From an uncultured Actinomycetota bacterium (GTDB lineage: Bacteria; Actinomycetota; Actinomycetes; Propionibacteriales; Propionibacteriaceae), in assembly GCA_963727215.1 (NCBI GenBank), contig CAVSFR010000006.1:319761-383760 (forward strand): a DNA stretch of 64,000 nt. The letters are read 5' to 3'. Position numbers and translations under genes: made by a program. Positions 1 through 64,000 of this stretch are shown piece after piece (positions within the stretch are counted from its first letter, which is position 1; every line of letters begins with the position of its first letter). Below the pieces are notes generated by a model. It was given only the letters and a program-made list of their open reading frames with translations. It did not search any database and was not told the DNA's origin.

Positions 1-2
1 CC

Positions 3-356
3 GTCGTCGCGTACGACCCGAGCCTGCCGGTCCTCGGGCTTCCCGGCTCGGCGCTGCTGCGGATCGCCGCCGACCAGGGCCTGCGCGCGGTGACCGAGTA
101 CTTCATCGACCGGAACTACACCCCCGAGGGCCGGCTGGTGGACCGGCGGCGCCCGGACGCGATGGTGACCGACCACGACGAGGCTGCCGAACGGGCGGTG
201 GCTGCCGCGCGAGAGGGCCGGGCCGAGTCGATGTGCACCCACGGCGACTCCCCCGGCGCGGTCGCGATGGCGGGAACCGTCCGCGACGCCCTGACCTCGG
301 CCGGATTCACCGTCAACCCCTTCGTGCCCGCTCCCCCGAGGGCCGAGGTGCCGTGA
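3..356 (+). CDS. pxpA: 5-oxoprolinase subunit A (LamB/YcsF family), 5'-truncated by window edge
   Basis: Motifs EYFIDRNYTPEGRLV and CTHGDSPGA; GTGA overlap with next gene. Confidence 0.88.
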   Translation, partial: VVAYDPSLPVLGLPGSALLRIAADQGLRAVTEYFIDRNYTPEGRLVDRRRPDAMVTDHDEAAERAVAAAREGRAESMCTHGDSPGAVAMAGTVRDALTSAGFTVNPFVPAPPRAEVP

Positions 357-958
357 CCAGGCGGCTGCTGGACTACGGCGACGCCGCGGTGCTGCTCGAG
401 TGCGCGGACCTCGCCGAGGCGCTCAGCCTGGTCGCGCCCGTCCGCGAGCAGCTGGAGCCGGTGGTGGAGGTCGTACCCGGGGCCCGGACCCTGCTGCTTC
501 GGCTGGCCGCTCCGCTGACCAGCGCCCAGCGGGAGCTGCTGCTGACCCTGCCCGGCTCACCCCCAACAGCCGACGACCGGCCGCCGATCGAGATCGACGT
601 GCACTATGACGGTGCGGACCTCGCCGAGGTGGCGGAGCTGACGGGTCTGACCGTGGACGAGGTGGTCGACGCCCACACCGGGCAGACCTGGTCGGTCGGT
701 TTCTGCGGCTTCGCGCCCGGCTTCGGCTACCTGCGGGGCGAGCACGACCGGCTCCGGGTCCCCCGGCGCACCACCCCCCGGACCCGCGTCCCGGCCGGAT
801 CCGTGGCTCTCGCGGACGACTGGTCGGCGGTGTACCCGCGCGCCGGGCCCGGCGGCTGGCAGCTGATCGGCCGGACCGAGCGTCCGATGTGGGACCTCGA
901 CCGTGACCCGCCCGCGCTGCTCCAGCCCGGACTGCGACTCCGCTTCCGGCCGCTCTGA
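353..958 (+). CDS. pxpB: 5-oxoprolinase subunit B
   Basis: GTG 353 overlaps pxpA stop; motifs GFAPGFGYL, VPAGSVALA, YPRAGPGGWQLIGRT. Confidence 0.9.
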   Translation: MTRRLLDYGDAAVLLECADLAEALSLVAPVREQLEPVVEVVPGARTLLLRLAAPLTSAQRELLLTLPGSPPTADDRPPIEIDVHYDGADLAEVAELTGLTVDEVVDAHTGQTWSVGFCGFAPGFGYLRGEHDRLRVPRRTTPRTRVPAGSVALADDWSAVYPRAGPGGWQLIGRTERPMWDLDRDPPALLQPGLRLRFRPL

Positions 959-1022
959 GATGACACCGTCTGAGATGACACCGCCTGAGATGAGACCGCC
1001 TGCGATGACCCGTCTGCGATGA
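955..1022 (+). repeat. Tandem 15/14-bp repeat CTG(A/C)GATGA(C/G)ACCG(T/C), about 4.5 copies
   Basis: ctgagatgacaccgt / ctgagatgacaccgc / ctgagatgagaccgc / ctgcgatgacccgt / ctgcgatgac read directly. Confidence 0.9.
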
Positions 1023-1867
1023 CGCTGACGATCGAGCGCACCGGGCCGCTCGCCCTGCTGCAGGACCTCGGCCGGCCCGGCTACACCCACCTCGGCGTCT
1101 CGCCCTCGGGGGCGGCGGACCGGGGTGCGCACCGCCTCGCCAACCGTCTGGTCGGCAACCCGGAGGAGGCGGTGACCGTCGAGGTGACCCTCGGCGGCCT
1201 GGCTGTCCGGGCGACCGCGCTCACCGTCGTCGCGGTCACGGGCGCCATCACCACCGTCCGCCTCGACGACCGGCCCAGCTGTTCGCACTGCACCCTGACG
1301 CTGCGGCCGGGCAGCCGGTTGAGCATCGACACCCCGAGCTCGGGCCTGCGCAGCTACCTCGCCGTCCGCGGCGGCCTGCTGGCCCCGGCCACCCTGGGCA
1401 GCTGCGCCCGCGACGTGCTGTCCGGGCTCGGTCCCGAACCGCTGCGGGCCGGTGACGAGCTGCAGGTGGGACCGCCGCTGCGTCCGCTGCCCGACACCGA
1501 CTCCGCGCCGCCGCGACCAGACGACGCCGCCCTCCGGCTGCTGCCCGGACCCCGGCTCGACTGGTTCGACGACGCGGCCTGGGGCCTGCTGGTGGGTAGC
1601 AGCTGGACCGTCCGGCCCGAGCTCGACCGGGTCGCTGTCCGCCTCGACGGACCGGCCCTGACCCGGGTGGAGACCCGCGAGCTGCCGTCGGAGGGCTTGG
1701 TCCGCGGTGCCGTGCAGGTCCCCGCGTCCGGCCAGCCGCTGGTCTTCCTGGCCGATCACCCGGTGACCGGCGGCTACCCGGTCGTTGCGGTGGTCGACGA
1801 GCGCTCCTGCGACCGCGCCGCGCAGCTGCGGCCGGGTGACCGGGTGCGTTTCCGGGGGGACCGTTAG
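1019..1867 (+). CDS. pxpC: 5-oxoprolinase subunit C (biotin-dependent carboxyltransferase family)
   Basis: LLQDLGRPG, SGAAD, GLRSYLAVRGG, GAVQVP..GQP, DHPVTGGYPV motifs. Confidence 0.9.
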   Translation: MTLTIERTGPLALLQDLGRPGYTHLGVSPSGAADRGAHRLANRLVGNPEEAVTVEVTLGGLAVRATALTVVAVTGAITTVRLDDRPSCSHCTLTLRPGSRLSIDTPSSGLRSYLAVRGGLLAPATLGSCARDVLSGLGPEPLRAGDELQVGPPLRPLPDTDSAPPRPDDAALRLLPGPRLDWFDDAAWGLLVGSSWTVRPELDRVAVRLDGPALTRVETRELPSEGLVRGAVQVPASGQPLVFLADHPVTGGYPVVAVVDERSCDRAAQLRPGDRVRFRGDR

Positions 1868-1922
1868 AGTCAGCGGCTGCGCCCAGTGCGCGGCCGGGTG
1901 GTCATGAGGTCGAGGAGGACAC

Positions 1923-3695
1923 GTGGGGATCAGCAAGGTGCTCGTGGCGAACCGGGGCGAGATCGCCGTCCGGGTGATCCGCGCCGCCCGGGACGCCGGC
2001 CTGGCCAGCGTGGCCGTCTACGCCGACGCCGACCGGGACAGCCTCTTCGCCGGCCTGGCCGACGAGGCGTACGCCCTCGACGGCGCGACCCCGGCCGAGA
2101 CCTACCTCGACGTGGCCAAGATCCTCGCCATCGCCGCCCGGACGGGTGCCGACGCCGTGCACCCCGGCTACGGGTTCCTGGCCGAGAACGCCACCTTCGC
2201 CAGTGCGGTCACCGACGCCGGCCTGGTGTGGATCGGCCCGCCGCCGGCCGCGATCGAGGCCCTCGGCGACAAGGTCCAGGCCCGCCACATCGCCGAACGG
2301 GTGGGCGCACCCCTGGTTCCCGGCACCTCGGACCCCGTGGCCGACGCCTCGGAGGTGGTCGCCTTTGCCGAGGAGTTCGGGCTACCGATCGCCATCAAGG
2401 CCGCGTTCGGCGGCGGCGGCCGCGGACTCAAGGTGGCCCGTGAGCTGGCCGAGATCCCCGAGCTGTACGAGTCCGCCGTCCGCGAGGCCGTCACCGCCTT
2501 CGGCCGCGGCGAATGCTTTGTCGAGCGCTACCTGGACAAGCCCCGGCACGTCGAGACCCAGTGCCTGGCCGACAGCCACGGCAACGTCGTCGTCGTCTCC
2601 ACCCGTGACTGCTCGCTGCAGCGTCGCCACCAGAAGCTCGTCGAGGAGGCGCCGGCACCGTTCCTCACCGACGACCAGGTCGAGCGGCTCTACACCGCGT
2701 CGAAGGCGATTCTCAGCGAAGCCGGCTACGTCGGCGCCGGCACGTGTGAGTTCCTGGTCGGTCAGGACGGCACCATCTCCTTCCTCGAGGTGAACACCCG
2801 ACTTCAGGTGGAGCACCCGGTCTCGGAGGAGGTCACCGGGCTGGACCTGGTGCGCGAGATGTTCCGCATCGCCGATGGTGAGGCGCTTGGCTACGGCGAC
2901 CCGGTGGCTCGCGGGCACTCGATCGAGTTCCGCATCAACGCCGAGGACGCCGGCCGCAACTTCATGCCCGCCCCCGGCACGCTGACCGCCTGGCGGCCGC
3001 CGTCCGGACCGGGTGTGCGAGTCGACGAGGGCTACCTCGCGGGGATGACCGTGCCCGGCTCGTTCGACTCCCTGGTCGCCAAGATCATCGTGACCGGCGC
3101 CGACCGCGAGCAGGCCCTGGCCCGTTCGCGCCGCGCGCTGGCCGAGCTGGTGGTCGACGGGATGCCGACCGTGGTGCCGTTCCACCGGGCCGTCCTCGAC
3201 GACCCGGCCTTCACCGCGGCCGACGCCGTCTTCGGCGTCCACACCCGTTGGATCGAGACCGAGTTCACCGGCACCATCGCCCCCTACGAGGGCTCAGCCG
3301 AGCTGGCCGAGCCCGAGGGGCGCGAGAGCGTGGTGGTCGAGGTCAACGGGCACCGGCTCCAGGTCTCGCTGCCCGCCGGGCTGGGCGCGACGAACGGGGG
3401 CGCCTCCTCAACCGGTCGTGGGGCGCGAAAGCCCGCCCGTCGTGGTGGCAGCGGGGCGGCGAGCACGGCACCCTCGGGCGACGCCCTCACCTCACCGATG
3501 CAGGGGACCATCGTCAAGGTGGCGGTGGCCGACGGCGACGTCGTGGCGGCCGGCGACCTCGTCGTGGTGCTGGAGGCGATGAAGATGGAACAGCCCCTGA
3601 CAGCGCACAAGGCGGGCACGATCGCCCAGCTGAGTGCCGAGGTCGGCGCCACCGTGACCAGCGGTTCCAGCCTCTGCGACATCGTCGACAGCTGA
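1923..3695 (+). CDS. bccA: Acetyl/propionyl-CoA carboxylase alpha subunit (biotin carboxylase + BCCP)
   Basis: [45 protein letters not shown], biotinylation motif EAMKM. Confidence 0.95.
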
Positions 3696-3750
3696 TCTGA
3701 GAAAGCCCCCGCCCTGGGCGGGGCGTGAAAAGTCGGTAAGAAGAACACCC

Positions 3751-3771
3751 GACCCCGTGGCCGGGGTCTTT
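3751..3771 (+). terminator. Putative intrinsic terminator hairpin GACCCCG-tggc-CGGGGTC-TTT
   Basis: 7-bp GC stem plus TTT downstream of bccA; a second GC hairpin at about 3707-3723. Confidence 0.4.
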
Positions 3772-3791
3772 CCGGGGGGACACTGAAAGTC

Positions 3792-4610
3792 ATGGGTGAA
3801 TTCCTCGTCTTGCTGGTGATCGTGTTCCTGGTCGGTGGGGGGGCTGTCCTCTACCGCCGCCGGGCCCTCGCCCAGCAGCGAGCCCAGCAGCAGGCAGCAC
3901 TCGAGTCACAGCTGAGCACTTCCCGTCGGGCGGCCGACGAGGACGTCACCAAGTTCGGCGAAGAGCTCCAGCGGCTGGACATCGACGTCGCCGGCCATCC
4001 CCTCGACGAGGGGATGCAGCAGGACTACCAGCGCGCGCTCGACGCGTACGAGGACGCCAAGACCTCGCTCGACGCCGTCAAGCAGCCGGACGAGATCAAG
4101 CACGTCACCTCCATCCTCGAGGACGGCCGCTACGCGATCGCGTGCGTCAAGGCCCGAGTCGCGGGCAAGCCGCTGCCCGCCAAGCGCCCGCCCTGCTTCT
4201 TCAACCCCGCCCACGGGCCGAGCTCCCAGGACGTCGAGTGGGCTCCGCCGGGTGGCGCCGCTCGTTCGGTCCCTGCCTGCCCCGCCGACGCCGAGCGCGT
4301 GCTGGCCGGAGCCGACCCATACATCCGCACCGTCCAGGTCGGCGCGCAGCGCGTTCCCTACTGGGAGGGCGGCCCGGCCTACGCGCCCTGGGCGCAGGGC
4401 TACTACAGCCGCTGGAGTGGCAGTGACATGCTCTCCGGCATGCTCATCGGCAGCTTCCTCTTCGGCGGCATGGGCCCGATCTTCGGCGGTATCGGTGATG
4501 GCCTGGGCGGACTCGGTGAAGGCGTCGGCGACATGATGGGCGGCATCGGCGAAGGCCTCGGCGACGTCGGCGAGGGCATTGGCGACATGTTCGGCGGCTT
4601 CTTCGACTGA
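3792..4610 (+). CDS. Conserved actinobacterial-type hypothetical membrane-anchored protein
   Basis: N-terminal hydrophobic helix, coiled segment, PCFFNPAHGPS/VPAC motif, Gly/Asp-rich tail; typical GC3-rich codon usage. Confidence 0.75.
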   Translation: MGEFLVLLVIVFLVGGGAVLYRRRALAQQRAQQQAALESQLSTSRRAADEDVTKFGEELQRLDIDVAGHPLDEGMQQDYQRALDAYEDAKTSLDAVKQPDEIKHVTSILEDGRYAIACVKARVAGKPLPAKRPPCFFNPAHGPSSQDVEWAPPGGAARSVPACPADAERVLAGADPYIRTVQVGAQRVPYWEGGPAYAPWAQGYYSRWSGSDMLSGMLIGSFLFGGMGPIFGGIGDGLGGLGEGVGDMMGGIGEGLGDVGEGIGDMFGGFFD

Positions 4611-4651
4611 GGCTCGCCCCGCCCATGAGCGCTTCACGGGGCCTCTATCAA

Positions 4652-4674
4652 TAGAACGTCTGTTCTAGTATAAT
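4652..4674 (+). promoter_or_regulatory. LexA (SOS) box TAGAAC-GTCT-GTTCTA next to a TATAAT -10; likely leaderless transcript
   Basis: Palindrome 4652-4667 fits actinobacterial TCGAAC-N4-GTTCGA with symmetric C>A changes; TATAAT 4669-4674 lies 6 nt before ATG 4681. Confidence 0.75.
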
Positions 4675-4680
4675 CAGGTC

Positions 4681-6063
4681 ATGGCAGACGGTGGCGGTGT
4701 GGTGACACCGTTCGACCGCGCCTTGGACGATCTCGATGAGGTTGTCAGCCGCCTGGTTGACCTGGCCGGCGGTGACGGGCTGCTGGGGTACGGGGATGCC
4801 CGGCTGATCGAGGTGATGCAGCGTTTCGAGCGCCTGCGGAACCGGCTGCCGGGGGTCGACCACGGGTTCGTGGCGGCGGTGACCGACCGCGACCTGCCGG
4901 CCCGCCTCGTGTCGGGGTCGCCGACAAAACTGCTAGGCACGATGCTGCGACTGTCCCCGGCCGAGGCCTCCCGTCGGGTCCGCGCGGTAGCAGCCGTCGC
5001 CGAAGGGAGGTCGCCGACCGGCCAGCCGCTGCCTCCGGTGCGGCCGCTGCTCGCAGCCGCCCAGACGGCTGGTGAGGTGAGCGCCGAGCAGGTCGCGGTG
5101 ATCGAGTCGGCGTTGCGTCGGGTCGACCGGCCCGGGTTCGACCCGGCCCAGGTCACCGCCGGGGAGAAGCTGCTGGTCGGGTTCGCAGGAACCTTCGGAC
5201 CGCACGACCTGACCCGGTTGGCCCGTCAGGTGGTCGAGGCGATCGACCCCGACGGCAGCCTGCCCGACGACCAGGTGATCTCCGACCGCCGCTTCCTCCA
5301 CTTGCGCACCACCAGGGACGGCAGCACGGTCGGGGAGTTCCGGCTGACACCTGCCTGCGGGACCAAGCTGCAGACCGTCCTCGGACCGCTGACCCGCCCC
5401 CACCCCGACCTGCCGCTGGCAGCAGGCATGGCACCAGAGCGAGATGAGCGGGTCTACGTGCAGCGGATGCACGACGGGCTGGAAGAGATGTGCGACCGGC
5501 TGCTCCGCTCCGGCTCGCTCCCCGACAGCGGCGGAACCCCAGCCACCGTCGTGGTCACCATGACCGCCGACGACTTGATCCGCCGCACCGGGATGGCGAC
5601 CACCGCTGGCGGGTCGCCGATCTCGGTCAGGGAAGCGCTGCGGCTCGCCGGTGAGGCCGAGATCATTCCCGTCGTGCTGGCTGACGGCGGGGAGATTCTC
5701 ACCCTGGGCCGGACCCGACGGATCGCCTCCCCCACCCAAACCCTCGCCCTGAGCGCCCGCGACGGCGGCTGTTCCTTCCCCGGTTGCGACCGGCCCCCGG
5801 ACCTGTGCGAACGGCACCACATCACGGCGTGGGTCGACGGCGGAACCACCGACCTGGACAACCTGACCCTGCTCTGTCGCTACCACCACCACAACTTCGC
5901 CGGACGAGGCTGGACCTGCGAGCTGAACCTTGACCGGATACCGCAGTGGCGACCACCACGGTGGGTCGACCCCCAACGACGACCTCAGATCCACCACCGC
6001 ATCCTCACCGCCCAAGCCAGCCGCCAACTCCAGCACGCCGCTACCGCTGCCGCAGGCCCATGA
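4681..6063 (+). CDS. DUF222 (13E12-repeat family) protein with C-terminal HNH endonuclease domain
   Basis: LSARDGGCSFPGCDRP...CERHHITAWVDGGTTDLDNLTLLCRYHH HNH signature; 460-aa size and layout typical of the family. Confidence 0.9.
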   Translation: MADGGGVVTPFDRALDDLDEVVSRLVDLAGGDGLLGYGDARLIEVMQRFERLRNRLPGVDHGFVAAVTDRDLPARLVSGSPTKLLGTMLRLSPAEASRRVRAVAAVAEGRSPTGQPLPPVRPLLAAAQTAGEVSAEQVAVIESALRRVDRPGFDPAQVTAGEKLLVGFAGTFGPHDLTRLARQVVEAIDPDGSLPDDQVISDRRFLHLRTTRDGSTVGEFRLTPACGTKLQTVLGPLTRPHPDLPLAAGMAPERDERVYVQRMHDGLEEMCDRLLRSGSLPDSGGTPATVVVTMTADDLIRRTGMATTAGGSPISVREALRLAGEAEIIPVVLADGGEILTLGRTRRIASPTQTLALSARDGGCSFPGCDRPPDLCERHHITAWVDGGTTDLDNLTLLCRYHHHNFAGRGWTCELNLDRIPQWRPPRWVDPQRRPQIHHRILTAQASRQLQHAATAAAGP

Positions 6064-6072
6064 CCACTCGCG

Positions 6073-7008
6073 TCACAGCAGCCGGTCGACCAGAGAGGTC
6101 AGGGTCTCCGACGTCCCCTGCTCGAGCTTGAGGCTGGCCAGGTCGTCGCCGCGGGTCGGGCCGCGGTTGACGATCACCGTGGGCAGACCGCGTTTGGTCT
6201 GATGCCGGACGAAGCGCAGACCAGACATCACGGTCAGGGACGAGCCCAGCACGACCAACACCTCCGCCCGGTCGACCAGCGCGTACGCCTGCGCCACGCG
6301 CGGTCGGGGCACGGACTCCCCGAAGAAGACGACGTCCGGCTTCAGCACTCCGCCGCAGGTCTCGCAGTTCGCCAGCGCGAACTCGTGCCAGTCCTCGACC
6401 ACCGCGTCCCCGTCCGGCCTCATCTCCGCATGGAGCGGGGGGGTTCCGGGGGGTCGTCCCCCCCGAGAGGGCAGAGCGTGCTCGAGGCTGGGCGCCTCGG
6501 TGAGGCCGGGGTTCAGGGCGGCCAACCGCCGCTGCAGCTGCAGCCGCGGGGTCACCGCGTGGCAGCCGAGGCAGATCACGTCGGCGATCCGCCCGTGCAG
6601 GTCGATCACCTCCCGGCTGCCGGCCGCGGTGTGCAGCCCGTCGACGTTCTGGGTGAGCACGCCTTGGAGCGCCGCTGCCTCCAGGTCGACCAGAGCGTGG
6701 TGGCCGGCGTTGGGGTGGGCCTGGCCGATACGCCGCCAGCCGAGGTAGGACCGGGCCCAGTAGCGCTGCCTCGACTCCACGGAGCCGACGAACTCGCCGT
6801 ACTGCATCGGGGTCGCCCGCACAGACGTCGGTCCCCGGTAGTCGGGGATGCCTGAGTCGGTGCTCAGGCCCGCGCCGGTCAGTGCCACCCAACGACGCCC
6901 GCGCAACAGCTCGCTGACGGCCTCGACCGCCTCGACGGCGTCGACCTCGTCCAGCACGCTCACGGCACCGAAGGTACGTGAGTCCAGCAACCTCGGTCCT
7001 GCGACCAT
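6073..7008 (-). CDS. Sir2-family NAD-dependent protein deacylase (start uncertain)
   Basis: LTGAGLSTDSGIPDYRG, TQNVDGLH, LHG, CxxC..CxxC, KPDVVFFGE, GSSL motifs. Confidence 0.92.
   Translation of the reverse strand: MVAGPRLLDSRTFGAVSVLDEVDAVEAVEAVSELLRGRRWVALTGAGLSTDSGIPDYRGPTSVRATPMQYGEFVGSVESRQRYWARSYLGWRRIGQAHPNAGHHALVDLEAAALQGVLTQNVDGLHTAAGSREVIDLHGRIADVICLGCHAVTPRLQLQRRLAALNPGLTEAPSLEHALPSRGGRPPGTPPLHAEMRPDGDAVVEDWHEFALANCETCGGVLKPDVVFFGESVPRPRVAQAYALVDRAEVLVVLGSSLTVMSGLRFVRHQTKRGLPTVIVNRGPTRGDDLASLKLEQGTSETLTSLVDRLL
6433..6478. repeat. G/C-run palindromic element inside the Sir2 CDS
   Basis: gagcgggggggttccggggggtcgtcccccccgagagggcagagc; encodes PSRGGRPPGTPP on the - strand. Confidence 0.45.
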
Positions 7009-7014
7009 CGCCTG

Positions 7015-7033
7015 CCCCGAGCCTGTCGAGGGG
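7015..7033. repeat. Short REP-like element CCCCGAGCCTGTCGAGGGG
   Basis: Imperfect palindrome abutting the LpdA-like stop; resembles the CCCTGAGCCTGTCGAAGGG-type actinobacterial repeats as I recall them. Confidence 0.35.
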
Positions 7034-8455
7034 TCAGCTGATGATCGAGCGGGTGCCGTGCAGCCGTCGGGCCGCCTCGGCGATCGAGCCGGTCATCGAG
7101 GGGTAGACGGTGAAGGACTGCGAGACCTGGTCGACGGTCAGCCGCTCGGCCACGGCCATGGCCACCGGGTAGATCAGCTCGCTGGCCCGGGGAGCCACCA
7201 CGACGCCGCCCACGACGATGCCGGTGACGCTGCGGCAGAAGAGCTTCACGAAGCCGTCGCGGCTGCCCTGCATCTTGGCCCGCGGGTTCCCGCGCAGCGG
7301 CAGCGTGACCGAACGGGCGACCACCTCACCGGAGTCCACCTGGGTCTGGGTGACGCCGACCGTGGCGATCTCGGGTGAGGTGAAGACGTTGGAGGACACC
7401 GTCATCAGGTCCAGCGGCCCGACGGCGTCGCCGAGCATGTGCCACATCGCGATCCGGCCCTGCATGGCCGCGACCGAGGCCAGCGGGAGCACTCCGGTGC
7501 AGTCGCCGGCGGCGTAGACGCCGCGGGCCGAGGTCCGCGAGACGCGGTCGACGGTGATGAACCCACCGGCGTCGACAGCCACACCCGCCTCGGCCAGCCC
7601 CATGCTCGCGGTGTTGGGGACCGAACCCACCGCCATCAGGCAGTGCGAGCCGGTGACCACCCGGCCGTCGCCCAGCGTGACCTCGACGGTGTCCCCGTGC
7701 CGGGTGACCGAGGCGGCGCGGGACCGCGACATCACCGTCAGCCCCCGGCGGGCGAAGACGTCCTCGAGCACCTGGGCCGCGTCGGCGTCCTCACCGGGCA
7801 GCACGCGGTCGCGGGAGGAGATCAGCACGACGTCGCAGCCGAGGGCGTCGTACGCGCTGGCGAACTCGGCGCCGGTGACCCCGGAGCCGACGACGATCAG
7901 CCGGTCGGGCAGCGAGGTCAGGTTGTAGAGCTGGGTCCAGGTGAGGATCCGCTCCCCGTCCGGCTGGGCGGTGGGCAGCTGGCGCGGTGAGGCGCCGGTG
8001 GCGAGCAGCACCATGTCGGCGTCGAAGGCGCGCTCACCGTCGGCGGTCTCGGCGATCACCCGGTCCGGGCTCTCCAGCCGGCCGCGGCCGATGACGAGCT
8101 CGACGTTCTCGCGCTGGATCCGCTCGCAGATGTCCTCGGACTGCCTCTTGGCCAGGCCCAGCACCCGGGCGTTGACCGCGCCGAGGTCGATGCTGACGGT
8201 GGCGTCGATGCGCGCGTCCTCGTCCCCTCCGGACCCGCCCGTGCCGAAGCGCAGGCCGAGCTCGGCCGACTCGCGGACCTCGGTCATCACCTCGGCGGTC
8301 GCGATCAGCGTCTTCGACGGCACGCAGTCGGTCAGCACGGCCGAGCCGCCCAACCCGTCGGTGTCGATCAGGGTCACCTGACCGCCGAGCTGGCTGCCGA
8401 CCAGCGCCGCCTCGTATCCCCCGGGGCCACCGCCGACGATCACTACGCGAGTCAC
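7034..8455 (-). CDS. lpdA: NAD(P)H-quinone dehydrogenase (LpdA-like flavoprotein disulfide reductase family)
   Basis: GTG start VTRVVIVGGGPGGY; GGSAVLTDCVPSK has only one of the two redox cysteines; YAAGDCTG. Confidence 0.88.
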   Translation of the reverse strand: MTRVVIVGGGPGGYEAALVGSQLGGQVTLIDTDGLGGSAVLTDCVPSKTLIATAEVMTEVRESAELGLRFGTGGSGGDEDARIDATVSIDLGAVNARVLGLAKRQSEDICERIQRENVELVIGRGRLESPDRVIAETADGERAFDADMVLLATGASPRQLPTAQPDGERILTWTQLYNLTSLPDRLIVVGSGVTGAEFASAYDALGCDVVLISSRDRVLPGEDADAAQVLEDVFARRGLTVMSRSRAASVTRHGDTVEVTLGDGRVVTGSHCLMAVGSVPNTASMGLAEAGVAVDAGGFITVDRVSRTSARGVYAAGDCTGVLPLASVAAMQGRIAMWHMLGDAVGPLDLMTVSSNVFTSPEIATVGVTQTQVDSGEVVARSVTLPLRGNPRAKMQGSRDGFVKLFCRSVTGIVVGGVVVAPRASELIYPVAMAVAERLTVDQVSQSFTVYPSMTGSIAEAARRLHGTRSIIS

Positions 8456-8493
8456 CGCACCAGTCTTCCATGCGCGACCGGTACCCTCCCTGC

Positions 8494-8934
8494 GTGCTGT
8501 ACGCCGCCTACGGGAGCAACCTCGACCCCGCGCAGATGGCCGAACGCTGCCCGCACTCGCCGCTGCGGGGCACCGGGTGGCTGCAGGGCTGGCGGGTGAC
8601 GTTCGGGGGCGAGGGCTGGGACGGGCCGCTGCCGACGGTGGTCGAGGACGTCGGCGGACACGTCTTCGTCGGCCTGTACGACGTGACCACCCCCGACGAG
8701 GCAGCGCTCGACCAGTGGGAGAGCGCCGACTCCGGGCTGTACGAGAAGGTGCGGGTGCTCGTCGAGACGCTCGAGGGCGAGCAGACGGCCTGGGTCTACG
8801 TGCTGCACGACTTCGAGGGCGGGACCCCGAGCGCCCGTACGCTCGGCATCCTCGCCGACGCGGCCGAGGCCGCCGGTGCCCCTGACGACTATCTGGTCGA
8901 GCTGCGGTCACGCCCCTGCACCAGCGGTTGGTGA
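8494..8934 (+). CDS. Gamma-glutamylcyclotransferase family protein (start 8494 or 8470)
   Basis: LYAAYGSNL motif; divergent from lpdA as in the conserved actinobacterial arrangement. Confidence 0.8.
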   Translation: MLYAAYGSNLDPAQMAERCPHSPLRGTGWLQGWRVTFGGEGWDGPLPTVVEDVGGHVFVGLYDVTTPDEAALDQWESADSGLYEKVRVLVETLEGEQTAWVYVLHDFEGGTPSARTLGILADAAEAAGAPDDYLVELRSRPCTSGW

Positions 8935-8964
8935 CCTGCCGGCTCCGCCTTCTAGGATCCGGTC

Positions 8965-9765
8965 ATGGCTGATGACCCGTACGCCCTGGCCCAGGAGGCC
9001 GCCGCCGAGCTGCGCCGCCGCTTCGCACTGGAGGCCATCGACCTGGCCTTCGTCCTCGGCTCGGGCTGGTCGGCCGCCGCGGACGAGCTCGGCGAGGTGG
9101 TGGACAGCTGCCTGCTGGCCGAGCTGCGGGGCTTCGCGGCGCCCACGGTGATCGGCCACGGTGGCGAGCTGCGGATCGTCCGGACGGCAACCGGCAAGGT
9201 GGCGGCGCTGTTCACCGGACGCACCCACTACTACGAGGGCCGCGGGGTGGCGCAGGTCGTGCACGGCGTCCGGACCGCCGCGGCTGCCGGAGCCCGCACG
9301 CTGGTGCTGACCAACGGCTGCGGCGGGCTCAACCCCGGGTGGGCACCGGGTACCGCCGTGCTGATCCGCGACCACATCAACCTGACGGCTGCGTCGCCCC
9401 TGGTCGGCGCACGTTTCGTGGACATGACCGACGCCTACGCGCCACGGCTGCGCGACCTCGCGCGTACCGTCGACCCGGCGCTGCCGGAGGGGGTCTACGT
9501 CCAGTTCCACGGCCCCAACTTCGAGACCCCGGCCGAGGTGCGGATGGCCGGTGCCCTCGGCGGCGACCTGGTCGGGATGTCCACTGCGCTGGAGACGATC
9601 GCCGCGCGTGAGGCCGGGCTCGACGTGCTCGGCATCTCGCTGGTCACCAACCTGGCGGCCGGCATCTCCCCCACCCCGCTGCACCACGAGGAGGTGCTGG
9701 AGGCCGGTCGGGAGGCCGCACCGCGGCTCCGGACCCTGCTGGCCGGTCTGGCGGGCGTGCTCTGA
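8965..9765 (+). CDS. punA: Purine-nucleoside phosphorylase (trimeric type)
   Basis: VLGSG, GRTHYYEG, LTNGCGG, GPNFETPAE, VGMST motifs. Confidence 0.92.
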   Translation: MADDPYALAQEAAAELRRRFALEAIDLAFVLGSGWSAAADELGEVVDSCLLAELRGFAAPTVIGHGGELRIVRTATGKVAALFTGRTHYYEGRGVAQVVHGVRTAAAAGARTLVLTNGCGGLNPGWAPGTAVLIRDHINLTAASPLVGARFVDMTDAYAPRLRDLARTVDPALPEGVYVQFHGPNFETPAEVRMAGALGGDLVGMSTALETIAAREAGLDVLGISLVTNLAAGISPTPLHHEEVLEAGREAAPRLRTLLAGLAGVL

Positions 9766-9766
9766 G

Positions 9767-11437
9767 GTGAGCCGCCCCCTGCCTCCGGACCTACGGCGGG
9801 CCATCTCGGCCTGGACGGCACAAGACCCCGACCCCGGAACGCGAGCCCGGACCGAGGAGCTGCTGGGCCGGGCGGCGGCAGGCGAGCAGGAAGCCTGGGA
9901 CGAGCTCGCCGACGCCTTCTCGGGTCGGTTGGAGTTCGGGACCGCCGGCCTGCGCGGCGCCCTCGGTCCGGGGCCGAACCGGATGAACCGGGTGGTCGTC
10001 GGGCAGGCGGCCGCCGGCCTGGCCACCTACCTCCTCGACCACGGTGCCGCTGGACGGCCCGTGCTGGTGGGCTACGACGCCCGACACGGTTCGCAGCGGT
10101 TTGCCCGCGACACCGCCGAGGTCATGGCGGCCGCCGGCTTCGACACCCTGCTGACGCCGCGCCCCACCCCGACCCCGGTGGTCGCGTTCGGCATCCGGCA
10201 CTTCCGCTGCGCCGCCGCCGTCGTGGTCACCGCCTCGCACAACCCGCCTCAGGACAACGGCTACAAGGTCTACCTCGGCGACGGCTCGCAGATCGTCCCG
10301 CCGGCCGACGCCGAGATCGCGGCCCGGATCCAGGAGGTCACGCTCCACGACCTCGCCGACGTTCCGCGCAGTGAGGACTACCGCGTGCTCGGTGACGAGC
10401 TGGAGAACGCCTACCTCGAGCGGCTGGCCGCGCTGGTGCCGGCGGACGCGCCCCGTGCCCTGCGCTGGGTCTACACCCCGATGCACGGAGTGGGCGGATC
10501 CCTGGTGTCGCGAGCCGTGGCCGCGGCGGGCTTCGCCGCGCCGGCCGTGGTCGCCGCGCAGGCCGAGCCCGACCCGGACTTCCCCACCGTGCCGTTCCCC
10601 AACCCGGAGGAGCCGGGAGCCATCGACCTCGCCCTCGCCCAGGCCCGCGACTCCGGGGCCGATCTCGTCGTGGCCAACGACCCGGACGCCGATCGGTGCG
10701 CGGCGGCGGTGGTGGTGGACGGCGAGTGGCGGATGCTGACCGGCGACGAGCTGGGCAGCTTGCTCGGCGACGACGCGCTCCGCCGCGGCGTCCGGGGCAC
10801 CTACGCCGCCTCGGTGGTCTCCAGCTCGCTGCTGTCCCAGGTCGCCGCCGCGTACGCCCAGCCGTTCGCCACCACCCTCACCGGCTTCAAGTGGATCGGC
10901 CGAGTACCGGGCCTGGCCTTTGGCTACGAGGAGGCGATCGGCTACTGCGTCGACCCGGCTGCCGTACCGGACAAGGACGGGATCTCCGCGCTGCTACGGG
11001 TCCTGCAGCTGGCCGCCGGTCTCGCCGCCCAGGGTCAGACCCTGGCGGACCGGCTGGAGGACATCGCCCGGACCTACGGGGTGCACGAGACGTCACAGCT
11101 GTCGTTCCGGGTGGCCGACCTCGGTCTGATCAGCGCCGCGATGGCCCGGCTGCGGGCCGCACCACCAGCGGAGCTGCTGGACTCGGCCGTCGACGTCGTC
11201 GATCTTGCTCTGGGTCATGATCAGGTGGGTCATGATCATCTTCCGCCGACGGACGCGGTCATGATCACCAACGAAATGATCAAGGTCGTCGTGCGACCCT
11301 CCGGCACCGAACCCAAGCTCAAGTGCTACCTGGAGGTCCGCCGGCCCCCGGGCACCGACGTCGCGGGCGCCCGAGCCGAGGCCCGGCAGTCCATGGCCCG
11401 GCTCCGTCAGGAGATGGACGGCCTGCTCGGCCTGTAG
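9767..11437 (+). CDS. Alpha-D-phosphohexomutase family (PMM/PGM; possible phosphopentomutase)
   Basis: FGTAGLRG, TASHNP phosphoserine loop, DPDADR metal loop, GYEEAIG, RPSGTEPKLKCY. Confidence 0.9.
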   Translation: MSRPLPPDLRRAISAWTAQDPDPGTRARTEELLGRAAAGEQEAWDELADAFSGRLEFGTAGLRGALGPGPNRMNRVVVGQAAAGLATYLLDHGAAGRPVLVGYDARHGSQRFARDTAEVMAAAGFDTLLTPRPTPTPVVAFGIRHFRCAAAVVVTASHNPPQDNGYKVYLGDGSQIVPPADAEIAARIQEVTLHDLADVPRSEDYRVLGDELENAYLERLAALVPADAPRALRWVYTPMHGVGGSLVSRAVAAAGFAAPAVVAAQAEPDPDFPTVPFPNPEEPGAIDLALAQARDSGADLVVANDPDADRCAAAVVVDGEWRMLTGDELGSLLGDDALRRGVRGTYAASVVSSSLLSQVAAAYAQPFATTLTGFKWIGRVPGLAFGYEEAIGYCVDPAAVPDKDGISALLRVLQLAAGLAAQGQTLADRLEDIARTYGVHETSQLSFRVADLGLISAAMARLRAAPPAELLDSAVDVVDLALGHDQVGHDHLPPTDAVMITNEMIKVVVRPSGTEPKLKCYLEVRRPPGTDVAGARAEARQSMARLRQEMDGLLGL

Positions 11438-11462
11438 TCGCGAGCGCTACTAGCGTGACGCC

Positions 11463-12449
11463 ATGACGGTCGAACCGGCGGTGCTGACCTGGATGCTCGA
11501 CACGGACCCCGCGCTGCGGTGGCAGGTAGAACGCGATCTTGCAGGCGCAGCTCCCGCGGTGTGGCAGGCCACCCGCGCGCGGATCGCCACCGAGGGCTTC
11601 GGGGCACAGCTGCTGGCCCGCCAGGACCCGGACGGCCAGTGGGCCGGCGGCGCGTACTTCCCTCGCGACTTCGACCACGAGGCCGGAGCGGAGGGTCAGC
11701 CGTACACGGCAACCACCTGGACGCTCAACACGCTGCGCGACTGGGGTCTCGACCCCGCTGCCCTCACCCACACTGCCGAACGGCTCGCTGCCAACAGCCG
11801 GTGGGAGTACGACGACCTGCCGTACTGGGGCGGCGAGGTGGACTGCTGCATCAACGGCTTCACCGTGGCCAACGGCGCCTGGCTCGGCGCCGACGTCAGC
11901 GGCCTGGCGGCCTGGTTCGGTGAGCACCAGCTGGCCGACGGCGGTTGGAACTGCGAGTGGGTCGAGGGGTCGACGCGCTCCTCGTCCCACTCCACGCTGA
12001 ACAGCCTCAAGGGGCTGCTCGCCTACGAGACCGTCACGGGCGGGTCGGACGCGCTGCGCGCCGTCCGCCACGCCGGCGAGGAGTACCTGCTGCAGCGCCG
12101 GCTGATGTACCGGCTCACCACTGGCGGGGTCCTGGGACCGTGGGTGGGCCGGTTCGCGTATCCCTTCCGCTGGGTCTGCACCGCCCTGCACGCCCTCGAC
12201 TACTTCCGGGAGGCGGCCCTGCTCGACGGCGTGCCGCCCGACCCACGGCTGGCCGAGGCCATCGAGGCCGTGCGAGCCGGCCGTCAGCCCGACGGGACCT
12301 GGCACCAGGGCCACCGCTACCCCGGCGCGGTCTGGTTCGAGGTGGACGCGCCGGTGGGCGAGCCCTCCCCGTGGCTCACCTTCTTCGCCAGCCGCGTCCT
12401 CACGTGGTGGGACGAGGCCGACCACGCTTCGTCCCGACGAGAACAATGA
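11463..12449 (+). CDS. Squalene-cyclase-like alpha/alpha barrel protein of unknown function
   Basis: QW-like repeats QDPDGQW, QLADGGWNC, RQPDGTW; no DxDD motif seen. Confidence 0.65.
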   Translation: MTVEPAVLTWMLDTDPALRWQVERDLAGAAPAVWQATRARIATEGFGAQLLARQDPDGQWAGGAYFPRDFDHEAGAEGQPYTATTWTLNTLRDWGLDPAALTHTAERLAANSRWEYDDLPYWGGEVDCCINGFTVANGAWLGADVSGLAAWFGEHQLADGGWNCEWVEGSTRSSSHSTLNSLKGLLAYETVTGGSDALRAVRHAGEEYLLQRRLMYRLTTGGVLGPWVGRFAYPFRWVCTALHALDYFREAALLDGVPPDPRLAEAIEAVRAGRQPDGTWHQGHRYPGAVWFEVDAPVGEPSPWLTFFASRVLTWWDEADHASSRREQ

Positions 12450-12491
12450 GGTCGTCAGTCTCGACCGCTCGTCACAGCCCTGGAGGCCCCG

Positions 12492-12815
12492 ATGTACCTC
12501 ATCGTCGTCAAGTTCGAGGTCAAGCCGGAATGGGTCCAGCGGTGGCCCGACCTGATCACCAGCTTCACCACCGCCACCCGGCGCGAGCCGGGCAACCTGT
12601 GGTTCGAGTGGTCGCGCAGCCTGGACAACCCGAACGAGTTCGTGCTCGTCGAGGCCTTCACCGACGACGGGGCCGGGCCGCACGTCAGCAGTGACCACTT
12701 TGCCCAGGCCATGCGCGACCTGCCGCCGGCCCTGCTCAGCACGCCCAGGATCGTCAGCCGGCAGGTCGAGGGTGACAGCTGGGGCGAGATGGGCGAGATG
12801 TCGGTCGAGGGCTGA
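12492..12815 (+). CDS. Putative quinol monooxygenase (ABM/YgiN family)
   Basis: 107 aa; TRREPGNLWFEW, FVLVEAF, PHVSSDHF pattern. Confidence 0.8.
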   Translation: MYLIVVKFEVKPEWVQRWPDLITSFTTATRREPGNLWFEWSRSLDNPNEFVLVEAFTDDGAGPHVSSDHFAQAMRDLPPALLSTPRIVSRQVEGDSWGEMGEMSVEG

Positions 12816-12822
12816 GGACGTC

Positions 12823-14169
12823 ATGACCACCACGAGCGCATCGCCGACCCGGACGGCTCGGCTCGACGTCCTGCCCTTCACCCGTGAGCACCGGCGGCTG
12901 CTGCTGGGGTCGGGTGCGGGCTGGGCGCTGGACGCCCTCGACGTCGGCCTGGTCTCGTTCGTCATCGCCGCGCTCAGCGTCCAGTGGCGGCTCTCCCCCG
13001 GCGAGGCCTCCTGGATCGCCTCGATCGGCTTCGTGGGGATGGCCATCGGGGCCGCGCTCGGCGGCCTGCTCGCGGACCGGGTCGGCCGGCGTCAGGTGTT
13101 CGCGCTGACCCTGCTGGCGTACGGGCTGCTCACGGGCGTCTCCGCCCTGTCGTGGTCCCTGGCCTCGCTGCTGGTCCTGCGCTTCCTGGTCGGACTCGGG
13201 CTGGGGGCCGAGCTCCCGGTGGCCTCCACCCTGGTCAGCGAGTTCGCCCCCGCCCGGATCCGCGGTCGGGTGGTGGTCCTGCTGGAGTCCTTCTGGGCGG
13301 TCGGCTGGACGCTCGCGGCCCTGGTCGGGTTCCTGGTGGTCCCGCGGAGCGACCACGGCTGGCGCTGGGCGCTCGCGTTGGGGGCCGTACCGGCCCTCTA
13401 CGCCGTGGTGGTCCGGCTACGGCTGCCCGAGTCCGTCCGGTTCCTGGAGTCCCGGGGCCGCCACGACGAGGCCGAACAGGTGGTCCGACGGTTCGAGGAA
13501 TCGGCCGGCGGGCGCCGGGTGCCGGCGGCGACGCAGCAGGTCGAGCCACCCGTGACCGCCCCCGCCGGGGGCAGCCGGGTGGCCGCGCTCTGGGCCCGAC
13601 CGCTGCGGCGGCGGACGGCGGCGTTGTGGGCCGTCTGGTTCTGCATCAACTTCTCCTACTACGGCGCCTTCATCTGGCTGCCCAGCCTGCTCTACGCCTC
13701 CGGCTTCTCCCTGGTCCGCTCGTTCGGCTACACCCTGGTGATCACCCTGGCCCAGCTGCCCGGCTACGCGGTCGCGGCCGTCCTGGTCGAGCGCTGGGGC
13801 CGGCGGCGCACCCTGGTCTGCGCCCTGGTGGGGTCCGCGGTCGCCGCGGCCCTGTTCGCGGGCGCGGGCAGCACCGCCGCCGTGCTCACCGCCGGCATGC
13901 TGCTGTCGTTCTTCAACCTCGGTGCCTGGGGCGCGCTCTATGCCGTGACCCCGGAGCTCTACCCGACCTGGCTGCGCGGCACCGGTGCCGGCTGGGCCGC
14001 CGGCGTGGGCCGGACCGCCTCGGTGCTGGCCCCGCTGATGGTCCCGCTGCTGCTCGGGGCAGGCGGCAGCACCCTGGTCTTCACCGTCATCGGCGCCGTG
14101 TTCGTGCTCGCCGCGCTGGCCGCCACGGCCATCCCCGAGCTGCAGGGCACCGCCCTGCAGGAGAGCTGA
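12823..14169 (+). CDS. MFS transporter (NiaP/aromatic acid-like)
   Basis: GGLLADRVGRR, RFLVGLGLGAE, VSEFAPARIRGR, ERWGRR, PELYPTWLRGTG; about 12 hydrophobic segments. Confidence 0.88.
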   Translation: MTTTSASPTRTARLDVLPFTREHRRLLLGSGAGWALDALDVGLVSFVIAALSVQWRLSPGEASWIASIGFVGMAIGAALGGLLADRVGRRQVFALTLLAYGLLTGVSALSWSLASLLVLRFLVGLGLGAELPVASTLVSEFAPARIRGRVVVLLESFWAVGWTLAALVGFLVVPRSDHGWRWALALGAVPALYAVVVRLRLPESVRFLESRGRHDEAEQVVRRFEESAGGRRVPAATQQVEPPVTAPAGGSRVAALWARPLRRRTAALWAVWFCINFSYYGAFIWLPSLLYASGFSLVRSFGYTLVITLAQLPGYAVAAVLVERWGRRRTLVCALVGSAVAAALFAGAGSTAAVLTAGMLLSFFNLGAWGALYAVTPELYPTWLRGTGAGWAAGVGRTASVLAPLMVPLLLGAGGSTLVFTVIGAVFVLAALAATAIPELQGTALQES

Positions 14170-14298
14170 GCCGCACCGCCCGCCAAACATCGCGTCCATG
14201 GAGGGTCTTGCGGCCATATTTGGTGCGCATCACCGTTTGGACGCTACGATCTCCTCTACCAGGGCCTTGGGCCAGAGAAATTCTGCGTAGGAGGATCG

Positions 14299-15660
14299 AT
14301 GGCCGAGCGGACGCATGTCTCCCCCGCCGAGGTGCACGAGGTGCTGGGGCGCCACGTCCTGACCGACGGCATGAAGCTGGTGCTGGACCTGCGACGCAGC
14401 CGCGGTTCGCGCCTGGTCGACGCGCGCGACGGCACCACCTACCTCGACCTGTACACCTTCTTCGCCTCCGCGCCGCTCGGCATCAACCCGCCCGGACTGG
14501 CCGACGACCCGACCTTCATGTCCGAGCTCAGCGAGATCGCCGCGAACAAGCCGGCCAACCCCGACATGTACTCCAGCGCGTACGCGGAGTTCGTGGACAC
14601 CTTCGTGCGGGTGCTGGGCGACCCCGCACTGCCGTACCTGTTCTTCGTCGAGGGGGGCGCGCTGGCGGTGGAGAACGCCCTCAAGGCCGCGTTCGACTGG
14701 AAGAGCCGGCACAACGAGGTCGCCGGTCGCAGTCCGGAGCTGGGCACGAAGATCCTGCACCTGACCAGGGCGTTCCACGGGCGCTCCGGCTACACGCTGT
14801 CGCTGACCAACACCGAGCCGGGCAAGACAGCCCGCTTCCCGAAGTTCGAGTGGCCACGGATCGACGTACCGGCCGTACGCTTCCCGCTGGCCGACCACCT
14901 CGCCGACGTCGAGGCGGCCGAGGAGCGCGCCCTCGAGCAGGCCCGGCAGGCCTTCGCCGACCACCCGTACGACATCGCCGCCTTCATCGCCGAGCCGATC
15001 CAGGGCGAAGGGGGCGACAACCACCTGCGCGCGGAGTTCCTCGTCCAGATGCAGGAGCTCGCGCACGCGAACGACGCGCTGGTGATCATGGACGAGGTCC
15101 AGACCGGCGTCGGCACGACCGGGACGCCGTGGGCCTACCAGCAGCTCGGCCTGCGGCCGGACCTGGTGGCGTTCTCCAAGAAGGCCCAGGTCGGCGGGGT
15201 GATGGGCGGCGGCCGGCTCGACGAGGTGCCCGAGCACGTGTTCTGCGTCTCGGGCCGGATCAACTCCACCTGGGGCGGCGGCCTGACCGACATGGTCCGG
15301 TCGCGCCGGTTGCTGGAGATCATCGAGGCCGACGGGCTGATCGAGGCCGCTGGTCCCAAGGGCGAGCACCTGCTCACCGGACTTCGCGACGTCGCGACCG
15401 CCCATCCGCAGCTGGACAACGTCCGCGGCCGTGGGCTGTTCGCCGCCTGCGACCTGGCCACGCCGGAGCTGCGCAGCGCCGTGATCGCCGACCTGCACGA
15501 CGTCGAGCACGTGATCGTGCTGCCCTGCGGGGTGCGGTCGGTCCGCTTCCGTCCGGCCCTGTCGATCACCGAGGATGAGCTGGACGAGGCCGTCGCCGCC
15601 CTCGGCCGCACCCTCGCCCGCGTGACCAGCACCAGCACCACCCAGGAGCCCCCCTCGTGA
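14299..15660 (+). CDS. lat: L-lysine 6-aminotransferase
   Basis: YLDLYTFFASAPLG, NKPANPDMY, GALAVENALKAAFDWK, EPIQGEGGD, DEVQTG, STWGG. Confidence 0.92.
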   Translation: MAERTHVSPAEVHEVLGRHVLTDGMKLVLDLRRSRGSRLVDARDGTTYLDLYTFFASAPLGINPPGLADDPTFMSELSEIAANKPANPDMYSSAYAEFVDTFVRVLGDPALPYLFFVEGGALAVENALKAAFDWKSRHNEVAGRSPELGTKILHLTRAFHGRSGYTLSLTNTEPGKTARFPKFEWPRIDVPAVRFPLADHLADVEAAEERALEQARQAFADHPYDIAAFIAEPIQGEGGDNHLRAEFLVQMQELAHANDALVIMDEVQTGVGTTGTPWAYQQLGLRPDLVAFSKKAQVGGVMGGGRLDEVPEHVFCVSGRINSTWGGGLTDMVRSRRLLEIIEADGLIEAAGPKGEHLLTGLRDVATAHPQLDNVRGRGLFAACDLATPELRSAVIADLHDVEHVIVLPCGVRSVRFRPALSITEDELDEAVAALGRTLARVTSTSTTQEPPS

Positions 15661-17198
15661 GCAGCACCACGACCTCGGTCGTCAACGGAACCGCCGTCCC
15701 CGGTGGCACGACGCGGCCCAGCACCAACCCGGCCCGCCTCGACGAGGTCGTCGGCCAGGTGGAGTTCGCCGGCGCCGACACCTTCGTGGCGGCGGCCGAG
15801 GCCGCCCACAAGGCGCAGGAGGCGTGGGCTGCGGTCCCGGCCCCGGTCCGCGGCCGGGCCATCGCCCACATCGGCCGGCTCGTCGAGGACAACGCCGAGG
15901 CGCTGGCCCTGCTGGTCACCGACGAGATCGGCAAGCCGTACGCCGAGGCGCTCGGCGAGGTGCGCGAGATCGTCGACACCTGCGACTTCTTCCTCGGCGA
16001 GGGTCGGCGGCTGTACGGGCAGACCGTGCCCAGCGAGATGAGCGACAAGCAGCTCTTCACCTTCCGCAAGCCGGTCGGCGCGGTCGCGGTGATCACCGCC
16101 GGCAACTTCCCCGTGGCCGTCCCGTCCTGGTACATCGTCCCGGCCCTGCTGGCCGGCAACACCATCGTCTGGAAGCCGGCGGAGTACTCCCCGGTGGTCA
16201 GCGCCGCCTTTTACGAGCTGTTCGTCCGCGGCGGCGGGCTGCCCGACGGCGTGTTCAACATCGTGCACGCGGACGGCCCCGCTACTCAGCTGGGCTTGAC
16301 CCGGGCGTTGGAGCACGGGCTCGTCGACAAGGTCGGCTTCACCGGCTCGTCGGCCGTCGGCCGCGAGATCGGCGCGCTGACCGGACGTCACCTGCAGACC
16401 GCCTGCCTGGAGCTCGGCGGCAAGAACCCGCTGGTCGTCACGGCCAGCGCCGACCTCGACCTCGCCGTGGAGGGTGCGCTGTTCTCCGGCTTCGGCACCG
16501 GCGGCCAGCGCTGCACCTCCCTGGGCACGGTGATCGTGCACAGCTCGGTGCACGAGGAGTTCCTGCGCCGCTTCAACGCCGCCGTGGCCGCGGCCGCCGT
16601 CGGCGACCCGCGGGAGGACGTGCTGATGGGCCCGCTGCTCGACGCGAAGTTCGCGGAGCGCTACGAGGAGTACCTGACCTGGTTGGAGCCGCACCAGCGG
16701 GTGCAGGGCGCACAGGGACGGATCACCGCCGGCAACCCCCGGGCCGGCTTCGTCGGCGACCCGGCGGCAGGCCTGTTCTATCACCCCGTGGTCGTCGACG
16801 GGGTACGGCGCGGCGATCGGATCTTCACCGAGGAGACGTTCGGGCCGCTGGTGGGGGTCACCACGTACGAGACCCTGAGCGAGGCGATCGACCTGGCCAA
16901 CGCCCCCGGGTACGGCCTGTCGTCCTCGATCTACACCACAGACCCGAAGGAGGCGTTCACCTTCCGCGACCGCATCGGCGCGGGCATGGTGAGCATCAAC
17001 AACTCCACCTCGGGTGCGGAGGCGCACCTGCCCTTCGGCGGCAACGGGAAGTCCGGCAACGGCTCGCGGCAGTCGGGGATCTGGGTACTGGACCAGTTCA
17101 CGCGGTGGCAGTCGGTCAACTGGGACTACTCCGGTCGGCTGCAGAAGGCCCAGATGGACACCGCCCAGCTGGTCCCGGACACCACCTTCCGGCTGTAG
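15657..17198 (+). CDS. pcd: Aldehyde dehydrogenase, likely piperideine-6-carboxylate / 2-aminoadipate semialdehyde dehydrogenase
   Basis: EIGKPYAEALGEVREIVD, TAGNFPVAV, LELGGKN, GQRCTS, EETFGP; GTGA-coupled to lat. Confidence 0.75.
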   Translation: MSSTTTSVVNGTAVPGGTTRPSTNPARLDEVVGQVEFAGADTFVAAAEAAHKAQEAWAAVPAPVRGRAIAHIGRLVEDNAEALALLVTDEIGKPYAEALGEVREIVDTCDFFLGEGRRLYGQTVPSEMSDKQLFTFRKPVGAVAVITAGNFPVAVPSWYIVPALLAGNTIVWKPAEYSPVVSAAFYELFVRGGGLPDGVFNIVHADGPATQLGLTRALEHGLVDKVGFTGSSAVGREIGALTGRHLQTACLELGGKNPLVVTASADLDLAVEGALFSGFGTGGQRCTSLGTVIVHSSVHEEFLRRFNAAVAAAAVGDPREDVLMGPLLDAKFAERYEEYLTWLEPHQRVQGAQGRITAGNPRAGFVGDPAAGLFYHPVVVDGVRRGDRIFTEETFGPLVGVTTYETLSEAIDLANAPGYGLSSSIYTTDPKEAFTFRDRIGAGMVSINNSTSGAEAHLPFGGNGKSGNGSRQSGIWVLDQFTRWQSVNWDYSGRLQKAQMDTAQLVPDTTFRL

Positions 17199-17216
17199 GC
17201 CAGGCCCCGCACCGCG

Positions 17217-19418
17217 ATGCATCCCCTCGACGCCTTCACCCGCCGCTCCCTCTCCGACCTGTCAGCGCCGGTGGTTGCCCCGGCGACCACGGACGCTGAC
17301 AACTCGGTGGCGGGCGGGTGGTGGGAGGCGTTGTGGGGGGCGCAGGTGACCAGCCGGCACCTGGACTTCGTGGCCCGCGAGCTGCAGGCCGAGGGCGAGG
17401 GCTTCTACACGATCGGCTCGGCCGGGCACGAGGCGAACGCCCTGGTGGCGGCCGCGCTGCGGCCGAGCGACCCGGCCTTGCTGCACTACCGCTCCGGCGC
17501 CTTCTACGTGGCGCGCGCGGCGCAGGTCCCCGGCAGCACGCCGGTGCGCGACGTGCTGCAGGGGCTGATGGGGCTGGCCGACGAGCCGATCGCGGGCGGC
17601 CGGCACAAGGTGTTCGGCCACGCCGGTCTGGGCGTGATCCCGCAGACCTCGACGATCTCCTCCCACCTGCCGCGCGCGGTCGGCCTCGCCCTGGCCCTGC
17701 ACCGGGCCTACCGGCTGGGCGTCGCCTGCCCCTGGCCCGCCGACGCCGTGGTGGTCTGCTCCTTCGGTGACGCCTCGGCCAACCACTCGACCGCGGCCGG
17801 GGCCGTCAACACCGCCCTGAACGCCGCGTACCGGGGGCTGCCGGTCCCGCTGCTGCTGGTCTGCGAGGACAACGGCTACGGCATCTCGGTGCCGACGCCG
17901 GGCGGCTGGATCGAGGCCGCGTACGGCTCCCGGCCCGGTCTGGACTACGTGGCCGCGGACAGCTCCGACCCCGCCACCGCCCGCGCCGCCGCCGCCGCTG
18001 CGGTCGAGACCGTGCGGACGGCGCGCCGGCCCGTCTTCCTGCACCTGCGGACGGTTCGCTTCCTCGGCCACGCCGGCAGCGACGCGGAGGTCACCTACCG
18101 GACACCACGCACGATCGAGTCCGACTACGGTCGCGACCCCCTGCTGGCCACCGCCCGGGTGCTGGCCGTCGCCGGCCTGTCCGGCGCCGAGCTGCTGCGG
18201 CGCTACCTGGAGCTCCGCGCCGAGGTGGACGCCGAGGTCGTACGGCTGCGCGGCGGCGCCCGGCTCACCTCGGCCCCCCAGGTGATGGCCCCGCTCGCCC
18301 CGCGCCGTCCCGACCTGGTCGCCGAGCACGTCCGGAGCGCCTCGACGGCGGCATCGGAGGTCGCGTCGGAAACTCGTGGCGCCACCAGCAGGACGCTCGC
18401 GGAGTCCATCAACGCCACCTTGGCCGAGCTGCTGGCCGCGGACCGGCGAGTGCTGGTGTTCGGCGAGGACGTCGGCATCAAGGGCGGGGTGTACGGGGTG
18501 ACCGGCGGACTGGCGCGCCGCTTCGGCAGCGCCCGCGTCTTCGACACCGTGCTGGACGAGCAGTCGATCCTCGGCCTGGCTCTCGGCGCTGGGCTGGCCG
18601 GACTGGTCCCGGTGCCCGAGATCCAGTACCTGGCGTACCTGCACAACGCCGAGGACCAGCTGCGCGGCGAGGCCGCCACCCTGTCGTTCTTCTCCTCGGG
18701 AGCGTTCCGCAACCCGCTGGTGGTGCGGGTCGCCGGCCTGGCCTACCAACGCGGCTTCGGCGGCCACTTCCACAACGACAACGCCCTCGGCGTGCTCCGC
18801 GACATCCCCGGTCTGGTGCTCGCCTGCCCGAGCCGGGGCGACGACGCGGCCGCCATGCTGCGGACCTGCGTCGCAGCCGCGGCCACCGACGGCACGGTCG
18901 CGGTGTTCCTCGAGCCCATCGCGCTCTACCACCGCCGCGACCTGCACGAGGCCGGCGACGGCGGCTGGCTGACCGGCGACGAGGCCGGTCACGTACCCCT
19001 CAGCTCCGCCCGGCTGCACCCGGCACCCGGCACCCAGACCCCGGACCTGGTGCTGGTCACCTTCGGCAACGGCGTCCCGATGAGCCTGCGGGTGGCCCGT
19101 CGGCTGGCGGGTCAGGGTGTGGCCGCGGCCGTGCTGGACCTGCGCTGGCTGAGCCCGCTGCCGGTCGCGGACGTCCTCGCTGCGGCCTCGACCGCCGGCC
19201 GGGTGCTGGTGGTCGACGAGACCCGGCACAGTGGTGGCGTCGGCGAGGGCGTCGTGACCGCGCTGGTCGAGCACGGCTTCTCCGGACCGGTGGCCCGGGT
19301 GAGCAGCGCCGACTCGCTGGTCCCGCTGGGTGCGGCCGCCCAGCACGTGCTGCTGGGCGAGGACGAGATCGAACGTGCCGCCATCGCGGTGGCGGCCAAG
19401 GAGAGGGAGAGACGATGA
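17217..19418 (+). CDS. Fused alpha/beta TPP-dependent 2-oxoacid dehydrogenase E1
   Basis: YTIGSAGHE, TPP motif FGDAS...EDNGYGIS, GHAGSD, beta-domain FGEDVGIKGGVYGVT, FDTVLDEQ, EIQYLAYLHNA. Confidence 0.88.
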   Translation: MHPLDAFTRRSLSDLSAPVVAPATTDADNSVAGGWWEALWGAQVTSRHLDFVARELQAEGEGFYTIGSAGHEANALVAAALRPSDPALLHYRSGAFYVARAAQVPGSTPVRDVLQGLMGLADEPIAGGRHKVFGHAGLGVIPQTSTISSHLPRAVGLALALHRAYRLGVACPWPADAVVVCSFGDASANHSTAAGAVNTALNAAYRGLPVPLLLVCEDNGYGISVPTPGGWIEAAYGSRPGLDYVAADSSDPATARAAAAAAVETVRTARRPVFLHLRTVRFLGHAGSDAEVTYRTPRTIESDYGRDPLLATARVLAVAGLSGAELLRRYLELRAEVDAEVVRLRGGARLTSAPQVMAPLAPRRPDLVAEHVRSASTAASEVASETRGATSRTLAESINATLAELLAADRRVLVFGEDVGIKGGVYGVTGGLARRFGSARVFDTVLDEQSILGLALGAGLAGLVPVPEIQYLAYLHNAEDQLRGEAATLSFFSSGAFRNPLVVRVAGLAYQRGFGGHFHNDNALGVLRDIPGLVLACPSRGDDAAAMLRTCVAAAATDGTVAVFLEPIALYHRRDLHEAGDGGWLTGDEAGHVPLSSARLHPAPGTQTPDLVLVTFGNGVPMSLRVARRLAGQGVAAAVLDLRWLSPLPVADVLAAASTAGRVLVVDETRHSGGVGEGVVTALVEHGFSGPVARVSSADSLVPLGAAAQHVLLGEDEIERAAIAVAAKERERR
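17254..17307. repeat. 54-bp palindromic element (CAGCG subtype), in frame inside the E1 CDS
   Basis: CCGACCTGTCAGCGC-CGGTGGTTGCCCCGGCGACCACGG-ACGCTGACAACTCGG; same length, arms and interior motif as 55042-55095. Confidence 0.85.
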
Positions 19419-20611
19419 CCGGCACGGCACCCCTGGAGCTGCTCGGGATCGAGCACCTGCTCAGCGAGGACGAGCGCGACGTGCAGGCCGCCGTTCGCGA
19501 CTTCGTGACCGGGCGGGTCAAGCCCAACGTGGCCGGCTGGTTCGAGCGCGGCGAGATCGACCTCGGCCTGATGAAGGAGGCCGGCTCGCTCGGCCTGCTG
19601 GGGATGCACCTGACCGGATACGGCTGCGCCGGCACCAACGCGGTCTCCTACGGCCTGGCCTGCCTGGAGCTCGAGGCCGGCGACTCCGGCGTCCGCAGCA
19701 TGGTCTCGGTCCAGGGCTCACTGGCCATGTACGCCATCCACGCCTTCGGCAGCGAGGAGCAGAAGCAGACCTGGCTGCCGGGCATGGCCGCGGGGGAGCT
19801 CGTCGGCTGCTTCGGCCTGACCGAGCCCGACCACGGCTCGAACCCGGCCGGGATGCGCACCCGGGCCCGCCGCGACGGTGACGGCTGGCGGCTGGACGGC
19901 GCCAAGATGTGGATCACCAACGGCTCGGTCGCCGACGTGGCCGTGGTCTGGGCGCGGGTGGAAGGTGATGGGGCCGACCCGGACGCGGGGGGCAAGGGCA
20001 TCCGCGGGTTCGTCGTCCCCACCCGGACGCCCGGCTTCTCCGCCCCCACCATCGGGCACAAGCTCTCGTTGCGCGCCTCGGTCACCTCCGAGCTGGTGCT
20101 GGAGGACGTCCGGTTGCCCGCCGACGCCGTGCTGCCCGGGGTCACCGGGATGCGCGGTCCCCTGTCCTGCCTGAACGAGGCGCGCTTCGGGATCGTCTTC
20201 GGGGCCCTCGGCGCGGCCCGCGACTGCCTCGAGTCCGCCCTCGACTACGCCGCCACCCGCGAGGTCTTCGACCGGCCGCTCGCGTCGTTCCAGCTCACCC
20301 AGGCCAAGCTCGCCGACATGGCGCTGGAGCTGCAGAAGGGTTTCCTGCTGGCCCTGCACCTCGGCCGGCTCAAGGACGCCGGCCAGCTACAGCCGCGGCA
20401 GATCAGCCTCGGCAAGCTCAACAACGTGCGCGAGGCCCTGGCCATCGCCCGCGAGTGCCGCACGATCCTGGGCGCCAACGGCATCACGCTCGACTACCCG
20501 GTGATGCGTCACGCCAACAACCTCGAGTCCGTCCTGACCTACGAGGGCACCTCCGAGGTGCATCAGCTGGTCATCGGCCAGGCCCTCACCGGCGAGAACG
20601 CCTTCAGCTGA
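19415..20611 (+). CDS. gcdH: Acyl-CoA dehydrogenase, glutaryl-CoA dehydrogenase-like
   Basis: ELEAGDSGVRSMVSVQGSL, FGLTEPDHGSNP, KMWITNG, CLNEARFGI, NLESVLTYEGTSEVH. Confidence 0.82.
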   Translation: MTGTAPLELLGIEHLLSEDERDVQAAVRDFVTGRVKPNVAGWFERGEIDLGLMKEAGSLGLLGMHLTGYGCAGTNAVSYGLACLELEAGDSGVRSMVSVQGSLAMYAIHAFGSEEQKQTWLPGMAAGELVGCFGLTEPDHGSNPAGMRTRARRDGDGWRLDGAKMWITNGSVADVAVVWARVEGDGADPDAGGKGIRGFVVPTRTPGFSAPTIGHKLSLRASVTSELVLEDVRLPADAVLPGVTGMRGPLSCLNEARFGIVFGALGAARDCLESALDYAATREVFDRPLASFQLTQAKLADMALELQKGFLLALHLGRLKDAGQLQPRQISLGKLNNVREALAIARECRTILGANGITLDYPVMRHANNLESVLTYEGTSEVHQLVIGQALTGENAFS

Positions 20612-20640
20612 GCCTGACCCGGACGCATAGGATCGCAGCC

Positions 20641-21633
20641 ATGACCGCCGCGACGACGAAGCCTCCGGTCGCCGAACCGGCTGCTGCGGTCCGGCTGCCC
20701 TCGCATCTGCTGGACGCGACGGTGGACGAGTCGGCGCTGCGTCGATTCCTGGCCGGCCTGCCCGGCATCGACCCGGTCGGGCTGGAGCGACGGGCCGCGC
20801 AGCTGGCCACCCGCTCGCTGAAGCAGGAGACCAAGCGTGGGCTGATCGACCTCGCCCTCTCGATGGTCGACCTGACCACCCTGGAGGGCGCAGACACGCC
20901 CGCCAAGGTGCGGAACCTGGCCCGCAAGGCACTGCTCCCGGACCCGGACCATCCCGACACGCCCCGTCCCGCGGCCGTCTGCGTCTACCCCGACCTGGCC
21001 AGGGTGGCGGTGGCGGAGCTTCGCGGCAGCGGAGTCCGGGTGGCCGCGGTGGCCACGGCCTTCCCGTCGGGCCGCTCCACCCTGGCGGTCAAGCTCGCCG
21101 ACGTCGCCCTGGCGGTGGAGTCGGGCGCGGACGAGGTCGACATGGTGATCGACCGCGGCGCCTTCCTGTCCGGGCACTACGGCGTCGTCCTCGAGCAGAT
21201 CCAGGCGGTCAAGCAGGCCTGCGGCTCCGCCCGGCTGAAGGTCATCCTCGAGACCGGCGAGCTCGGCACCTACGACCACGTCCGCCGGGCGGCCTGGCTC
21301 GCCCTGCTGGCCGGCGGCGACTTCGTCAAGACCTCGACCGGCAAGGTCTCCCCCGCGGCGACGCTGCCGGTGACCCAGGTGCTGCTGCAGGCCGTCCGCG
21401 ACTGGTACGCGGCCACCGGCGAGCAGCGCGGGGTGAAGCCGGCCGGCGGGATCCGCACGGCCAAGGACGCGCTGCGGCACCTGGTGGCCGTCCGCGAGGT
21501 CGCCGGCCCGGAGTGGCTGGACCCCCACTGGTTCCGCTTCGGCGCCTCGTCGGTGCTCAACGACCTGGTCCGGCAGCGCCGGGCCCAGGCTGATGGCCAC
21601 TACACCGGCACCGACCACGTGACCCTCGACTGA
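20641..21633 (+). CDS. deoC: Deoxyribose-phosphate aldolase
   Basis: DLTTLEG, VATAFPSG, EVDMVIDRG, LKVILETGEL, FVKTSTGK, GVKPAGGIRT, RFGASS. Confidence 0.93.
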   Translation: MTAATTKPPVAEPAAAVRLPSHLLDATVDESALRRFLAGLPGIDPVGLERRAAQLATRSLKQETKRGLIDLALSMVDLTTLEGADTPAKVRNLARKALLPDPDHPDTPRPAAVCVYPDLARVAVAELRGSGVRVAAVATAFPSGRSTLAVKLADVALAVESGADEVDMVIDRGAFLSGHYGVVLEQIQAVKQACGSARLKVILETGELGTYDHVRRAAWLALLAGGDFVKTSTGKVSPAATLPVTQVLLQAVRDWYAATGEQRGVKPAGGIRTAKDALRHLVAVREVAGPEWLDPHWFRFGASSVLNDLVRQRRAQADGHYTGTDHVTLD

Positions 21634-21665
21634 CAGGTGTCCAGACCCATGAGCAGACGAGACCG

Positions 21666-23153
21666 ATGAGCACGAACCTGGCCGACCCCGCCGCTTGGGA
21701 CTACGCCCCTGCGCCCGAGTCACGGGCGATCGGCCACCTCAAGGACCGCTACCTCCCCTTCGTCGACGGCGTCTTCGTCGAGGGCGGCGGCCCCGACCTG
21801 GAGAGCATCGAGCCCGGGACGGGCGAGCGCCTGGCTTCGGTCTCCACCGTGGACGCCGCGGGCATCGACCACGCCGTGGCGGTGGCGCGGCGGGCCCAGA
21901 CCGAGGTCTGGGGCCGGATGCGTGGGGCGGAGCGCGGGACCTATCTGTTCCGGATCGCCCGCGGGATCGCCGAGCGCGCCCGCGAGCTGGCCGTGGTGGA
22001 GACCCTCGACAACGGCAAGCCCATCCGCGAGAGCCGGGACTTCGACGTGCCCGCCGCCGCGCAGCACTTCTTCTCCCACGCCGGCTGGGCCGACAAGCTG
22101 CAGCACCTGGGCCTCGGGCCGGTGCCGCAGCCGTTGGGCGTCGCGGGCCAGGTCATCCCGTGGAACTTCCCGCTGCTGATGGCGGCCTGGAAGATCGCGC
22201 CCGCGCTCGCGGCCGGCAACACCGTGGTGATCAAGCCGGCCGAGACCACGTCGCTCTCGATCTTGGTCCTGGCCGAGATCATCGCCGATGCCGGCCTGCC
22301 GCCGGGGGTGGTCAACATCATCCCGGGGGCCGGTGACGTGGGCGCCCAGCTGCTGGCCCACCCGGGCCTGGACAAGGTGGCCTTCACCGGATCGACCTCG
22401 GTCGGGCGCGGCATCGCCCGATCCCTCGCCGGGACCGGCCGTCGGGTCACCCTCGAGCTGGGCGGCAAGGGCGCCAACATCGTGTTCGACGACGCCGCGC
22501 TCGACCAGGCCGTCGAGGGTGTGGTGGACGGGATCTTCTTCAACCAGGGCCAGGTCTGCTGCGCCGGCTCCCGGCTGCTGCTGCAGGAGCCGATCGCCGA
22601 GGAGTTCCTGGCCCGGCTCAAGCGGCGGGTGGCCACGCTGCGGGTCGGGGACCCGATGGACAAGAACACCGACGTCGGCGCGGTCAACTCCGCAACCCAG
22701 CTCGAGCGGATCCAGACCCTGCTCGCGGCCGGCGAGGCCGAGGGAGCGCACAGCTGGACGGCACCCGGATCGCTGCCGAGCGGCGGCTACTACGTTGCTC
22801 CCACCATCTTCACCGCGGCGACCGCCTCGATGCGGGTGGCCCGGGAGGAGATCTTCGGTCCGGTGCTGACCACGATGACCTTCCGGACGCCGGACGAGGC
22901 CGTCGCCAAGGCCAACAACACTCCGTACGGGCTGTCGGCCGGCGTCTGGACCGAGAAGGGCTCCCGCGCCATGGCCATGGCCGCCGCGCTGCGGGCGGGC
23001 ACCGTCTGGGACAACAGCTTCAACCGCTTCGACCCGACCGCGAGCTTCGGCGGTTACGGCGAGTCCGGCTACGGCCGCGAAGGCGGACCCTCGGGGATGG
23101 CGGCCTACCTGAGGCCCGACGAGCGACCCTACGACGAGGAGTCGAGCCGATGA
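21666..23153 (+). CDS. Aldehyde dehydrogenase (catalytic subunit)
   Basis: ETLDNGKP, IPWNFP, FTGST, LELGGK, NQGQVCCAG, EEIFGP, GREGG. Confidence 0.92.
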   Translation: MSTNLADPAAWDYAPAPESRAIGHLKDRYLPFVDGVFVEGGGPDLESIEPGTGERLASVSTVDAAGIDHAVAVARRAQTEVWGRMRGAERGTYLFRIARGIAERARELAVVETLDNGKPIRESRDFDVPAAAQHFFSHAGWADKLQHLGLGPVPQPLGVAGQVIPWNFPLLMAAWKIAPALAAGNTVVIKPAETTSLSILVLAEIIADAGLPPGVVNIIPGAGDVGAQLLAHPGLDKVAFTGSTSVGRGIARSLAGTGRRVTLELGGKGANIVFDDAALDQAVEGVVDGIFFNQGQVCCAGSRLLLQEPIAEEFLARLKRRVATLRVGDPMDKNTDVGAVNSATQLERIQTLLAAGEAEGAHSWTAPGSLPSGGYYVAPTIFTAATASMRVAREEIFGPVLTTMTFRTPDEAVAKANNTPYGLSAGVWTEKGSRAMAMAAALRAGTVWDNSFNRFDPTASFGGYGESGYGREGGPSGMAAYLRPDERPYDEESSR

Positions 23154-24037
23154 GCCGTCCCGCGGTCACCAAGACCTACAAGCTCTACGTCGGCGGGGCC
23201 TTCCCCCGCTCGGAGTCGGGCCGGACCTATCCGGTGCACACCGCCGACGGCGCGTTCTGGGCCAACGCGGCGCAGGGCTCCCGCAAGGACGCCCGGGATG
23301 CCGTCACCGCGGCCCGCGCGGGCAGCCGCGGCTGGTCGGCCGCCACCCCGTACCTGCGCGGTCAGGTCATCTACCGGGCGGCGGAGATGCTCGAGGGCCG
23401 CCGCGCCCAGTTCGTCGAGCTCCTCGGGCTGGGCTCCGGAGCGGACGCGGCCACGGCCGGCGCCGAGGTCGACGCCGCCGTCGACCGCCTCGTGCACTAC
23501 GCCGGCTGGACCGACAAGCTCAGCCCCGTCCTCGGCAGCGCCAACGCCGTCTCCGGCCCCTACTTCTCCTACTCCGCCCCCGAGCCGATGGGCGTGGTCG
23601 CCGTCCTGGCCCCGGCCGGTGCGCCGCTGCTCGGCCTGGTCTCGGTCCTCGCGCCGCTGATGGCCACCGGCAACGCGTCCGTGGTGCTCGTCCCCGCGGC
23701 CGACGCGTGCACGGCGATCACCTTCGCCGAGGTTCTCGCGACCTCCGACGTCCCGGCCGGGGTCGTCAACCTGCTCACCGGACGACCGGCCGAGATGGCC
23801 CCGCACCTGGCGGCCCACGGCGACGTCGCCGCACTGGACCTCACCGGCGCTGACCCCGAGCAGCGCGTCGAGCTGGAGCAGGCGGCGGCCGAGACCCTCA
23901 AGCGCGTCTACGCCCCCGCCACACCGGTGGACCTCGGGGCCGATCCGGGCCTGGCGCGGCTCCGGGCCTTCACCGAGATCAAGACGGTCTGGCACCCCAC
24001 CGGGGCACTGTCACTGGCCGGCGGCGGATCGTACTGA
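23150..24037 (+). CDS. Short aldehyde dehydrogenase-family protein lacking the catalytic domain
   Basis: 295 aa; NAD-binding-like region and C-terminal TEIKTVWHP arm, no ELGGK or catalytic Cys; ATGA overlap. Confidence 0.82.
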   Translation: MSRPAVTKTYKLYVGGAFPRSESGRTYPVHTADGAFWANAAQGSRKDARDAVTAARAGSRGWSAATPYLRGQVIYRAAEMLEGRRAQFVELLGLGSGADAATAGAEVDAAVDRLVHYAGWTDKLSPVLGSANAVSGPYFSYSAPEPMGVVAVLAPAGAPLLGLVSVLAPLMATGNASVVLVPAADACTAITFAEVLATSDVPAGVVNLLTGRPAEMAPHLAAHGDVAALDLTGADPEQRVELEQAAAETLKRVYAPATPVDLGADPGLARLRAFTEIKTVWHPTGALSLAGGGSY

Positions 24038-24038
24038 C

Positions 24039-24692
24039 GTGAGTCGGATGGTGCTGCTCGCCGGAGCCTCGGGCAGCGGCAAGTCACGGCTGGCCGCGGC
24101 CGCGGGCTGCCCGCGCCTCAACCTGGACGACTTCTACCGCGACCTCGACCATCCCGGAATGCCACGTCTTCGATCTGGCGGAAAGGCCCTGGGCACCGTC
24201 GACTGGGACCATCCGGGCTCGTGGAACCTCGAGGCAGCGCTGGCTGCGGCCGTCGCCTTGTGCCGCACGGGCCGCACGGACGTCCCCGTCTACGACATCG
24301 CCCGCAGCCGGCGGTACGGCGAGCAGCAGGTCGAGCTCGGAGGGCACGCCGTCTTCGTCGCCGAGGGCGTGTTCGCCCCCGAGCTGGTCGGCCCGGCTAG
24401 CGCCGCCGGGCTCGACGTGACCGCGCTCTACCTCGACCGTCCGCGGACCGCGAACCTGCTCCGGCGCTTCCTCCGCGACGTCGCCGAGCGCCGCAAGCCG
24501 CTGAGGTTGCTCGTGCGGCGGGGCTGGGCGCTCTGGCGGGAGGAGCCGACGATCCGGGCCCGGGCGCTGGCCGCGGGCTGCCGTCCCGTCTCGATGGGCT
24601 CGGCCCTGGCCGAGCTGCGGCCGGCTGAGGCGGCGCCTTCTCGACGGGGCCCCGGGGCCGGCAGAGCGGACCAGAAGACCGTCGACCTCTAA
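24039..24692 (+). CDS. Uridine kinase-like P-loop NTPase
   Basis: GASGSGKS Walker A, LDDFY, DWDHP, VAEGVF. Confidence 0.75.
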   Translation: MSRMVLLAGASGSGKSRLAAAAGCPRLNLDDFYRDLDHPGMPRLRSGGKALGTVDWDHPGSWNLEAALAAAVALCRTGRTDVPVYDIARSRRYGEQQVELGGHAVFVAEGVFAPELVGPASAAGLDVTALYLDRPRTANLLRRFLRDVAERRKPLRLLVRRGWALWREEPTIRARALAAGCRPVSMGSALAELRPAEAAPSRRGPGAGRADQKTVDL

Positions 24693-24868
24693 ATGTCGTG
24701 AATTGTCCACGTGAACGCAGAAATCAAGAGCAAATGGCATTGCCAGGGGTTTGGCGAGCATTGTTGATCTACCGTAATGTCACACGTGCTGAGGCGGCGC
24801 GCTGGCGGTTCCAGCGCAACACCTCGGCGCCGCCACGATAATTCCGCACGCCGAGGGGAAACCGTCAG

Positions 24869-26512
24869 ATGCCGCAAGACGAGTCCACACCTGCCGGCCG
24901 GGAGGCCGCGCGGCTGGGGCGTCTCGTCGAGTTCAACAGGTCCATCGTCGCTGAGCTCTCGCTCTCCATGGTGCTGCGTCGGGTGGTCGAGGCGGCAAGG
25001 GTGCTCGCGGACGCCCGCTTCGCCGCGCTCGGCGTCATCGGCGCCGACGGGGGCATCGAGCAGTTCGTCCACGAGGGCATGGACGAGGCCACCGTGCTCG
25101 CCATCGGCGACCTGCCCAAGGGGCGGGGTCTGCTCGGAGCAGTGAACGAGACCGCGGCTCCGATCCGGCTCCACTCGGTGACCGACGACGCGCGCAGCTC
25201 TGGGGTGCCGCTGGAGCACCCGCCCCTCACGGCCTTCCTGGGCGTCCCGGTCCGCACCGGTCGCACGATCTTCGGCAACCTCTACCTCGCCAACCCGATT
25301 CGCGGCGGCGCCTTCACCGTCGAGGACGAGAACCTGATGCGCTCGCTCGCGACCACCGCCGGAGTCGCCATCGCGAACGCCCGACTGCATACCGAGGCGA
25401 TGCAGCGGCACGAGTGGCTGCAGGTCTCCTTCGAGGTCAGCCAGCGGTTGATGGCCGAGGACGAGGACAGCATCACCATGCTGAGCGACCTCGCCCACTC
25501 GGCCCTGCGGGTGACGCGCTCGGACGGTGTCGTCGTGACCTTGCCTGTCCCTCGCTCGCCCGGCACCCTGGAGATCGTCGCGACCAGCGGCGACCGGGTC
25601 GACGAGCTCCGCGGGATCCGCTTCGACGCCGCCGGCAGCTTCGCCGGGGAGGCGATGGAGCGCGGCGAGCCTCTGGTGGTGAGAGACGCCCGGGAACGGT
25701 TGAAGGGCAGCGTGAACCTGCCGCTGCCGATGCTGATCAACCACATGATGGTCATCCCCCTGCTGGGCCGGGACACGGTGCGCGGCGCGATCACGGTCGG
25801 CCGGACGGCCGACGTCCCCTTCTCCGAAGCCGACAAGGAGCTGGCCCAGGCGTTCGCCGTGCAGGCCACCGTGGCGTTGGAAATGGCCGACGCCCGCGCA
25901 GACCAGAACCGGATCGCCCTGCTCGAGGAGCGGGCCCGGACCGCGCACAACCTGCACGACAACGTGGTCCAGCGGCTTTTCGCCGCCGGGCTGACCATCC
26001 AGGGGGCGGCGAGCCTCTCCTGCGACCCGGCCGTCCGCGAGCAGCTGGCCGCAGCGGTGGAAAACCTCGACGGGACCATCCGGACGCTACGAAACTCGAT
26101 CTTCGACATCCAGCCGGAGACGGCGGCCGTAGCAGCGTTTCCCAGCCGCATCCTCGGCGTCGTCGTCGAGCTGACGGCGACCCTCGGCTTCACTCCGGCG
26201 CTCGAGCTGGACGGTCCGGTCGAGGATGTGGCCGAGGGGGACATGGCCGACGCAGCCGAGTCGGCCGTGCGGGCCGCGCTGACCGAGGTGGCCCGGCACG
26301 CCTGTGCCACGCGGGCACGCGTGGAGGTCTCTTCCGACGGTCGTGTCCTGACCATCGTGGTGACCGACGACGGGTCCGTGCCGCTGGCTGAGCGACCGCG
26401 GCAAGGACGCGACGAGCTGCAGGAGCAGGCGGAGACCCGCTCCGGGGCGATGGCGGTCACCGACTGCGAGAGCGGCGGCGTCCAGCTCCTCTGGACCGCC
26501 CCGCTGGTCTGA
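24869..26512 (+). CDS. DosS/DosT-like double-GAF HisKA_3 sensor protein with degenerate ATPase domain
   Basis: GAF GVIG..GLLG..HPPLTAFLGVPV..GNLYL; H-box ERARTAHNLHDNVVQRLFA; C-terminal LWTAPL. Confidence 0.85.
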   Translation: MPQDESTPAGREAARLGRLVEFNRSIVAELSLSMVLRRVVEAARVLADARFAALGVIGADGGIEQFVHEGMDEATVLAIGDLPKGRGLLGAVNETAAPIRLHSVTDDARSSGVPLEHPPLTAFLGVPVRTGRTIFGNLYLANPIRGGAFTVEDENLMRSLATTAGVAIANARLHTEAMQRHEWLQVSFEVSQRLMAEDEDSITMLSDLAHSALRVTRSDGVVVTLPVPRSPGTLEIVATSGDRVDELRGIRFDAAGSFAGEAMERGEPLVVRDARERLKGSVNLPLPMLINHMMVIPLLGRDTVRGAITVGRTADVPFSEADKELAQAFAVQATVALEMADARADQNRIALLEERARTAHNLHDNVVQRLFAAGLTIQGAASLSCDPAVREQLAAAVENLDGTIRTLRNSIFDIQPETAAVAAFPSRILGVVVELTATLGFTPALELDGPVEDVAEGDMADAAESAVRAALTEVARHACATRARVEVSSDGRVLTIVVTDDGSVPLAERPRQGRDELQEQAETRSGAMAVTDCESGGVQLLWTAPLV

Positions 26513-26553
26513 CCGCGCCCGAGCCGACCGGTCTTGGCACAGCTGGGCCGGGC

Positions 26554-27237
26554 TCAGGCTGAGGCGACCCAGGACTCGAAGGCCGCCACCGCGGCGGGCG
26601 GGCCCGAGACCTGGACCTGGGCGGCGCTGCGTCGACCGCTGACGTAGAGCGCGAGCTCGACTGGCCCACCGGTGAGCACCACCTCGCCCTCCGGCTCCGC
26701 ACCCGTGGCTGCGGTCCCCTTGCTGGCCGGCCTCCCCTTGCTGACTCGTGCCGTGGCGCCATCGAGCCGCGCCAGCACCACCGGGCCGGGTGAGCGGCGG
26801 TAGCGGATCCGGGCCATCAACGGCAGCTGGCTCCAGACCGCCTTGTCCTGGGCCGGCGGCAGCGTCCGCGGTTGGACCGGCTCGACACCCCCACGCCGGA
26901 CGTCCTCGTGATGGATGACGTACTCGAGGAGGTTGATCTTCTCGGTCCCCCAGCTCATCGGCGACCAGCGCGGCGGGCCGGCGACGAACCGGTCGACCAG
27001 CCCGGCATAGCCCTCAGGGGTGTGGGCCTCGTCGGCCAGCCGGCCGAGGTACTTCTCCTGCCCGGGCTCGGCTCGGCCGACCGCGTCTCCGAGTGAGCCC
27101 AGGACCTCCTGCTCGCGCAGCACGAGGTGAGCCAGCAGCCGACGGGTCGACCAGCCCGCGCAGAGCGTCTCGGCCTCCGGGTCAGCCCGTCGCAGCGTGT
27201 CGACCAGTGCGTTCTTCTCCGTGCGTGCCCATCCCAT
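26554..27237 (-). CDS. TIGR03085-like DinB/maleylpyruvate isomerase superfamily metal-binding protein
   Basis: TLCAGWSTRRLLAHLVLRE, INLLEYVIHHEDVRR, LTGGPVELALYVSGRR. Confidence 0.8.
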   Translation of the reverse strand: MGWARTEKNALVDTLRRADPEAETLCAGWSTRRLLAHLVLREQEVLGSLGDAVGRAEPGQEKYLGRLADEAHTPEGYAGLVDRFVAGPPRWSPMSWGTEKINLLEYVIHHEDVRRGGVEPVQPRTLPPAQDKAVWSQLPLMARIRYRRSPGPVVLARLDGATARVSKGRPASKGTAATGAEPEGEVVLTGGPVELALYVSGRRSAAQVQVSGPPAAVAAFESWVASA

Positions 27238-27501
27238 GCCTGGCAACCTACCCGGCGCCGGCGGCGACGGGCCGGCGAGTCAGACGTCAGCCCCGCTGAG
27301 GACCGACGCCTCCTCGGCGTTGCCCGAACAGGCTCGTGATGTCCCGCGGCGGAGAGCGTCCGCAGGTGGCTACGCCCGATCACCGGACCAGGACCGCCGC
27401 CGCCGAAGCGGATGGCCGAGTAGGGGGACGACACGACGCTGCGCGACGGCGCACACCGACAGATACACCGACTATGTAAGTAGGGTTACCGACCTGGCTG
27501 C

Positions 27502-27517
27502 GTAACGACACCGTAAA
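27502..27517 (+). promoter_or_regulatory. Putative GlnR-type box GTAAC-N6-GTAAA
   Basis: Direct repeat with 11-bp period about 105 nt upstream of an amino-acid permease; extra GTTAC (27485) and GTGAC (27528) half sites. Confidence 0.45.
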
Positions 27518-27622
27518 GACCCGGAATGTGACCGACGCACCGTTGTGGCTAGGGTCACAGCACAGTCCTCTTCGAGAACTCCTGCTCATCAGCACCACTT
27601 CCCCCACCGGAAGGCACCGCCC

Positions 27623-29161
27623 GTGACCCAGACCGAAACCCAACCCAACTCGCTCAACGCTGAACAGGTGGGCTACAAGCAGACGCTGAACAGTCGCCAC
27701 GTGCAGATGATCGCCATCGGTGGCGCCATCGGCACCGGCCTGTTCCTCGGCTCGGCCTCCCGGCTGCACAACACTGGGCCGGCACTGATCATCAGCTACG
27801 CCGTCGTCGGCGTGATCGCCTACTTCTTGATGCGCGCCCTCGGCGAGCTCGTGCTGCACCGCGCGACCTCGGGCGCCTTCGTGTCCTACATGCGGGAGTT
27901 CTTCGGTGAGAAGTGGGCCTTCGTCACGGGCTGGATCTACTGGCTCAACTGGGCCCTGACCGGCATCGCGGAGCTTTCGGCTGTCGGTCTGTACATCCAG
28001 TACTGGTGGCCGAACATGCCGACCTGGGCCACCGTGCTGATCGCTCTGGTTGTCGTCTTGTCGATCAACCTGCTCTCGGCACGGGCGTTCGGTGAGTTCG
28101 AGTTCTGGGCCGCCATCCTCAAGGTCGGCGCGATCGTCGTCTTCCTTATCGTGGGCCTGGTCGTGGTCATCGGCGGGTTCGACATCGGCGGTCACAAGGC
28201 CGGCTTCCAGAACCTGTGGAACAACCCGGGCGGCTTCTGGCCCTCCAGCGGCGACTTCAACTGGTACGGCCCCATCCTGGTCATGTCCGGTGTCGTCTTC
28301 GCCTACGCGGCCATCGAGATGGTGGGCGTGGCGGCCGGCGAGATGGCCAACGCGCAGAAAGAGGTCCCGAAGGCCGTCAACGCGGTCATCTTCCGGATCG
28401 CGGTCTTCTACATCGGCTCGATCCTGCTGCTGTGCTCGATGCTGCCGACCTCGGACTACACGGCCGGCACCAGCCCGTTCGTCACGGTCTTCGAGCGGCT
28501 CGGCCTCACCTGGATGAGCACGGTCATCCAGGCCGTTCTGATCGTCGCCGCCATGTCCTCCCTGAACTCGGGGCTCTACTCGACCGGGCGGGTGCTGCGC
28601 AGCCTCGGCATGTCCAAGCAGGCTCCGCAGTTCACCCTCAAGATGAGCAAGTCGGGCGTTCCGTGGGCCGGCATCGTGATGACGTCGGTCGTCTTCGTCT
28701 TCGGCTCGGTGCTCAACTTCCTCACCCCGGACGCGTTCGAGATCGCGGTCGAGGCCACCTCGGTGATGATCTTGTTCACCTGGGGCACGATCTTCGCCTG
28801 CCAGCTCCGGTTGCGGCAGCTCACCGACCGCGGCGTGATCCCCAAGGGCTCCTTCCAGGCTCCGGGCTACCCGTTCACCTCGCTCATCGGGCTGGTCTTC
28901 CTCGTCCTCGTCCTGATCGGACTGGCCGTCTCGGGCTGGCAGAGCTCCCCGTATCTGTTGCACAAGACGAGCTTCCTGGTGGTCGTCTTCGGCATCCCTG
29001 TGCTCGCCGGGATCCTGGCGCTCGCCTGGCGCGCGATCAAGCCCAAGGTCGTGGAGAACACCGGCAACAGGATCGAGTCGCTCTGGACCCTGGACGGCCC
29101 CCGCTACGGCGACGTCACACCTGACGATCTCGACCCCGTCGACGACGCCGCGATCGTCTGA
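27623..29161 (+). CDS. APC-family amino acid permease (AnsP/AroP-like)
   Basis: RHVQMIAIGGAIGTGLFLG, FGEFEFW, YAAIEMVG, SSLNSGLYSTGR; GGAAGG RBS before GTG 27623. Confidence 0.92.
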   Translation: MTQTETQPNSLNAEQVGYKQTLNSRHVQMIAIGGAIGTGLFLGSASRLHNTGPALIISYAVVGVIAYFLMRALGELVLHRATSGAFVSYMREFFGEKWAFVTGWIYWLNWALTGIAELSAVGLYIQYWWPNMPTWATVLIALVVVLSINLLSARAFGEFEFWAAILKVGAIVVFLIVGLVVVIGGFDIGGHKAGFQNLWNNPGGFWPSSGDFNWYGPILVMSGVVFAYAAIEMVGVAAGEMANAQKEVPKAVNAVIFRIAVFYIGSILLLCSMLPTSDYTAGTSPFVTVFERLGLTWMSTVIQAVLIVAAMSSLNSGLYSTGRVLRSLGMSKQAPQFTLKMSKSGVPWAGIVMTSVVFVFGSVLNFLTPDAFEIAVEATSVMILFTWGTIFACQLRLRQLTDRGVIPKGSFQAPGYPFTSLIGLVFLVLVLIGLAVSGWQSSPYLLHKTSFLVVVFGIPVLAGILALAWRAIKPKVVENTGNRIESLWTLDGPRYGDVTPDDLDPVDDAAIV

Positions 29162-29184
29162 GACGACGGAACAGGAGAACGTAG

Positions 29185-30024
29185 ATGCTCAACATCCAAC
29201 GACGGATCGCAGCCATAGCACTGGCCGCGCTCACCGCAGTATCGATCGCCGGATGCGGGTCGGGCGAGGTGAAGACGCCGACCCCGCTCCCCGGGGCGTC
29301 GCTCGCCAGCCTGAAGATCGGTATCTCCTTCGACCAGCCCGGACTGGGGCTGAAGACCGGCGACTCCTACAAGGGGTTCGACGTGGACACCGCGACCTAC
29401 GTGGCGGGCGCCCTCGGCGTGCCGAAGGACAAGATCACCTGGGTCGAGGCCAACCCGGCCGACCGGGAGAAGCTGATCAGCGACGGTCAGGCCGACCTGG
29501 TCTTCTCGACCTACTCGATCACCGACGACCGCAAGCAGGTGGTCGACTTCGCCGGTCCGTACTTCGTCGCCCACCAGGACCTGCTGGTCCGGCGCAACGA
29601 GGAGGACATCAGGAGCCCGCAGACGCTCAACGGACGCACGCTGTGCTCGGTGACCGGGACCACGTCCTCGGCGTACATCAAGGACAACTACAAGGGCAAG
29701 ATCACGCTGCAGGAGTACCCCAAGTTCTCTGACTGCGTCTCTGCCCTCGCGGCCAGCACGGTCGACGCGGTCAGCACTGACGACGTCATCCTCGCCGGCT
29801 TCGCCGCCACGTCCCAGTACAAGGGCAAGCTCCGCTTGATCGGCAAGGGCTTCACCGACGAGCAGTACGGCGTCGGGATCAAGAAGGGCAACACCGACCT
29901 GGTCGGGAAGGTCAACGACGCTTTGAAGCAGTACATCGCCGACGGGTCGTGGAAAGCCTCCCTGCGGGAGAACGTCGGGCCCTCCGGGTACAGCATCCCG
30001 AGCGCGCCCACGCCCGGATCCTGA
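29185..30024 (+). CDS. Glutamate-type ABC substrate-binding lipoprotein (GluB-like)
   Basis: Lipobox IAGC; IGISFDQPGLG, GFDVD, TYSITDDRKQVVDFAGPYF, STDDVILAG. Confidence 0.88.
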   Translation: MLNIQRRIAAIALAALTAVSIAGCGSGEVKTPTPLPGASLASLKIGISFDQPGLGLKTGDSYKGFDVDTATYVAGALGVPKDKITWVEANPADREKLISDGQADLVFSTYSITDDRKQVVDFAGPYFVAHQDLLVRRNEEDIRSPQTLNGRTLCSVTGTTSSAYIKDNYKGKITLQEYPKFSDCVSALAASTVDAVSTDDVILAGFAATSQYKGKLRLIGKGFTDEQYGVGIKKGNTDLVGKVNDALKQYIADGSWKASLRENVGPSGYSIPSAPTPGS

Positions 30025-30042
30025 CGGCTCCCCACCCCTAGA

Positions 30043-31905
30043 TTGGGCCTCGTGGCGGACGACCTCGCACGACTGCTCGCCGGCTACGCCCCCTTCGACT
30101 GCCTCGATCCCGAGGCCAGAGCGAAGGTGGCGGAGTCGGCGAGCGTCGTGCGTTACGGGGCGGGCGACCTGGTCCTGGACGCCTTCGCCGGCGGCACCGA
30201 CGACGTGTTCCTGGTCATCGCCGGGCGGGTCGACATCTGGAACCACGCCGACCTGCTGACCGGACCGGCGGACGAGATCTTGGGCCCGGGCGGGATCTTC
30301 GGCTTCTCCTCGATGCTGACCGACGGTTCGCTGGGACCCCGGGCCGTCGCGGCTGGCGCCGCCACGGTGGCGCAGATCCCGGGCTCGGCGGTCACCCCGG
30401 CCTTCGCGTCGCGCCGTGGGGCTCAGTTCCTGGCGGAGCGGATCTCGGCCGCCAACCGGCGCCGGCCCGAGCCGACCCCGAGCTACAGCCTGGTCGACGA
30501 GCTGATCGTCAGCGCGCCGGTGGTGGCCGAGACGGGCGCCTCGGCCCTGGACGTGGCCCGCCTGATGAGCGAGCGCGGAGCGGGTTACGCCGTGCTGCCC
30601 CGCCCCGACGGCAGCTACGGCCTCGTCACCGACGCCGTGCTGCGGAGCCGGCTGGTCGTCGACGGCCGTTCCCCGAGCACGCCGGCGGCCGAGCTCATCG
30701 ACAGCCCGGCCACCACGGCCGTGCTGGGCGACTCCGCGGCGGAGGCGCTGATCCAGCTGCTCGACACCGGCGCCGAGTACCTGCTCGTCACCGACCGCGC
30801 CGGCGGGCTGCGTGGGGTGGTGGAGCCGCGCGACTTCGCCGTCTCCCCCACCACAGCCGGCGTTGCCGCGCACGAGCAGCTCCGCCGGGCCGCCACCGTC
30901 GAGCAGCTCGCCGGGCAGGCTCGCCGGGTGCCCGGGGTGCTGACGGACCTGCTGCGGCGCGGGCTCGGCTCGAACAAGGTGATCGCGGTCTACTCCGCGA
31001 TCTTGGACACGGTCGTCCGCCGGGCGATCGCACTGGTCTTCGAGCAGCACCCCGAGCTGTCAGTCGACGCCTTCACCTGGCTCTCGCTCGGTAGCGTCGG
31101 CCGCCGCGAGGCGGTGCTCAGCTCCGACGTCGACTCGGCCGTCGCCTTCGCCGACGGCACCCCGCGGGCCGATGCGGACGCCTACCGGGCCGCCTTCGCC
31201 GAGGTGGGGGCGGTGCTGGCCGACTGCGGGATCACCAGCGACGCTCACGGGGCGACCGCGCAGCAGCGCCTCTTCGCGCGGACCAACGCCGAGTGGCGGA
31301 CTGCCGCCGGCCAGTGGCTGGCGTCCCCCGCGGAGAACCAGGGCGCGATCATGACGTCCCTGCTGGTCGACGGGCGGCCCATCCACGGCGACCCCGGCCT
31401 GCCCGCGGCTGCCAAGGTCTTCAGCGACCTGCGGCGCCATCCCGGCACGATGCGGCTGCTGCTGCAGGAGTCACTGTCCCGGCGGGCCAAGATGCCCGCC
31501 CGCGGCATCCTCAGCCGGCGCAGCGGCGTCTTCGACGTGAAGGAGCACGCCGTGCTGCCGATCGTGAACCTGGCCCGCTGGGCCGCGCTCAGCGTCGGGT
31601 CGGCCGCCCTGCCCACCACCGAGCGGCTGCAGGCTGCCGCCGGCTCGGAGATGCTGCCCCAGGACCAGGCCGAGACTCTCGTCGAGGTCTTCGAGGTGCT
31701 GCAGCGGCTGCGGCTGCGGTACCAGGTCCTGCAGTTCCAGCAGGGGCAGGCACCCTCGGACCGGCTGCGGATGGACGAGGTGTCCCCGCTGGACCGCAGC
31801 GTGATCGCGCAGGCGGTACGCGAGGTCGCGGCGGTCCAGCGCAGGATGGACAACGTGTCGCTCTACGTGCCCGCCGAGTCCTGGGCGTCCCCGCGAGGCT
31901 CATGA
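30043..31905 (+). CDS. cNMP-binding/CBS/DUF294 putative nucleotidyltransferase
   Basis: N-terminal cNMP fold (GGIFG), CBS pair, NTase motif GSVGRREA..SDVDSA, C-terminal FDVKEHAVLPIVNLAR. Confidence 0.85.
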   Translation: MGLVADDLARLLAGYAPFDCLDPEARAKVAESASVVRYGAGDLVLDAFAGGTDDVFLVIAGRVDIWNHADLLTGPADEILGPGGIFGFSSMLTDGSLGPRAVAAGAATVAQIPGSAVTPAFASRRGAQFLAERISAANRRRPEPTPSYSLVDELIVSAPVVAETGASALDVARLMSERGAGYAVLPRPDGSYGLVTDAVLRSRLVVDGRSPSTPAAELIDSPATTAVLGDSAAEALIQLLDTGAEYLLVTDRAGGLRGVVEPRDFAVSPTTAGVAAHEQLRRAATVEQLAGQARRVPGVLTDLLRRGLGSNKVIAVYSAILDTVVRRAIALVFEQHPELSVDAFTWLSLGSVGRREAVLSSDVDSAVAFADGTPRADADAYRAAFAEVGAVLADCGITSDAHGATAQQRLFARTNAEWRTAAGQWLASPAENQGAIMTSLLVDGRPIHGDPGLPAAAKVFSDLRRHPGTMRLLLQESLSRRAKMPARGILSRRSGVFDVKEHAVLPIVNLARWAALSVGSAALPTTERLQAAAGSEMLPQDQAETLVEVFEVLQRLRLRYQVLQFQQGQAPSDRLRMDEVSPLDRSVIAQAVREVAAVQRRMDNVSLYVPAESWASPRGS

Positions 31906-32732
31906 CCCTCCCCCTGCCGCCCGGACGCCGGGTCGCGGTGATCGGCGACGTGGCCGGGCACCTGGACGAGCTGGTCAGCGAGCTCGGTCGCCTCGGCGCC
32001 GATCCGGTGACCGGCTGGCTGCCGGACGACCTCGTCGTGATCCAGGTCGGCGACCTCGTGCACCGCGGTCCCGACTCCGCCGGAGTGGTCGCCCTGGCCG
32101 ACCGCTACCTGACCGAGCAGCCAGACCAGTGGCTGCAGCTGGTCGGCAACCACGAGGCCCAGTACCTGCGGGAACCCGCCTTCGACTGGCCCGAGCAGCT
32201 GTCGGACGAGGTGGCCGGGACGCTGCGCCGCTGGTGGGAGGCGGGGCAGCTACGGGTGGCTGCTGCCCTGATCACCCGGACCGAGAGCTTCCTGATCACC
32301 CACGCCGGTCTGACGGCCGGCTTCTGGCGCGCCGTCCTGGATGCTCCCCCGGACGTCCGGCAGGTGGCCGTCGCCCTGAACGCGCTGCCCCGCGGCCGCC
32401 GCGACGTGGTCTTCCGCGCCGGTGAGCTGCTCGGGCGACGCCGCGACCAGAGTGCGGGGCCACTGTGGGCGGTCGCCTCCACCGAGCTCGTCCCGAGCTG
32501 GCAGCACAGCACGATGCCGTTCAGCCAGGTGCACGGCCACACCTCGGTCTACGACTGGGCCAACCGTCGGTTCGCCGGCGGTCCCGCCGGCACCCCCGCC
32601 ATCACCGAGCTGGACGAGGACGCCAAGCACGCCGTGGTCAGCCTGCGCGGCGGCCGCATCATCGGCGTCGACCCCGGTCACGGCGAGGAACCCCGCCGGC
32701 CGTGGCGCTCCTGGGAGCTCACCCTCGCCTGA
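31902..32732 (+). CDS. Calcineurin-like metallophosphoesterase
   Basis: ATGA overlap; VIGDVAGH, QVGDLVHRGPDS, GNHE, THAG, VHGHT. Confidence 0.82.
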   Translation: MTLPLPPGRRVAVIGDVAGHLDELVSELGRLGADPVTGWLPDDLVVIQVGDLVHRGPDSAGVVALADRYLTEQPDQWLQLVGNHEAQYLREPAFDWPEQLSDEVAGTLRRWWEAGQLRVAAALITRTESFLITHAGLTAGFWRAVLDAPPDVRQVAVALNALPRGRRDVVFRAGELLGRRRDQSAGPLWAVASTELVPSWQHSTMPFSQVHGHTSVYDWANRRFAGGPAGTPAITELDEDAKHAVVSLRGGRIIGVDPGHGEEPRRPWRSWELTLA

Positions 32733-32741
32733 CCAGCGGTA

Positions 32742-34529
32742 TCAGTCGACGATGGGCGCCCACTCGGGTCCGGTACGACCCAGCTCCTCGTCCAGCTTGG
32801 GGAACAGCGGCGTCGGCTTGACCAGCGGACGGCCGGCCTCGAGCGGCCGACTGGCCCAGCGGGCCTGCTCGCCGGCGTAGTCGCCCATGATCACGGGGTA
32901 GTCCGGCCCCCCGTCCTCGCCGACCTGCCGGATCTCGGGCTGGGCGGCCCAGACGCCCTCACCGCCAAGCGCAGCGTGCACCTTCTGCGCGGCGTGCGGC
33001 AGGAACGGCGTCATCAAGGTGTTGACGTCACTGACCACCTGCAGCGCGGTGTGCAGCACGGTGTCGCGGCGTTCGGGGTCGTCCTTCAGCTTCCACGGCT
33101 CGGCGTCGGAGAGGTACTTGTTGGCCGCGCCGGCTACCCGCATCGCCTCGCTGATCGCTGCCTTGAAGCGGTTGCGCCGCAGCAGGTCGCCGACCACGTC
33201 GAAGGAGGCCTGCGAGGTGGCCAGCAGCGTCGCGTCCAGGTCCGTCAGCGCCCCCGGCGCCGGGATGGCCCCGTTGTTCTTGTGGGCCATCGACACCGAC
33301 CGGTTGACCAGGTTGCCCCACTCGTTGGCGAGCTCGAAGTTCGTCCGGCGGACGAACTCGTCCCAGGTGAAGTCGCTGTCGGTGGTCTCCGGACCGGCGA
33401 CGGCGATGAAGTAGCGCAGCGCGTCCGGGCCGAAGTCGCGGAGGAAGTCCCCGACGTAGATGACCTTGTTGCGGCTGGTGGAGAACTTCGCCCCGCTCAT
33501 GGTCAGGTACTCACTCGAGACGACCTCGTCGGGCAGCCGCAGCTCCCCCATCGGTCCAACGGTGCCGCCGTGGTCGCCCTGCCCGTTGTGGCCCAGCAGC
33601 ATCCCCGGCCAGATCACCGAGTGGAAGACGATGTTGTCCTTGCCCATGAAGTAGTAGCTGAGCGCCTCCGGGTCGCTCCACCACAGCTGCCAGGCGTCCG
33701 GGTCACCGGTCCGCCGGGCCCACTCCACGGAGGCGGAGAGATAGCCGATCACCGCGTCGAACCAGACGTAGAGCCGCTTCATCGGCTGGTCGCGCCAGCC
33801 GTCCAGCGGCACCGGGACACCCCAGTCGAGGTCACGGGTGATCGCGCGCGGCCGTAGGTCGGCCAGCAGGTTCTGGCTGAACTTGAGCACGTTGGGTCGC
33901 CAGTCGCTGCGGTCGCCGAGCCAACGCGAGAGCGAACCCGAGAGCGCCGGCAGGTCGAGGAAGAAGTGTTCGGTCTCCACGAATTGAGGCGTCTCGCCGT
34001 TGATCCTGGACCGCGGGTTGATCAGGTCGACGGGGTCCAGCTGGTTGCCGCAGTTGTCGCACTGGTCGCCGCGGGCGCTGTCGTAGCCGCAGATCGGGCA
34101 GGTGCCCTCGATGTAGCGGTCGGGCAGAGTCCGGCCGGTCGACGGGCTGACCGCGCCCATCGCCGTCTGCGGCACCACATACCCGTTCTTGTACAGCCCG
34201 AGGAACAGCTGCTGGGTCACCTCGTAGTGGTTCTGCGTGGTGGTGCGGGTGAAGAGGTCGTACGAGAGCCCGAGGCCCTGCAGGTCCTCCACGATCACCC
34301 GGTTGTACTTGTCGGCCAGCTCACGGGTGGTCATGCCCTCGCGCTCAGCCTGCACCGAGATCGGCGTCCCGTGCTCGTCGGTGCCCGAGACCATCAGCAC
34401 GTCGTGCCCGGTCATCCGCATGTAGCGGGAGAAGACGTCGGACGGGACCCCGAATCCGGAGACGTGACCGATGTGGCGCGGGCCGTTGGCGTACGGCCAG
34501 GCCACGGCGGTCAGCACGCGTGAGCTCAT
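32742..34529 (-). CDS. metG: Methionine--tRNA ligase
   Basis: [19 protein letters not shown], zinc knuckle [27 protein letters not shown]. Confidence 0.97.
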
Positions 34530-34610
34530 GGGTGAACCCTATGCCGAGCCACGACCGCACTCTGCCGGCTGCAGGCGCGCTGACCGGTCGGCAACCACTA
34601 GCGTGCGGGT

Positions 34611-35873
34611 GTGCTCACCACCACCGAGGCGGACGTCCTCGCCCTGCTCGACGAGGCCGCGGCCGTGCAGACGTTGCGGGAGCTGGTTGCCGTACCCAGC
34701 GTCGGCGGCAGCGACGCCGAGAGCGAGATCCAGCACGACCTCACCGAGCGGCTGACCAGGCTCGGCCTCGAGACCGACCTGTGGCCGCTGGACCTGACCG
34801 CGCTGCGCTCCCACCCCGACTACCCCGGCGAGGAGGTCGAGCGCGGCGAGGCCTGGGGGCTCGTCGGCACCTCCGCCGCCGACAGCGAGGAGCCGCCCGG
34901 GCTCGTCCTGCAGGCTCACCTGGACGTCGTCCCGGCCGGTGACCCCGCCCAGTGGAGCTCGTCGGCGTTCGAGCCGGTGGTCACCGGTGGCGATCTCGTG
35001 GGACGCGGCAGCAACGACATGAAGGGCGGTGCGGCGGCGATCCTGGCTGCGGTGGCCGCCCTGCGCGCGGCCGGCGTCCGGCTGGTCCGTCCGTACGCGG
35101 TGCACGTCGCGATCGGGGAGGAGGACGGCGGCCTGGGAGCGTTCGCCGCCCTCCAGCGAGGCCACACCGGCGAGGCGTGCATCATCCCCGAGCCCACGGC
35201 GCTGGACCTGGTCACCGCGAACGCCGGCTCGCTGACCTTCCGGATCGAGGTGCCCGGGCTGGCGACGCACGGCAGCACCGCGTACGCCGGGAGCTCGGCC
35301 ATCGACTCCTACCTCGGCCTGCACCAGGCGCTGGCGCAGCTGCAGGAGCGACGCAACGCCGCCCCCGAGCCGCTGATGCGGCACCTGCCGGTCGCCTACC
35401 CGCTCTCGGTGGGCCGGCTGCACGCGGGCGACTGGCCGAGCAGCGTGCCGGACCTGTTGGTGGCCGAGGGCCGGTACGGCGTCAAGATCGAGGAGGACGC
35501 GACCACGGCCCGCGCCGAGCTCGAGCAGGCGGTGGCCGAAGCGGCGAGCCGCGACCCCTACCTGCGCGACCACCCGCCGCTGGTGAGCTGGACGGGCGGT
35601 CAGTTCGCCGGCGGCCACCTGCCGTCGGGCCACGTGCTGCGCGACACCGTCCGGCTCGCGCACGGCGACGTCGCCGGCGGTCCCACCATCCTCGAGCGCG
35701 GCGCCCCCTGGGGCAGCGACCTCCGGCTGTACGCCGCCGCCGGCGTCCCGACGCTGCACTACGGTCCCGGCGACGTCCGCACCGCCCACGGCCCGGACGA
35801 GCGGGTGCCGCTGGCCGAGGTCTTCACCTGCGCCCGCGTCCTCGCCCTGGCCGTCCTCCGCTCCTGCACCTGA
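34611..35873 (+). CDS. M20 ArgE/DapE-family deacylase
   Basis: AHLDVV, GRGSNDMKGG, GEEDGG, HGS, YGPG, AHGPDE. Confidence 0.88.
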   Translation: MLTTTEADVLALLDEAAAVQTLRELVAVPSVGGSDAESEIQHDLTERLTRLGLETDLWPLDLTALRSHPDYPGEEVERGEAWGLVGTSAADSEEPPGLVLQAHLDVVPAGDPAQWSSSAFEPVVTGGDLVGRGSNDMKGGAAAILAAVAALRAAGVRLVRPYAVHVAIGEEDGGLGAFAALQRGHTGEACIIPEPTALDLVTANAGSLTFRIEVPGLATHGSTAYAGSSAIDSYLGLHQALAQLQERRNAAPEPLMRHLPVAYPLSVGRLHAGDWPSSVPDLLVAEGRYGVKIEEDATTARAELEQAVAEAASRDPYLRDHPPLVSWTGGQFAGGHLPSGHVLRDTVRLAHGDVAGGPTILERGAPWGSDLRLYAAAGVPTLHYGPGDVRTAHGPDERVPLAEVFTCARVLALAVLRSCT

Positions 35874-35874
35874 A

Positions 35875-35928
35875 CCGACTTGTCAGAATCCAGTTGTCCT
35901 ATGGGACAACTCAGTTCTGACAAGTCGG
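35875..35928. repeat. 54-bp palindromic element (CAGAA subtype), upstream flank of cassette 1
   Basis: Perfect 14-bp arms CCGACTTGTCAGAA/TTCTGACAAGTCGG plus inner AGTTGTCC/GGACAACT stem. Confidence 0.95.
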
Positions 35929-36007
35929 TATCCACAGGTGGCGACGTGTCGGGTCGCCATCCACAGATTCCCCCAGGGCCTCGCAACGGCTGCCCTCGTT
36001 CACCACC

Positions 36008-36985
36008 GTGGTCGCCATGCGTCGCACGCCAAAGCCTCCCGCTGAGCTCGTCCATCTTGCCCACTGCCAGCAACAGGTCCTCACCCGGTCACAGCTCCGG
36101 CAGATCGGGCTGAGCCAAGTAGAGATCCGTGCCCAGATTGCGGCCCAGCGCTGGACGACCTGGGGCGCCCACGTGGTCGTGCTGCACAACGCAGAGCCCT
36201 CCCGGCCCCAGCTGATGTGGGCCAGCACTCTCGACGCCGGGCCGCCGACCGCCCTGGTCAGCCACACGGCGCTCGAGCTCGCGGGCTTCCGGGACTTCGC
36301 GCGGGCTGCGGCGGCAGTCCACCTCATGGTGCCGCGCGGCGCGAAGGTGAACCGCCACCCTTCCGTGGTCATCCACGAGTCTCGACGGGTGCAACCGGAA
36401 TTCCACGTTGAGAGGCAAGGGCTGCCCTGCACCGCAACCCCGCGCTCAGCTCTCGACGCGGCGGCCTGGCAATCGTGGCCGCGCTTCGCCTGCGCGATCG
36501 TCGCCGCAGTCGTGCAACAGCGGCTCTGCACCCCTGCGCAGCTCGACGACGCTCTGGCCATCGTCGGACGCATCAGGCACAAGGCCTATCTGCGCGAAGC
36601 TCTTCGCGACATCGCGGGCGGCGCGGAAGCCTTGAGCGAGCTGGACCTGGCCAAGGTGTGTCGTCGGTTCGGCCTGCAGCCCCCCTATCGACAGGTGCGA
36701 CGGCTCGACGCAAACGGTCGACGGCGCTACCTCGACGCCGAGTGGGTGCTTCCGAACGGCGAGCGGGTGCTGCTCGAGGTCGACGGCGCGCACCACGTCG
36801 AGGTGGAGCACTGGCAAGAGGACATGCAGCGCGAGCGGGCGCTTGTCGTCACCGGCTCCCGGGTGTTGCGAGCAACAGCCATGGAGCTCCGCCTCGAGCC
36901 CGCCTCGGTGGTCACCGACCTCGTCCGCGCCGGCGTACCCCGACTTGTCAGAACTCAGTTGTCCCAGAGGGCAACTGGTTTCTGA
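36008..36985 (+). CDS. AbiEi-like wHTH + DUF559/Vsr-like PD-(D/E)XK nuclease protein
   Basis: QQQVLTRSQL N-terminus, TATPRSALD, RYLDAEW, LEVDGAHH, DMQRERAL..G.RVLRAT; stop TGA inside the downstream palindrome. Confidence 0.85.
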   Translation: MVAMRRTPKPPAELVHLAHCQQQVLTRSQLRQIGLSQVEIRAQIAAQRWTTWGAHVVVLHNAEPSRPQLMWASTLDAGPPTALVSHTALELAGFRDFARAAAAVHLMVPRGAKVNRHPSVVIHESRRVQPEFHVERQGLPCTATPRSALDAAAWQSWPRFACAIVAAVVQQRLCTPAQLDDALAIVGRIRHKAYLREALRDIAGGAEALSELDLAKVCRRFGLQPPYRQVRRLDANGRRRYLDAEWVLPNGERVLLEVDGAHHVEVEHWQEDMQRERALVVTGSRVLRATAMELRLEPASVVTDLVRAGVPRLVRTQLSQRATGF

Positions 36986-36993
36986 CAACTCGG
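36940..36993. repeat. 54-bp palindromic element (CAGAA subtype), downstream flank of cassette 1
   Basis: CCGACTTGTCAGAA-CTC-AGTTGTCC-CAGA-GGGCAACT-GGT-TTCTGACAACTCGG. Confidence 0.93.
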
Positions 36994-37002
36994 CTTCGGA
37001 AC

Positions 37003-38079
37003 CTAAACGACGGCCCCGTCCCAGGCGGGCAGGATCACGTCGGTGATCAGGGCGCTGCGCTGGTCGTAGGGCAGGAAGGCGCTCTTGGCCGCGTTCAGGG
37101 TGATCCGGCGCAGATCCGCGAGCTCGTAGCCGAAGTGCTCGACCAGGACGCCGTACTCCCGGGTCAGGCTGGTGCTGCTCATCAGCTGGTTGTCGGAGTT
37201 CGCGGTGACCCGAAAACCGAGGGCGTCGAGGACCTGGAACGGGTGCTCGGCCATGGCGGCGACAGCGCCGGTCTGCACGTTCGAGGAAGGGCAGAGCTCG
37301 AGGGTGATCCGGGCGTCGCGGACGTAGCTGGCCACGGGCCCGAGGCTCGGGGTGCCGTCCTCGGCGAAGGTGATGTCGCTGATGATGCGGACGCCGTGAC
37401 CGATCCGGCGGGCCCCGCAGCCCAGGGCACCGGCGATGGACTCGACGCCGGCCGCCTCGCCGGCGTGGATGGTGAAGGGCATCAGCTGCTCGCGGAGCAG
37501 GGTGAACGCCGGCGCCCAGTCGGCAGCCGGGAAGCCGTCCTCGGGGCCGGCGATGTCGAAACCGGCCACACCCTGCTCGCGGTAGGCCAGCGCCAGCTCG
37601 GCGATCCGGGTGGTGGGCTGCTCGTGCCGCATCGAGTCCAGCAGCTGCCGGACCAGGATCGGCCGGCCGCGTTCCAGGCTGGCGGCCATTCCCTCGGCGA
37701 TGCCGTCGCGGACGGCCTCGACGGCCTCCGCCTCGGTCAGCCCACCCTCGGTCAGCCGCTCCGGGGCGTACCGGGTCTCACCGTAGACGACGCCGTCGGC
37801 CGCCAGGTCCTCGACGAACTCCCGGGCCACCCGGCGGATGTCGGAGGCTCGCTGCATCACCGCGACGGTGTGGTCGAACGTCTCCAGGTAGCGCACCAGC
37901 GAGCCCGAGTCGGCCGACTCGGCGAACCAGCGGCCGAGCGCCTCGGGTGAGTCCGCGGGCAGGGCATGGCCGATCTCGGCCGAGATCTCGAAGACCGTGG
38001 CGGGGCGGACGCCGCCGTCCAGGTGGTCGTGCAGGGAGACCTTGGGCAGCGAGCGCAGCAGGTCGAGGTCGGGGGTCAT
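37003..38079 (-). CDS. add: Adenosine deaminase
   Basis: LPKVSLHDHLDGG, FDIAGPE, TIHAGE, RIGHG, ELCPSSN, NSDN. Confidence 0.94.
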   Translation of the reverse strand: MTPDLDLLRSLPKVSLHDHLDGGVRPATVFEISAEIGHALPADSPEALGRWFAESADSGSLVRYLETFDHTVAVMQRASDIRRVAREFVEDLAADGVVYGETRYAPERLTEGGLTEAEAVEAVRDGIAEGMAASLERGRPILVRQLLDSMRHEQPTTRIAELALAYREQGVAGFDIAGPEDGFPAADWAPAFTLLREQLMPFTIHAGEAAGVESIAGALGCGARRIGHGVRIISDITFAEDGTPSLGPVASYVRDARITLELCPSSNVQTGAVAAMAEHPFQVLDALGFRVTANSDNQLMSSTSLTREYGVLVEHFGYELADLRRITLNAAKSAFLPYDQRSALITDVILPAWDGAVV

Positions 38080-38099
38080 GGAACATCCGTTCGATGGGG

Positions 38100-38540
38100 T
38101 CAGGGGAGGTGGGGGTGGCGCTCGACGGAGTCGAGCTCGGTGGAGCCGAACGCCTGCGGCAGGACCGCGGTCATGGGCACGATGCCGTCGGGCGAGTCGA
38201 CCAGCAGGTCGGGCCCGCCGTTCTCCCACAGCAGCTGACGGCAGCGGCCGCACGGCATCAGCGGCGCGCCGGTCTTGTCGACGCAGGCGAACGCGACCAG
38301 CCGGCCGCCGCCACTGGCGTGCAGGTCCGAGACCAGTCCGCACTCGGCGCACAACGCCACCCCGTACGCGGCGTTCTCGACGTTGCAGCCGGCCACCACG
38401 CGGCCGTCGTCAACCAGCGCGGCCGCCCCCACCTGGTAGTCGGAGTACGGCGCGTACGCGAGCGCGGTCATCGCGCGGGCGCGCGCCCGCAGGTCCGCCC
38501 AGTCGGCGCTGGATGGCCTCGCTCGGCTCGCCTGCATCAT
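38100..38540 (-). CDS. cdd: Cytidine deaminase
   Basis: AYAPYS, GCNVENAAYG, CAECG, PCGRCRQLL. Confidence 0.94.
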   Translation of the reverse strand: MMQASRARPSSADWADLRARARAMTALAYAPYSDYQVGAAALVDDGRVVAGCNVENAAYGVALCAECGLVSDLHASGGGRLVAFACVDKTGAPLMPCGRCRQLLWENGGPDLLVDSPDGIVPMTAVLPQAFGSTELDSVERHPHLP

Positions 38541-39856
38541 TTCTCGTACGCGATGCCGTCGGCGGCCGGCGGACGCACCCGGCCGACCAGTCCGGCGACG
38601 GCGATGATCGTGGCCACATACGGCAGGATCAGCAGGAACTGGCTGGGCATGGGGGTGCTGAGCGTCTGCAGCTGCGAGGCCATCTGGGTGACGAACCCGA
38701 AGAACAGGCACATCAGCGTGGCCAGCACCGGCCGCCAGCGCCCCATGATCACCGCAGCCAGGGCGATGAAGCCGTTGCCGACAGTGAACTCCTTGGAGAA
38801 CGACCCGGTCGAGGCGAGGGTGAAGAAGGAGCCGCCGAGCCCGGCGAACACACCGCCGGCCAGCACCGCCGACCAGCGGATCGCGCGGACGTCGATACCG
38901 ACGGTGTCGACGGCCTCGGGGTGCTCACCGGTGGCGCGAACCCGCAGCCCCCACGTCGTCCGGTACAGCAGCAGCCACACCACCAGCACCGAGACCACGG
39001 CCAGGTAGGCCAGCACCGACTGCGAGAACAGCACCGCACCGAAGAAGGGGATGCCCGACAGCCCGGGGATGGGCAGCGCCTCGAGCACGGGCCCGGAGTT
39101 GTAGACCTCAGACGCCGGCTGGACCAGCTGGTCGAAGAGGAAGCCGGTGATGCCGACGGCGAGCAGGTTGAGCACGACACCGAGGACGACCTGGTTGACC
39201 AGGTAGTTGATCGCGAACAGGGCGAGCAGCGCGGCCATGGCCACACCTGCCACCACGGCGGCGACCATCGCAGCGACGACCGACTGGGTCAGGCTGCCGA
39301 CCACCGCAGCGGCGAAGGCGGCGCTGAGGAACTGGCCCTCGATCGAGACGTTCACCACGCCGGCCCGCTCGCAGAGCACCCCGCACAGCGCTCCCAGGAC
39401 CAGCGGGGTGGCCAGTGAGAGGGTGCCGGCGAACTGGTTGCTCACCGGGAACGGCAGGTCACGGCCCGCTGCGGCCCAGGTGAGAAAGCCGAGGATGACC
39501 GCGACGCCGGCCACCGTCCCGGCCAAGGCGGGCAGCCGTCCGCGCAGGCGACCCGACAGGAAGCCGGCCGCGGCCAGCAGGCAGACGACGGCGCAGGCCG
39601 CGACCGTGCCCAGGCCCGGCACGGACACGGTCGGCAGCTGGACCTCGTCGAACGCGTTGGACAGCGCGAACCGGGCCACGCCGGTGGTGGAGGCGAGGCT
39701 GACCAGGAGCAGCACCCCGACGACACCGATCAGGGCTCCGGTGGACAGTCGCTGCTTGCGCTTCTCACGCGACTCGACCCGGCCCGAGCTGCCGCCTCGA
39801 GGGTTGCGGCCGGGCTTCGCGGCGGGGCCGGCTGCGGGGCGGGCGACGGTGCTCAT
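38537..39856 (-). CDS. Nucleoside-type ABC transporter permease
   Basis: CERAGVVNVSIEGQ, GLRVRATGEHPEAVDTVG, GFIALAAVIMGRW, PYVATII. Confidence 0.9.
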   Translation of the reverse strand: MSTVARPAAGPAAKPGRNPRGGSSGRVESREKRKQRLSTGALIGVVGVLLLVSLASTTGVARFALSNAFDEVQLPTVSVPGLGTVAACAVVCLLAAAGFLSGRLRGRLPALAGTVAGVAVILGFLTWAAAGRDLPFPVSNQFAGTLSLATPLVLGALCGVLCERAGVVNVSIEGQFLSAAFAAAVVGSLTQSVVAAMVAAVVAGVAMAALLALFAINYLVNQVVLGVVLNLLAVGITGFLFDQLVQPASEVYNSGPVLEALPIPGLSGIPFFGAVLFSQSVLAYLAVVSVLVVWLLLYRTTWGLRVRATGEHPEAVDTVGIDVRAIRWSAVLAGGVFAGLGGSFFTLASTGSFSKEFTVGNGFIALAAVIMGRWRPVLATLMCLFFGFVTQMASQLQTLSTPMPSQFLLILPYVATIIAVAGLVGRVRPPAADGIAYEK

Positions 39857-41040
39857 GCCAGTCCTCCCTCGGCCGAGGGTCCAACCGGTCGCAGCCGTCG
39901 GCCATGGAGGAACGGCAGCACCTTGGCGACCAGGGCGGGTGCGGCCACGAAGAGCACGATCAGCGCCTGCAGAGCAGTGGTCAGGGTCAGCGGGGTCTGG
40001 GCGACGCTCTGCATCGCCAGGCCGCCGGCGTGCAGCGCCCCGAAGAGCAGCCCCGCCAGCACGATCCCCAACGGCTTCGAGCGGCCGAGCAGGGCCACGG
40101 TGATGGCGTCGAAGCCCACCGAGCCGACGATGCCCGCCGAGAGGGGCACGGGGACGCCGGACGCGCTCGGTCCGAGCGCCGCCTGCACTCCCGCCAGACC
40201 GGCGAGCGCCCCGGCCGCCGACATGGTGATGATCGTCGTCCGGGCCACGCTCATCCCGGCGGTCGCGGCCGCGTGCGGGTTGGCGCCGACGGCACGGATG
40301 GCGAAGCCGGTGGTCGAGCGGTCGAGCAGCCACCAGACGCCGAGAGCCGCGAGCAGCGCCACCACGAAGCCGAGGTGCAGCTGGCCGCCCTCGAGCCGCG
40401 GGAAGGTCGCGTTCCAGTCGACGACCGGTGAGATGGGGTCCGTCCGGCCGGGACGGAGGAACGCCGACGTGGTGAGCAGGTAGCCGAGTACCCCGGCGGC
40501 GATGTAGTTCATCATGATCGTCACGATCACCTCGTGGGCACCCGCGCGGGCCTTCAACCAGCCGACGATGCCGCCCCAGGCCCCGCCGCCGACCAGGCCC
40601 CCGAGCAGCGCGACCAGCAGGTGGATCCCCGGCGGCAGGTGCCAGCTGAAGCCGATGTAGGCCGCCACGATGGCCCCGAGGATCGCCTGTCCCTGGGCGC
40701 CGATGTTGAACAGGCCTGCCCGGAACGCCAGCCCCACACCGAGGCCGGCGCAGATCAGCGGCGCAGCCTGGGCGGTGGTCAGGGTCAGCGGACCGTACCC
40801 GCCGACCGCGCCGCGGAGCAGGGCCGCGTACGCGCCGCCGACCTTGTCCCAGGAGGCGGTCAGGGCGTCGGAGGGTCGGGCGAAGAAGTAGGCGAAGGTA
40901 CGCCGCACCTCGGTGTCGGACACGATCATCAGCACCGCGCCGACGACGAAAGCGAGCACGAAGGCGGCCAGGGTGGTGACGACCTCGGTCCAGGGCACCC
41001 GGCCGGAAAAGCCCCGGGTCGAGCGGATCGGGCGGCTCAC
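39853..41040 (-). CDS. Nucleoside-type ABC transporter permease
   Basis: AFRAGLFNIGAQGQ, HEVIVTIMMNY, GFAIRAVGANP, GFDAITVALLG. Confidence 0.9.
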   Translation of the reverse strand: MSRPIRSTRGFSGRVPWTEVVTTLAAFVLAFVVGAVLMIVSDTEVRRTFAYFFARPSDALTASWDKVGGAYAALLRGAVGGYGPLTLTTAQAAPLICAGLGVGLAFRAGLFNIGAQGQAILGAIVAAYIGFSWHLPPGIHLLVALLGGLVGGGAWGGIVGWLKARAGAHEVIVTIMMNYIAAGVLGYLLTTSAFLRPGRTDPISPVVDWNATFPRLEGGQLHLGFVVALLAALGVWWLLDRSTTGFAIRAVGANPHAAATAGMSVARTTIITMSAAGALAGLAGVQAALGPSASGVPVPLSAGIVGSVGFDAITVALLGRSKPLGIVLAGLLFGALHAGGLAMQSVAQTPLTLTTALQALIVLFVAAPALVAKVLPFLHGRRLRPVGPSAEGGLA

Positions 41041-42644
41041 CGCAGCTCCTTCGTCGTGGTCGTCGGGGGACGCCCGATCGTGGGTGCCGCGGGGGTGGGA
41101 GTGCCGGCGCCGGAAGCACCGGCGGCCAGGGCCTCCTCGGGCGGCACACCAGCCATCATCAGTCCGAGCACCTCGCGCGAGGTGCTCGGCGGCACGATCC
41201 CGACGATCCGGCCGCGGTACATCACCGCCACCCGGTCCGCGAGAGCCGCCACCTCGTCGAGCTCGGTCGAGACGATCAGCACGGCGGTGCCGCGGTCGCG
41301 CTCGGTGACCAACCGGCGGTGCAGGAACTCGATGGCCCCGACGTCGACGCCGCGGGTCGGCTGGCTGGCGACCAGCGCCGACAGCGGCCGAGACAGCTCG
41401 CGGGCCAGCACCACCTTCTGCTGGTTGCCGCCCGAGAGCGAGCCGACCGGGCTGTCGACGGACTGGGTGCGGATGTCGAACTCCGCCACCCGCTCCTCGG
41501 CGTTGCGCCTGATCTGCGGCAGGTCCAGCGCGATGCCCTTGGCGAACGGCGGCTCGTCGGCATGGTTGAGCACGAGGTTCTCGGCGACGCTGAAGCTGCC
41601 CACGAAGCCGTCGGTCTGCCGGTCCTCGGGCACGAACCCGACCCCGGCGCGGATGGTCGCGTGCGGCGAGCCGGTGCGCATCGGCCGCCCGTCGAGGAGC
41701 ACCCGGCCGGCCGTCACCGGGACGGTGCCCAGCAGGGCCTCCGCCAGCTCGGTCTGGCCGTTGCCCTGCACCCCGGCGACACAGACGATCTCCCCGCCCG
41801 CCACGGACAGGTCGAGGTCCACCACGGCCAGGCTGCCGTTGGGGCTGGCGACCGAGACGCCCTCTAGCACCAGCCGCGGCTCGCCGCTCGGCCGAGCGGG
41901 CTGCTTGTCCACGACGAGGTTGACCGCGCGGCCCACCATCAGCTCGGCCAGCGAGGACTCGGAGTCCGTCGGGCTCGCCGTCCCCACCACCTGGCCGCGG
42001 CGGACGACGGTGATCCGGTCGGCGATCGCGCGGACCTCGCGCAGCTTGTGGGTGATGAAGACGATGGCCTTGCCCTCGTCCCGCAGTGAGCGCATCACCT
42101 CGATCAGCTCGTCGATCTCCTGCGGCGTCAGCACGGCGGTCGGCTCGTCGAAGATCAGGTACTTCGCGTCGTTGGCCAGCGCCTTGAGGATCTCGACCCG
42201 CTGCTGGATGCCCACCGGGAGGTCCTCGACCAGCGCGTCCGGGTCGACGTCGAGTGAGTAGCGGGCCGACAGCTCGCGCACGGTACGCCGGGCCTGCCGC
42301 ATGTTCAGCAGCCCACGCCCCTCGCCGCCCAGGGCCAGGTTCTCCGCGACGGTGAAGACGTCGACCAGCATGAAGTGCTGGTGCACCATCCCGATCCCGG
42401 CGGCGATCGCCTCCTTGGGACTGCGGTAGACCTGCGGTCGGCCGTCCACGGTGATCTCGCCCTCGTCGGGCTGGAGCAGCCCGTAGAGCACGTTCATCAG
42501 GGTCGACTTACCGGCCCCGTTCTCCCCCAGCAGGCAGTGGATCTCGCCAGGCACGATGTCGAGGTCGATGGCAGAGTTGGCGACCAGGGAGCCGAAGCGT
42601 TTGGTGATCCCGCGCAGCCGCAGGCCCGGGGCGGTGTCGGTCAC
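41037..42644 (-). CDS. Nucleoside/sugar-type ABC transporter ATP-binding protein (two NBDs)
   Basis: GENGAGKST, GIGMVHQHF, FDEPTAVLT, LSGGNQQK, QPTRGVDVG. Confidence 0.94.
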   Translation of the reverse strand: MTDTAPGLRLRGITKRFGSLVANSAIDLDIVPGEIHCLLGENGAGKSTLMNVLYGLLQPDEGEITVDGRPQVYRSPKEAIAAGIGMVHQHFMLVDVFTVAENLALGGEGRGLLNMRQARRTVRELSARYSLDVDPDALVEDLPVGIQQRVEILKALANDAKYLIFDEPTAVLTPQEIDELIEVMRSLRDEGKAIVFITHKLREVRAIADRITVVRRGQVVGTASPTDSESSLAELMVGRAVNLVVDKQPARPSGEPRLVLEGVSVASPNGSLAVVDLDLSVAGGEIVCVAGVQGNGQTELAEALLGTVPVTAGRVLLDGRPMRTGSPHATIRAGVGFVPEDRQTDGFVGSFSVAENLVLNHADEPPFAKGIALDLPQIRRNAEERVAEFDIRTQSVDSPVGSLSGGNQQKVVLARELSRPLSALVASQPTRGVDVGAIEFLHRRLVTERDRGTAVLIVSTELDEVAALADRVAVMYRGRIVGIVPPSTSREVLGLMMAGVPPEEALAAGASGAGTPTPAAPTIGRPPTTTTKELR

Positions 42645-42676
42645 CGTGGCAGTCCTTCCCGATGAGGGGTGAGAAG

Positions 42677-42724
42677 GACCGGGTGGACCCGGGCCAGGAC
42701 CAGCCGGCTCGGGTCTACCCGATC
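42677..42724. terminator. Intercistronic stem-loop after the bmp gene
   Basis: GGGTGGACCCG...CGGGTCTACCC inverted repeat. Confidence 0.45.
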
Positions 42725-42743
42725 CCTCTCGGGAGCGGGTTGC

Positions 42744-43862
42744 TCAGGAGCTGGGCTGGGACTTCGACTCGATGGTGATCGCGCCCGACATGATGTCAGC
42801 CTTGATCTTGTCGAGCTCGGTCTTCAGCTCGGCCGGGACCTTGGAGTCGTACTCGTGGAACGGCGCCAGGCCGGTGCCGGAGTTGTCCAGGGTGCCGACG
42901 AAGGGCTCGCTGCTGTAGCTGTCGTCCTTGGCGGCCTTGATGACGTCGGAGACGGCCACGTCCATGCCCTTGTAGACGCTGGAGATGATCTGCGGGCAGT
43001 AGGTCTCGGCGCTCACGCAGCCGTCGGTGTCGACCCAGATGGCGTTGACCTTGCCACCGCTGGTCTTCGCGGCCTGCAGCGCACCGATCCCGGCGGGACC
43101 GGCGACCGGGAACACGATGTCGGCGCCCTGACTGATCAGGCCCTGCGCCACACGCTGGCCGTCCTTCTGCGACTCGAAGCCGCCGACGAACTGGCCGTCC
43201 TGCTTGGCGGCGTCCCAGCCGAGCACCTGCACGTCGGCGCTCTTCTGCTTGTTGTAGTACGCCACGCCCTGGGTGAAGCCGTCCATGAAGATCGTCACGG
43301 TGGGGATCTTGACGCCGCCGAACGTGCCGACCTTCTTGGTCTGGGTGGTGCCGGCGGCCAGGTAGCCCGCCATGAAGCTGGACTGGGCGGTGTTGAAGAC
43401 CAGGGGCTTGAGGTTCTTGACGCCCTTGTAGGCCTTCGGATCGTTGTTGTCGACGATCGCGAACTTGATGTCGGGATTCTTCTTGGCGGCGGCCACGGTG
43501 TCGTCACTCAGCAGGAAGCCCACCGTGACGATGATGTTGCACTTCGCGTCGACCATCGACTGGATGTTCCCCGCGAAGTCGGCGGCGTCCTTCGACTCCA
43601 CCTCCCCGGTCTCGATCCCGAGCTGTGAGGCGGCGTCGGTCATGCCCTTGTAGGAGGTCTGGTTGAACGACTTGTCGTCGAACCCGCCCGAGTCGGAGAC
43701 CATGCAGGCCTTGAAGTCGGACGCACCTGCGCTGGCGCTGGCGCTCGCAGCTCCGCTCGGCGCCGCCGACGGGCTCTCGGTGCCAGGCGCGGAGGCGCAG
43801 CTGGCCAGGGTCAGGGCGAGCGCAGCGCTGAGCGCTGAGCCGACGAACAAGGACTTCTTCAC
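42744..43862 (-). CDS. BMP-family ABC substrate-binding lipoprotein (purine nucleoside type)
   Basis: Lipobox LASC; GGFDDKSFNQ, GYLAA, QGADIVFPVAG, IWVDTD; GGAGG RBS before GTG. Confidence 0.92.
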   Translation of the reverse strand: MKKSLFVGSALSAALALTLASCASAPGTESPSAAPSGAASASASAGASDFKACMVSDSGGFDDKSFNQTSYKGMTDAASQLGIETGEVESKDAADFAGNIQSMVDAKCNIIVTVGFLLSDDTVAAAKKNPDIKFAIVDNNDPKAYKGVKNLKPLVFNTAQSSFMAGYLAAGTTQTKKVGTFGGVKIPTVTIFMDGFTQGVAYYNKQKSADVQVLGWDAAKQDGQFVGGFESQKDGQRVAQGLISQGADIVFPVAGPAGIGALQAAKTSGGKVNAIWVDTDGCVSAETYCPQIISSVYKGMDVAVSDVIKAAKDDSYSSEPFVGTLDNSGTGLAPFHEYDSKVPAELKTELDKIKADIMSGAITIESKSQPSS

Positions 43863-44038
43863 CGAACGGCCTCCTGTGCAGGGACGAATCTTGCGCGCCA
43901 GGCCGCCGAGCAGTGCAGCTTTGCCCCCGGGGCACGCGCTTGCCGCACAGACTAACGGCTGGAGCCCACAATCCCGACCTGCCGCATGGGTCCTCCCGGC
44001 GAGCGTCGGGCAGGGCGGGCGCGAGCCGGACAACAGCG

Positions 44039-45262
44039 TCAGATGCCGGGGCGCTCGGCGGAGGACGCGACGTCGGCGAGCACCTTCAACCCGACCGGGA
44101 TGCAGGCCTCGTCGGCGACGAATCCCGGCTGGTGGATGTCCGGGCAGGAAGCCGCGCCGACCGGCCGGACGCCGAGCCGGGCCAGCGCGCCCGGCACCTG
44201 CTGCAGCATCCAGGAGAAGTCCTCGCCGCCGAGGGACTGCTCGGTGGCGGTCACGCCGTGGGGACCGAGCATCTCCTCCGCCGCCCGGGTCAGCCGGCGG
44301 ACGCCCTTGACGTGGTTGACCGCCGGCGGCACGCCGTCCTGCACGGTGACCTCGGCCTCCAGGCCGAACGGCCGCACGACCTGGGCGACGAGCTCGGGGA
44401 CCAGGGCCTTGGCCAGCGTCCAGCCCGGGACGTCGAGCGCGCGCAGCGTGCCCTCGATCTCTCCCGAGCTCGGGATGGCGTTGGCCACGGAGCCGGCGTT
44501 GATCCGGCCCCACATCAACGAGACCCCGCTACGCGGGTCCACGCGGCGCGAGAGCAGCAGCTGCATCTCGGTGGCCAGCGCCCCAAGAGCACCCACGACG
44601 TCCTGGGTCAGGTGAGGCCGCGACGTGTGGCCGCCGGTACCGGTCAGGGTGACCTTGACCTGGTCGACCGCCGACGTGATCGGGCCGGACTTGAGGGCGA
44701 TCCGCCCCACCTCCGTCCGCGGGTCGCAGTGCAGTGCGTAGATCTCGGTCAGGTCGCTGAGGACACCGCCCTCGATGGCATCGACCGCGCCACCCGGGTT
44801 GGTCTCCTCGGCCGGCTGGAAGATCAGCCGGACGCCCCGGCTCAGCAGCCCGGCGTCGCGGAGCTGGGTCAGTGTCAGCCCGACCCCGAGCAGGATGGTG
44901 GTGTGCACGTCGTGACCGCACGCGTGGGCCACACCGGGGTTGACCGAGGCGAAGTCGAGGTCGGTGCGCTCGGCGATCGGCAGCGCGTCGATGTCGGCCC
45001 GCAGCCCGACGAGGCCGCTCGCGTAGTCGAAGCCCTGGGGCAGCACGTCGCAGTAGGCGCCCGTGCCGACGGGCAGAACCTTGGCCACCAGCCCGGCCTG
45101 CTCGAGCGCGGAGACGATCCGGTCGGTGGTCCGGTGCTCTCGGTGGCCGATCTCGGGGTGCGCGTGAATGTCGCGGCGGAAGGTCACCAGCTGCTCGCAG
45201 AGCGCGTCTGCGGTGCGGTCGATGAGGGCGCGGCGGAGGGCGTCGCTCGCGGTGGTGGACAT
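44039..45262 (-). CDS. M20D amidohydrolase (AmiA/AmiB-like)
   Basis: RRDIHAHPE, LRADIDALP, HACGHDVH, IFQPAEE, GGHTSRPH, GEDFS. Confidence 0.9.
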   Translation of the reverse strand: MSTTASDALRRALIDRTADALCEQLVTFRRDIHAHPEIGHREHRTTDRIVSALEQAGLVAKVLPVGTGAYCDVLPQGFDYASGLVGLRADIDALPIAERTDLDFASVNPGVAHACGHDVHTTILLGVGLTLTQLRDAGLLSRGVRLIFQPAEETNPGGAVDAIEGGVLSDLTEIYALHCDPRTEVGRIALKSGPITSAVDQVKVTLTGTGGHTSRPHLTQDVVGALGALATEMQLLLSRRVDPRSGVSLMWGRINAGSVANAIPSSGEIEGTLRALDVPGWTLAKALVPELVAQVVRPFGLEAEVTVQDGVPPAVNHVKGVRRLTRAAEEMLGPHGVTATEQSLGGEDFSWMLQQVPGALARLGVRPVGAASCPDIHQPGFVADEACIPVGLKVLADVASSAERPGI

Positions 45263-45370
45263 TCTGACCAGTCTCGCACGGCCGGTCGGCTCGGCCGGGG
45301 CCGTCCGCGGATCGGTAACGCAACCTTCATCGTGCCCGGCACTTCTGTCCTGGTCAGGGAGGATGGCGGG

Positions 45371-46201
45371 ATGACGGAGGAGACCTGGTACCGGGCGGAG
45401 GTGCGGTCGCGGACCAGGCTCTCGCCCCACCTGGTCCGGGTCCGGCTGGGGGCTCCGGCCGTCCCCGTCTCCGGGGAGCCGGGGCTGCACGAGCTCGTCG
45501 CGGACGTCCCGGACGAACGGCTGGTGCTGGAGCTGCCCGGGTCGCCACCGACCACGCGCAGCTACACCGTCCGAGCCCGGGACCGGGCGGCCGGCACCCT
45601 TGACCTGCACGTCGTGCTGCACCCGGGCGGGGTGGTCGCCGAGTGGGCGGAGCACGTCGAACCCGGGGTGCAGGTGCGGCTGAGCGACCCGCGCGGCTGG
45701 TACGCGCCACCGGCGGACGCGTCCTGGCAGCTGCTGGCGGCCGACCTCACCGGGCTGCCGGCGTTGGCCCGGATCGCCGAGACCACGGCGGCCGCGCTGC
45801 CGACGTCGGCGGTGGTCGAGGTCCCCGAGCCGGCTGACGCGCAGCCGCTGGCGGCGTCGGTCGACGTGCGCTGGCTCGTCGGGGGCAACGGCGTCGGGGC
45901 CAGCGGGCTGCCCGCGGCGCTCATGGCACACGAGCTGCCGGCAGGACCGGGCTACGTCTGGTTCGCCGGTGAGGCGGCGGACGCACGTGCGGTCCGCCGA
46001 CACCTGCGCGAGCTCGGTTGGCCCGTCCGGCGCTATCGCGTCCTCGGCTACTGGCGGACCGACCAGGACGCGTGGCAGCGTCGCTTCACGGCCTCGGCTC
46101 CTGGTCTGGAGCACGTCTACACCGAGGCCGTCGCCCGTGGGCTGACGAGCGAGGAGGCCCTCGAGCTCTACGACGACGCGCTGGCCGACCTCGGGCTCTG
46201 A
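45371..46201 (+). CDS. Siderophore-interacting protein (ViuB-like FAD-binding reductase)
   Basis: RSYTVR, LHVVLH, PRGWY, ADLTGLPALARI, VWFAGE, GYWR. Confidence 0.85.
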   Translation: MTEETWYRAEVRSRTRLSPHLVRVRLGAPAVPVSGEPGLHELVADVPDERLVLELPGSPPTTRSYTVRARDRAAGTLDLHVVLHPGGVVAEWAEHVEPGVQVRLSDPRGWYAPPADASWQLLAADLTGLPALARIAETTAAALPTSAVVEVPEPADAQPLAASVDVRWLVGGNGVGASGLPAALMAHELPAGPGYVWFAGEAADARAVRRHLRELGWPVRRYRVLGYWRTDQDAWQRRFTASAPGLEHVYTEAVARGLTSEEALELYDDALADLGL

Positions 46202-46213
46202 GCCGGGCCCCTG

Positions 46214-46282
46214 AGAATCGACCTCTCGATGCGGCAATAGCGGCAATTCGGCCAGGCAAGGGTCGTTGAGGGGTCGTTTTTC
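46214..46282. repeat. Imperfect AT-containing inverted repeat between convergent genes
   Basis: GAATCGACCTCTCGA ... TTGAGGGGTCGTTTT; REP-like or bidirectional terminator. Confidence 0.4.
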
Positions 46283-46292
46283 GAGGCCAGAC

Positions 46293-47873
<1,581 letters not shown>

Positions 47874-48025
47874 GCTCTGCCTGCCCTCTGCTCGGCCGTG
47901 CCCAGCGACCTCTGCATGCTCGCACAGCGGCGTCGGGCCAGGCGGGGAGTCAACGCCGGTCAGGCGAGCCAGCACGGCGGGAAGACGCTCCGGACGTTCA
48001 CGCGCCGACGGTGTCCCTCGACTCC

Positions 48026-49267
48026 TCAGCGGCGGGCGCCGGCGACCAACGACTCGGCCGTGGCCACCATCGCGGCGGTCTCGTTCCGCCAGGCGGGCTC
48101 CTGGCCGCGGTAGGGCCCGGTGGCCAGAGAGACCACGACGGCGGCCGCCCGCAGCCGGAGCTCGGCGCGGTCGACCCTGCGGTCGAAGACGGGCAGCCAG
48201 AGCCGGAGCAGCCGCGCGATGCTGGCCGTCTGCTCCGCGTTCATCCGCTGCACGGTCGACAGATGGGCGAGCAGGCAGCCGAGGTCGTCGACCCGACGGC
48301 CCGGCCCGACCGTGTCCACGTCGATCAGCCCCGTCACCCGGCCGCCGGCGACGAAGAGCTGGCCCTCGTGGAAGTCGCCGTGGGTGGCCTCACGGCCCTC
48401 GCGCGACGTCCCGGCCAGACCCGCGGCGATCTCGGTGCAGAGCCGGCGTAACCGTGGCCCCAGCTCGGGCAGGACGGACTCGACGGTCTGCGCATAGCCC
48501 GCCACCGCCTCGGCCCAGGGCGGTCGGCGCAAGAGTGCCGCCACCCCGGCCGGCATCGCGTCCAGCAAGCAGACCAGGTCCTCGGCCGTGCACGGCAGCG
48601 CCTCGTCGAACAGCGCGGTGGCCAGCGGCCGACCCGAGGCTGCGCGCAGCACGAGCACACAGTCCCGCGTCGCGGCGAGCACCTCGGGCGCGCAGATCCC
48701 GGACCGGCTCAGCAGCTGGTGGCGCTCCAGGGCGGGTCCGACGAGGGACTCGCGAAGCACCTTGACGTAGTAGGTGAGCGGACCCTCGGCGGCCGCCAGC
48801 ACCACCCGCAGCACGGCCCGTCGGCGAGGCCGGTAGCTGACCATCTCCACCCGCAGCTCGCGGCCCGTCACGGGGCGGCCGACCACGCCGTGCTCGGTGA
48901 AGATCTCGGCCAACCGGTCTGCGACCGCTGCCCGGGGCAACCCGGGCAGGTCGGGATCGGCCGGGTACAGCCAGACGGCGACCTCGCGGTCCCCGTCGCC
49001 GAAGAGGACCGCCCGGTCGTCGTTGCCTCGCGGACCGGACCTCCGTGCGCTGGCCCCGAGCAGCTCCTGGCGGCGCCCGGACGGCCACTGCACGTCCGCT
49101 GCGTAGGTGACGGTGGTGCTGTGACCCGGACGCACGTCGACGTGGTCCATCCGCCAGCCGCGCAGCTCGCCCCCGGCGTGCCCGACCGCCGCCCCCAGCA
49201 GGTGCTCGACCGCGGTCGAGGTCAGCAACGCCGAGCCGTCGTCGGGCGCGACGGGAGGAATCGCCAT
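48026..49267 (-). CDS. Aminoglycoside phosphotransferase-like kinase-fold protein
   Basis: [27 protein letters not shown] motifs. Confidence 0.72.
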
Positions 49268-49350
49268 GGCCGCGATCCTGTCACGGCCCACCTGTCGGCC
49301 CCGGGTGAACGCCGTCGGCCCGCACGGTCTGGAGATGGCAGGCTTACGGC

Positions 49351-51240
49351 GTGGAGACCGCCCTGACCCTTGTCGCGATCGTGGCCTCGGTCCTGGTCAT
49401 CACCGCCGCAGCCGAGCGGCTGCGCTTCTCCGCACCCCTGCTGCTGATGCTGGTGGGCATCGCGGTGTCCTTCCTGCCGTTCGTGCACGCGCCCGAGCTC
49501 ACCCCCGAGCTGGTCCTGGTCGGCTTCCTGCCGCCGCTCCTGTACGCGGCGGCGATCCGCTCGTCGGTGCTGGACTTCCGCGCGAACCTGCCCTCCATCG
49601 CCTTCTTGTCGGTGCTTCTGGTGGTCATCACCGCCCTCGGCGTCGGCCTGGTCACCTGGTTGCTGCTGCCCGTCAGCTTCCCCGTGGCCTTCGCGCTCGG
49701 TGCCGTGGTCGCGCCACCGGACGCGGTAGCCGCCACCTCGATCGCCCGCCGGATCGGCCTGCCCCGCCGGGTGGTGACGCTGCTCGAGGGCGAGTCGCTG
49801 CTCAACGACGCCACCGCGATCACCTGCCTACGGGTGGCGATCGCGGCCATCGCGGGCTCCTTCAGCGTGGGCGACGTCGCCGTCAGCTTCCTGATCGCGG
49901 CGCTGGGCGGTGCGGCCGTCGGGGTGGCCGTGGCGTTCGTCGGCATCTGGGTCCGCCGCCGGGTGAGGAACCCGGTCTTCGACACCGCCATCTCGCTGCT
50001 GCTGCCGTTCGTGGCCTACCTGCCGGCCGAGGAGCTCGGCTGGAACGGCTCGCACGGGTCCGGGGTCATCGCCGTGGTCGCCGCCGGCCTGCTGCTCGGC
50101 CACAAGTCCCCGATCATCCAGAGCGGCCAGTCCCGGCTGGCCGAGCGCGTCAACTGGGCGACCGTGCAGTTCCTGCTGGAGAACACGGTCTTCCTGCTGA
50201 TCGGGCTCCAGGCCGCCCAGCTGGTCCAGGCGCTGCGCCGATCGACGGTGCCGGGGCTGCAGATCGGTTTGTTCTGTGCGGCCGTGCTGGGTACCGCGGT
50301 GGTGCTGCGCCTGATCTTCGTGGCGCTGGCCCGGGTGGTGCTGTTCCGCCGGGTCCCGGGCGAGGAACGACCGGCCTGGCGCGAGTCACTGGTGGTCGGC
50401 TGGGCGGGCCTGCGCGGTGTCGTGACCCTGGCGACGGCCTTCTTGATCCCCGAGGTGCCCGCGACGAGTGAGTACCGCGACGTGCTGATCTTCGCCGCCC
50501 TCGTCGTCACGGCGGGCACCCTCCTGCTGCAGGGCCTGACCCTGCCGCCGCTGGTCCGGGCCCTGCACCTGCGTGGACCCGACGCCCGATCCGACGCCCT
50601 GCAGGCCGCCACCGTGCTGCAGACCGCGAGCAACGCCGGACTGGCCGCCCTGGCCAAGATCACGGGCCCGGACGACATGCCCGAGACGGTCCAGCTGGTG
50701 CGGGACCGGGTCGCCGGCCGGCCGGACGCTCTGTGGGAGCAGCTCGGCACCGGCCGCGGCAACGACGAGACCCCCGCCGAGCAGTACCGGCGGCTACGGC
50801 TGGCCACCATGCAGGCCGAGCGCAACGAGGTCCTGAAGATCCGTTCGAGCGGCACGGTGGACCACGACGTCATCGAGCAGGTGCTGGCCTCGTTCGACAT
50901 CGAGGAGTCGATGCTGACGATCGCCACCGAGCGCGCCGACCGCCTCAGCACCGACCAGAGCGTGGCCACCCCGATCGACCCGAGCGGCACCTGCCGCCAC
51001 CTGGAGCTGGCCCCGGCCGACACCGCGGCGTCATCGGTGGGCTGCGAGGACTGCGAGCGCGAGGGGACACGGCCGGTGCACCTGCGCCGCTGCCTCAGCT
51101 GCGGCAGTGTCGGCTGCTGCGACTCCTCTCCCGGTCGGCACGCCGAGCGGCACCACCTCCAGAGCCACCACCCGGTGATGCGTAGCCACGAGCCGGGCGA
51201 GTCCTGGCGCTGGTGCTACGTGGACGAGCGTCTCGGCTGA
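49351..51240 (+). CDS. CPA1 Na+/H+ antiporter fused to a C-terminal UBP-type zinc finger
   Basis: LPPLLY, APPDAVA, LEGESLLNDA, GLRGVVTLA; tail CRH..CEDC..HLRRCLSCGSVGCCDSSPGRHA..H..H..W.WCY. Confidence 0.88.
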   Translation: METALTLVAIVASVLVITAAAERLRFSAPLLLMLVGIAVSFLPFVHAPELTPELVLVGFLPPLLYAAAIRSSVLDFRANLPSIAFLSVLLVVITALGVGLVTWLLLPVSFPVAFALGAVVAPPDAVAATSIARRIGLPRRVVTLLEGESLLNDATAITCLRVAIAAIAGSFSVGDVAVSFLIAALGGAAVGVAVAFVGIWVRRRVRNPVFDTAISLLLPFVAYLPAEELGWNGSHGSGVIAVVAAGLLLGHKSPIIQSGQSRLAERVNWATVQFLLENTVFLLIGLQAAQLVQALRRSTVPGLQIGLFCAAVLGTAVVLRLIFVALARVVLFRRVPGEERPAWRESLVVGWAGLRGVVTLATAFLIPEVPATSEYRDVLIFAALVVTAGTLLLQGLTLPPLVRALHLRGPDARSDALQAATVLQTASNAGLAALAKITGPDDMPETVQLVRDRVAGRPDALWEQLGTGRGNDETPAEQYRRLRLATMQAERNEVLKIRSSGTVDHDVIEQVLASFDIEESMLTIATERADRLSTDQSVATPIDPSGTCRHLELAPADTAASSVGCEDCEREGTRPVHLRRCLSCGSVGCCDSSPGRHAERHHLQSHHPVMRSHEPGESWRWCYVDERLG

Positions 51241-51304
51241 GCCGCGATCCCCCCGCCTGGTCGGCGGTGGCCGCCACGGAGGCTGACAGCTCGGGGTTCG
51301 GAGC

Positions 51305-53729
<2,425 letters not shown>

Positions 53730-53879
53730 CGGTCCAGCCCGTCGGCGGCCCCGAGGGTCACCGGTCTGTGGTCGTCGGCGTCCTCGGCTCCGGCGAGGGA
53801 GCTCTCGAGCTGGGGCAGGGGGATGTGCACCGGGCCAGCGTAATGAGGGCGGGTGACAGTCGCGACCCGCTCGGCTTGG

Positions 53880-55038
53880 ATGAACGTCGTGGCCACCCCG
53901 ACCGACGCGCCCGCGACACCACCGTCCCCGCACGCCCGCACCTTCCCCGACGGCGTGCCGGTGCTGGTGGACGCCGCGGTCGGGCTCACCCTCCGGCCGC
54001 TGACACGTGCGGACCTGCCGGCGGTGGTCGAGCAGTGCCGGGACGCCGAGATGATCCGCTGGACCACCGTGCCCACGCCGGACGGCGGGTACGGGCTGGC
54101 CGACGCCGAGGCGTTCCTCGGCGTGACCGCCGAGGGCTGGCGCAGCGGGCAGCGGCTGGGCTGGGTGATCGAGGACCGACCGGGACGCTTCTGCGGGACG
54201 ATCGACCTCCGGGTCGAGGCCGGCGGGGTGGCCGAGGTGGGGTTCGGCCTGCACCCGGCCGGACGCGGTCAGCACCTGATGAGCACCGCCGTCCGGCTGG
54301 TCCGCGACCACGCCTTCGACGTCCTCGCGCTGCGGGCCTTGCGCTGGCGGGCCGCGGTGGGCAACTGGGGGTCGCGCCGGGTGGCCGCCGCGGCGGGCTT
54401 CGCCGTAGAGGGCAGCGTCCGGCTGCTGCTGGAACAGCGCGGCGAGCGGTGCGACGGCTGGATCGCCACCATGACCAGCCGACGACCCGCGCGCCCCCGT
54501 CGGTTGGCTGGACGTCCCGCTGCTGGTCGGCGCCGGGCTGCGGCTGCGGCCGTTCACCGAGGCGGACGCCCTACGGATCGTCGAAGCCTGTTCCGACCCG
54601 CGTACGCAGCACTGGCTGTCCTCGCTGCCCCGCCGCTACACCGTCACCGACGCCCTCGGCTACGTCGAGTCGACGCGGGAGAACGCGGCTCGCCGGACCG
54701 GCGTCGCCTGGTGCGTCGCGGACGCCGCCGACGACCGGTGTCTGGGCTCGGTCAGCCTCGAGGGCTTCGGCGGCTACGACCGACGCGCCGAGATCGGCTA
54801 CTGGAGCCACCCGGACGCGCGCGGCCGCAGCGTGACCACCGAAGCCGTCCGACTGGTCACCTCCTACGCAGAGTCCGGCGGGCTGGTCGACTCGCTGCTC
54901 ATCCGGGCGGCCGGGGGCAACGTCGCGTCCGCGCACGTCGCCCGGGCAGCCGGCTACCGCGAGGTCGGCGTCCTGCCGCACGCCGAGCCCCTCGGCGACG
55001 GCTCGGTGGACTCCCTCGTCCTCTACGCCCGCCCCTAA
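53880..55038 (+). pseudogene. Tandem RimJ/RimL GNAT acetyltransferase split by a +1 frameshift near 54477-54480
   Basis: Domain 1 read in frame to WIATMT; the frame then shifts by one base to DDPRAPVGWLDVP..LRLRPF..EIGYW..YARP; pseudogene or sequencing error. Confidence 0.8.
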
Positions 55039-55041
55039 TCC

Positions 55042-55095
55042 CCGACTTGTCAGCGTGAGTGGCTGCCCGAGCGACCACCCACGCTGACAAGTCGG
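55042..55095. repeat. 54-bp palindromic element (CAGCG subtype), downstream flank of cassette 2
   Basis: Perfect 15-bp arms CCGACTTGTCAGCGT/ACGCTGACAAGTCGG. Confidence 0.95.
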
Positions 55096-56024
55096 GTCTG
55101 TCGGACGCCTACCGCAAGGAGGTCAGACGCAATGGGGCCGGGATCGAGCCGAACCTCCAGGTTGGTGGCGCGCAGGACCTTACGGCCGGAGATCACCACA
55201 CTTCGTTCCCGACGCATGTCGGCCTCCCACTGGCTGACCTCCATGTGGTGCCGCCCGTCCACCTCGAGCACGACCACACCGCCGCCAGGAAGCTCCCACT
55301 CGCAGTCCAGGTACCGGGCTCGCCCGTCGCTCCCGCAGCGCGCGACTTGCCGCCGTGGCAGCTCGAGGCCGAACCGACGGCACATGCGGCCCACCTCCAG
55401 CTCACCGGAGGCGGTCGCCCCGGTCTCGATGTCGGCCAGCGCGAGCCGTAGGTAGGCCTTGTGCCTGATTCGGCCGATGTGCTCCATCGCCTCCTCGAGC
55501 TGCGTCACGGTGCACAGACGCTGCTGCACGACCGCTGCGACCAAAGCGCAAGCGAAGCGCGGGAATGGCTGCCAGGCGGCCGCATCGAGAGCCGATCGTG
55601 CCGTTCCCGTCCTGGGCAGCCCTCGGCTCCAGGTGCCGTCGTTGCTGCGGAGCCTGCGCGACTCGTGCACCCGAACGCCCGGCAGGGGTGCCGACCGGGC
55701 TCCGCGGGGGATCACCAGGTGAATCTGCTCCGCCTCGCGCGCAAAGCTCGAGAAGCCGGCGAGCTCGAGGGCGGTGTGGCCGGCGAGCAAGGCCGGCGGA
55801 CCCGCGTCCAGAACCGCCATCCACATCAGCTGAGCTCGGGAGGGCGGGCCGTTGCTCATCAGGACCAGGTGGTCCCCCCATGTCGTCCACCGTTCGCCCT
55901 CGACCTGCGCCCGCACGAAGCCGCGCGTCATCGAGTAGCACCGGAGCCAGTCACGTCGGAGCACGCCATGGGCCAAGCCCGCCCGAGCGAGGGCACGTGC
56001 ATCGTTCCAGCAGTCGACAGCCAC
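55050..56024 (-). CDS. AbiEi-like wHTH + DUF559/Vsr-like nuclease protein, paralog of 36008-36985 (start inferred)
   Basis: Shares RWTTWG, LDAGPP, HTALELAGF, HESRR, RSALDAAAWQ, VAAVVQQRLCT, GRIRHKAYLR, RYLD.EW, LEVDG.HH; GTG 56024 gives near-identical length. Confidence 0.85.
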   Translation of the reverse strand: MAVDCWNDARALARAGLAHGVLRRDWLRCYSMTRGFVRAQVEGERWTTWGDHLVLMSNGPPSRAQLMWMAVLDAGPPALLAGHTALELAGFSSFAREAEQIHLVIPRGARSAPLPGVRVHESRRLRSNDGTWSRGLPRTGTARSALDAAAWQPFPRFACALVAAVVQQRLCTVTQLEEAMEHIGRIRHKAYLRLALADIETGATASGELEVGRMCRRFGLELPRRQVARCGSDGRARYLDCEWELPGGGVVVLEVDGRHHMEVSQWEADMRRERSVVISGRKVLRATNLEVRLDPGPIASDLLAVGVRQTRLVSVGGRSGSHSR

Positions 56025-56111
56025 GCAGAGACGATCAGGACGTCGACTCAAGATCTGCGCGCCGCGGGCCAGCCTGTGGACGGCTGAGGCACCCGCTCTC
56101 TCCTGTGGACA

Positions 56112-56165
56112 CCGACTTGTCAGCGTCCACGGCTGCCATCGCGACCACTGACGCTGACAAGTCGG
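56112..56165. repeat. 54-bp palindromic element (CAGCG subtype), upstream flank of cassette 2
   Basis: CCGACTTGTCAGCGT-CCACGGCTGCCATCGCGACCACTG-ACGCTGACAAGTCGG. Confidence 0.95.
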
Positions 56166-56195
56166 CCTTCCGGCCGGCGCGATAACGTTCGGGGC

Positions 56196-58435
<2,240 letters not shown>

Positions 58436-58439
<4 letters not shown>

Positions 58440-58489
58440 GTTGTCAGAACCTCAGCGGGGCTCTGACCCCCTGAGGTTCTGACAAGTCG
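58436..58489. repeat. Solo 54-bp palindromic element (CAGAA subtype) between convergent genes
   Basis: CTGAGTTGTCAGAA-CCTCAG..CTGAGG-TTCTGACAAGTCGG; contains both flanking stop codons. Confidence 0.9.
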
Positions 58490-59040
58490 GGCAACACCAA
58501 CGCGTCCACCCGCTCGGCGGGGCGCTGCGCCTCGACGTAGGCCCGCTCCTGCGGCCACCAGTCGGTCCGCCACCGTTCCAGGAGCTCGGTCGGGTCCCGC
58601 TCGGCGATGCGCCGCCGCCGCACCGGCTCGGGCACGTCCAGCCAGAGCGTGAGGTCCCAGGGCACCCCCAGCCGGACATCGGTGGCGGAGACCCCCTCCA
58701 CCACCACCGGTACGCCGGGCGGCACCTCCCGGAGGGGTCCGAGCATCCCGGTGACCAGGTCGGCCGGCCGGTAGCGGCCCGGTCGACCGGCGAGGAGCGG
58801 CGTCAGCACCTCTGCGACGAAGCGGTCCCGCTGCCAGGTCGCGACGTCAGGGTGGGCGAAGTCGTCGATCGCCAGCACCACTGCGTCGGCGAGCTCGGCC
58901 GCGACCCGCGCGGCCAACGTGCTCTTGCCGGAAGCGCCGAGTCCGTCGATCCCGACCCAGACCGTCCCGCTCGACCCGAGCAGCCGGCCACTCACCCACT
59001 GCGGCGCCTCATCCAGGCTGATCCGAGCGGCCACGCCCAC
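58444..59040 (-). CDS. Uridine kinase-like P-loop protein
   Basis: [24 protein letters not shown]...ERAY. Confidence 0.75.
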
Positions 59041-59139
59041 CTCCGGTGAACCCCGACGGCGCCGGGATTGCTAGCGTCACCCTACGAAGACCGCACCACT
59101 CTCCGCACAGGTCTGCGTGGAGTAACCCGAGGAGCGCAC

Positions 59140-60126
59140 GTGAGCACACCCGTCAAGGTCGCCGTCACCGGAGCCGCCGGCCAGATCTGTTACAGCCTGC
59201 TGTTCCGGATCGCGAGCGGCGCGATGCTGGGCCCGGACACCCCCGTCGAGCTCCGGCTGCTCGAGATCACACCGGCCCTCAAGGCGCTCGAGGGCGTCGT
59301 GATGGAGCTCGACGACTGCGCCTTCCCGCTGCTCAGCAAGGTCGAGATCGGCGACGACCCGAATGTCGTGTTCGACGGCGTGAACCTCGCCTGCCTGGTC
59401 GGGGCCCGGCCGCGCAGCAAGGGGATGGAGCGCGGTGACCTGCTCGAGGCCAACGGCGCCATCTTCAAGCCCCAGGGCCGCGCGCTGAACGACCACGCCG
59501 CCGACGACGTCCGGGTCCTGATCACCGGCAACCCCGCGAACACCAACGCCCTCATCGCCATGAGCAACGCCCCCGACATCCCGCAGGAGCGCTTCAACGC
59601 GCTCACCCGGCTGGACCACAACCGGGCCATCGCCCAGCTCGCGGCCAAGACGAGCAGCGCGGTGACCGACATCTCCCGGATGACGATCTGGGGTAACCAC
59701 TCCGCCACCCAGTTCCCCGACCTCAGCCAGGCCACCGTGGCCGGTCGTCCCGCGCCTGAGCTGGTCGACCAGGACTGGATCGAGTCGCACTTCCTGCCGA
59801 CGGTGCAAAAGCGCGGTGCGGCGATCATCGAGGCCCGCGGCGCGAGCTCGGCGGCCAGTGCCGCCAACGCCACCGTCGACCACGTGCGCGACTGGGTGAA
59901 CGGCACTGCCGACGGCGACTGGGTCTCCATGTCGGTTCCGTCCGACGGCTCGTACGGCGTGCCCGAGGGGCTCATCTCCTCGTTCCCGTGCACCGTCGGC
60001 GGCGGCGCCTACACGATCGTGCCCGACCTCGGGATCGACGACTTCGCCCGCGGGAAGATCGACGCCAGCGTCGCGGAGCTGGCCGAGGAGCGCGAGGCCG
60101 TCCGTGCGCTCGGCCTGATCGGCTGA
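59140..60126 (+). CDS. mdh: Malate dehydrogenase
   Basis: [45 protein letters not shown]. Confidence 0.97.
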
Positions 60127-60143
60127 GCAGGCCGGCAACGACG

Positions 60144-60185
60144 CGAGGGGTACGACCGCTCGTACCGATGACGGTGCGCCCCTCG
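60144..60185. terminator. GC hairpin after mdh (CGAGGGG...CCCCTCG)
   Basis: Inverted repeat directly downstream of mdh; no clear U tail. Confidence 0.35.
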
Positions 60186-60205
60186 GATAGGGAACACTGG
60201 GCGCC

Positions 60206-61015
60206 ATGACTGATCACACCTCAGGTCCGACCGGACAGGGCGCGGACTCCCCCAACCCGTTCAGCCGCGAGGGTGCGGAGCCCGGTGAGCCGCACGCCTC
60301 CGAGGCCGGGCCCGGTCCGGCTGGGAGCACCGAGGGATCGGGTCAGCCTGGGCAGGGCTCGGGCGCGACCGCCCCGACTCCTCCTGGTGACAGCCCCGCG
60401 GTCGGTGAGGCCCCGTCGTCGTACCCGCCTGCGAACCAGCCCTACGGCCAGCCGAGCGCGAACCCGCCCTACGAGCAGCCCCCAGCCACCTATGGCCAGT
60501 CCGCCGACGCCTACGGCCCGTACGGTCAGGCCACCGATCCGTACGGCCAGCAGGCGACTCCCTTCGACCAGCCGAGCGCGAACCAGCCCTACGGTCAGCC
60601 CAGCGCCAACCCCCCGTATGAGCAGCCCCCGGTCTATGACCAGCAGGCGGCTGGGTACGGCACCCCTGGTTACGACCAAACCGGTTACGACCAGACCGGT
60701 TACGACCAGACCGGCTACGGCGTCAACCCCTACCAGGGGGGGTACGGCTACCCCGCCTACGGCGCCGGCGCCGTGCAGCACCCGCAGGCGGTCACCGCGC
60801 TGGTCACCGGCATCATTGGTGCGGTCCTCTGCGGTCCGGTCGGGATCGCCGGCATCATCACGGGTCGGAAGGTGCGCAACGAGATCGACGCCGATCCGCA
60901 GCGCTACACCGGGCGCGGGATGGGCACCGCCGGGTTCGTCCTCGGCATCGTCGGGATCGCGGCCACCGTGTTCTGGATCCTCGCTCTGGTCGGGGGCCTC
61001 GTCTCCGGCTCCTAG
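60206..61015 (+). CDS. DUF4190-type membrane protein with Pro/Gln/Tyr-rich repetitive N-terminus
   Basis: Duplicated ANQPYGQPSANPPYEQPP, three GYDQT units; two C-terminal TM helices with G..MGTAG.VLGI. Confidence 0.8.
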   Translation: MTDHTSGPTGQGADSPNPFSREGAEPGEPHASEAGPGPAGSTEGSGQPGQGSGATAPTPPGDSPAVGEAPSSYPPANQPYGQPSANPPYEQPPATYGQSADAYGPYGQATDPYGQQATPFDQPSANQPYGQPSANPPYEQPPVYDQQAAGYGTPGYDQTGYDQTGYDQTGYGVNPYQGGYGYPAYGAGAVQHPQAVTALVTGIIGAVLCGPVGIAGIITGRKVRNEIDADPQRYTGRGMGTAGFVLGIVGIAATVFWILALVGGLVSGS

Positions 61016-61058
61016 CGTGGGTGGTCGGCTCGCCAGTGGCGTCTTCTAGATTGCTGGC

Positions 61059-62513
61059 ATGGCGACCGATCCTGCACCAGAGCCCGAGCCGACCCTGCCC
61101 GAGGACGACCTGGTCACCACCAGTCATGCGATCGGCGCGGGCCGAGGCCGGCTGACCTACACGACCACCACCGGGCGGACGGTGCTGCGCGAGGAGGTCG
61201 TCGAGGACGGCAGCTACCGCGGCCCGCAGCCGCGAGCCCAGCTGTTCTCGACCTCCTACGTCCTCGACGATGTCGACGCGGCCAGCCGGCCGGTGACCTT
61301 CGCCTTCAACGGCGGTCCCGGGTCGTCCTCGGTCTGGCTGCACCTGGGCCTGCTGGGCCCGCGGCGGGTGGTGATGGGCGACGTGGGCACCTTGGATCCG
61401 CCGCCCTACGGGCTGACCGACAACCTCGAGTCCCTGCTCCGCGTCTGCGACCTGGTCTTCATCGACCCGGTCACCACGGGCTACTCGCGGACCCACGAGG
61501 GCGGCCAGGCCGACAGCTACCACGGCTACCGCCGAGACCTGGAGTCGGTCTCGGAGTTCATCCGGCTGTGGACGAGCCGGCACGACCGCTGGCGCTCGCC
61601 GAAGTTCCTGGCCGGTGAGTCCTACGGCACCACCCGGGCTGCCGCTCTCGCCCAGCACCTCGCGGAGGAGTCAGGGCTCTACCTGAACGGCCTGATGCTG
61701 ATCTCCTCGGTGCTCGACATCGGCTCGGTCGACTTCCTCCCGGGCGTCGACACCGCCTACGCCCTGTACCTGCCCACCTACACCGCTGCTGCGCACTTCC
61801 ACGGTCGCATCGACGGGGAGCTGCGCGCCCGGGTCGCGGAGGCGGAGGAGTTCGCCGCCCGCGAGCTGCCCTGGGCGCTCGCCCGCGGACACCGGCTGCG
61901 CGGCACCGAGCGGGAGGCGGTGGTCCAGCGCTACGCGGCGCTGACCGGCCTGTCCCCCGGCTACGTGGACCGGGCCGACCTGCGGGTGCAGCTGGGAGCC
62001 TTCACCGCCGAGCTGTTGCGCGACCAGGGACGGCTGCTGGGCCGGCTGGACCTGAGGTTCACGGGCTGGCCGGCCGACCGCAACGCTTCCGAGGCGCCGG
62101 CCGACCCGAGCTACGAGGCGCTGGTCGGCCCGTACGCGGCGGCGGTGAACGGCTACCTCCGGTCCGAGCTCGGGTACGCCACCGACGTCGCGTACAACGT
62201 CCTCACCGCCGCGGTGAGGCCGTGGTCCTACGCCGAGTTCGAGGGCCGTCCGGTCGAGACGGCGACCGCGCTGGCCGCGGCGATGCGCGCCAACCCGCAC
62301 CTGCGGGTGCACGTCTCCTGCGGCCTCTACGACGGCGCGACGCCACACTTCGCCGCCGAGCACGTCTTCGCCCACCTCCAGCTGCCGGCGGACGAGCTGG
62401 ACCGCGTGACGTGGGCCTACTACGAGTCCGGTCACATGATGTATGTGCACGAGCCCAGCCGTCTGCAGCAGTCGGCGGACCTGGCGGCCTTCGTCGCAGC
62501 GGCCGTGTCCTGA
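61059..62513 (+). CDS. S10-family serine carboxypeptidase
   Basis: FAFNGGPGSSS, DLVFIDPV.TGYS, AGESYG, GLYDGATP, YESGHMMY. Confidence 0.9.
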   Translation: MATDPAPEPEPTLPEDDLVTTSHAIGAGRGRLTYTTTTGRTVLREEVVEDGSYRGPQPRAQLFSTSYVLDDVDAASRPVTFAFNGGPGSSSVWLHLGLLGPRRVVMGDVGTLDPPPYGLTDNLESLLRVCDLVFIDPVTTGYSRTHEGGQADSYHGYRRDLESVSEFIRLWTSRHDRWRSPKFLAGESYGTTRAAALAQHLAEESGLYLNGLMLISSVLDIGSVDFLPGVDTAYALYLPTYTAAAHFHGRIDGELRARVAEAEEFAARELPWALARGHRLRGTEREAVVQRYAALTGLSPGYVDRADLRVQLGAFTAELLRDQGRLLGRLDLRFTGWPADRNASEAPADPSYEALVGPYAAAVNGYLRSELGYATDVAYNVLTAAVRPWSYAEFEGRPVETATALAAAMRANPHLRVHVSCGLYDGATPHFAAEHVFAHLQLPADELDRVTWAYYESGHMMYVHEPSRLQQSADLAAFVAAAVS

Positions 62514-62568
62514 CCCGATGCGTGTCGACGCCTCCGGGTGGCCCCGGTCATGGGCCAGACTGGTCGCC

Positions 62569-62883
62569 GTGAGCAACCCCTACCAGCCCGGACCCGGCTA
62601 CGGCGGCGGCTACGGCCAACCGCATCCCGACGCCACCACCGTTCTCGTCCTCGGCATCATCGGTCTGGTCGTCTGCCCGATCGTCTCGGTCATCGGCTGG
62701 GTCAAGGGCAACCGTGCCCTGGCCGAGATCGACGCCAACCCGCAGACCTACAACAACCGGCAGACCGTGTCCATCGGTCGGATCCTGAGCATCGTCGGCG
62801 TGGCCCTGTGGGCCCTGTCGTTGGTCTCGATCGCGGTGCTCGTCGGGCTGGGGGTGATGGGCAGCGTCATGGGCAGCCGCTGA
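62569..62883 (+). CDS. Small DUF4190-type membrane protein
   Basis: HPDATTVLVLGIIG, RALAEID..P..Y, GRILSIVG. Confidence 0.78.
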   Translation: MSNPYQPGPGYGGGYGQPHPDATTVLVLGIIGLVVCPIVSVIGWVKGNRALAEIDANPQTYNNRQTVSIGRILSIVGVALWALSLVSIAVLVGLGVMGSVMGSR

Positions 62884-62886
62884 CGC

Positions 62887-63180
62887 TCAGCGTCCGGCCG
62901 GCACCGCGACGGCCAGCACCAGCACGGCGATCCCGGCCAGAGCGAGAACGCCGACGTCGAAGGGCTTGCTGCGCACCTCGAGCAGCCCCGCTCCCCGGCT
63001 GGGCAGCAGCAGCCGCTCGAGGGCGCCCACGACCAGCGAAGCCCCGATCAGCAGGCTGCCCGGCCGCCAGGTCGACTCTCCGACCATCACGACGACGAGC
63101 CCCGCCAGCACACCGAGCACCACCACCAGCAGTGGCCACTGCCGCAGTGAGAGGGTCGCGTTCGGGTCCGGACGGTTCAT
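62887..63180 (-). CDS. DUF3017-type small membrane protein
   Basis: QWP, RLLLP...AGLLEVRSKPFDV; lies downstream of folD as is common in Actinobacteria. Confidence 0.75.
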   Translation of the reverse strand: MNRPDPNATLSLRQWPLLVVVLGVLAGLVVVMVGESTWRPGSLLIGASLVVGALERLLLPSRGAGLLEVRSKPFDVGVLALAGIAVLVLAVAVPAGR

Positions 63181-63187
63181 CGCCAGC

Positions 63188-64000
63188 TCACCGGGCGTCA
63201 GCCGCCATCCGCTCGGCCCGGTCCACCACATTGCTGAGCAGCATCGCCCGCGTCATCGGGCCGACCCCGCCAGGCACCGGCGCCACCCAGGACGCCACCT
63301 CGTGCACGCTGGGGTCGAGATCGCCGACCAGGCCGGCCTCGGTACGGGTGATGCCGACGTCGACGCAGACGGCCCCGGGCTTGATCATCTCGGCGGTGAC
63401 CAGGCCGGGCCGCCCGGCCGCGGCGATCACGATGTCGGCGGTACGCGTGTGCGCGGCCACGTCGACCGTGCCGGTGTGGCAGAGCGTGACCGTCGCGTTC
63501 TCGCTCTTGCGGGTGAGCAGCAGCCCGAGCGGCCGGCCCACCGTGGTGCCGCGGCCGATCACGCAGACCTCGGCCCCGGCCAGCGGCACGCCGTACCGCC
63601 GCAGCAGCTCGACGATCCCGCGCGGCGTGCAGGGCAGCGGGGCCGGCTCGGACAGCACGAGGCGACCGAGGTTGATCGGGTGCAGCCCGTCCGCGTCCTT
63701 CTGCGGGTCGACCAGCTCGAGCGCCCAGTTGTCGTCGAGGCTGCCCGGCAGCGGTAGCTGCACGATGAAGCCGGTGCACGCCGGGTCGGCGTTCAGCCGC
63801 TCGATCTCGGCCTGCAGCTCGGCGGCGGTCGTGGCGGCCGGCAGCTGGACCTCGAGGGAGGCGATCCCCACCTGGGCGCAGTCGCGGTGCTTGCCCGCCA
63901 CGTAGGAGTGGCTGCCCGGGTCGTCGCCCACCAGCACCGTCCCGAGCCCAGGCACCACCCCCAGCTCGGCCAGCGCGCTCACGCGCACCTTCAGCTCGTT
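63188..64000 (-). CDS. folD: Bifunctional methylene-THF dehydrogenase/cyclohydrolase, 5'-truncated by window edge
   Basis: [46 protein letters not shown]. Confidence 0.97.

Follow-up and report, generated by a model that had tools for sequence, protein, structure and literature searches.

A fused thiamine diphosphate E1 in an actinobacterial lysine-breakdown operon is a likely 2-oxoadipate dehydrogenase

A four-gene operon for lysine breakdown lies on the + strand of a Propionibacteriaceae genome and encodes L-lysine 6-transaminase (lat), an aldehyde dehydrogenase (ALDH), a fused alpha/beta thiamine diphosphate E1, and glutaryl-CoA dehydrogenase (gcdH). We propose, with a probability of roughly 0.68, that this operon takes L-lysine to crotonyl-CoA via 2-aminoadipate, with the fused E1 supplying glutaryl-CoA from 2-oxoadipate. 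Because its gene travels with lysine-catabolic genes across Actinomycetota, the fused E1 is most likely an unrecognised bacterial 2-oxoadipate dehydrogenase E1, whose E2 and E3 would be encoded elsewhere. A preliminary description of this DNA had placed the BCKDH-like E1 at the step from 2-oxoadipate to glutaryl-CoA, a prediction that co-occurrence, gene neighbourhood and active-site features now largely support. We found no paper in the literature describing the fused E1 in this role.

All four open reading frames are present on the + strand at 14299-20611, as first described, with a third-position GC of 0.92-0.96. The junctions were likewise read from the sequence as two overlaps, GTGA and ATGA, and one 18-nt gap. 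The TGA stop of lat (14299..15660) overlaps the GTG start of the ALDH gene (15657..17198) at 15657-15660; the TAG stop of the latter ends at 17198, 18 nt before the ATG of the E1 gene at 17217 (17217..19418; 733 aa); and the E1 stop overlaps the ATG of gcdH (19415..20611) at 19415-19418. The order lat-ALDH-E1-gcdH is repeated in no fewer than six further genomes or MAGs (L073, L075, L077-L080), so the arrangement is not due to chance. An imperfect 54-nt palindrome was read in frame at 17254..17307 (+ strand), where it spans codons 13-30 of E1, within the variable N-terminal tail, and the peptide it encodes, LSAPVVAPATTDADNS, is kept in L073 and L074.

Upstream of the operon, on the same strand, are genes for an ABM-family small protein resembling antibiotic biosynthesis monooxygenases (12492..12815; PF03992, 63.6 bits) and an MFS transporter of the aromatic-acid/H+ symporter type (12823..14169; PF00083, PF07690; TIGR00895 at 272 bits, below cut-off), which may import a carboxylate. 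The transporter start is ambiguous (12691, 12772 or 12823), and its reading frame was chosen by third-position GC. Friedmanniella luteola (L073) has the ABM-MFS-lat order too, the transporter gene being kept upstream of lat. The 129-nt intergenic region before lat (14170..14298, + strand), with GGAGGA 6 nt upstream of the lat ATG, probably contains the operon promoter and operator; a sigma-70 consensus scan of this region gave no match, a result that is uninformative at 72% GC.

Two of the four products were readily assigned at the family level. Lat (TIGR03251, 672.4 bits versus a cut-off of 520.8) converts lysine and 2-oxoglutarate to glutamate and 2-aminoadipate 6-semialdehyde, which is in equilibrium with P6C. 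GcdH, the decarboxylating enzyme that converts glutaryl-CoA to crotonyl-CoA and CO2, matches the mycobacterial glutaryl-CoA dehydrogenase chains 3sf6 (600 bits) and 3swo (593 bits), and human GCDH (355 bits); Arg94 (GVRS) and the YEGT Glu377 are both present. It is the sole copy in the genome, the next best ACAD being 33% identical, and both this and its translational coupling to E1 count for the 2-oxoadipate reading.

The fused E1 carries PF00676, PF02779 and PF02780 in one chain and is annotated in the source as '2-oxoisovalerate dehydrogenase E1 component'. No NCBIfam model, those for PDH and BCKDH included, reaches its cut-off (best 137.8 bits versus 454), while among solved structures the nearest are E1 subunits of PDH and BCKDH (alpha part, 48-50 bits; beta part, about 150 bits). 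A GDA...EDN thiamine motif occurs in the chain; alphaHis285, which aligns with His291 of BCKDHA, and betaGlu448 and betaHis519, which align with Glu59 and His128 of 1w85_B, are conserved; and the whole beta C-terminal domain is kept. Residues for activating the thiamine cofactor and for reductive acylation are both retained. In PDH and BCKDH E1, the two histidines act in reductive acylation of the lipoyl-E2; they and the beta C-terminal domain function in acylating the lipoyl group and in docking E2 rather than in decarboxylation.

The substrate pocket was mapped by sequence alignment, rather than from a liganded structure, to what we take to be the human BCKDHA sequence; its numbering agrees with the published pocket residues. 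In BCKDH, the branched chain is held by Phe85, Met87, Tyr113, Met146 and Leu164 (PMC12655727). The Met146 loop is shortened in the fused E1 to a near-invariant Arg129-His130-Lys131, Gln112 is replaced by His90, and the basic residues H71, H90, H130, K131, H150, R/K153 and H190 are near-invariant among 136 family members. Because of these near-invariant residues and the Arg-His-Lys replacement, the pocket as aligned is consistent with a substrate bearing a distal carboxylate. The other four of the five positions remain hydrophobic or aromatic (Y64, I66, Y91, I147).

We surveyed 401 evenly drawn Actinomycetota genomes from about 71 taxonomic families. The E1 family was found in 39 genomes and LAT in 26, with both in 22. 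The co-occurrence of E1 with lat, which the preliminary description had put forward as a check, was pronounced: E1 is present in 22 of 26 LAT+ but only 17 of 375 LAT- genomes (Fisher p = 7e-22), and all seven LAT-bearing families also have E1, which occurs in 12 of the ~71 families (chance about 6e-7). GcdH is far commoner (151/401), and a close orthologue accompanies E1 in only 19 of 39 genomes (close clade, 12 of 14; distant clade, 7 of 24). The E1-GcdH link is therefore looser than the E1-LAT link. Because canonical split E1alpha genes accompany it in 36 of the 39 carriers, the fused E1 is, judged by sequence, not the cell's BCKDH or PDH; PF00676 scores are 230-309 bits for the canonical proteins versus 65-95 bits for the fused ones, and in this genome a distinct E1alpha-E1beta-E2 operon lies on contig C10.

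Lysine or pipecolate genes adjoin E1 in about 32 of 82 loci (E1 57-81% identical), the neighbours being lat, aminoadipate-semialdehyde dehydrogenase, a pipecolate-oxidase-like DAO, a glutamate dehydrogenase-like (ELFV) enzyme and gcdH. With LAT, the combinations are LAT+ALDH+E1+GcdH and, lacking the ALDH, LAT+E1+GcdH (L074); with DAO, they are DAO+ALDH+E1, in some cases with ELFV and OCD genes, and DAO+Pcd+E1. A saccharopine dehydrogenase-like gene, or gcdH with or without a family-III CoA-transferase gene, accompanies E1 elsewhere. At least 8-14 separate changes of lysine-gene linkage are needed on the E1 tree. Over half of the E1 loci have unrelated neighbours, such as hom-thrC-E1-thrB in family f16 and a pentose-phosphate operon in Nocardia. 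No E2 homologue was found within 10 kb of E1 in about 120 loci, which is unusual for an E1.

The operon ALDH (PF00171; hereafter ALDHX) had been called 'pcd-like', a label that is only loosely right: its best NCBIfam match is indeed pip_6_carb_DH (NF050084), but the score of 347.6 bits is far under the cut-off of 730 and excludes it from the curated P6C dehydrogenases (Pcd). It shares 41% identity with the true Pcd of this genome, and its closest solved structure is 6fjx (502 bits), the Thermus thermophilus ALDH, ALDHTt (PMC6127216). By these scores, ALDHX belongs to an ALDHTt-like sister subfamily of the curated enzymes. ALDHX is the usual LAT partner outside family f5 (presumably Mycobacteriales), adjoining lat in all such LAT+ genomes (17 sampled relatives and this genome), even where E1 lies on a separate contig; it also occupies the Pcd slot beside DAO in other clusters. 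From the invariable pairing with lat, we infer that ALDHX does the same job as Pcd, oxidising 2-aminoadipate semialdehyde/P6C to 2-aminoadipate. Neither ALDHX nor a Pcd-type ALDH was detected at E <= 1e-70 in 6 of 38 E1+ relatives searched, five of the six being LAT-.

The absence of a clustered E2 leads to the alternative that survives best, though we consider it unlikely: that E1 acts alone as a non-oxidative 2-oxoadipate decarboxylase, yielding glutarate semialdehyde, which an ALDH (the operon's or another) would oxidise to glutarate for activation by a CoA-transferase or ligase to glutaryl-CoA, the substrate of GcdH. Consistent with this, an ALDH gene lies directly upstream of E1 at many loci, genes for a family-III CoA-transferase and a thioesterase adjoin E1 in mycobacterial loci (one of which, L043, also has GcdH), GcdH is present in all eight E1- control genomes with ALDHX, and ALDHX might here act on some other aldehyde, since a true Pcd is encoded elsewhere in the genome. 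However, ALDHX is tied to lat and not to E1; since it adjoins lat in the 17 relatives, nearly all of which lack an ALDH7-type Pcd at E <= 1e-70, it would be needed there as the aminoadipate-semialdehyde dehydrogenase. Further, the operon of L074 dispenses with the ALDH altogether, the residues and domain that serve lipoyl acylation and E2 docking are conserved, and the genome offers no good glutarate CoA-transferase candidate, the best match being 29% identical over half of the query.

It is less probable still that E1 acts on another 2-oxo acid (2-oxo-6-aminohexanoate/P2C, 2-oxopimelate, or 2-oxoglutarate as a back-up to OdhA), or uses an unconventional acyl acceptor instead of a lipoyl-E2. 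Several E1 clusters contain genes of the OCD/mu-crystallin family, which includes P2C reductases and cyclodeaminases, and half of the carriers are without a close GcdH; yet the basic pocket speaks against an amino-bearing substrate, and the tightest couplings of E1 are to gcdH, which it overlaps at ATGA in this operon, and to the 2-aminoadipate-forming enzymes. Moreover, none of the actinobacterial E1 loci contains a FabD-like acyltransferase gene, and PF00698 is found in a single protein of this genome. Least likely is that the source annotation is right and E1 is that of a branched-chain or general 2-oxoacid dehydrogenase, its place in the operon being incidental or a side role: the nearest structures, the four hydrophobic or aromatic pocket positions and the housekeeping neighbours at many loci agree with it, but the sub-threshold model scores, the canonical split E1 genes in most carriers, a distribution that tracks LAT and is far from universal, the lack of an adjoining E2b, and the near-invariant His and Lys substitutions in the pocket do not.

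The 2-oxoadipate dehydrogenase reading would have the pathway run in five steps. Lat would remove the 6-amino group of lysine, as its family does, and ALDHX would yield 2-aminoadipate. An enzyme encoded outside the operon would then form 2-oxoadipate; here, this is probably a GabT-like class-III transaminase (e.g., C10:98647-99885), and the ELFV enzyme that clusters with E1 in other genomes may be its counterpart. The fused E1 would bind 2-oxoadipate at its thiamine diphosphate, decarboxylate it and reductively glutarylate a lipoyl group carried by the E2 of a different complex; that E2 would then free glutaryl-CoA for GcdH to convert in the manner of its family. The operon contains no E2, E3 or aminoadipate aminotransferase gene, as had been remarked, and the 64-kb window (the whole stretch of DNA analysed) contains no homologue of E2, ELFV dehydrogenase, DAO or CoA-transferase; the genome as a whole encodes two true E3s and three proteins of the E2 type. 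The sole E3-like gene of the window (7034-8911, minus strand) encodes an NAD(P)H-quinone dehydrogenase of the LpdA type (NF005883, 743 bits; TIGR01350, 332.8 bits, below the cut-off of 408.8).

A different enzyme, HglS (DUF1338, PF07063), converts 2-oxoadipate to D-2-hydroxyglutarate (10.1101/2020.01.30.927905; 10.1101/450254). It shares with the fused E1 the proposed substrate and the cluster position, beside lat or DAO+Pcd, but is unrelated to it, being an Fe(II) oxygenase, and its product leads to 2-oxoglutarate instead of glutaryl-CoA and GcdH. HglS is also rarer in Actinomycetota (5/401 versus 39/401 genomes), too rare for a statistical test. The expected anti-correlation of E1 with DUF1338 does not hold in this genome, where both are present; among other LAT+ genomes, the two show a complementary pattern: two of the four without E1 (G069, G139) have HglS adjoining lat, and G111 and G152, which are their congeners, have E1 but no HglS. 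In LAT genomes without E1, HglS appears to serve as the substitute. Here, HglS (C8:158481-159662) sits beside a bona fide Pcd, so two routes coexist; with DAO and Pcd, it occupies the slot taken by E1 in L101, L105 and L148. Since HglS and a true Pcd are already in the genome, its lysine pathway looks redundant, which counts against the proposed role of E1.

The reaction proposed for the fused E1 is that of animal DHTKD1 (E1a), which with DLST (E2o) and DLD (E3) forms glutaryl-CoA from 2-oxoadipate just before GCDH. DHTKD1 is without an E2 of its own, as is the fused E1, and its E2o and E3 are common to another complex (PMC9367764, PMC8146983). DHTKD1, however, belongs to the homodimeric OGDH-like class, whereas the fused E1 combines the alpha and beta chains of the heterotetrameric PDH/BCKDH class, a difference already recognised in the preliminary description; by class, the two are analogues, not orthologues. 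The only OGDH-like protein of this genome is a 1338-aa OdhA-type fusion on contig C5. With BCKDH E1b (1um9, 1dtw, 2bp7) and Geobacillus PDH E1 (1w85), the fused E1 shares fold class, domain order, thiamine motif and the catalytic alphaHis, betaGlu and betaHis, but differs in its single chain, the lack of a nearby E2, Arg-His-Lys for the Met146 loop, His for Gln112, and a distribution that follows lysine 6-transaminase. Within the phylum, OdhA/Kgd, which uses the E2p of the PDH-ODH supercomplex (PMC10415282), sets a precedent, as a 2-oxoacid decarboxylase without its own lipoyl domain that relies on the lipoylated E2 of another complex; OdhA has its own acyltransferase domain, whereas the fused E1 has none and its E2 partner is putative. 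If our reading is true, the fused E1 would be a single-chain analogue, of the BCKDH/PDH class, of animal DHTKD1, and an alternative to HglS for the disposal of 2-oxoadipate.

The fused E1, a thiamine enzyme with its alpha and beta parts in a single 733-aa chain (17217-19418, plus strand), is predicted to act as a 2-oxoadipate dehydrogenase that makes glutaryl-CoA together with an E2 and E3 shared with other complexes, a reading supported by its genomic context (co-occurrence with lysine 6-transaminase, LAT, and coupling to gcdH) and by its pocket residues. Its gene is the third of four on the plus strand, after lat (14299-15660; TIGR03251) and an aldehyde dehydrogenase (ALDH) gene (15657-17198) and ahead of gcdH (19415-20611), and the junctions read in the sequence exactly as the preliminary description had them: a GTGA overlap, an 18-nt gap, and an ATGA overlap. 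By protein similarity, the window belongs to a genome of the Microlunatus/Friedmanniella group within Propionibacteriaceae. Its GC content is 72%, and third-position GC marks an unbroken run of plus-strand genes from a purine-nucleoside phosphorylase gene through the deoC region. The phosphorylase gene is followed by a phosphomutase gene and an unassigned gene, all 5' of the gene at 12492-12815, which encodes an ABM protein; next comes an MFS transporter gene (about 12823-14169), and a 129-nt spacer carrying a strong GGAGGA precedes lat. A scan of 12300-24900 for sigma-70 promoters and terminators returned nothing useful at this GC content.

Downstream of gcdH, still on the plus strand, lie deoC (from 20641), a full-length ALDH gene, and a 295-aa N-terminal ALDH fragment, together spanning 20641-24037. 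The same string occurs directly 3' of gcdH in related MAGs (L074:13499-16854; L075) and is missing from that position in F. luteola, so lat-gcdH and the deoC string form two separate modules that abut here. Within the E1 gene, a 54-nt imperfect palindrome (17254-17307) is in frame and covers codons 13-30. Its translation, LSAPVVAPATTDADNS, is conserved in two other E1s, that of F. luteola (L073) and that of a Propionibacteriaceae MAG (L074). The palindrome is therefore old, or the variable N-terminal tail of the enzyme tolerates it as coding DNA. We considered whether it signaled a wrongly assigned E1 start and rejected this, retaining ATG 17217, because the peptide is conserved in these two relatives.

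Two of the partner enzymes are readily placed. LAT scored 672.4 bits against TIGR03251, above the curated equivalog cut-off of 520.8. The gcdH product, the sole copy in the genome, matched the solved glutaryl-CoA dehydrogenases 3sf6 (600.7 bits) and 3swo (~600 bits), both of which we take to be mycobacterial, and the human enzyme 1siq (355 bits). It contains both R94, in GVRS, and E377, in YEGT; in human GCDH, Arg94 binds the substrate carboxylate and the Glu is catalytic. NCBIfam apparently holds no model for decarboxylating GcdH, and the best GcdH-named model was that of the non-decarboxylating Acd, at 187.8 bits vs a cut-off of 470.

The operon's ALDH had been called Pcd-like, and its assignment as an ALDH stands, but it falls outside the curated piperideine-6-carboxylate (P6C) dehydrogenase family (NF050084, 347.6 bits vs a cut-off of 730) and is 41% identical to the true, ALDH7-type Pcd of the same genome. 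Among solved structures it comes closest to ALDHTt, the Thermus thermophilus ALDH that has a C-terminal arm (6fjx, 502 bits; PMC6127216), an enzyme that has been called non-substrate-specific (PMC8699947). Orthologs of the operon's ALDH (at least 60% identity) were present in 24 of 38 E1 genomes vs 8 of 42 controls (p = 8e-5). As in the window, such an ortholog adjoins lat in every one of the 17 LAT-bearing relatives sampled outside family f5, nearly all of which lack an ALDH7-type Pcd at E <= 1e-70; in f5, which we take to be Mycobacteriales, lat is partnered by the ALDH7 type instead. The two types also interchange in the position beside genes for DAO-family oxidases. From the pairing with lat, the scarcity of ALDH7-type Pcd, and the exchange beside DAO, we infer that this ALDHTt-like enzyme works as Pcd does, as an alternative 2-aminoadipate-semialdehyde dehydrogenase. 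That reading counts against an alternative in which the E1 acts without any E2 as a decarboxylase, yielding glutarate semialdehyde that the operon's ALDH would oxidize to glutarate, for activation by a CoA-transferase or ligase. Members of the subfamily are regular neighbors of lat or of a pipecolate-oxidase-like DAO gene (in the window and in L073, L077-L080, L086-L092, L116, L122, L127, and L134), and this adjacency suggests that the natural substrate of the subfamily is 2-aminoadipate semialdehyde/P6C.

The fused E1 carries, in one chain, the alpha and beta domains of the PDH/BCKDH heterotetramer class: PF00676 (E1_dh, 87.6 bits), PF02779 (Transket_pyr, 78.6 bits), and PF02780 (Transketolase_C, 73.2 bits), in that order. 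It passed none of the curated NCBIfam models for PDH or BCKDH E1, the best being PDH E1-beta models (137.8 bits vs a cut-off of 454 and 133.2 vs 321) and an alpha model (81.7 vs 411); databases name it either '2-oxoisovalerate dehydrogenase E1 component' or 'thiamine pyrophosphate-dependent enzyme'. Canonical split E1-alpha genes are also present in 36 of 39 E1 carriers, scoring 230-309 bits with PF00676 vs 65-95 for the fused E1, and the present genome has a separate E1alpha-E1beta-E2 operon on contig C10. Both the domain set and the nearest structures bear out the earlier contention that this enzyme is unlike the OGDH-like DHTKD1. It lacks the homodimeric OGDH-like architecture and is not a member of that family, although the same role is proposed for it; the reaction and its place in the pathway would be known ones, performed here by an E1 of the other class that is fused and has no E2 of its own.

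The thiamine motif is a variant, GDAS...CEDNG vs GDG...NN, that is near-invariant in 136 family members. The catalytic residues of the PDH/BCKDH class are likewise in place: H285 aligns with His291 of human BCKDHA (E1b-alpha), and E448 and H519 fall on Glu59 and His128 in the beta subunit of Geobacillus PDH E1 (1w85_B), giving the expected alphaHis, betaGlu, and betaHis. In PDH and BCKDH E1s, both histidines take part in reductively acylating the lipoyl group, and the conservation of alphaHis285 and betaHis519 argues that the fused E1 would still pass its acyl group to a lipoyl-E2.

In human E1b-alpha, the branched chain is held by Phe85, Met87, Tyr113, Met146, and Leu164 (PMC12655727). We mapped this pocket by sequence alignment to human E1b-alpha, with a numbering that reproduces the residues in PMC12655727. 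Four of the positions become Tyr64, Ile66, Tyr91, and Ile147, keeping their hydrophobic or aromatic kind, while Arg129-His130-Lys131 form a shorter version of the Met146 loop and His90 takes the place of Gln112; by this sequence alignment, the fused E1 would lack the branched-chain pocket of BCKDH. Near-invariant among the 136 family members are H71, H90, H130, K131, H150, R/K153, and H190. A hydrophobic channel ending in basic residues would suit 2-oxoadipate, with its three methylenes and distal carboxylate.

Among 401 evenly drawn Actinomycetota genomes, the E1 family was found in 39, LAT in 26, and both in 22 (Fisher p = 7e-22). All 7 taxonomic families that bear LAT also hold the E1, which occurs in about 12 of 71 families (chance about 6e-7). 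Four LAT genomes lack the E1; in two of these (G069 and G139) the gene for HglS (DUF1338), which was present in 5 of the 401, directly adjoins lat, whereas two genomes of the same genus (G111 and G152) have the E1 and lack HglS. GcdH was present in 151 of the 401; among E1 genomes, 12 of 14 in the close E1 clade had it vs 7 of 24 in the distant clade, so the association of E1 with GcdH is looser than that with LAT. The co-occurrence anticipated in the preliminary description was therefore borne out for LAT (22 of 26 genomes) and more weakly for GcdH. The anti-correlation with DUF1338 that it also proposed fails in the genome under study, since HglS is present on contig C8.

We examined the neighborhoods of 38 E1 loci from the sampled genomes and of 82 loci from named genomes with E1s 57-81% identical; lysine or pipecolate genes adjoin the E1 in about 32 of the 82. 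The order lat-ALDH-E1-gcdH recurs in Propionibacteriaceae, Jiangellaceae, and other MAGs, and L074 has lat-E1-gcdH with the ALDH absent. Kribbella, Actinomadura, Saccharopolyspora, and Spirillospora combine DAO, ALDH, and E1 genes; these clusters often include a Glu-DH-like ELFV dehydrogenase gene and one of the ornithine-cyclodeaminase family. Three loci (L101, L105, and L148) have DAO and a true Pcd with the E1, and a saccharopine-dehydrogenase-family gene lies beside it in L101 and L144. Mycobacterium has gcdH-E1, to which some loci add genes for a family-III CoA-transferase, a thioesterase, and an arginase-family protein. In five Mycobacterium loci (L093, L113, L130, L153, and L154) the string is HAD hydrolase, arginase-family protein, E1, family-III CoA-transferase, and acyl-CoA thioesterase II; L043 has the same string plus gcdH and an amidohydrolase gene, and this arrangement may represent a glutarate or guanidino-acid branch into the same node.

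On the E1 tree, linkage to lysine genes has undergone at least 8-14 independent changes. Other loci have unrelated, lineage-specific neighbors, such as hom-thrC-E1-thrB or a pentose-phosphate operon, and many such genomes still encode lat-ALDH elsewhere. For instance, at five loci (L054, L055, L058, L063, and L064) of f16, a family outside Actinomycetes, the E1 sits inside a threonine operon (hom, thrC, E1, thrB, transaldolase, rho), and the lat-ALDH pair of these genomes occupies another site. The neighborhoods of distant homologs (33-42% identity: P0132, P0136, and P0162) were uninformative; one of these contigs is eukaryotic-looking, with mitochondrial-carrier genes flanking the E1.

The HglS gene on C8 (443 bits) lies in a second lysine/pipecolate cluster of the genome, on the minus strand (C8:156719-161726), flanked by a DAO-family oxidase gene and a curated-type Pcd gene (C8:156719-158248; NF050084, 796 bits vs a cut-off of 730). 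In this DAO and Pcd cluster HglS takes the slot that the E1 has in other genomes, and it looks as though one 2-oxoadipate enzyme has been displaced by the other. Upstream of the cluster, a Glu-DH-like ELFV gene appears degraded, with an in-frame stop near 161337-161345, its N-terminal half missing, and only residues 140-376 of its homologs matched.

As had been remarked, the operon contains no aminoadipate aminotransferase, and no gene in the window accounts for the conversion of 2-aminoadipate to 2-oxoadipate. A genome-wide search for a class III 2-aminoadipate transaminase (NF049976) gave at best a sub-threshold, GabT-like protein (369 bits vs a cut-off of 650), which, encoded at C10:98647-99885, is the best candidate here for that step. 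In other genomes, a 380-aa protein of the Glu/Leu/Phe/Val-dehydrogenase family recurs between DAO/ALDH and the E1 (L089:5847-6989, L134, L107, L091, and L148). Its best model is haloarchaeal GdhB (212 bits vs a cut-off of 620), and as a candidate 2-aminoadipate dehydrogenase using NAD(P) it could stand in for the transaminase; the degraded gene upstream of the C8 cluster is its homolog in this genome.

The reported absence of an E2 from the operon extends much further: no E2 homolog was found in the 64-kb window, or within 10 kb of the E1 in any of about 120 loci. Elsewhere the genome does encode two E2s, one with two lipoyl domains on contig C9 (C9:432766-434709) and one of the BCKDH type on C10 (C10:274887-276566). 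It also has two true E3s, the first beside the C9 E2 (C9:431296-432672) and the second on C4 (C4:309898-311280), as well as a fusion protein of the OdhA type on C5. There are precedents for an E1 that shares a foreign E2: DHTKD1 has its E2o and E3 in common with another complex (PMC8146983), and in actinobacteria OdhA depends on the lipoylated E2 of another complex (PMC10415282). The LpdA-like gene at 7034-8911 (minus strand) was rejected as a dedicated E3 because its product is an NAD(P)H-quinone dehydrogenase of the LpdA type (NF005883, 743 bits), not a lipoamide dehydrogenase; a gene of this type holds the same position in F. luteola, beside a Sir2 gene. None of the actinobacterial E1 loci contains a FabD-like acyltransferase gene. 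The genome's only PF00698 (FabD-type) acyltransferase is a 431-aa open frame at C5:264165-265460, and by eye the last roughly 100 residues of its product (GGIVVEWLVENGDPVSPGQPLLRL) look like a biotinyl/lipoyl-type barrel.

In full-text searches of mainly open-access literature, we found no description of a bacterial 2-oxoadipate dehydrogenase of the BCKDH class, and the only routes from 2-oxoadipate that turned up were the animal DHTKD1 complex and HglS (10.1101/2020.01.30.927905). We give slightly less than even odds, roughly 0.45, to a broader and more novel reading, that the whole fused E1 family (about 10% of the sampled Actinomycetota, with relatives in other phyla and on the eukaryotic-looking contig) is a third, unrecognized solution for 2-oxoadipate beside DHTKD1 and HglS; that, never having its own E2, it either docks as an extra E1 on a foreign lipoylated core or uses a new kind of acceptor; and that its clusters hold two further enzymes, an aminoadipate-semialdehyde dehydrogenase of the ALDHTt type and, in place of the missing transaminase, a Glu-DH-like 2-aminoadipate dehydrogenase.

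On the bacterial lysine 6-transaminase route, the passage of 2-oxoadipate into central metabolism has so far had one characterized answer, HglS, and the enzyme found here differs from DHTKD1, the dehydrogenase of animals. If the fused E1 does serve as the 2-oxoadipate dehydrogenase, the labels '2-oxoisovalerate dehydrogenase E1' and 'thiamine pyrophosphate-dependent enzyme' are wrong for a large family, and metabolic engineers could gain a compact route of bacterial origin that leads from lysine or 2-oxoadipate to glutaryl-CoA. The family would also offer a clean case of one reaction invented in both E1 classes, and would pose a testable question, namely how an E1 without its own E2 finds a lipoyl partner. 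Lysine and pipecolate catabolism would become reconstructable to crotonyl-CoA in many Actinomycetota, including species of Nocardia, Rhodococcus, Mycobacterium, Kribbella, and Nonomuraea.

What the first reader, a model, noticed from the sequence alone, without database searches (positions are those of the whole stretch)
17254..17307. 54-bp palindrome sitting in frame (18 codons) inside the E1 gene
Seen: CCGACCTGTCAGCGC..ACGCTGACAACTCGG has the same length, arms and interior GGTTGCC..GCGACCAC pattern as the cassette 2 repeats about 38 kb away. It is read as SDLSAPVVAPATTDADNSV in a frame that avoids its TGA. Inference: the repeat disperses away from its gene, and a length divisible by 3 lets it survive in coding DNA, as Rickettsia RPEs do.
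Basis: partly seen in the sequence, partly recalled or inferred. Interest (0 to 1): 0.7.

Follow-up and report, generated by a model that had tools for sequence, protein, structure and literature searches.

The report
Genome's palindromic repeat translated inside an enzyme
A 54-base hairpin-forming repeat that is scattered through this actinobacterial genome also sits, in frame, near the start of a dehydrogenase gene (and inside a copper pump gene). It has been kept there as a hairpin across many related species, so a short stretch of protein is dictated by a DNA repeat rather than by the protein's own needs.

Summary
Window 17254-17307 is a 54-nt imperfect palindrome (fold z = -4.9). It belongs to a family of about 35 copies (CCGACTTGTCAG-N30-CTGACAAGTCGG) and has the subtype that flanks the cassette-2 DUF559 gene 38 kb away.

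It lies in frame in codons 13-31 of a fused alpha/beta TPP E1 gene. The true start is upstream: the N-terminal motif [PA]LDxxFRxxL is conserved even in palindrome-free orthologues, and most orthologues have no in-frame start between the element and the conserved core.

It is not a recent insertion.
- 21 orthologues in the genus carry a 54-nt palindrome at the same site and in the same frame (DLS-x11-SDKS).
- Arms and length are fixed. The interiors differ but stay paired: 89% of cells paired, 14 of 25 pairs with double changes, 0 of 500 shuffles as good.
- The interior usually matches that genome's own dispersed subtype.
- Sister species have 83-85% identical flanks but only 11 of 30 identical interior bases.
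- No genome without the family has an intact E1 copy (0 of 16, against 20 of 26 with the family).

A CopA-type ATPase gene holds a second in-frame copy with a clean indel against orthologues.

Verdict: an RPE-like, translated, actively homogenised copy of a REP-like family sitting in a permissive linker. It is a new variant of a known kind. Translation itself is inferred, not shown.

The parts
17254..17307 (.). 54-nt imperfect palindrome, a 'CG' subtype member of the genus-specific REP-like family. It is read in frame as (S)DLSAPVVAPATTDADNS(V), codons 13-31 of E1.
17217..19418 (+). Fused alpha/beta TPP-dependent E1 dehydrogenase gene (733 aa; E1_dh + Transket_pyr + Transketolase_C) that hosts the palindrome.
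17217..17252 (+). ATG start plus the conserved N-terminal motif MHPLDAFTRRSL ([PA]LDxxFRxxL). It lies upstream of the palindrome and is conserved in orthologues with and without the palindrome.
   Evidence: predicted helix 3-13 at low confidence
17307..17309 (+). In-frame GTG immediately after the palindrome. It is the only candidate downstream start in this genome and is absent from most orthologues (TCG GCG TGG TGG TGG).
15657..17198 (+). Upstream aldehyde dehydrogenase gene. Its stop lies 18 nt before the E1 ATG and 55 nt before the palindrome.
55042..55095 (.). Copy of the same 'CG' subtype, flanking the cassette-2 DUF559-like gene. Its TGA supplies that gene's stop codon.
56112..56165 (.). 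Copy of the same 'CG' subtype on the other flank of the cassette-2 gene.
35875..35928 (.). Copy of the major 'AAC/AAT' subtype, flanking the cassette-1 DUF559-like gene.
36940..36993 (.). Copy of the major subtype on the other flank of cassette 1. The cassette-1 gene runs into it and stops at its TGA.
58436..58490 (.). 55-bp copy abutting the stop codon of the 747-aa gene 56196-58439.
51253..51294 (.). Shortened, decayed intergenic copy of the CG subtype. The right arm CTGACAGCTCGG is kept.

Best explanation
The 54-nt palindrome is a genuine member of a genus-specific, REP-like hairpin repeat family. The family has fixed 12-nt inverted arms, a self-complementary 30-nt interior, 0-270 copies per genome, and an association with a DUF559/Vsr-like gene that is itself flanked by two copies.

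One copy entered the N-terminal linker of the fused E1 gene in an ancestor of a large part of the genus. It is translated as part of the protein. Three things let it survive:
- It is exactly 18 codons long.
- It lies in the one reading frame (DLS...SDKS) that is open in most copies.
- The host segment is a hypervariable linker, probably disordered, between a conserved N-terminal helix and the catalytic core.

The copy is not a decaying relic. Its hairpin is maintained at the DNA level together with the rest of the family. Arms and length stay fixed, while the interior is repeatedly replaced or co-evolves to match the genome's own subtype. Where the family is lost, the E1 copy decays or disappears.

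**Shown:** presence, family membership, reading frame, orthology, covariation, within-genome similarity, and co-distribution with the family.

**Inferred:**
- that the segment is actually translated;
- that homogenisation works by gene conversion or re-insertion, possibly triggered by the cassette nuclease;
- that the peptide itself is functionally neutral.
For: **Family membership.**

**Start lies upstream of the palindrome.**
- The ATG/GTG and the [PA]LDxxFRxxL motif are conserved in 120 database homologues and across genus loci.
- This includes palindrome-free orthologues and a 55%-identical orthologue from another genus.
- G081 has GAGGAGGA 7 nt before the ATG.
- Most orthologues have no in-frame ATG/GTG/TTG between the element and the conserved WWW..AQATSRHLD.

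**Orthologous copies.**
- 21 genus loci have a 54-nt palindrome at the same site and in the same frame.
- 101 of 120 homologues show the strict peptide signature, and most of the rest show derivatives of it.

**Hairpin is maintained.**
- 89.3% of cells are paired, against 26-40% when partners are slid.
- 14 of 25 pairs have changes on both sides, covering 77 cells; 0 of 500 shuffles reach the observed values.
- Two E1 genes that are 97.1% identical differ in the element by an A-T to G-C compensatory pair. At the protein level this gives S->G together with L->P.

**Evolves in concert with the family.**
- The E1 interior is closest to dispersed copies of its own genome in G136 (3/10 minimum/median mismatches of 30), G098 (5/10) and G081 (4/8).
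- G030's E1 copy has G030's own CCGGGGC subtype.
- Sisters G098 and G136 (support 100/97) have flanks 33/39 and 125/150 identical and arms 24/24, but interiors only 11/30.

**Depends on the family.**
- An intact E1 palindrome is found in 20 of 26 genomes with 7 or more copies and in 0 of 16 with none.
- G087 (0 copies) has a decayed copy (17/25 pairs), while its sister G114 (39 copies) has 22/25.

**Permissive host site.**
- The linker varies from 10 to 35 aa across the genus.
- In other lineages it holds an unrelated palindromic family in frame.
- Residues 1-32 have pLDDT below 50 and residues 14-26 are coil.

**Second in-frame case.** The CopA-type ATPase has an 11-aa indel against palindrome-free orthologues and a collapsed remnant in G083.

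**Frame logic.** The DLS frame is open in 143 of 186 strand readings of dispersed copies. The other two frames are mostly closed by the arm TGA or a loop TAG.
Against: - There is no direct evidence of translation.
- In this genome an in-frame GTG follows the element at 17307, so a shorter isoform cannot be excluded.
- No Shine-Dalgarno sequence is visible before the ATG at 17217.
- Counts by codon position in the 12 N-terminal codons (31, 16, 23) are not a clean purifying-selection signature.
- The structure model is poor overall (mean pLDDT 61), so 'disordered linker' is weakly supported.
- The association with family presence is not phylogenetically corrected. The E1 tree needs at least 7 state changes, so repeated insertion at a hotspot is not excluded.
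- In G000 the E1 copy belongs to a minority subtype, not the major one.
- In G085 the E1 subtype differs from the subtype flanking the only cassette found there.
- Two assemblies (G119, G099) show frame breaks around the element that I could not resolve.
Confidence: 0.8

Rival explanations
1. The palindrome is not coding. E1 translation starts at or after the GTG at 17307, and the element sits in the aldH-E1 intergenic leader like an ordinary extragenic REP. The long ORF would be an artefact of taking the first upstream start codon.
For: - An in-frame GTG lies directly after the element.
- No Shine-Dalgarno sequence precedes the ATG at 17217.
- One public annotation (P0116, Microlunatus capsulatus) starts the protein inside the palindrome.
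- Most family copies are extragenic and hug gene 3' ends, and this copy lies 55 nt after the aldH stop.
- The DLS frame is open in 77% of dispersed copies anyway, so an open frame alone proves little.
Against: - The N-terminal motif upstream of the element is conserved as protein across the genus and in another genus, whether or not a palindrome is present.
- The start codon is conserved, and G081 has a canonical SD before it.
- Most orthologues have no in-frame start codon between the element and the conserved WWW..AQATSRHLD block, which is clearly coding.
- Length changes of the element are multiples of 3: 54, 51 and 57 nt.
- The CopA copy lies 1.5 kb inside a gene and cannot be extragenic.
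Confidence: 0.07
2. The hairpin is a locus-specific cis-regulatory element of the aldH-E1 operon, kept by selection for that role. It could be an mRNA 3'-end stabiliser for aldH, an RNase processing site, a translational brake or a protein operator. Its resemblance to the dispersed repeats would be secondary.
For: - Site and structure are conserved over many species, with strong covariation.
- The position just downstream of the aldH stop is where REPs stabilise upstream messages in E. coli (established knowledge).
- The hairpin starts at +38, just outside an initiating ribosome's footprint.
Against: - The same element occurs at about 35 unrelated loci in this genome and at up to 270 in relatives.
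- The E1 interior tracks the genome's own subtype rather than an operon-specific sequence.
- There is no strand asymmetry: G.U on the sense strand 16 against A.C 14 in E1 copies, and 22 against 21 in CopA copies. This argues against selection on the mRNA hairpin.
- Lineages that lost the family lost the E1 hairpin with no structured replacement at the same place, and the operon persists.
- There is no T-run after the hairpin and no Rfam match.
Confidence: 0.08
3. The site is an insertion hotspot. The E1 palindromes in different species come from repeated independent insertions or replacements of the currently active subtype, not from one ancient copy kept by gene conversion or compensatory change.
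For: - Interiors of sister species are unrelated (11/30) while their flanks are 83-85% identical.
- The E1 interior matches the own-genome subtype.
- The same linker took up a second, unrelated palindromic family in other lineages.
- The tree needs at least 7 state changes.
Against: - Junctions, length (54 nt) and frame are identical in all 21 copies, including deep branches.
- No target-site duplication or empty-site scar is seen.
- A within-element compensatory pair between 97%-identical genes shows change in place.
- Replacement exactly within the old boundaries is operationally the same as conversion.
Confidence: 0.2
4. The element-encoded peptide has been co-opted and is kept for a role in the E1 protein, such as a flexible tether or an interaction motif.
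For: - DLS and SDKS are nearly invariant in orthologues.
- The segment has persisted for a long time in two unrelated proteins.
Against: - DLS and SDKS are simply the translation of arms that are equally conserved in intergenic copies.
- The interior residues change wholesale and in DNA-paired fashion, for example S->G with L->P.
- Lineages without the family do well with unrelated linkers.
- The model gives no confident structure for this segment.
Confidence: 0.04

Closest known systems
Rickettsia palindromic elements (RPEs; Ogata et al. 2000, as summarised in PMC10969869)
   Same: - Both are palindromic selfish repeats found in frame inside unrelated housekeeping genes.
- The length is compatible with the reading frame.
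- The insert is tolerated in permissive surface or loop regions and adds a peptide to the product.
- Orthologues without the element show an indel (the CopA case here).
   Different: - This element is 54 bp, not about 100-150 bp.
- The sequence is unrelated and the host is a high-GC actinobacterium.
- Only 2 of 35 copies are internal to genes, whereas intragenic location is the hallmark of RPEs.
- The family is linked to a flanked nuclease-like gene.
- Intragenic copies here stay perfect hairpins and change subtype in step with the genome's family.
REP/REPIN elements with RAYT transposases ('REPtrons') of Proteobacteria
   Same: - Short dispersed hairpin repeats, mostly extragenic and next to gene 3' ends.
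- A single-copy, syntenic enzyme gene is flanked by two repeats.
- Repeat subtype and enzyme co-occur across species.
   Different: - No Y1 transposase is present in this genome (PF01797: 0 hits).
- The flanked gene is DUF559/Vsr-like.
- Arms are 12 nt and the unit is fixed at 54 bp.
- REPs are extragenic by definition, whereas this copy is translated.
Intragenic ERIC elements and other MITEs that make in-frame fusions (Delihas 2007, cited in PMC10969869)
   Same: Small repeats with inverted ends that carry an open frame and are occasionally found inside genes, giving new peptide segments.
   Different: - This family has no target-site duplications.
- No parent insertion sequence is known.
- The whole unit is one hairpin, not terminal inverted repeats around a core.

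Membership tests
54-bp palindromic repeat family of this genus (cassette-associated) | Conserved 12-nt inverted arms CCGA(C/G)TTGTCAG ... CTGACAA(G/C)TCGG | tested here: met
   The E1 copy has 22 of 24 arm bases matching the consensus. A profile built from five copies, this one included, finds all five at nhmmer E about 1e-15 to 1e-16.
54-bp palindromic repeat family of this genus (cassette-associated) | Unit length of 54 bp with a self-complementary 30-nt interior | tested here: met
   The element spans 17254-17307, exactly 54 nt. Its hairpin is -46.4 kcal/mol, z = -4.9.
54-bp palindromic repeat family of this genus (cassette-associated) | Interior subtype shared with other copies of the same genome | tested here: met
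   The GGTGGYTGCC..GCGACCAC interior is shared with both cassette-2 flanks, C6:609026 and the CopA copy.
Rickettsia palindromic elements (RPE) | Palindromic repeat inserted in frame in protein-coding genes | tested here: met
   The E1 and CopA copies are both in frame. CopA shows an indel against orthologues.
Rickettsia palindromic elements (RPE) | Sequence and size of the RPE families (about 100-150 bp, Rickettsia) | tested here: not met
   The element is 54 bp and is found only in one genus of Propionibacteriaceae among 40 genera sampled.
Rickettsia palindromic elements (RPE) | A large share of copies lie inside genes | tested here: not met
   Of 35 copies, 2 are internal to genes, about 8 overlap gene 3' ends and the rest are intergenic.
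REP/REPIN-RAYT system | Associated IS200/IS605-type Y1 transposase (RAYT) | tested here: not met
   PF01797 gives no hit in the whole genome, while the control genomes are positive. The flanked gene matches DUF559 weakly.
REP/REPIN-RAYT system | Enzyme gene flanked by two repeats and co-distributed with them | tested here: met
   There are two cassettes in the window. The gene is present in 21 of 61 genus genomes, all with 7 or more repeats, and in none of the 26 repeat-free genomes. Flanking copies are also seen in G125, G085 and G136.
REP/REPIN-RAYT system | Extragenic location | tested here: not met
   This copy lies within the E1 coding sequence.
MITE | Target-site duplications flanking the element | tested here: not met
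   The longest direct repeat across the junctions is 0-2 nt in all 35 copies.
Rfam RNA families | Match to a curated structured RNA | tested here: not met
   Only chance-level microRNA or UTR hits appear, far below the gathering scores.

The most novel reading that the evidence does not exclude
The intragenic copies in E1 and CopA are repeatedly overwritten by a DNA-level homogenising process. The likely mechanism is cleavage or recognition of the conserved arms by the cassette's DUF559-type nuclease, followed by repair from another copy. As a result, about 10 residues of two housekeeping proteins are rewritten whenever the genome's repeat subtype turns over. This would be a protein segment whose sequence is set by the concerted evolution of a selfish hairpin family, and a natural read-out of that family's activity.
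Probability: 0.4. Interest if true: 0.75.

Novelty: new variant of a known kind. Interest (0 to 1): 0.6.

Why it matters
- It extends the 'selfish DNA inside protein-coding genes' phenomenon, known mainly from Rickettsia, to a free-living high-GC actinobacterial genus and to a different, REP-like repeat system.
- The orthologous, translated copies give a fixed genomic address at which the repeat family's turnover can be followed across species. Flanks evolve vertically while the interior is swapped. This makes testable the question of how REP-like families are homogenised (conversion, re-insertion, or selection by a cognate protein).
- It is a practical warning for annotation. Start-codon calls differ between public records for this gene, and repeat-derived peptides inflate apparent protein variability.
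- It identifies permissive insertion sites in two enzymes: the E1 N-terminal linker and a loop of the CopA nucleotide-binding domain.

Tried and rejected
- **Rfam scan of 17100-17450.** Only chance hits.
- **RAYT (PF01797) search of the genome.** No hits, so this is not a classical REP/RAYT system.
- **Target-site duplication check.** None found.
- **Codon-position substitution count in the 12 N-terminal codons.** The result (31, 16, 23) is not decisive. I relied on motif conservation and start-codon logic instead.
- **'No stop codon in 21 of 21 E1 copies' as evidence of translation.** This is weak, because 77% of dispersed copies are open in that frame anyway.
- **G.U versus A.C asymmetry as a test for an mRNA-level hairpin.** No asymmetry, so an RNA-specific function is not supported.
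- **AlphaFold2 on a 58-sequence alignment.** Mean pLDDT was 61. It is usable only as a weak hint that residues 14-26 are unstructured.
- **Family-wide protein search.** It showed the true E1 orthologue is essentially confined to this genus plus one other genus at 55% identity, so the 'gap in distant orthologues' test could only be done within the genus.
- **Extended 57-nt inverted repeat reported by the repeat finder (17223-17338, 70%).** The extra complementarity is absent from orthologues, so I judged it to be chance C-rich/G-rich flanks.
- **Literature searches.** I found no description of this family or of DUF559-flanked palindromes.
Full report
**1. The observation**

Window 17254-17307 is CCGACCTGTCAGCGCCGGTGGTTGCCCCGGCGACCACGGACGCTGACAACTCGG.
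- It folds as a single long hairpin: -46.4 kcal/mol, z = -4.9, 0 of 200 shuffles as good.
- Its arm and interior pattern recurs at 55042-55095 and 56112-56165, with 6 pattern matches in the window against 0.75 expected.
- The longest ORF, 17217-19418, reads it as S-DLSAPVVAPATTDADNS-V. The TGA of GCTGACA is out of frame.
- The ORF is a fused alpha/beta TPP-dependent E1 (E1_dh + Transket_pyr + Transketolase_C). It is preceded by an aldehyde dehydrogenase gene and followed by an acyl-CoA dehydrogenase gene.

**2. The repeat family**

The whole genome (3.8 Mb, 71% GC, 10 contigs; the window is C6:319761-383760) holds about 35 copies. All have the form CCGA(C/G)TTGTCAG-N30-CTGACAA(G/C)TCGG, and nearly all are exactly 54 bp.

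There are two main interior subtypes:
- A major AAC/AAT type, for example AACTGAGTTGTCC-CATAGG-GACAACTCAGTT.
- A minor 'CG' type (CGTSAGTGGYTGCC...GCGACCAC...ACG). It comprises the E1 copy, both flanks of the cassette-2 gene, C6:609026 and a copy on contig C10.

Other properties of the family:
- By a GC3 frame test, most copies are intergenic and about eight are overrun by the 3' end of a gene, often supplying its stop codon.
- There are no target-site duplications.
- The genome has no Y1/RAYT transposase.
- There is no Rfam match.
- Two roughly 1.1-kb 'cassettes' in the window (35875-36993 and 55042-56165) consist of a DUF559/Vsr-like gene between two copies.
- In 61 genomes of the same GTDB genus the family has 0 to 270 copies. 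The cassette gene is present in 21 genomes, all with 7 or more copies, and in none of the 26 genomes without copies.
- Public names for close E1 homologues point to Microlunatus/Friedmanniella, Propionibacteriaceae.
- With these arms, the family was not found in 39 other genera of the same family.
- Earlier agents of this scan described the cassettes as REPtron-like. I re-derived the co-occurrence and the flanking arrangement myself but did not pursue the enzyme.

**3. Is the palindrome really inside the coding sequence?**

The decisive question is where the start lies.

(a) Conservation among 120 database homologues:
- Nearly all begin M[HD]PLDxxFRxSLxD.
- They continue LS-x(9-11)-[SD]DKS and then WWW.LF.AQATSRHLD.
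- 101 match a strict signature and most of the rest are derivatives, including a 51-nt form.

(b) Evidence from genus loci fetched as DNA:
- The ATG/GTG and the motif [PA]LDxxFRxxL are conserved in orthologues with no palindrome, and in a 55%-identical orthologue from another genus.
- G081, where a different gene lies upstream, has GAGGAGGA 7 nt before the ATG.

(c) Most orthologues read ...AAG TCG GCG TGG TGG TGG... after the element. They have no in-frame ATG, GTG or TTG before the clearly coding core.

(d) A second copy lies 1.5 kb inside a gene (see section 7).

The evidence against:
- This genome has an in-frame GTG at 17307.
- It has no visible SD before 17217.
- One public record starts the protein inside the palindrome (P0116).

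I put the downstream-start rival at about 7%. Translation is still inferred.

**4. The E1 copy is old and orthologous**

- 21 loci from the genus carry a 54-nt palindrome at exactly the same place and in the same frame.
- On an E1 tree these fall within one clade of 37 rows (support 97/93). Basal rows lack the palindrome, and at least 7 state changes are needed.
The host segment is a hypervariable linker of 10-35 aa.
- In several palindrome-free lineages this linker carries, in frame, an unrelated palindromic repeat: CTGAGCCTGTCGAAGGGC...GCCCTTCGACAGGCTCAG, read as EPVEGP...PFDRLR. In others it carries tandem repeats of half of that element.
- The AlphaFold model is poor (mean pLDDT 61). It shows a helix at residues 3-13, coil at 14-26, and pLDDT below 50 for residues 1-32.

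**5. The hairpin is maintained, not decaying**

- Across the 21 E1 copies, 89.3% of cells form pairs, against 26-40% with slid partners.
- 14 of 25 pairs have changes on both sides, covering 77 cells, and no shuffle in 500 reaches the observed values.
- Two metagenomic E1 genes that are 97.1% identical differ in the element by an A-T to G-C pair plus one loop base. At the protein level this is S->G together with L->P.
- G.U on the sense strand (16) is no commoner than A.C (14). In CopA copies the counts are 22 and 21. The constraint therefore looks symmetric, meaning it acts on DNA rather than on the mRNA hairpin.

**6. The copy evolves in concert with the genome's family**

- The interior of the E1 copy is closest to dispersed copies of its own genome: G136 3/10, G098 5/10 and G081 4/8 (minimum/median mismatches of 30). 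Minimum mismatches to the other genomes' sets are 6-15.
- G030's E1 copy carries G030's own CCGGGGC subtype.
- Sister species G098 and G136 have flanks 33/39 and 125/150 identical and arms 24/24, but interiors only 11/30. The interior was therefore replaced as a block.
- In G000 the E1 copy belongs to the minority CG subtype shared with the cassette-2 flanks.
- An intact E1 palindrome occurs in 20 of 26 genomes with 7 or more family copies and in 0 of 16 with none.
- G087 (0 copies) has a decayed copy with 17/25 pairs, next to its sister G114 (39 copies) with 22/25.

These associations are not phylogenetically corrected. In G085 the E1 subtype differs from that of the only cassette found there.

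**7. Why it can survive in a gene**

- The unit is 18 codons long.
- One frame (GAC TTG TCA ... TCT GAC AAG TCG, giving DLS...SDKS) is open in 143 of 186 strand readings of dispersed copies.
- The other two frames are usually closed, by TGA in the right arm or by TAG in the CTATAG loop.
- Because the element is a palindrome, the same holds on both strands.
- All translated copies found use this frame:
  - E1;
  - the C-terminus of a PLP enzyme (...TDLSERQCPIGLSDSDKSG*, C6:607896);
  - an internal copy in a CopA-type P1B ATPase (C10:149082-149135, AELSASMAARTTSDADTSV).

- 14 orthologues carry the palindrome at the same site.
- Orthologues from repeat-free genomes have the short loop AEVEGVGTVVVG, which is 11 aa shorter.
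- G083 has a collapsed remnant, AELSDKWVVVG.

**8. Mechanism**

*Shown:* a family member sits in frame, is orthologous, keeps its pairing, resembles its own genome's copies, and is lost together with the family.

*Inferred, most likely:* an ancestral insertion just downstream of the aldH stop, which is the family's usual niche. Because the spacer is only 18 nt, the insertion landed in the E1 linker in the one open frame. Since then, a DNA-level process acting on the conserved arms has maintained the copy. Candidates are gene conversion or re-insertion, possibly started by the cassette nuclease.

*Rivals:*
- a downstream start (0.07);
- an operon-specific regulatory hairpin (0.08);
- repeated independent insertion at a hotspot, as a variant of the mechanism (0.2);
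- a co-opted peptide (0.04).

**9. Comparison and verdict**

The element works like a Rickettsia palindromic element (in-frame selfish palindromes in housekeeping genes; PMC10969869), and its parent family resembles REP/RAYT systems. It is a member of neither. Size, sequence and host differ, few copies are intragenic, there is no RAYT, and there are no target-site duplications. I found no description of it in the literature.

It is a new variant of a known kind. Its most interesting aspect is that translated copies at fixed addresses record the family's concerted evolution.

Noticed in passing
genome contig C10:149082-149135 (outside the window; ORF C10:148405-150690, minus strand): A second in-frame copy lies inside a CopA-type P1B ATPase, read AELSASMAARTTSDADTSV, in a loop of the nucleotide-binding domain. 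It is conserved at the same site in 14 orthologues. Orthologues from repeat-free genomes are 11 aa shorter there.
   Followed up: yes
L107 (G083) and L103 (G138), CopA orthologues: G083 has a collapsed remnant of the palindrome (CCGAGTTGTC|CGACAAGTGG, AELSDKW), as if the interior had been excised. In G138 a piece of a second repeat family (CCCTTCGACAGGCTCAGGAC) is appended right after the 54-bp copy.
   Followed up: partly
L061 (G118), L063 (G107), L066 (G101), L065 (G091), L064 (G092): E1 N-terminal linker: An unrelated palindromic repeat (CTGAGCCTGTCGAAGGGC...GCCCTTCGACAGGCTCAG, translated EPVEGP...PFDRLR) occupies the same E1 linker in frame in other lineages. G092 has four tandem half-units (PEPVEGSR x4). 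The linker is a recurrent landing site for hairpin repeats.
   Followed up: partly
genome contig C6:607896-607949 (outside the window): A copy forms the last 18 residues (TDLSERQCPIGLSDSDKSG*) of a PLP-dependent cysteine-synthase or CBS-like enzyme, in the same DLS..SDKS frame.
   Followed up: partly
window 36940-36993, 55042-55095, 58436-58490 and five further copies elsewhere in the genome: About 8 of 35 copies are overrun by the 3' end of a coding frame. Several supply its stop codon from the TGA of CTGACA, including both cassette genes.
   Followed up: partly
L118 and L119 (metagenomic E1 genes, 97.1% identical): Inside the palindrome these two genes differ by a compensatory A-T to G-C pair plus one loop base. 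This gives the paired amino-acid changes S->G and L->P (ESPSAMALG against ESPGAVAPG).
   Followed up: yes
L045 (G119) and L051 (G099), E1 5' region: In G119 the MHPLD start is one base out of frame with the palindrome and the rest of E1. G099 has a 57-nt copy, and the frame breaks before the WW motif. These could be assembly errors in draft genomes or real pseudogenisation; this is unresolved.
   Followed up: no
P0116 (Microlunatus capsulatus record) against P0005 (Friedmanniella luteola record): Public annotations disagree on the E1 start. One begins at MHPLD and the other begins inside the palindrome (MRTDLSSDTS...).
   Followed up: partly
flanks of several copies, e.g. C3:215640, C4:547528, C10:230633: The 6-10 nt on either side of some copies are complementary to each other. 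Either the hairpin extends beyond the 54-bp unit, or the unit inserted into the middle of an older hairpin.
   Followed up: no
G081 genome-wide copies: In G081 many copies have the arm variant GACTGGTCAG...CTGACCAGTC, a compensated T->G / A->C change in the otherwise invariant arms. No cassette gene was found in that 98%-complete genome.
   Followed up: no

Follow-up and report, generated by a model that had tools for sequence, protein, structure and literature searches.

The gene described here lies in a 64,000-nucleotide stretch of DNA (the whole stretch that was analysed, referred to as the window; C6:319761-383760) from a genome of 3.8 Mb in 10 contigs with 71% GC (G000), which belongs to the genus Microlunatus/Friedmanniella of the family Propionibacteriaceae. 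At positions 35875 to 36993 of the window, a single gene is enclosed by two palindromes of 54 bp each; we call this unit cassette 1. The left palindrome (35875 to 35928), which has an inner stem of type A, begins 1 nt past the stop codon of an upstream open reading frame (ORF) of 420 amino acids for an M20 peptidase (argE-like). Folded as single-stranded DNA and compared with shuffled sequences, it forms a hairpin of −22.8 kcal/mol (z score of −10.3); the right palindrome (36940 to 36993) forms one of −16.9 kcal/mol (z score of −5.1). The only real ORF between the two palindromes (36008 to 36985, plus strand) encodes an AbiEi-like/DUF559 fusion protein of 325 amino acids, for which the public gene call starts at an ATG at 36017 and gives 322 amino acids. 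On the other side lies add, on the minus strand and convergent with cassette 1, its stop codon 9 nt beyond the right palindrome. This layout, with two hairpin palindromes bracketing one gene between an argE-like gene and add, had been described in the first-pass annotation, and both coordinates and arrangement are as claimed. The less GC3-biased codon usage that had been noticed by eye was also confirmed, with a GC3 of 0.82 to 0.83 (0.83 for the gene of cassette 1) versus 0.94 to 0.97 in the neighbors.

Two further details of the earlier description hold for cassette 1 and do not extend to its relatives. The ORF extends into the right palindrome, so that the final 14 codons are palindrome encoded and the stop codon is the TGA within the distal arm, CTGACAACTCGG; as a family feature this failed, because other clades read into the palindrome in a different frame (ELS, not RLV). 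Likewise, the two palindromes of cassette 1 differ by 5 mismatches when compared as inverted copies and by 10 as direct copies, but over 45 cassettes the flanking copies showed a mean of 8.5 mismatches in either comparison, with 17 cassettes favoring inverted copies, 19 favoring direct copies, and 9 favoring neither. The inverted polarity is therefore local to cassette 1.

The protein combines an AbiEi-like module (a winged helix plus a C-terminal domain, residues ∼10 to 190) with a predicted Vsr-like DUF559 nuclease domain of the PD-(D/E)XK type (residues ∼225 to 310). The PADLOC AbiEi model matched residues 13 to 183 (E value of 1.5e-18), and an AlphaFold model of the protein (pLDDT of 83.7) retrieved the AbiEi structure 6y8q (E value of 2e-6) and Rv2827c (1zel; E value of 1e-3) in Foldseek searches. 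The match to Pfam DUF559 (PF04480; residues 252 to 306) is weak yet above the cut-off (22.7 bits versus 20.6 bits). When the C-terminal domain was modeled alone (pLDDT of 77.8), its top Foldseek match was the DUF559 structure 3hrl, a weak one (E value of 0.16, TM score of 0.40 to 0.47). No PDB sequence was matched in a profile search, and an NCBIfam search of the cassette 1 protein gave no match. The nuclease residues that had been pointed out in the sequence, a D in YLD, an E in LEVDG, and an HH pair, proved to be kept throughout: all 41 homologs compared have D243, E257, D259, and H263, and H262 is nearly invariant. The Pfam matches comprise only DUF559, MTES_1575, and AbiEi_3_N, with no transposase family among them, and the fold matches AbiEi, in agreement with the earlier statement that no HUH/tyrosine transposase is present. 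Cassette 1 contains no gene for an AbiEii partner, a transposase, or a recombinase. The dN/dS ratio is 0.06 to 0.17 in close pairs, and the cassette gene is under purifying selection.

The palindrome family in the source genome

A second cassette with the same layout and its own inner-stem subtype (cassette 2, 55042 to 56165) lies 19 kb away. Its gene (55050 to 56048, minus strand, start uncertain) encodes a paralogous AbiEi-DUF559 protein that is 57% identical to that of cassette 1, and it is flanked by a palindrome with a type B inner stem at its 3′ end (55042 to 55095) and by another on its 5′ side (56112 to 56165). Solo palindromes occur in the window as well. One of them, of the same family and 55 bp long (58436 to 58490), is located between two convergent genes and overlaps the stop codon of the gene for monomeric isocitrate dehydrogenase; another, of type B (17254 to 17307), lies in frame, 30 nt past the ATG of an ORF. 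With up to two mismatches allowed, the 14-mer CCGACTTGTCAGAA has 10 matches in the window, versus 0.23 expected.

The genome-wide search that the first-pass annotation had called for returned 31 palindromes of this family in G000, 28 of which are exactly 54 bp long. Each has conserved 12-bp outer arms, CCGA(C/G)TTGTCAG, around an inner stem that varies but remains self-complementary, with a loop of 4 nt; the outer arms are common to all, and the inner stems differ among palindromes with compensated changes. Including the two copies that flank each gene, the inner type of cassette 1 accounts for 15 of the 31 palindromes and that of cassette 2 for 5. A third pair flanks an ordinary PLP-dependent cysteine-synthase-like gene. 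Assuming about 3,600 intergenic regions, the rough chance that family palindromes, given 31 of them, stand on both flanks of a given gene is ∼7e-5, and the chance that both paralogs are framed in this way is ∼5e-9. The more distant DUF559 paralogs in G000 are not framed by the 54-bp family; three of them have a unique palindrome, on the upstream side only.

About 23 of the 27 solo copies have a stop codon at a distance of 0 to 21 nt on one side or both, and 9 of the 27 have convergent stop codons on both sides. No T-run follows the hairpins, and the region from 35500 to 37400 contains no terminator-like site; given where the palindromes lie, at gene ends, they could still act as terminators that lack a U-tract. 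Solo copies probably also act as terminator-like hairpins between convergent genes. A search of the whole window against Rfam at the gathering threshold returned no family. Among the mismatches within stems, G:T (89) and A:C (83) occur about equally, without an excess of G:T, and a structure specific to RNA was rejected on this count: the pairing signal is not RNA specific and not tied to one transcribed strand.

Gene and repeat in related genomes

Each of the same-genus homologs that were retrieved lies between two 54-bp palindromes, whose inner stems agree with each other but vary from cassette to cassette. Of 50 aligned loci, 44 had a pair of palindromes that are both exactly 54 bp long. 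At least two palindromes with the exact pattern were found in 54 of 66 related loci and at least one in 63, and several of the remaining loci are truncated by contig ends or carry a single mismatch in one arm. Homologs from other families of the order, at 31 to 41% identity, are framed as well, by palindromes of 40 to 55 bp with unrelated sequence; in one such genome (G039), the two palindromes flanking the gene are the only copies in the whole genome. The protein clades track the inner-stem type, with the exception of type B, which is found with two distinct clades. Flanking palindromes at relatives of the gene, for which the first-pass annotation had proposed a test across the Actinobacteria, were thus seen within the order, both in the close loci and in the distant homologs with their different palindromes.

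Gene and palindromes also co-occur at the level of genomes. The 10 genomes of the genus that contain the gene all hold palindromes, from 10 to 176 copies, and 10 of the 14 genomes without the gene hold none; a search with the reversed pattern gave 0 in every genome. The other four gene-less genomes hold 7, 8, 22, and 54 copies. For three of them (G001, G018, and G024), the homolog search retrieved no more than a distant paralog that is not framed by palindromes, and for G002 it retrieved no match. Three of these four assemblies are fragmented or incomplete, and since cassettes often assemble as separate small contigs of about 1.1 to 1.7 kb, the absence of the gene from the four genomes is uncertain. 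The gene-bearing genome G025 has 48 copies of its own lineage's palindrome, versus 23, 1, 1, and 0 in its congeners.

Loss of the gene appears to be followed by loss or decay of the repeats. In a tree of the add protein, two genomes with neither gene nor palindromes (G004 and G014) fall inside a clade of gene-bearing genomes, which points to more than one loss. The site orthologous to the solo palindrome at 17254 to 17307 carries a type B palindrome in G000 and G005 and a type D palindrome in G002, at exactly the same position and, in all three genomes, with the 54 bp intact; the gene-less genome G007 has a decayed relic there, and in G004 and G009 nothing is recognizable. The association between gene and palindrome is specific, general, and co-varying.

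Possible explanations of the association

The first-pass annotation had likened cassette 1 to the partnership of REP sequences and RAYT transposases, and this reading is partly supported: what was observed is the association, from which we infer an action of the protein on its repeat. We consider it fairly probable that cassette 1 is an instance of a module widespread among Actinobacteria, in which an AbiEi-DUF559 gene is bounded by its cognate 54-bp palindromes, with a REP/RAYT-like logic. The conserved outer arms, in duplex form or extruded as a hairpin or cruciform, would be bound by the winged-helix module, and the nuclease domain would nick or cut at the bound palindrome. Repair that draws on the opposite arm or on another copy might then preserve the dispersed copies and keep them similar, and such repair might now and then move or exchange them, with the gene itself presumably staying single copy per repeat type and being inherited mostly vertically. 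A hydrolytic nuclease alone cannot carry out strand transfer, so the repair machinery of the host would have to account for any spread. The logic would be that of the REP/REPIN-RAYT partnerships, executed by an unrelated hydrolytic enzyme.

More tentatively, AbiEi-DUF559 cassettes might represent a second, independently evolved kind of replicator made up of a repeat and the enzyme that keeps it, in which nicking of mismatched or extruded palindromes followed by repair would homogenize the copies. The Vsr-like nuclease would be tethered to the foot of the hairpin by the winged-helix module. Such a nickase would explain the fixed length of the palindromes, the compensated changes in their inner stems, the change of type at one and the same site, and the decay of repeats once the gene is lost. 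On this reading, the DnaA-box-like sites ahead of the cassette gene (see below) would tie its expression to that of replication or DNA damage genes such as ssb and dinG. Several observations count against the proposed action of the protein on its repeats. Palindromes are present in the four gene-less genomes mentioned above, and the fold match of the nuclease domain alone is weak. Eleven of the 31 palindromes in G000 are of other types that have no cognate gene in this genome, and in G033 there are 23 palindromes of the type of its lineage and no close homolog of the gene; neither a recent burst of identical copies nor a clean filled-versus-empty polymorphism of any solo copy was found.

The palindrome-gene-palindrome unit could instead be a mobile selfish cassette that is excised or inverted by recombination between its flanking palindromes, a pair that counts as direct and as inverted repeats alike; we regard this as rather unlikely. 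A circle with one palindrome would re-enter at another palindrome or at a nuclease cut, the solo copies would be footprints or landing pads, and the nuclease would not keep the repeats but would resemble a free-standing homing endonuclease. Movement is suggested by an orthologous convergent intergenic site that holds the whole unit in G039 (genus g7), a genome without solo copies, and that is empty, without a palindrome, in G036 and G028, which belong to another genus. At the same site, G032, a congener of G039, carries an inverted, truncated, and divergent cassette (68% identical, with different outer arms) between flanks that are 90 to 93% identical. The switch of inner type at the orthologous solo site, the GC3 below that of the neighbors, and the patchy distribution of the gene point in the same direction. 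So does the report, in a table row, that the "DUF559 domain-containing protein" is enriched among predicted targets of programmed inversion, with an odds ratio of 14.3 (PMC9881135), an enrichment that flanking inverted repeats could explain.

Where cassettes reside bears on this alternative from both sides. About 30 related cassettes are located between the isocitrate dehydrogenase gene (icd) and ugd, and across genomes this locus is occupied by six or more protein clades and repeat types, which counts in favor of mobility. All of these cassettes are convergent with ugd, however, and this constancy of locus and orientation suggests long vertical residence. One or two gene copies per genome, versus 10 to 176 solo copies, argue against a mobile unit as well, as does the lack of an encoded recombinase or transposase. 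There are no target-site duplications beside the 31 palindromes of G000 and no end polarity over the 45 cassettes, and an insertion sequence or MITE with terminal inverted repeats was rejected for these two reasons. Both cassettes, 19 kb apart, are common to G000 and G017, with a different left neighbor of cassette 1; DNA identity between the two genomes is 71% in the cassette gene and 87% in the add flank. An empty argE-add site with a solo palindrome was not found, and 20 add loci of relatives (not established as syntenic) are without a full palindrome, which speaks neither for nor against mobility. A clean empty site was not found between icd and ugd either, since ugd has different neighbors and no palindrome in genomes that lack the gene. 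Mobility of the cassette and maintenance of the repeat by its enzyme are compatible with each other and not exclusive.

It is improbable, in our estimate, that the protein is mainly an AbiEi-like transcription or architectural factor that regulates its own gene, with the palindromes as operators or as insulator or terminator sites and with a nuclease that is inactive or serves unrelated repair. Such a role would fit the N-terminal 185 residues, which form a complete AbiEi-like module, and the terminator-like positions of the solo palindromes, which lie close to stop codons (0 to 21 nt) and in many cases between genes that converge. AbiEi proteins are also said to autoregulate by binding paired promoter repeats, as Hampton et al. 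reportedly found in 2018, and conserved boxes do lie upstream of the cassette gene. In cassette 1, two TCCACAG boxes (GTATCCACAGGT and CCATCCACAGAT) are located 29 nt apart at 35931 to 35966 on the plus strand, in a candidate promoter/operator region; in cassette 2, the minus strand carries them at positions 56074 and 56103. Of 52 cassettes, 49 have a TT(A/G)TCCACAGAT box upstream of the start codon, in the stretch that follows the left palindrome.

These boxes are shared well beyond the cassettes. In G000, pairs of TCCACA boxes 28 to 29 nt apart also precede ssb and the genes for a DinG-like helicase, a DUF4192 protein, and a ParA-like protein, and other AbiEi/DUF559 paralogs of this genome are likewise preceded by paired boxes. 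The dnaA region has four boxes within 170 bp directly 3′ of the gene and two upstream. The motif matches the actinobacterial DnaA-box consensus, TTGTCCACA. Since ssb, dinG-like, and other genes share the box, the motif belongs to a regulon and is not an operator private to the cassette. A cluster of TCCACA boxes at C9:62-63 kb was considered as oriC and rejected, dnaA being located on C10 with a separate cluster. A mainly regulatory protein is further contradicted by the invariance of the DUF559 catalytic-type residues and the purifying selection on the whole protein, by the compensated inner stems, which would be needless for a spaced dimer site on duplex DNA, and by the lack of a T-run after the hairpins.

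Finally, that generic terminator-like repeats merely happen to flank these genes would fit the general position of the palindromes at gene ends and the third pair around the cysteine-synthase-like gene, but it is extremely improbable given the chance estimates of ∼7e-5 per gene and ∼5e-9 for both paralogs, the framing in 54 to 63 of 66 related loci, the unrelated palindromes that frame homologs in other families (G039, with no other copy, included), and the shared subtype of the two palindromes of one cassette.

Comparison with known systems

To our knowledge, REP/RAYT is the only well-documented family of dispersed bacterial repeats that is tied to a dedicated, vertically inherited enzyme, and how such dispersed repeats persist is still debated. 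If AbiEi-DUF559 cassettes do follow a similar logic, a partnership of repeat and enzyme would have evolved more than once, this time in another phylum and with a hydrolytic nuclease, and would provide a second, mechanistically different model for how repeats are kept, homogenized, and moved. A large set of actinobacterial genes labeled "hypothetical" or "antitoxin-like" would be explained. The cassettes may also explain breaks in metagenome assemblies at their loci, may account for DUF559 genes flagged as inversion targets, and point to a predicted sequence- or structure-specific nuclease with a recognition element of roughly 54 bp. No published description of an AbiEi-DUF559 gene with framing palindromes was found in PMC or bioRxiv; the nearest is the inversion-target study (PMC9881135).

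With the AbiEi antitoxins of the type IV AbiE systems (Streptococcus agalactiae 6y8q; Mycobacterium tuberculosis Rv2827c, 1zel; PMC3985639), the cassette protein shares the winged helix and the C-terminal fold of that module. It differs from them in having no AbiEii (DUF1814) nucleotidyltransferase partner, in the nuclease fused to its C terminus, and in the location of its gene, which stands alone between palindromes. Its C-terminal match and the D...E-x-D-G-x-x-H residues are those of Vsr/DUF559 proteins (Escherichia coli Vsr; VsrA, PMC12907096; Neisseria gonorrhoeae NGO0050, 3hrl). Unlike these, it carries a fused DNA-binding module of 200 amino acids, has no adjacent cytosine methyltransferase gene, and is tied to palindromic repeats rather than to a methylation site. 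For the Caulobacter DUF559 protein VsrA, an SOS response in vivo has been attributed by the authors to endonuclease activity (PMC12907096). As in homing endonuclease genes and attC integron cassettes, one gene, with or without a promoter of its own, is bounded by structured recombination sites, and different cassettes occur at the same locus; unlike in integron cassettes, there is no integrase and no cassette array, and the gene copies stay at one or two.

The REP/REPIN-RAYT systems ("REPtrons") of Proteobacteria served as the main comparison (10.1101/119735 = PMC5581495; 10.1101/2021.07.10.451892; PMC8266576). Both arrangements have a single-copy enzyme gene flanked by cognate palindromes, with further copies dispersed in tens to hundreds, and in both, each paralog has its own repeat subtype and is mostly inherited vertically at a conserved locus. 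The repeats lie at the 3′ ends of genes and are lost or decayed where the gene is absent. The enzymes differ: in place of the HUH/Y1 transposase (IS200/IS605 TnpA-like) of RAYTs, the cassettes encode an AbiEi-like winged helix with a Vsr/DUF559 hydrolytic nuclease. HUH/Y1 transposases form a covalent intermediate. The repeats differ as well. REP hairpins have a conserved GTAG or CGTC tetranucleotide at their foot (PMC3733652); the cassette palindromes lack this tag and end in CCGA...TCGG, with flanking bases that are not conserved. Each is one long hairpin of a fixed length of 54 bp, in which the outer arms are conserved and the inner stem varies, compared to a REP of 20 to 40 bp or a doublet, and the hosts are high-GC Actinobacteria. 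As REP/RAYT systems are defined by their HUH/Y1 enzyme and the cassettes encode a different one, we regard the AbiEi-DUF559 cassette as an analogue of REP-RAYT and not as a member of it.

Cassettes and their chromosomal sites in related genomes

Two congeners of another genus, G032 and G039, carry the AbiEi-DUF559 cassette at the same chromosomal site (L124:2315-3420 and L017:1379-2510, respectively), inverted in one relative to the other. The two cassettes are 68% alike, whereas their flanks are 90-93% alike, so that the cassette is far more diverged than its surroundings; the outer arms of the palindromes also differ between the two, and the G032 gene is truncated.

The position just past ugd, which is occupied by a cassette in many relatives, contains neither a cassette nor a palindrome in the source genome of the window (G000, C5:469130-469200, outside the window). 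A tRNA 3'-end-like stretch (GGAGCTCAGAGGGATTCAAACCCCTGACC) lies there directly past the ugd stop codon and may be an attachment-site relic. In G002, a genome of the same genus in which the cassette gene is undetectable, one family palindrome is located ~800 nt from the ugd stop (L138:661-700), and this lone copy may mark a decayed cassette.

Many close homologs in the public protein collection are known solely from contigs of ~1.0-1.7 kb, a length close to that of a single cassette. The palindromes on either side of the cassette appear to be points at which metagenome assemblies break, and the cassette gene may therefore be under-represented in binned genomes.

Palindromes associated with other genes

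A 54-bp palindrome of inner type B, equal to 18 codons, lies in frame within an ORF of the window (17254-17307), 30 nt 3' of its ATG; the stop codon of the gene upstream is ~20 nt ahead of this ATG. The palindrome is also present at the orthologous position in the congeners G002, with a different inner type, and G005, and is reduced to a decayed relic in G007.

A third palindrome pair was observed in G000 outside the window (C6:607896-609079), with a spacing of 1130 bp and two differing inner types; the gene that it encloses, on the minus strand, is an ordinary one for a PLP-dependent, cysteine-synthase-like protein.

Distant paralogs and TCCACA(G) boxes

Three distant AbiEi/DUF559 paralogs in G000 (25-32% identity) each have a unique palindrome of 46-64 bp (C4:13575-13638, C4:531609-531662, and C5:333919-333964) immediately 5' of their own TCCACA box. 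The arms of these palindromes occur in 1-3 copies each across the whole genome, and no matching copy was found downstream of the three genes.

Pairs of TCCACA(G) boxes with a spacing of 28-29 nt (C8:30533, C4:56951, C5:398125, C3:50040, C9:2181, C9:62113, and C9:63003) were also detected in G000 upstream of ssb, of genes encoding a DinG-like helicase, a DUF4192 protein, and a ParA-like protein, and of several unknown genes, and dnaA itself is flanked by a cluster of such boxes (dnaA region, C10:93442-95488). This set looks like a regulon governed by DnaA boxes or one for DNA replication/damage, of which every AbiEi-DUF559 paralog would also be a member.

Follow-up and report, generated by a model that had tools for sequence, protein, structure and literature searches.

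Between a GNAT acetyltransferase gene and icd, the gene for a monomeric isocitrate dehydrogenase, a minus-strand gene of a Propionibacteriaceae genome is framed by two 54-bp palindromes, and a second such unit lies in the same 64-kb stretch of DNA (the window). The locus raises the question of whether gene and palindrome belong together, and if so, whether the encoded protein maintains the palindromes, is regulated through them, or merely resides among them. The unit at the GNAT-icd locus is called cassette 2 and its paralogous counterpart cassette 1.

Layout of the cassettes in the window

The features are listed by window coordinates, with the strand where one applies.

55042 to 55095: distal (3'-side) 54-bp palindrome of cassette 2, CCGACTTGTCAGCGTGAGTGGCTGCCCGAGCGACCACCCACGCTGACAAGTCGG
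56112 to 56165: proximal (5'-side) 54-bp palindrome of cassette 2, CCGACTTGTCAGCGTCCACGGCTGCCATCGCGACCACTGACGCTGACAAGTCGG
55050 to 56024, minus strand: cassette 2 gene, 324 aa, GTG start at 56024, AbiEi-like module and DUF559/Vsr-like nuclease domain
56074 to 56109, minus strand: leader of cassette 2 between start codon and proximal palindrome, with two TCCACAG motifs
35875 to 36993, plus strand: cassette 1, gene at 36008-36985, 325 aa, 57% identical, with palindromes of the CAGTTGTCC subtype
17254 to 17307: solo palindrome of the cassette 2 subtype, differing at 8 of 30 interior positions
51253 to 51294: decayed palindrome of the cassette 2 subtype, intact at the same site in the closest relative (G017)
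58436 to 58490: solo 55-bp palindrome of the third, 'GGGG' subtype, overlapping the icd stop codon and having no cognate gene in this genome

Both palindromes framing the minus-strand gene lie where the earlier note had placed them, and the gene, described there as a diverged paralog of about 324 aa, has 324 codons and is 57% identical to cassette 1 over 287 residues. The gene caller's product for it (P0002) has 293 aa and covers 90% of the query. The first base of the distal palindrome lies 3 nt past the GNAT stop codon, and the icd start codon is located 30 nt downstream of the proximal palindrome. The 16-nt outer parts of the two copies are identical, CCGACTTGTCAGCGT(G/C) ... (C/G)ACGCTGACAAGTCGG. 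With at most one mismatch, the 12-nt arm was matched 11 times in the window compared to 0.31 expected matches, and none of 100 shuffles reached 11. Single-strand folding of the palindromes at 55042 and 56112 gave -24.6 and -20.4 kcal/mol, corresponding to z = -8.2 and -6.7 against shuffled sequences.

The cassette 2 gene extends into the distal palindrome with its last 15 codons and its TGA. The stop codon in the distal arm, pointed out in the earlier note, is thus correctly located in cassette 2; as a meaningful feature it did not hold and is incidental across relatives, where the tail of the reading frame enters the palindrome in varying frames and the conserved protein stops at about ...GVP just ahead of it. 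Similarly, the flanks of cassette 2 are nearer to each other as direct copies (9 mismatches, against 13 when inverted), as had been noted, and this does not extend to a general rule: the flanks of cassette 1 show 10 mismatches in direct and 5 in inverted comparison, and no consistent preference for either orientation was found among 52 cassettes.

In the leader of cassette 2, the two TCCACAG motifs are located at 56103-56109 and 56074-56080 (plus strand coordinates) with a spacing of 29 nt. A TCCACAG-like motif beside the proximal palindrome is also found in cassette 1 and in the genomes G017, G010, and G019, and a looser CCACA form in G023 and G016. These motifs are possibly an operator or promoter element. 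Consensus scans found neither a sigma-70 promoter nor a U-tract terminator, and no Rfam family was matched within the 64-kb window.

An AbiEi-like module joined to a DUF559-like nuclease domain

The cassette 2 protein consists of an AbiEi-like winged-helix and middle module (approximately residues 10-190) and a DUF559/Vsr-like nuclease domain (approximately residues 205-305). DUF559 is one of the large nuclease families without an assigned function. PADLOC models for AbiEi matched the N-terminal two thirds with E = 7.4e-14 for cassette 2 and 1.5e-18 for cassette 1. The Pfam DUF559 model (PF04480) scored 19.2 bits in cassette 2 and 22.7 bits in cassette 1 at a gathering cut-off of 20.6, and was matched at E <= 0.01 by 10 of 14 family members; the family profile matched the DUF559 structure 3HRL with E = 3e-4. 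The nuclease motif of cassette 2 is intact (D240...E254-V-D256-G-x-H-H260...D269..R272), and D240, E254, G257, H260, D269, and R272 show no variation across 14 sequences of 30-57% identity. With dN/dS of 0.05-0.30 among the cassette genes, the protein is under purifying selection. The AlphaFold model of the cassette 2 protein had a pLDDT of 80.7, and a Foldseek search of the PDB with the whole chain of this model returned no match at E <= 0.001.

Identity of the protein as a RAYT was considered and rejected: Pfam, NCBIfam, and PADLOC gave only DUF559, MTES_1575, and AbiEi, and these domain searches detected no Y1 transposase and no transposase domain of any kind. No AbiEii/DUF1814 toxin gene adjoins cassette 2, whose neighbors are the GNAT and icd genes. 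Among the best 120 of 424 relatives, the database names are 'hypothetical protein' or absent, with the exception of one McrA-type restriction endonuclease. Many of these 120 are located on contigs of 1-2 kb.

The palindrome family in the host genome

The host assembly (G000; 3.8 Mb, 71% G+C) contains approximately 38 recognizable palindrome copies with shared outer arms, and only two close paralogous cassette genes. Fifteen copies belong to the cassette 1 subtype with the CAGTTGTCC interior (mean of about 4 arm mismatches), five, and the decayed one at 51253-51294, to the cassette 2 subtype (GTGGTCGCC), approximately 16 to the more decayed 'GGGG' subtype without a cognate gene there, and three to other subtypes. 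For most of the solo palindromes, the distance to a stop codon is 0-21 nt, and many occupy the gap between two convergent genes.

In the earlier note, each cassette subtype was given one solo copy in the window. The copy at 17254 is truly cassette 2-like; the one at 58436 does begin with CAGAA, but its interior, CCTCAGCGGGGC, is not of the cassette 1 subtype, from which it differs at 18 of 30 positions. With this copy reaching over the icd stop codon, icd too has a palindrome at either end. A third candidate cassette, with palindromes at C6:607896 and 609026 (span to 609079), was found to frame a cysteine-synthase-like gene and was rejected.

Position-wise conservation was computed over 79 distinct flanking copies. 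In the TTGTCAG box (positions 6-12), positions 8-11 are invariant and the remaining ones vary in at most 3 of the 79 copies. Arm positions 13-23 use three to four types of Watson-Crick pairs and are 59-95% paired, and the centre tends to GCTATAGC.

Gene and palindromes occur together across actinobacterial families

Homologous loci were collected from species-representative genomes with a six-sequence alignment as the query. A palindrome was present on both sides at 61 of the 78 loci, which come from several actinobacterial families. In relatives from the genus, every homolog was flanked, with the outer box common to all and an interior specific to each, and homologs at 31-44% identity (Actinoplanes, Aeromicrobium, Nanopelagicales, and others) were flanked by quite different palindromes. 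The cognate palindrome of Actinoplanes, GATCTTGT...ACAAGATC, is dispersed 45, 149, and 8 times in three genomes with zero control matches; in a fourth Actinoplanes genome, the homolog has no flanking copies and the palindrome is absent genome-wide. The layout of a gene between palindromes is conserved across actinobacterial families, and the palindromes themselves are lineage-specific.

Within the genus, 41 genomes were sampled. All 15 gene-bearing ones carry 10-268 palindromes, and the 26 gene-less ones carry either 0-1 (19 genomes) or 4-55 (7 genomes), an association with a Fisher P value of 2.7e-6, uncorrected for phylogeny. At the family level, where 151 high-quality genomes were sampled, the six that encode close homologs each contain 8-39 copies, and those without contain 0-2 each, except for G082 with nine copies of a shorter, 38-nt variant. 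Genome G024, which is 99% complete, has palindromes and no detected gene; the contig with its GNAT gene breaks off in a palindrome, and the cassette may therefore be missing from the assembly. In the fragmented assembly G005, the abundant solo subtypes are unlike the flanks of its one truncated gene. Dispersed palindromes are confined essentially only to gene-bearing genomes.

Palindrome interiors co-vary with the DNA-binding module

Co-variation was computed on 40 intact cassettes. The interiors of the left and right flanks of one cassette differ by 0.19, compared to 0.57 between cassettes. The co-diversification of protein and repeat proposed in the earlier note was borne out as congruence between the two: protein distance and interior distance are correlated (Mantel r = 0.27, P = 2e-4, n = 40; the permutation is liberal for sequences related by descent), and in 31 of the 40 cassettes the cassette closest in protein ranks among the four with the most similar palindrome interiors. 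By domain, the partial r was 0.24 for residues 20-100 (P = 5e-4), a weak 0.12 for the middle domain, and 0.00 for the DUF559 domain (P = 0.5). The interiors co-vary with the DNA-binding module and not with the nuclease domain. Co-variation of a gene with its own flanks is partly expected from linkage alone; simple linkage would not predict a split between domains. The split fits a DNA-binding module that would read the variable interior and a nuclease domain that would handle the invariant part.

Loci L059 and L061 have identical flank interiors despite a dS of about 1.8. The flanking palindromes have changed less than synonymous sites and are under purifying selection. The closest relative, G017, contains 27 copies in two subtypes matching its two cassettes, and in both this genome and the host genome the main solo subtypes match both resident cassettes.

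Long residence of cassette 2 and turnover of other copies

Approximately 31 loci from different species share with cassette 2 the downstream two-domain GNAT gene, usually with ugd in between, and other loci share its upstream neighbor, which is icd or a gene named V. The cassette protein is 55-66% identical between these loci and the neighboring GNAT protein 55-68%; the cassette has diverged about as much as its neighbor, which speaks for long vertical residency. The cassette 2 locus is conserved across Propionibacteriaceae and ancient, and does not represent a recent insertion. The earlier note looked to relatives for empty GNAT-icd alleles; none exist as such, because the locus is ancient and conserved and was not recently filled. 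GNAT adjoins icd in none of 24 genus genomes, owing to the extra ugd gene there and to icd occurring in either orientation, and the ugd|V and ugd|icd junctions were compared instead. Exactly at the position where G023 has the cassette, the gene-less genomes G047 and G055 contain a solo palindrome; decayed remnants are present there in G002 and G013, and no remnant in G053, G052, and G007. The orthologue in G017 is a pseudogene.

Cassette 1 has a different history. Its whole palindrome-gene-palindrome unit is located between the convergent stop codons of an argE-like gene and add; it occurs only in the host genome and G017, and the argE/add site is empty in G046, G002, and G015. Whole-cassette movement has occurred at least once.

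The set of solo copies changes from one sister species to the next. Five copies of G017 are cleanly missing at the orthologous sites of the host genome, one of them with base precision, and one further copy is shared and decayed in the host. The base-precise filled site (L176) reads TGA-GTCCTA-[54 nt]-AAGA-GGGTGAG and the empty one TGA-GGGTGAG; at this single clean pair, neither a target-site duplication nor any other mechanistic signature was found.

Explanations of the association

Considering these data together, cassette 2 is probably a long-resident REPtron-like partnership between an AbiEi-Vsr nuclease and a palindrome that the nuclease most likely recognizes, a reading drawn from comparative sequence evidence. 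Four other explanations were weighed. Each of them covers a part of the data and fails on copy numbers, site positions, or the cross-family association.

The first is a selfish homing-type cassette, in which the palindrome-gene-palindrome unit would enter palindromes or convergent gaps by cutting and repair, with solo copies being mostly footprints of gene loss through recombination of the flanks, like solo LTRs. The insertion of cassette 1 as a whole between convergent stop codons is what such an element would produce, as are the solo palindromes of G047 and G055 at the cassette site of G023, the decayed remnants in G002 and G013, and the several gene copies that are pseudogenes; Vsr-like homing endonucleases also exist (family table in PMC3424549). 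However, one or two genes per genome stand against 8-268 palindromes at many unrelated loci, and the filled and empty states of L176 differ by about 64 nt and no cassette. Moreover, cassette 2 stays at one conserved locus and has diverged like its neighbor, which indicates residency and no repeated invasion, and complete palindromes flank the gene on both sides, so that it does not interrupt its own site. This explanation is rather unlikely.

An ordinary DNA-binding regulator or nucleoid protein is likewise an unlikely explanation. The palindromes would then be an operator and terminator regulon, the DUF559 domain would be inactive or otherwise employed, and nothing would be mobilized. The AbiEi-like module is of the type found in known autorepressors, whose binding sites are inverted repeats (PMC7319586), the conservation of the flanking palindromes and of the TCCACAG leader motifs resembles that of regulatory DNA, and the solo copies are placed where terminators sit. 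Against this, the sites are found behind stop codons and in convergent intergenic gaps, away from promoters, whole units of 54-64 nt are present or absent between sister species, and copy numbers, which span 8 to 268, drop to 0-1 in 19 of the 26 gene-less genomes. The nuclease motif is also invariant and under purifying selection.

It is very improbable that the palindromes are an independent repeat, that is, REP-like terminator elements spread by the host or by another enzyme, with the nuclease gene merely situated where they pile up. A palindrome pair does frame the unrelated cysteine-synthase-like gene (C6:607896-609079), icd is framed too, and seven genus genomes have palindromes and no detected gene. 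Flanking on both sides at 61 of 78 loci, some of them from lineages whose palindromes are quite different, and interiors that co-vary specifically with the DNA-binding domain argue the other way, and with about 38 copies in a 3.8-Mb genome the chance that both paralogs are flanked on both sides is negligible.

An AbiE-related defence or toxin-antitoxin module, for which the palindromes would serve regulation or act as decoys and to which the match of PADLOC AbiEi models to the N-terminal two thirds would point, is highly improbable, given the lack of an adjacent AbiEii/DUF1814 partner and a conserved housekeeping neighborhood that is no defence island.

Proposed mechanism and significance

In the favored partnership of nuclease and palindrome, the palindrome would be bound either by a symmetric dimer of the protein or in the form of a hairpin or cruciform. 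Recognition of the variable interior (positions 13-23) would fall to the winged-helix module, and the nuclease may act on or near the invariant TTGTCAG box or the GCTATAGC centre. A nick or cut would trigger repair-based copying, which could keep the copies alike, seed new ones in the gaps after stop codons, and now and then carry the gene along. The flanking copies may double as terminator and operator of the cassette gene.

More tentatively, AbiEi-DUF559 proteins and their palindromes might constitute a second, independently evolved intragenomic replicator comparable to RAYT-REPIN, a possibility that we put at somewhat below even. A fast-evolving winged helix would aim the Vsr-like nuclease at the palindrome interior, and cut-and-repair would multiply and homogenize palindromes after stop codons across actinobacterial genomes, with cassette moves and rearrangements such as the icd inversion at this locus as by-products. 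If this is true, the REPtron would have a counterpart in another phylum that relies on an unrelated nuclease, and such an arrangement would have evolved more than once; DUF559 would gain a concrete substrate, and the actinobacterial gene-end repeats that break assemblies and seem to mark rearrangement breakpoints would be explained. The window offers a test case, with two diverged protein-palindrome pairs in one cell and a third, gene-less subtype. A search of the full-text literature found no description of a gene-palindrome pairing of this kind, and DUF559 appeared in it only in a fold-family table (PMC3424549) and, in a table row, as a product name over-represented in predicted inversion targets.

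Comparison with known systems

The N-terminal two thirds of the cassette protein resemble the AbiEi antitoxins of type IV AbiE systems in matching AbiEi models. Inverted repeats are the binding sites of AbiEi proteins, which act as repressors of their own operon (PMC3985639, PMC7319586). In contrast to AbiE, the cassette gene adjoins no AbiEii toxin gene, its protein has a nuclease domain at the C-terminus, and its inverted-repeat sites are dispersed over the genome, where AbiE has them at one promoter only. With the DUF559/Vsr group, including the Vsr mismatch nickase and 3HRL, the protein shares the C-terminal D...E-x-D-G-x-x-H...D..R motif and the profile match to 3HRL. Unlike in Vsr, the domain is fused to a large DNA-binding module, predicted to be sequence-specific, and has no partner cytosine methyltransferase.

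Compared to the Vsr-like homing endonucleases (PMC3424549), the cassette gene lies outside introns and inteins. With regard to what characterizes homing endonuclease genes, its site is unsplit, cassette 1 has an empty allele, and the cassette 2 locus holds solo palindromes in gene-less relatives. As short, structured, dispersed repeats at gene ends, the palindromes are similar to MITEs, Correia/NEMIS, ERIC, and RPE elements. They differ from MITEs in that no target-site duplication was seen (one clean site), they have no linked transposase of any known class, and a dedicated, flanked gene travels with the palindrome family.

So far, REP/RAYT stands alone as a well-described example of a domesticated enzyme that lives alongside its own dispersed palindrome population. 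The likeness to RAYT/REP pairs that the earlier note had drawn holds as an analogy and not as membership, because the enzyme is not a RAYT. The REPtron relies on an IS200/IS605-like HUH Y1 transposase (TnpA-REP) and is proteobacterial, whereas the cassettes encode an AbiEi-like winged helix with a Vsr-like PD-(D/E)xK nuclease, reside in Actinobacteria, and have palindromes whose outer box is invariant and whose interior varies. In common with REPtrons and RAYT-REPIN systems, one or two gene copies lie between palindromic repeats that are dispersed mostly outside genes (Nunvar 2010; Bertels and Rainey 2011, PMC3116915; Ton-Hoang 2012), and like RAYTs, the gene stays long-term at a conserved locus with low copy number and vertical inheritance (bioRxiv 10.1101/2021.07.10.451892). 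The 54-bp palindrome, composed of two inverted 27-nt halves, resembles a REPIN hairpin, and as in REPtrons, the repeat populations accompany the gene and decay without it, and protein and repeat diversify together.

Gene order around cassette 2

The isocitrate dehydrogenase gene icd, beside the nuclease gene of cassette 2, is bounded by palindromes on either side both in the genome under study (G000) and in its closest relative, G017:

56196-58439, icd, between palindromes (whole span 56112-58490)

With respect to Y/mdh, conserved neighbours at 58444-60126, icd in these two genomes is reversed compared with genomes G007, G050, and G016, and its orientation in G024 and G009, judged from the upstream neighbour, is also opposite. 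On this gene order, icd looks to have been flipped between the two palindromes, an apparent inversion, but neither of the flanking copies is an obvious hybrid. In G016, the cassette is located at the 3' end of icd.

On the other side of the cassette, ugd lies between the GNAT gene and the cassette in almost all relatives but is absent there in G000, where the GNAT stop directly abuts the palindrome (55038-55042). The ugd orthologue of G000 is found on another contig, near its end (C5, 468232-469126). The absence of ugd from this gap, together with the orthologue on C5, therefore places a rearrangement breakpoint at the palindrome edge. In most relatives, both GNAT domains are encoded within a single ORF of ~400-410 aa; in G000 (53853-55058), they occupy separate frames (domain 1, 53853-55058; domain 2, 54478-55038), so that the gene is a frameshifted pseudogene here unless the sequence contains an error.

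Palindromes away from the nuclease gene

In two relatives without cassette 1, G019 (locus L192) and G022 (locus L201), solo palindromes of other subtypes were located 25-35 nt past the add stop codon, which means that this gene has been struck repeatedly at its 3' end. In G000, two copies of the cassette 2 subtype (window 17254-17307 and C10, 149082-149135) apparently lie within ORFs, not intergenically; both are 54 nt long, a number divisible by three. A cassette look-alike on C6 of G000 (607896-609079) was rejected, as its palindromes, of different subtypes and spaced by 1.13 kb, frame a PLP-dependent cysteine-synthase-like gene and no nuclease gene. G082, from another genus of the same family, carries a shorter palindrome of 38 nt, TTGTCAGCCCTACCCGCAATGACGGGTAGGGCTGACAA, in nine copies; it has the same TTGTCAG/CTGACAA box, and no nuclease homolog was found in this genome at E <= 1e-20.

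Leader motifs and distant paralogs

Immediately inside the proximal palindrome, on the 5' side of the gene, both cassettes carry a pair of TCCACAG motifs:

56074-56109, TCCACAG motif pair of cassette 2, 29 nt spacing
35931-35966, TCCACAG motif pair of cassette 1, 29 nt spacing

Related forms containing CCACA occur in G017, G023, and G016. The first motif copy in G010 and G019 is GTTATCCACAG, which includes the consensus DnaA box, TTATCCACA.

A distant paralog of the nuclease, ~27% identical, is encoded in G000 on C4 (530657-531660) with a different palindrome upstream (CAAGCAAGTGGATCCTCACG...), three more copies of which are located at C6:671027, C6:770315, and C9:257661. Two further distant paralogs in G000 each have a palindrome upstream. 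The C4 paralog and the CAAGCAAGTGGATCCTCACG palindrome may form a small second pair of gene and palindrome that resembles the cassettes in kind.
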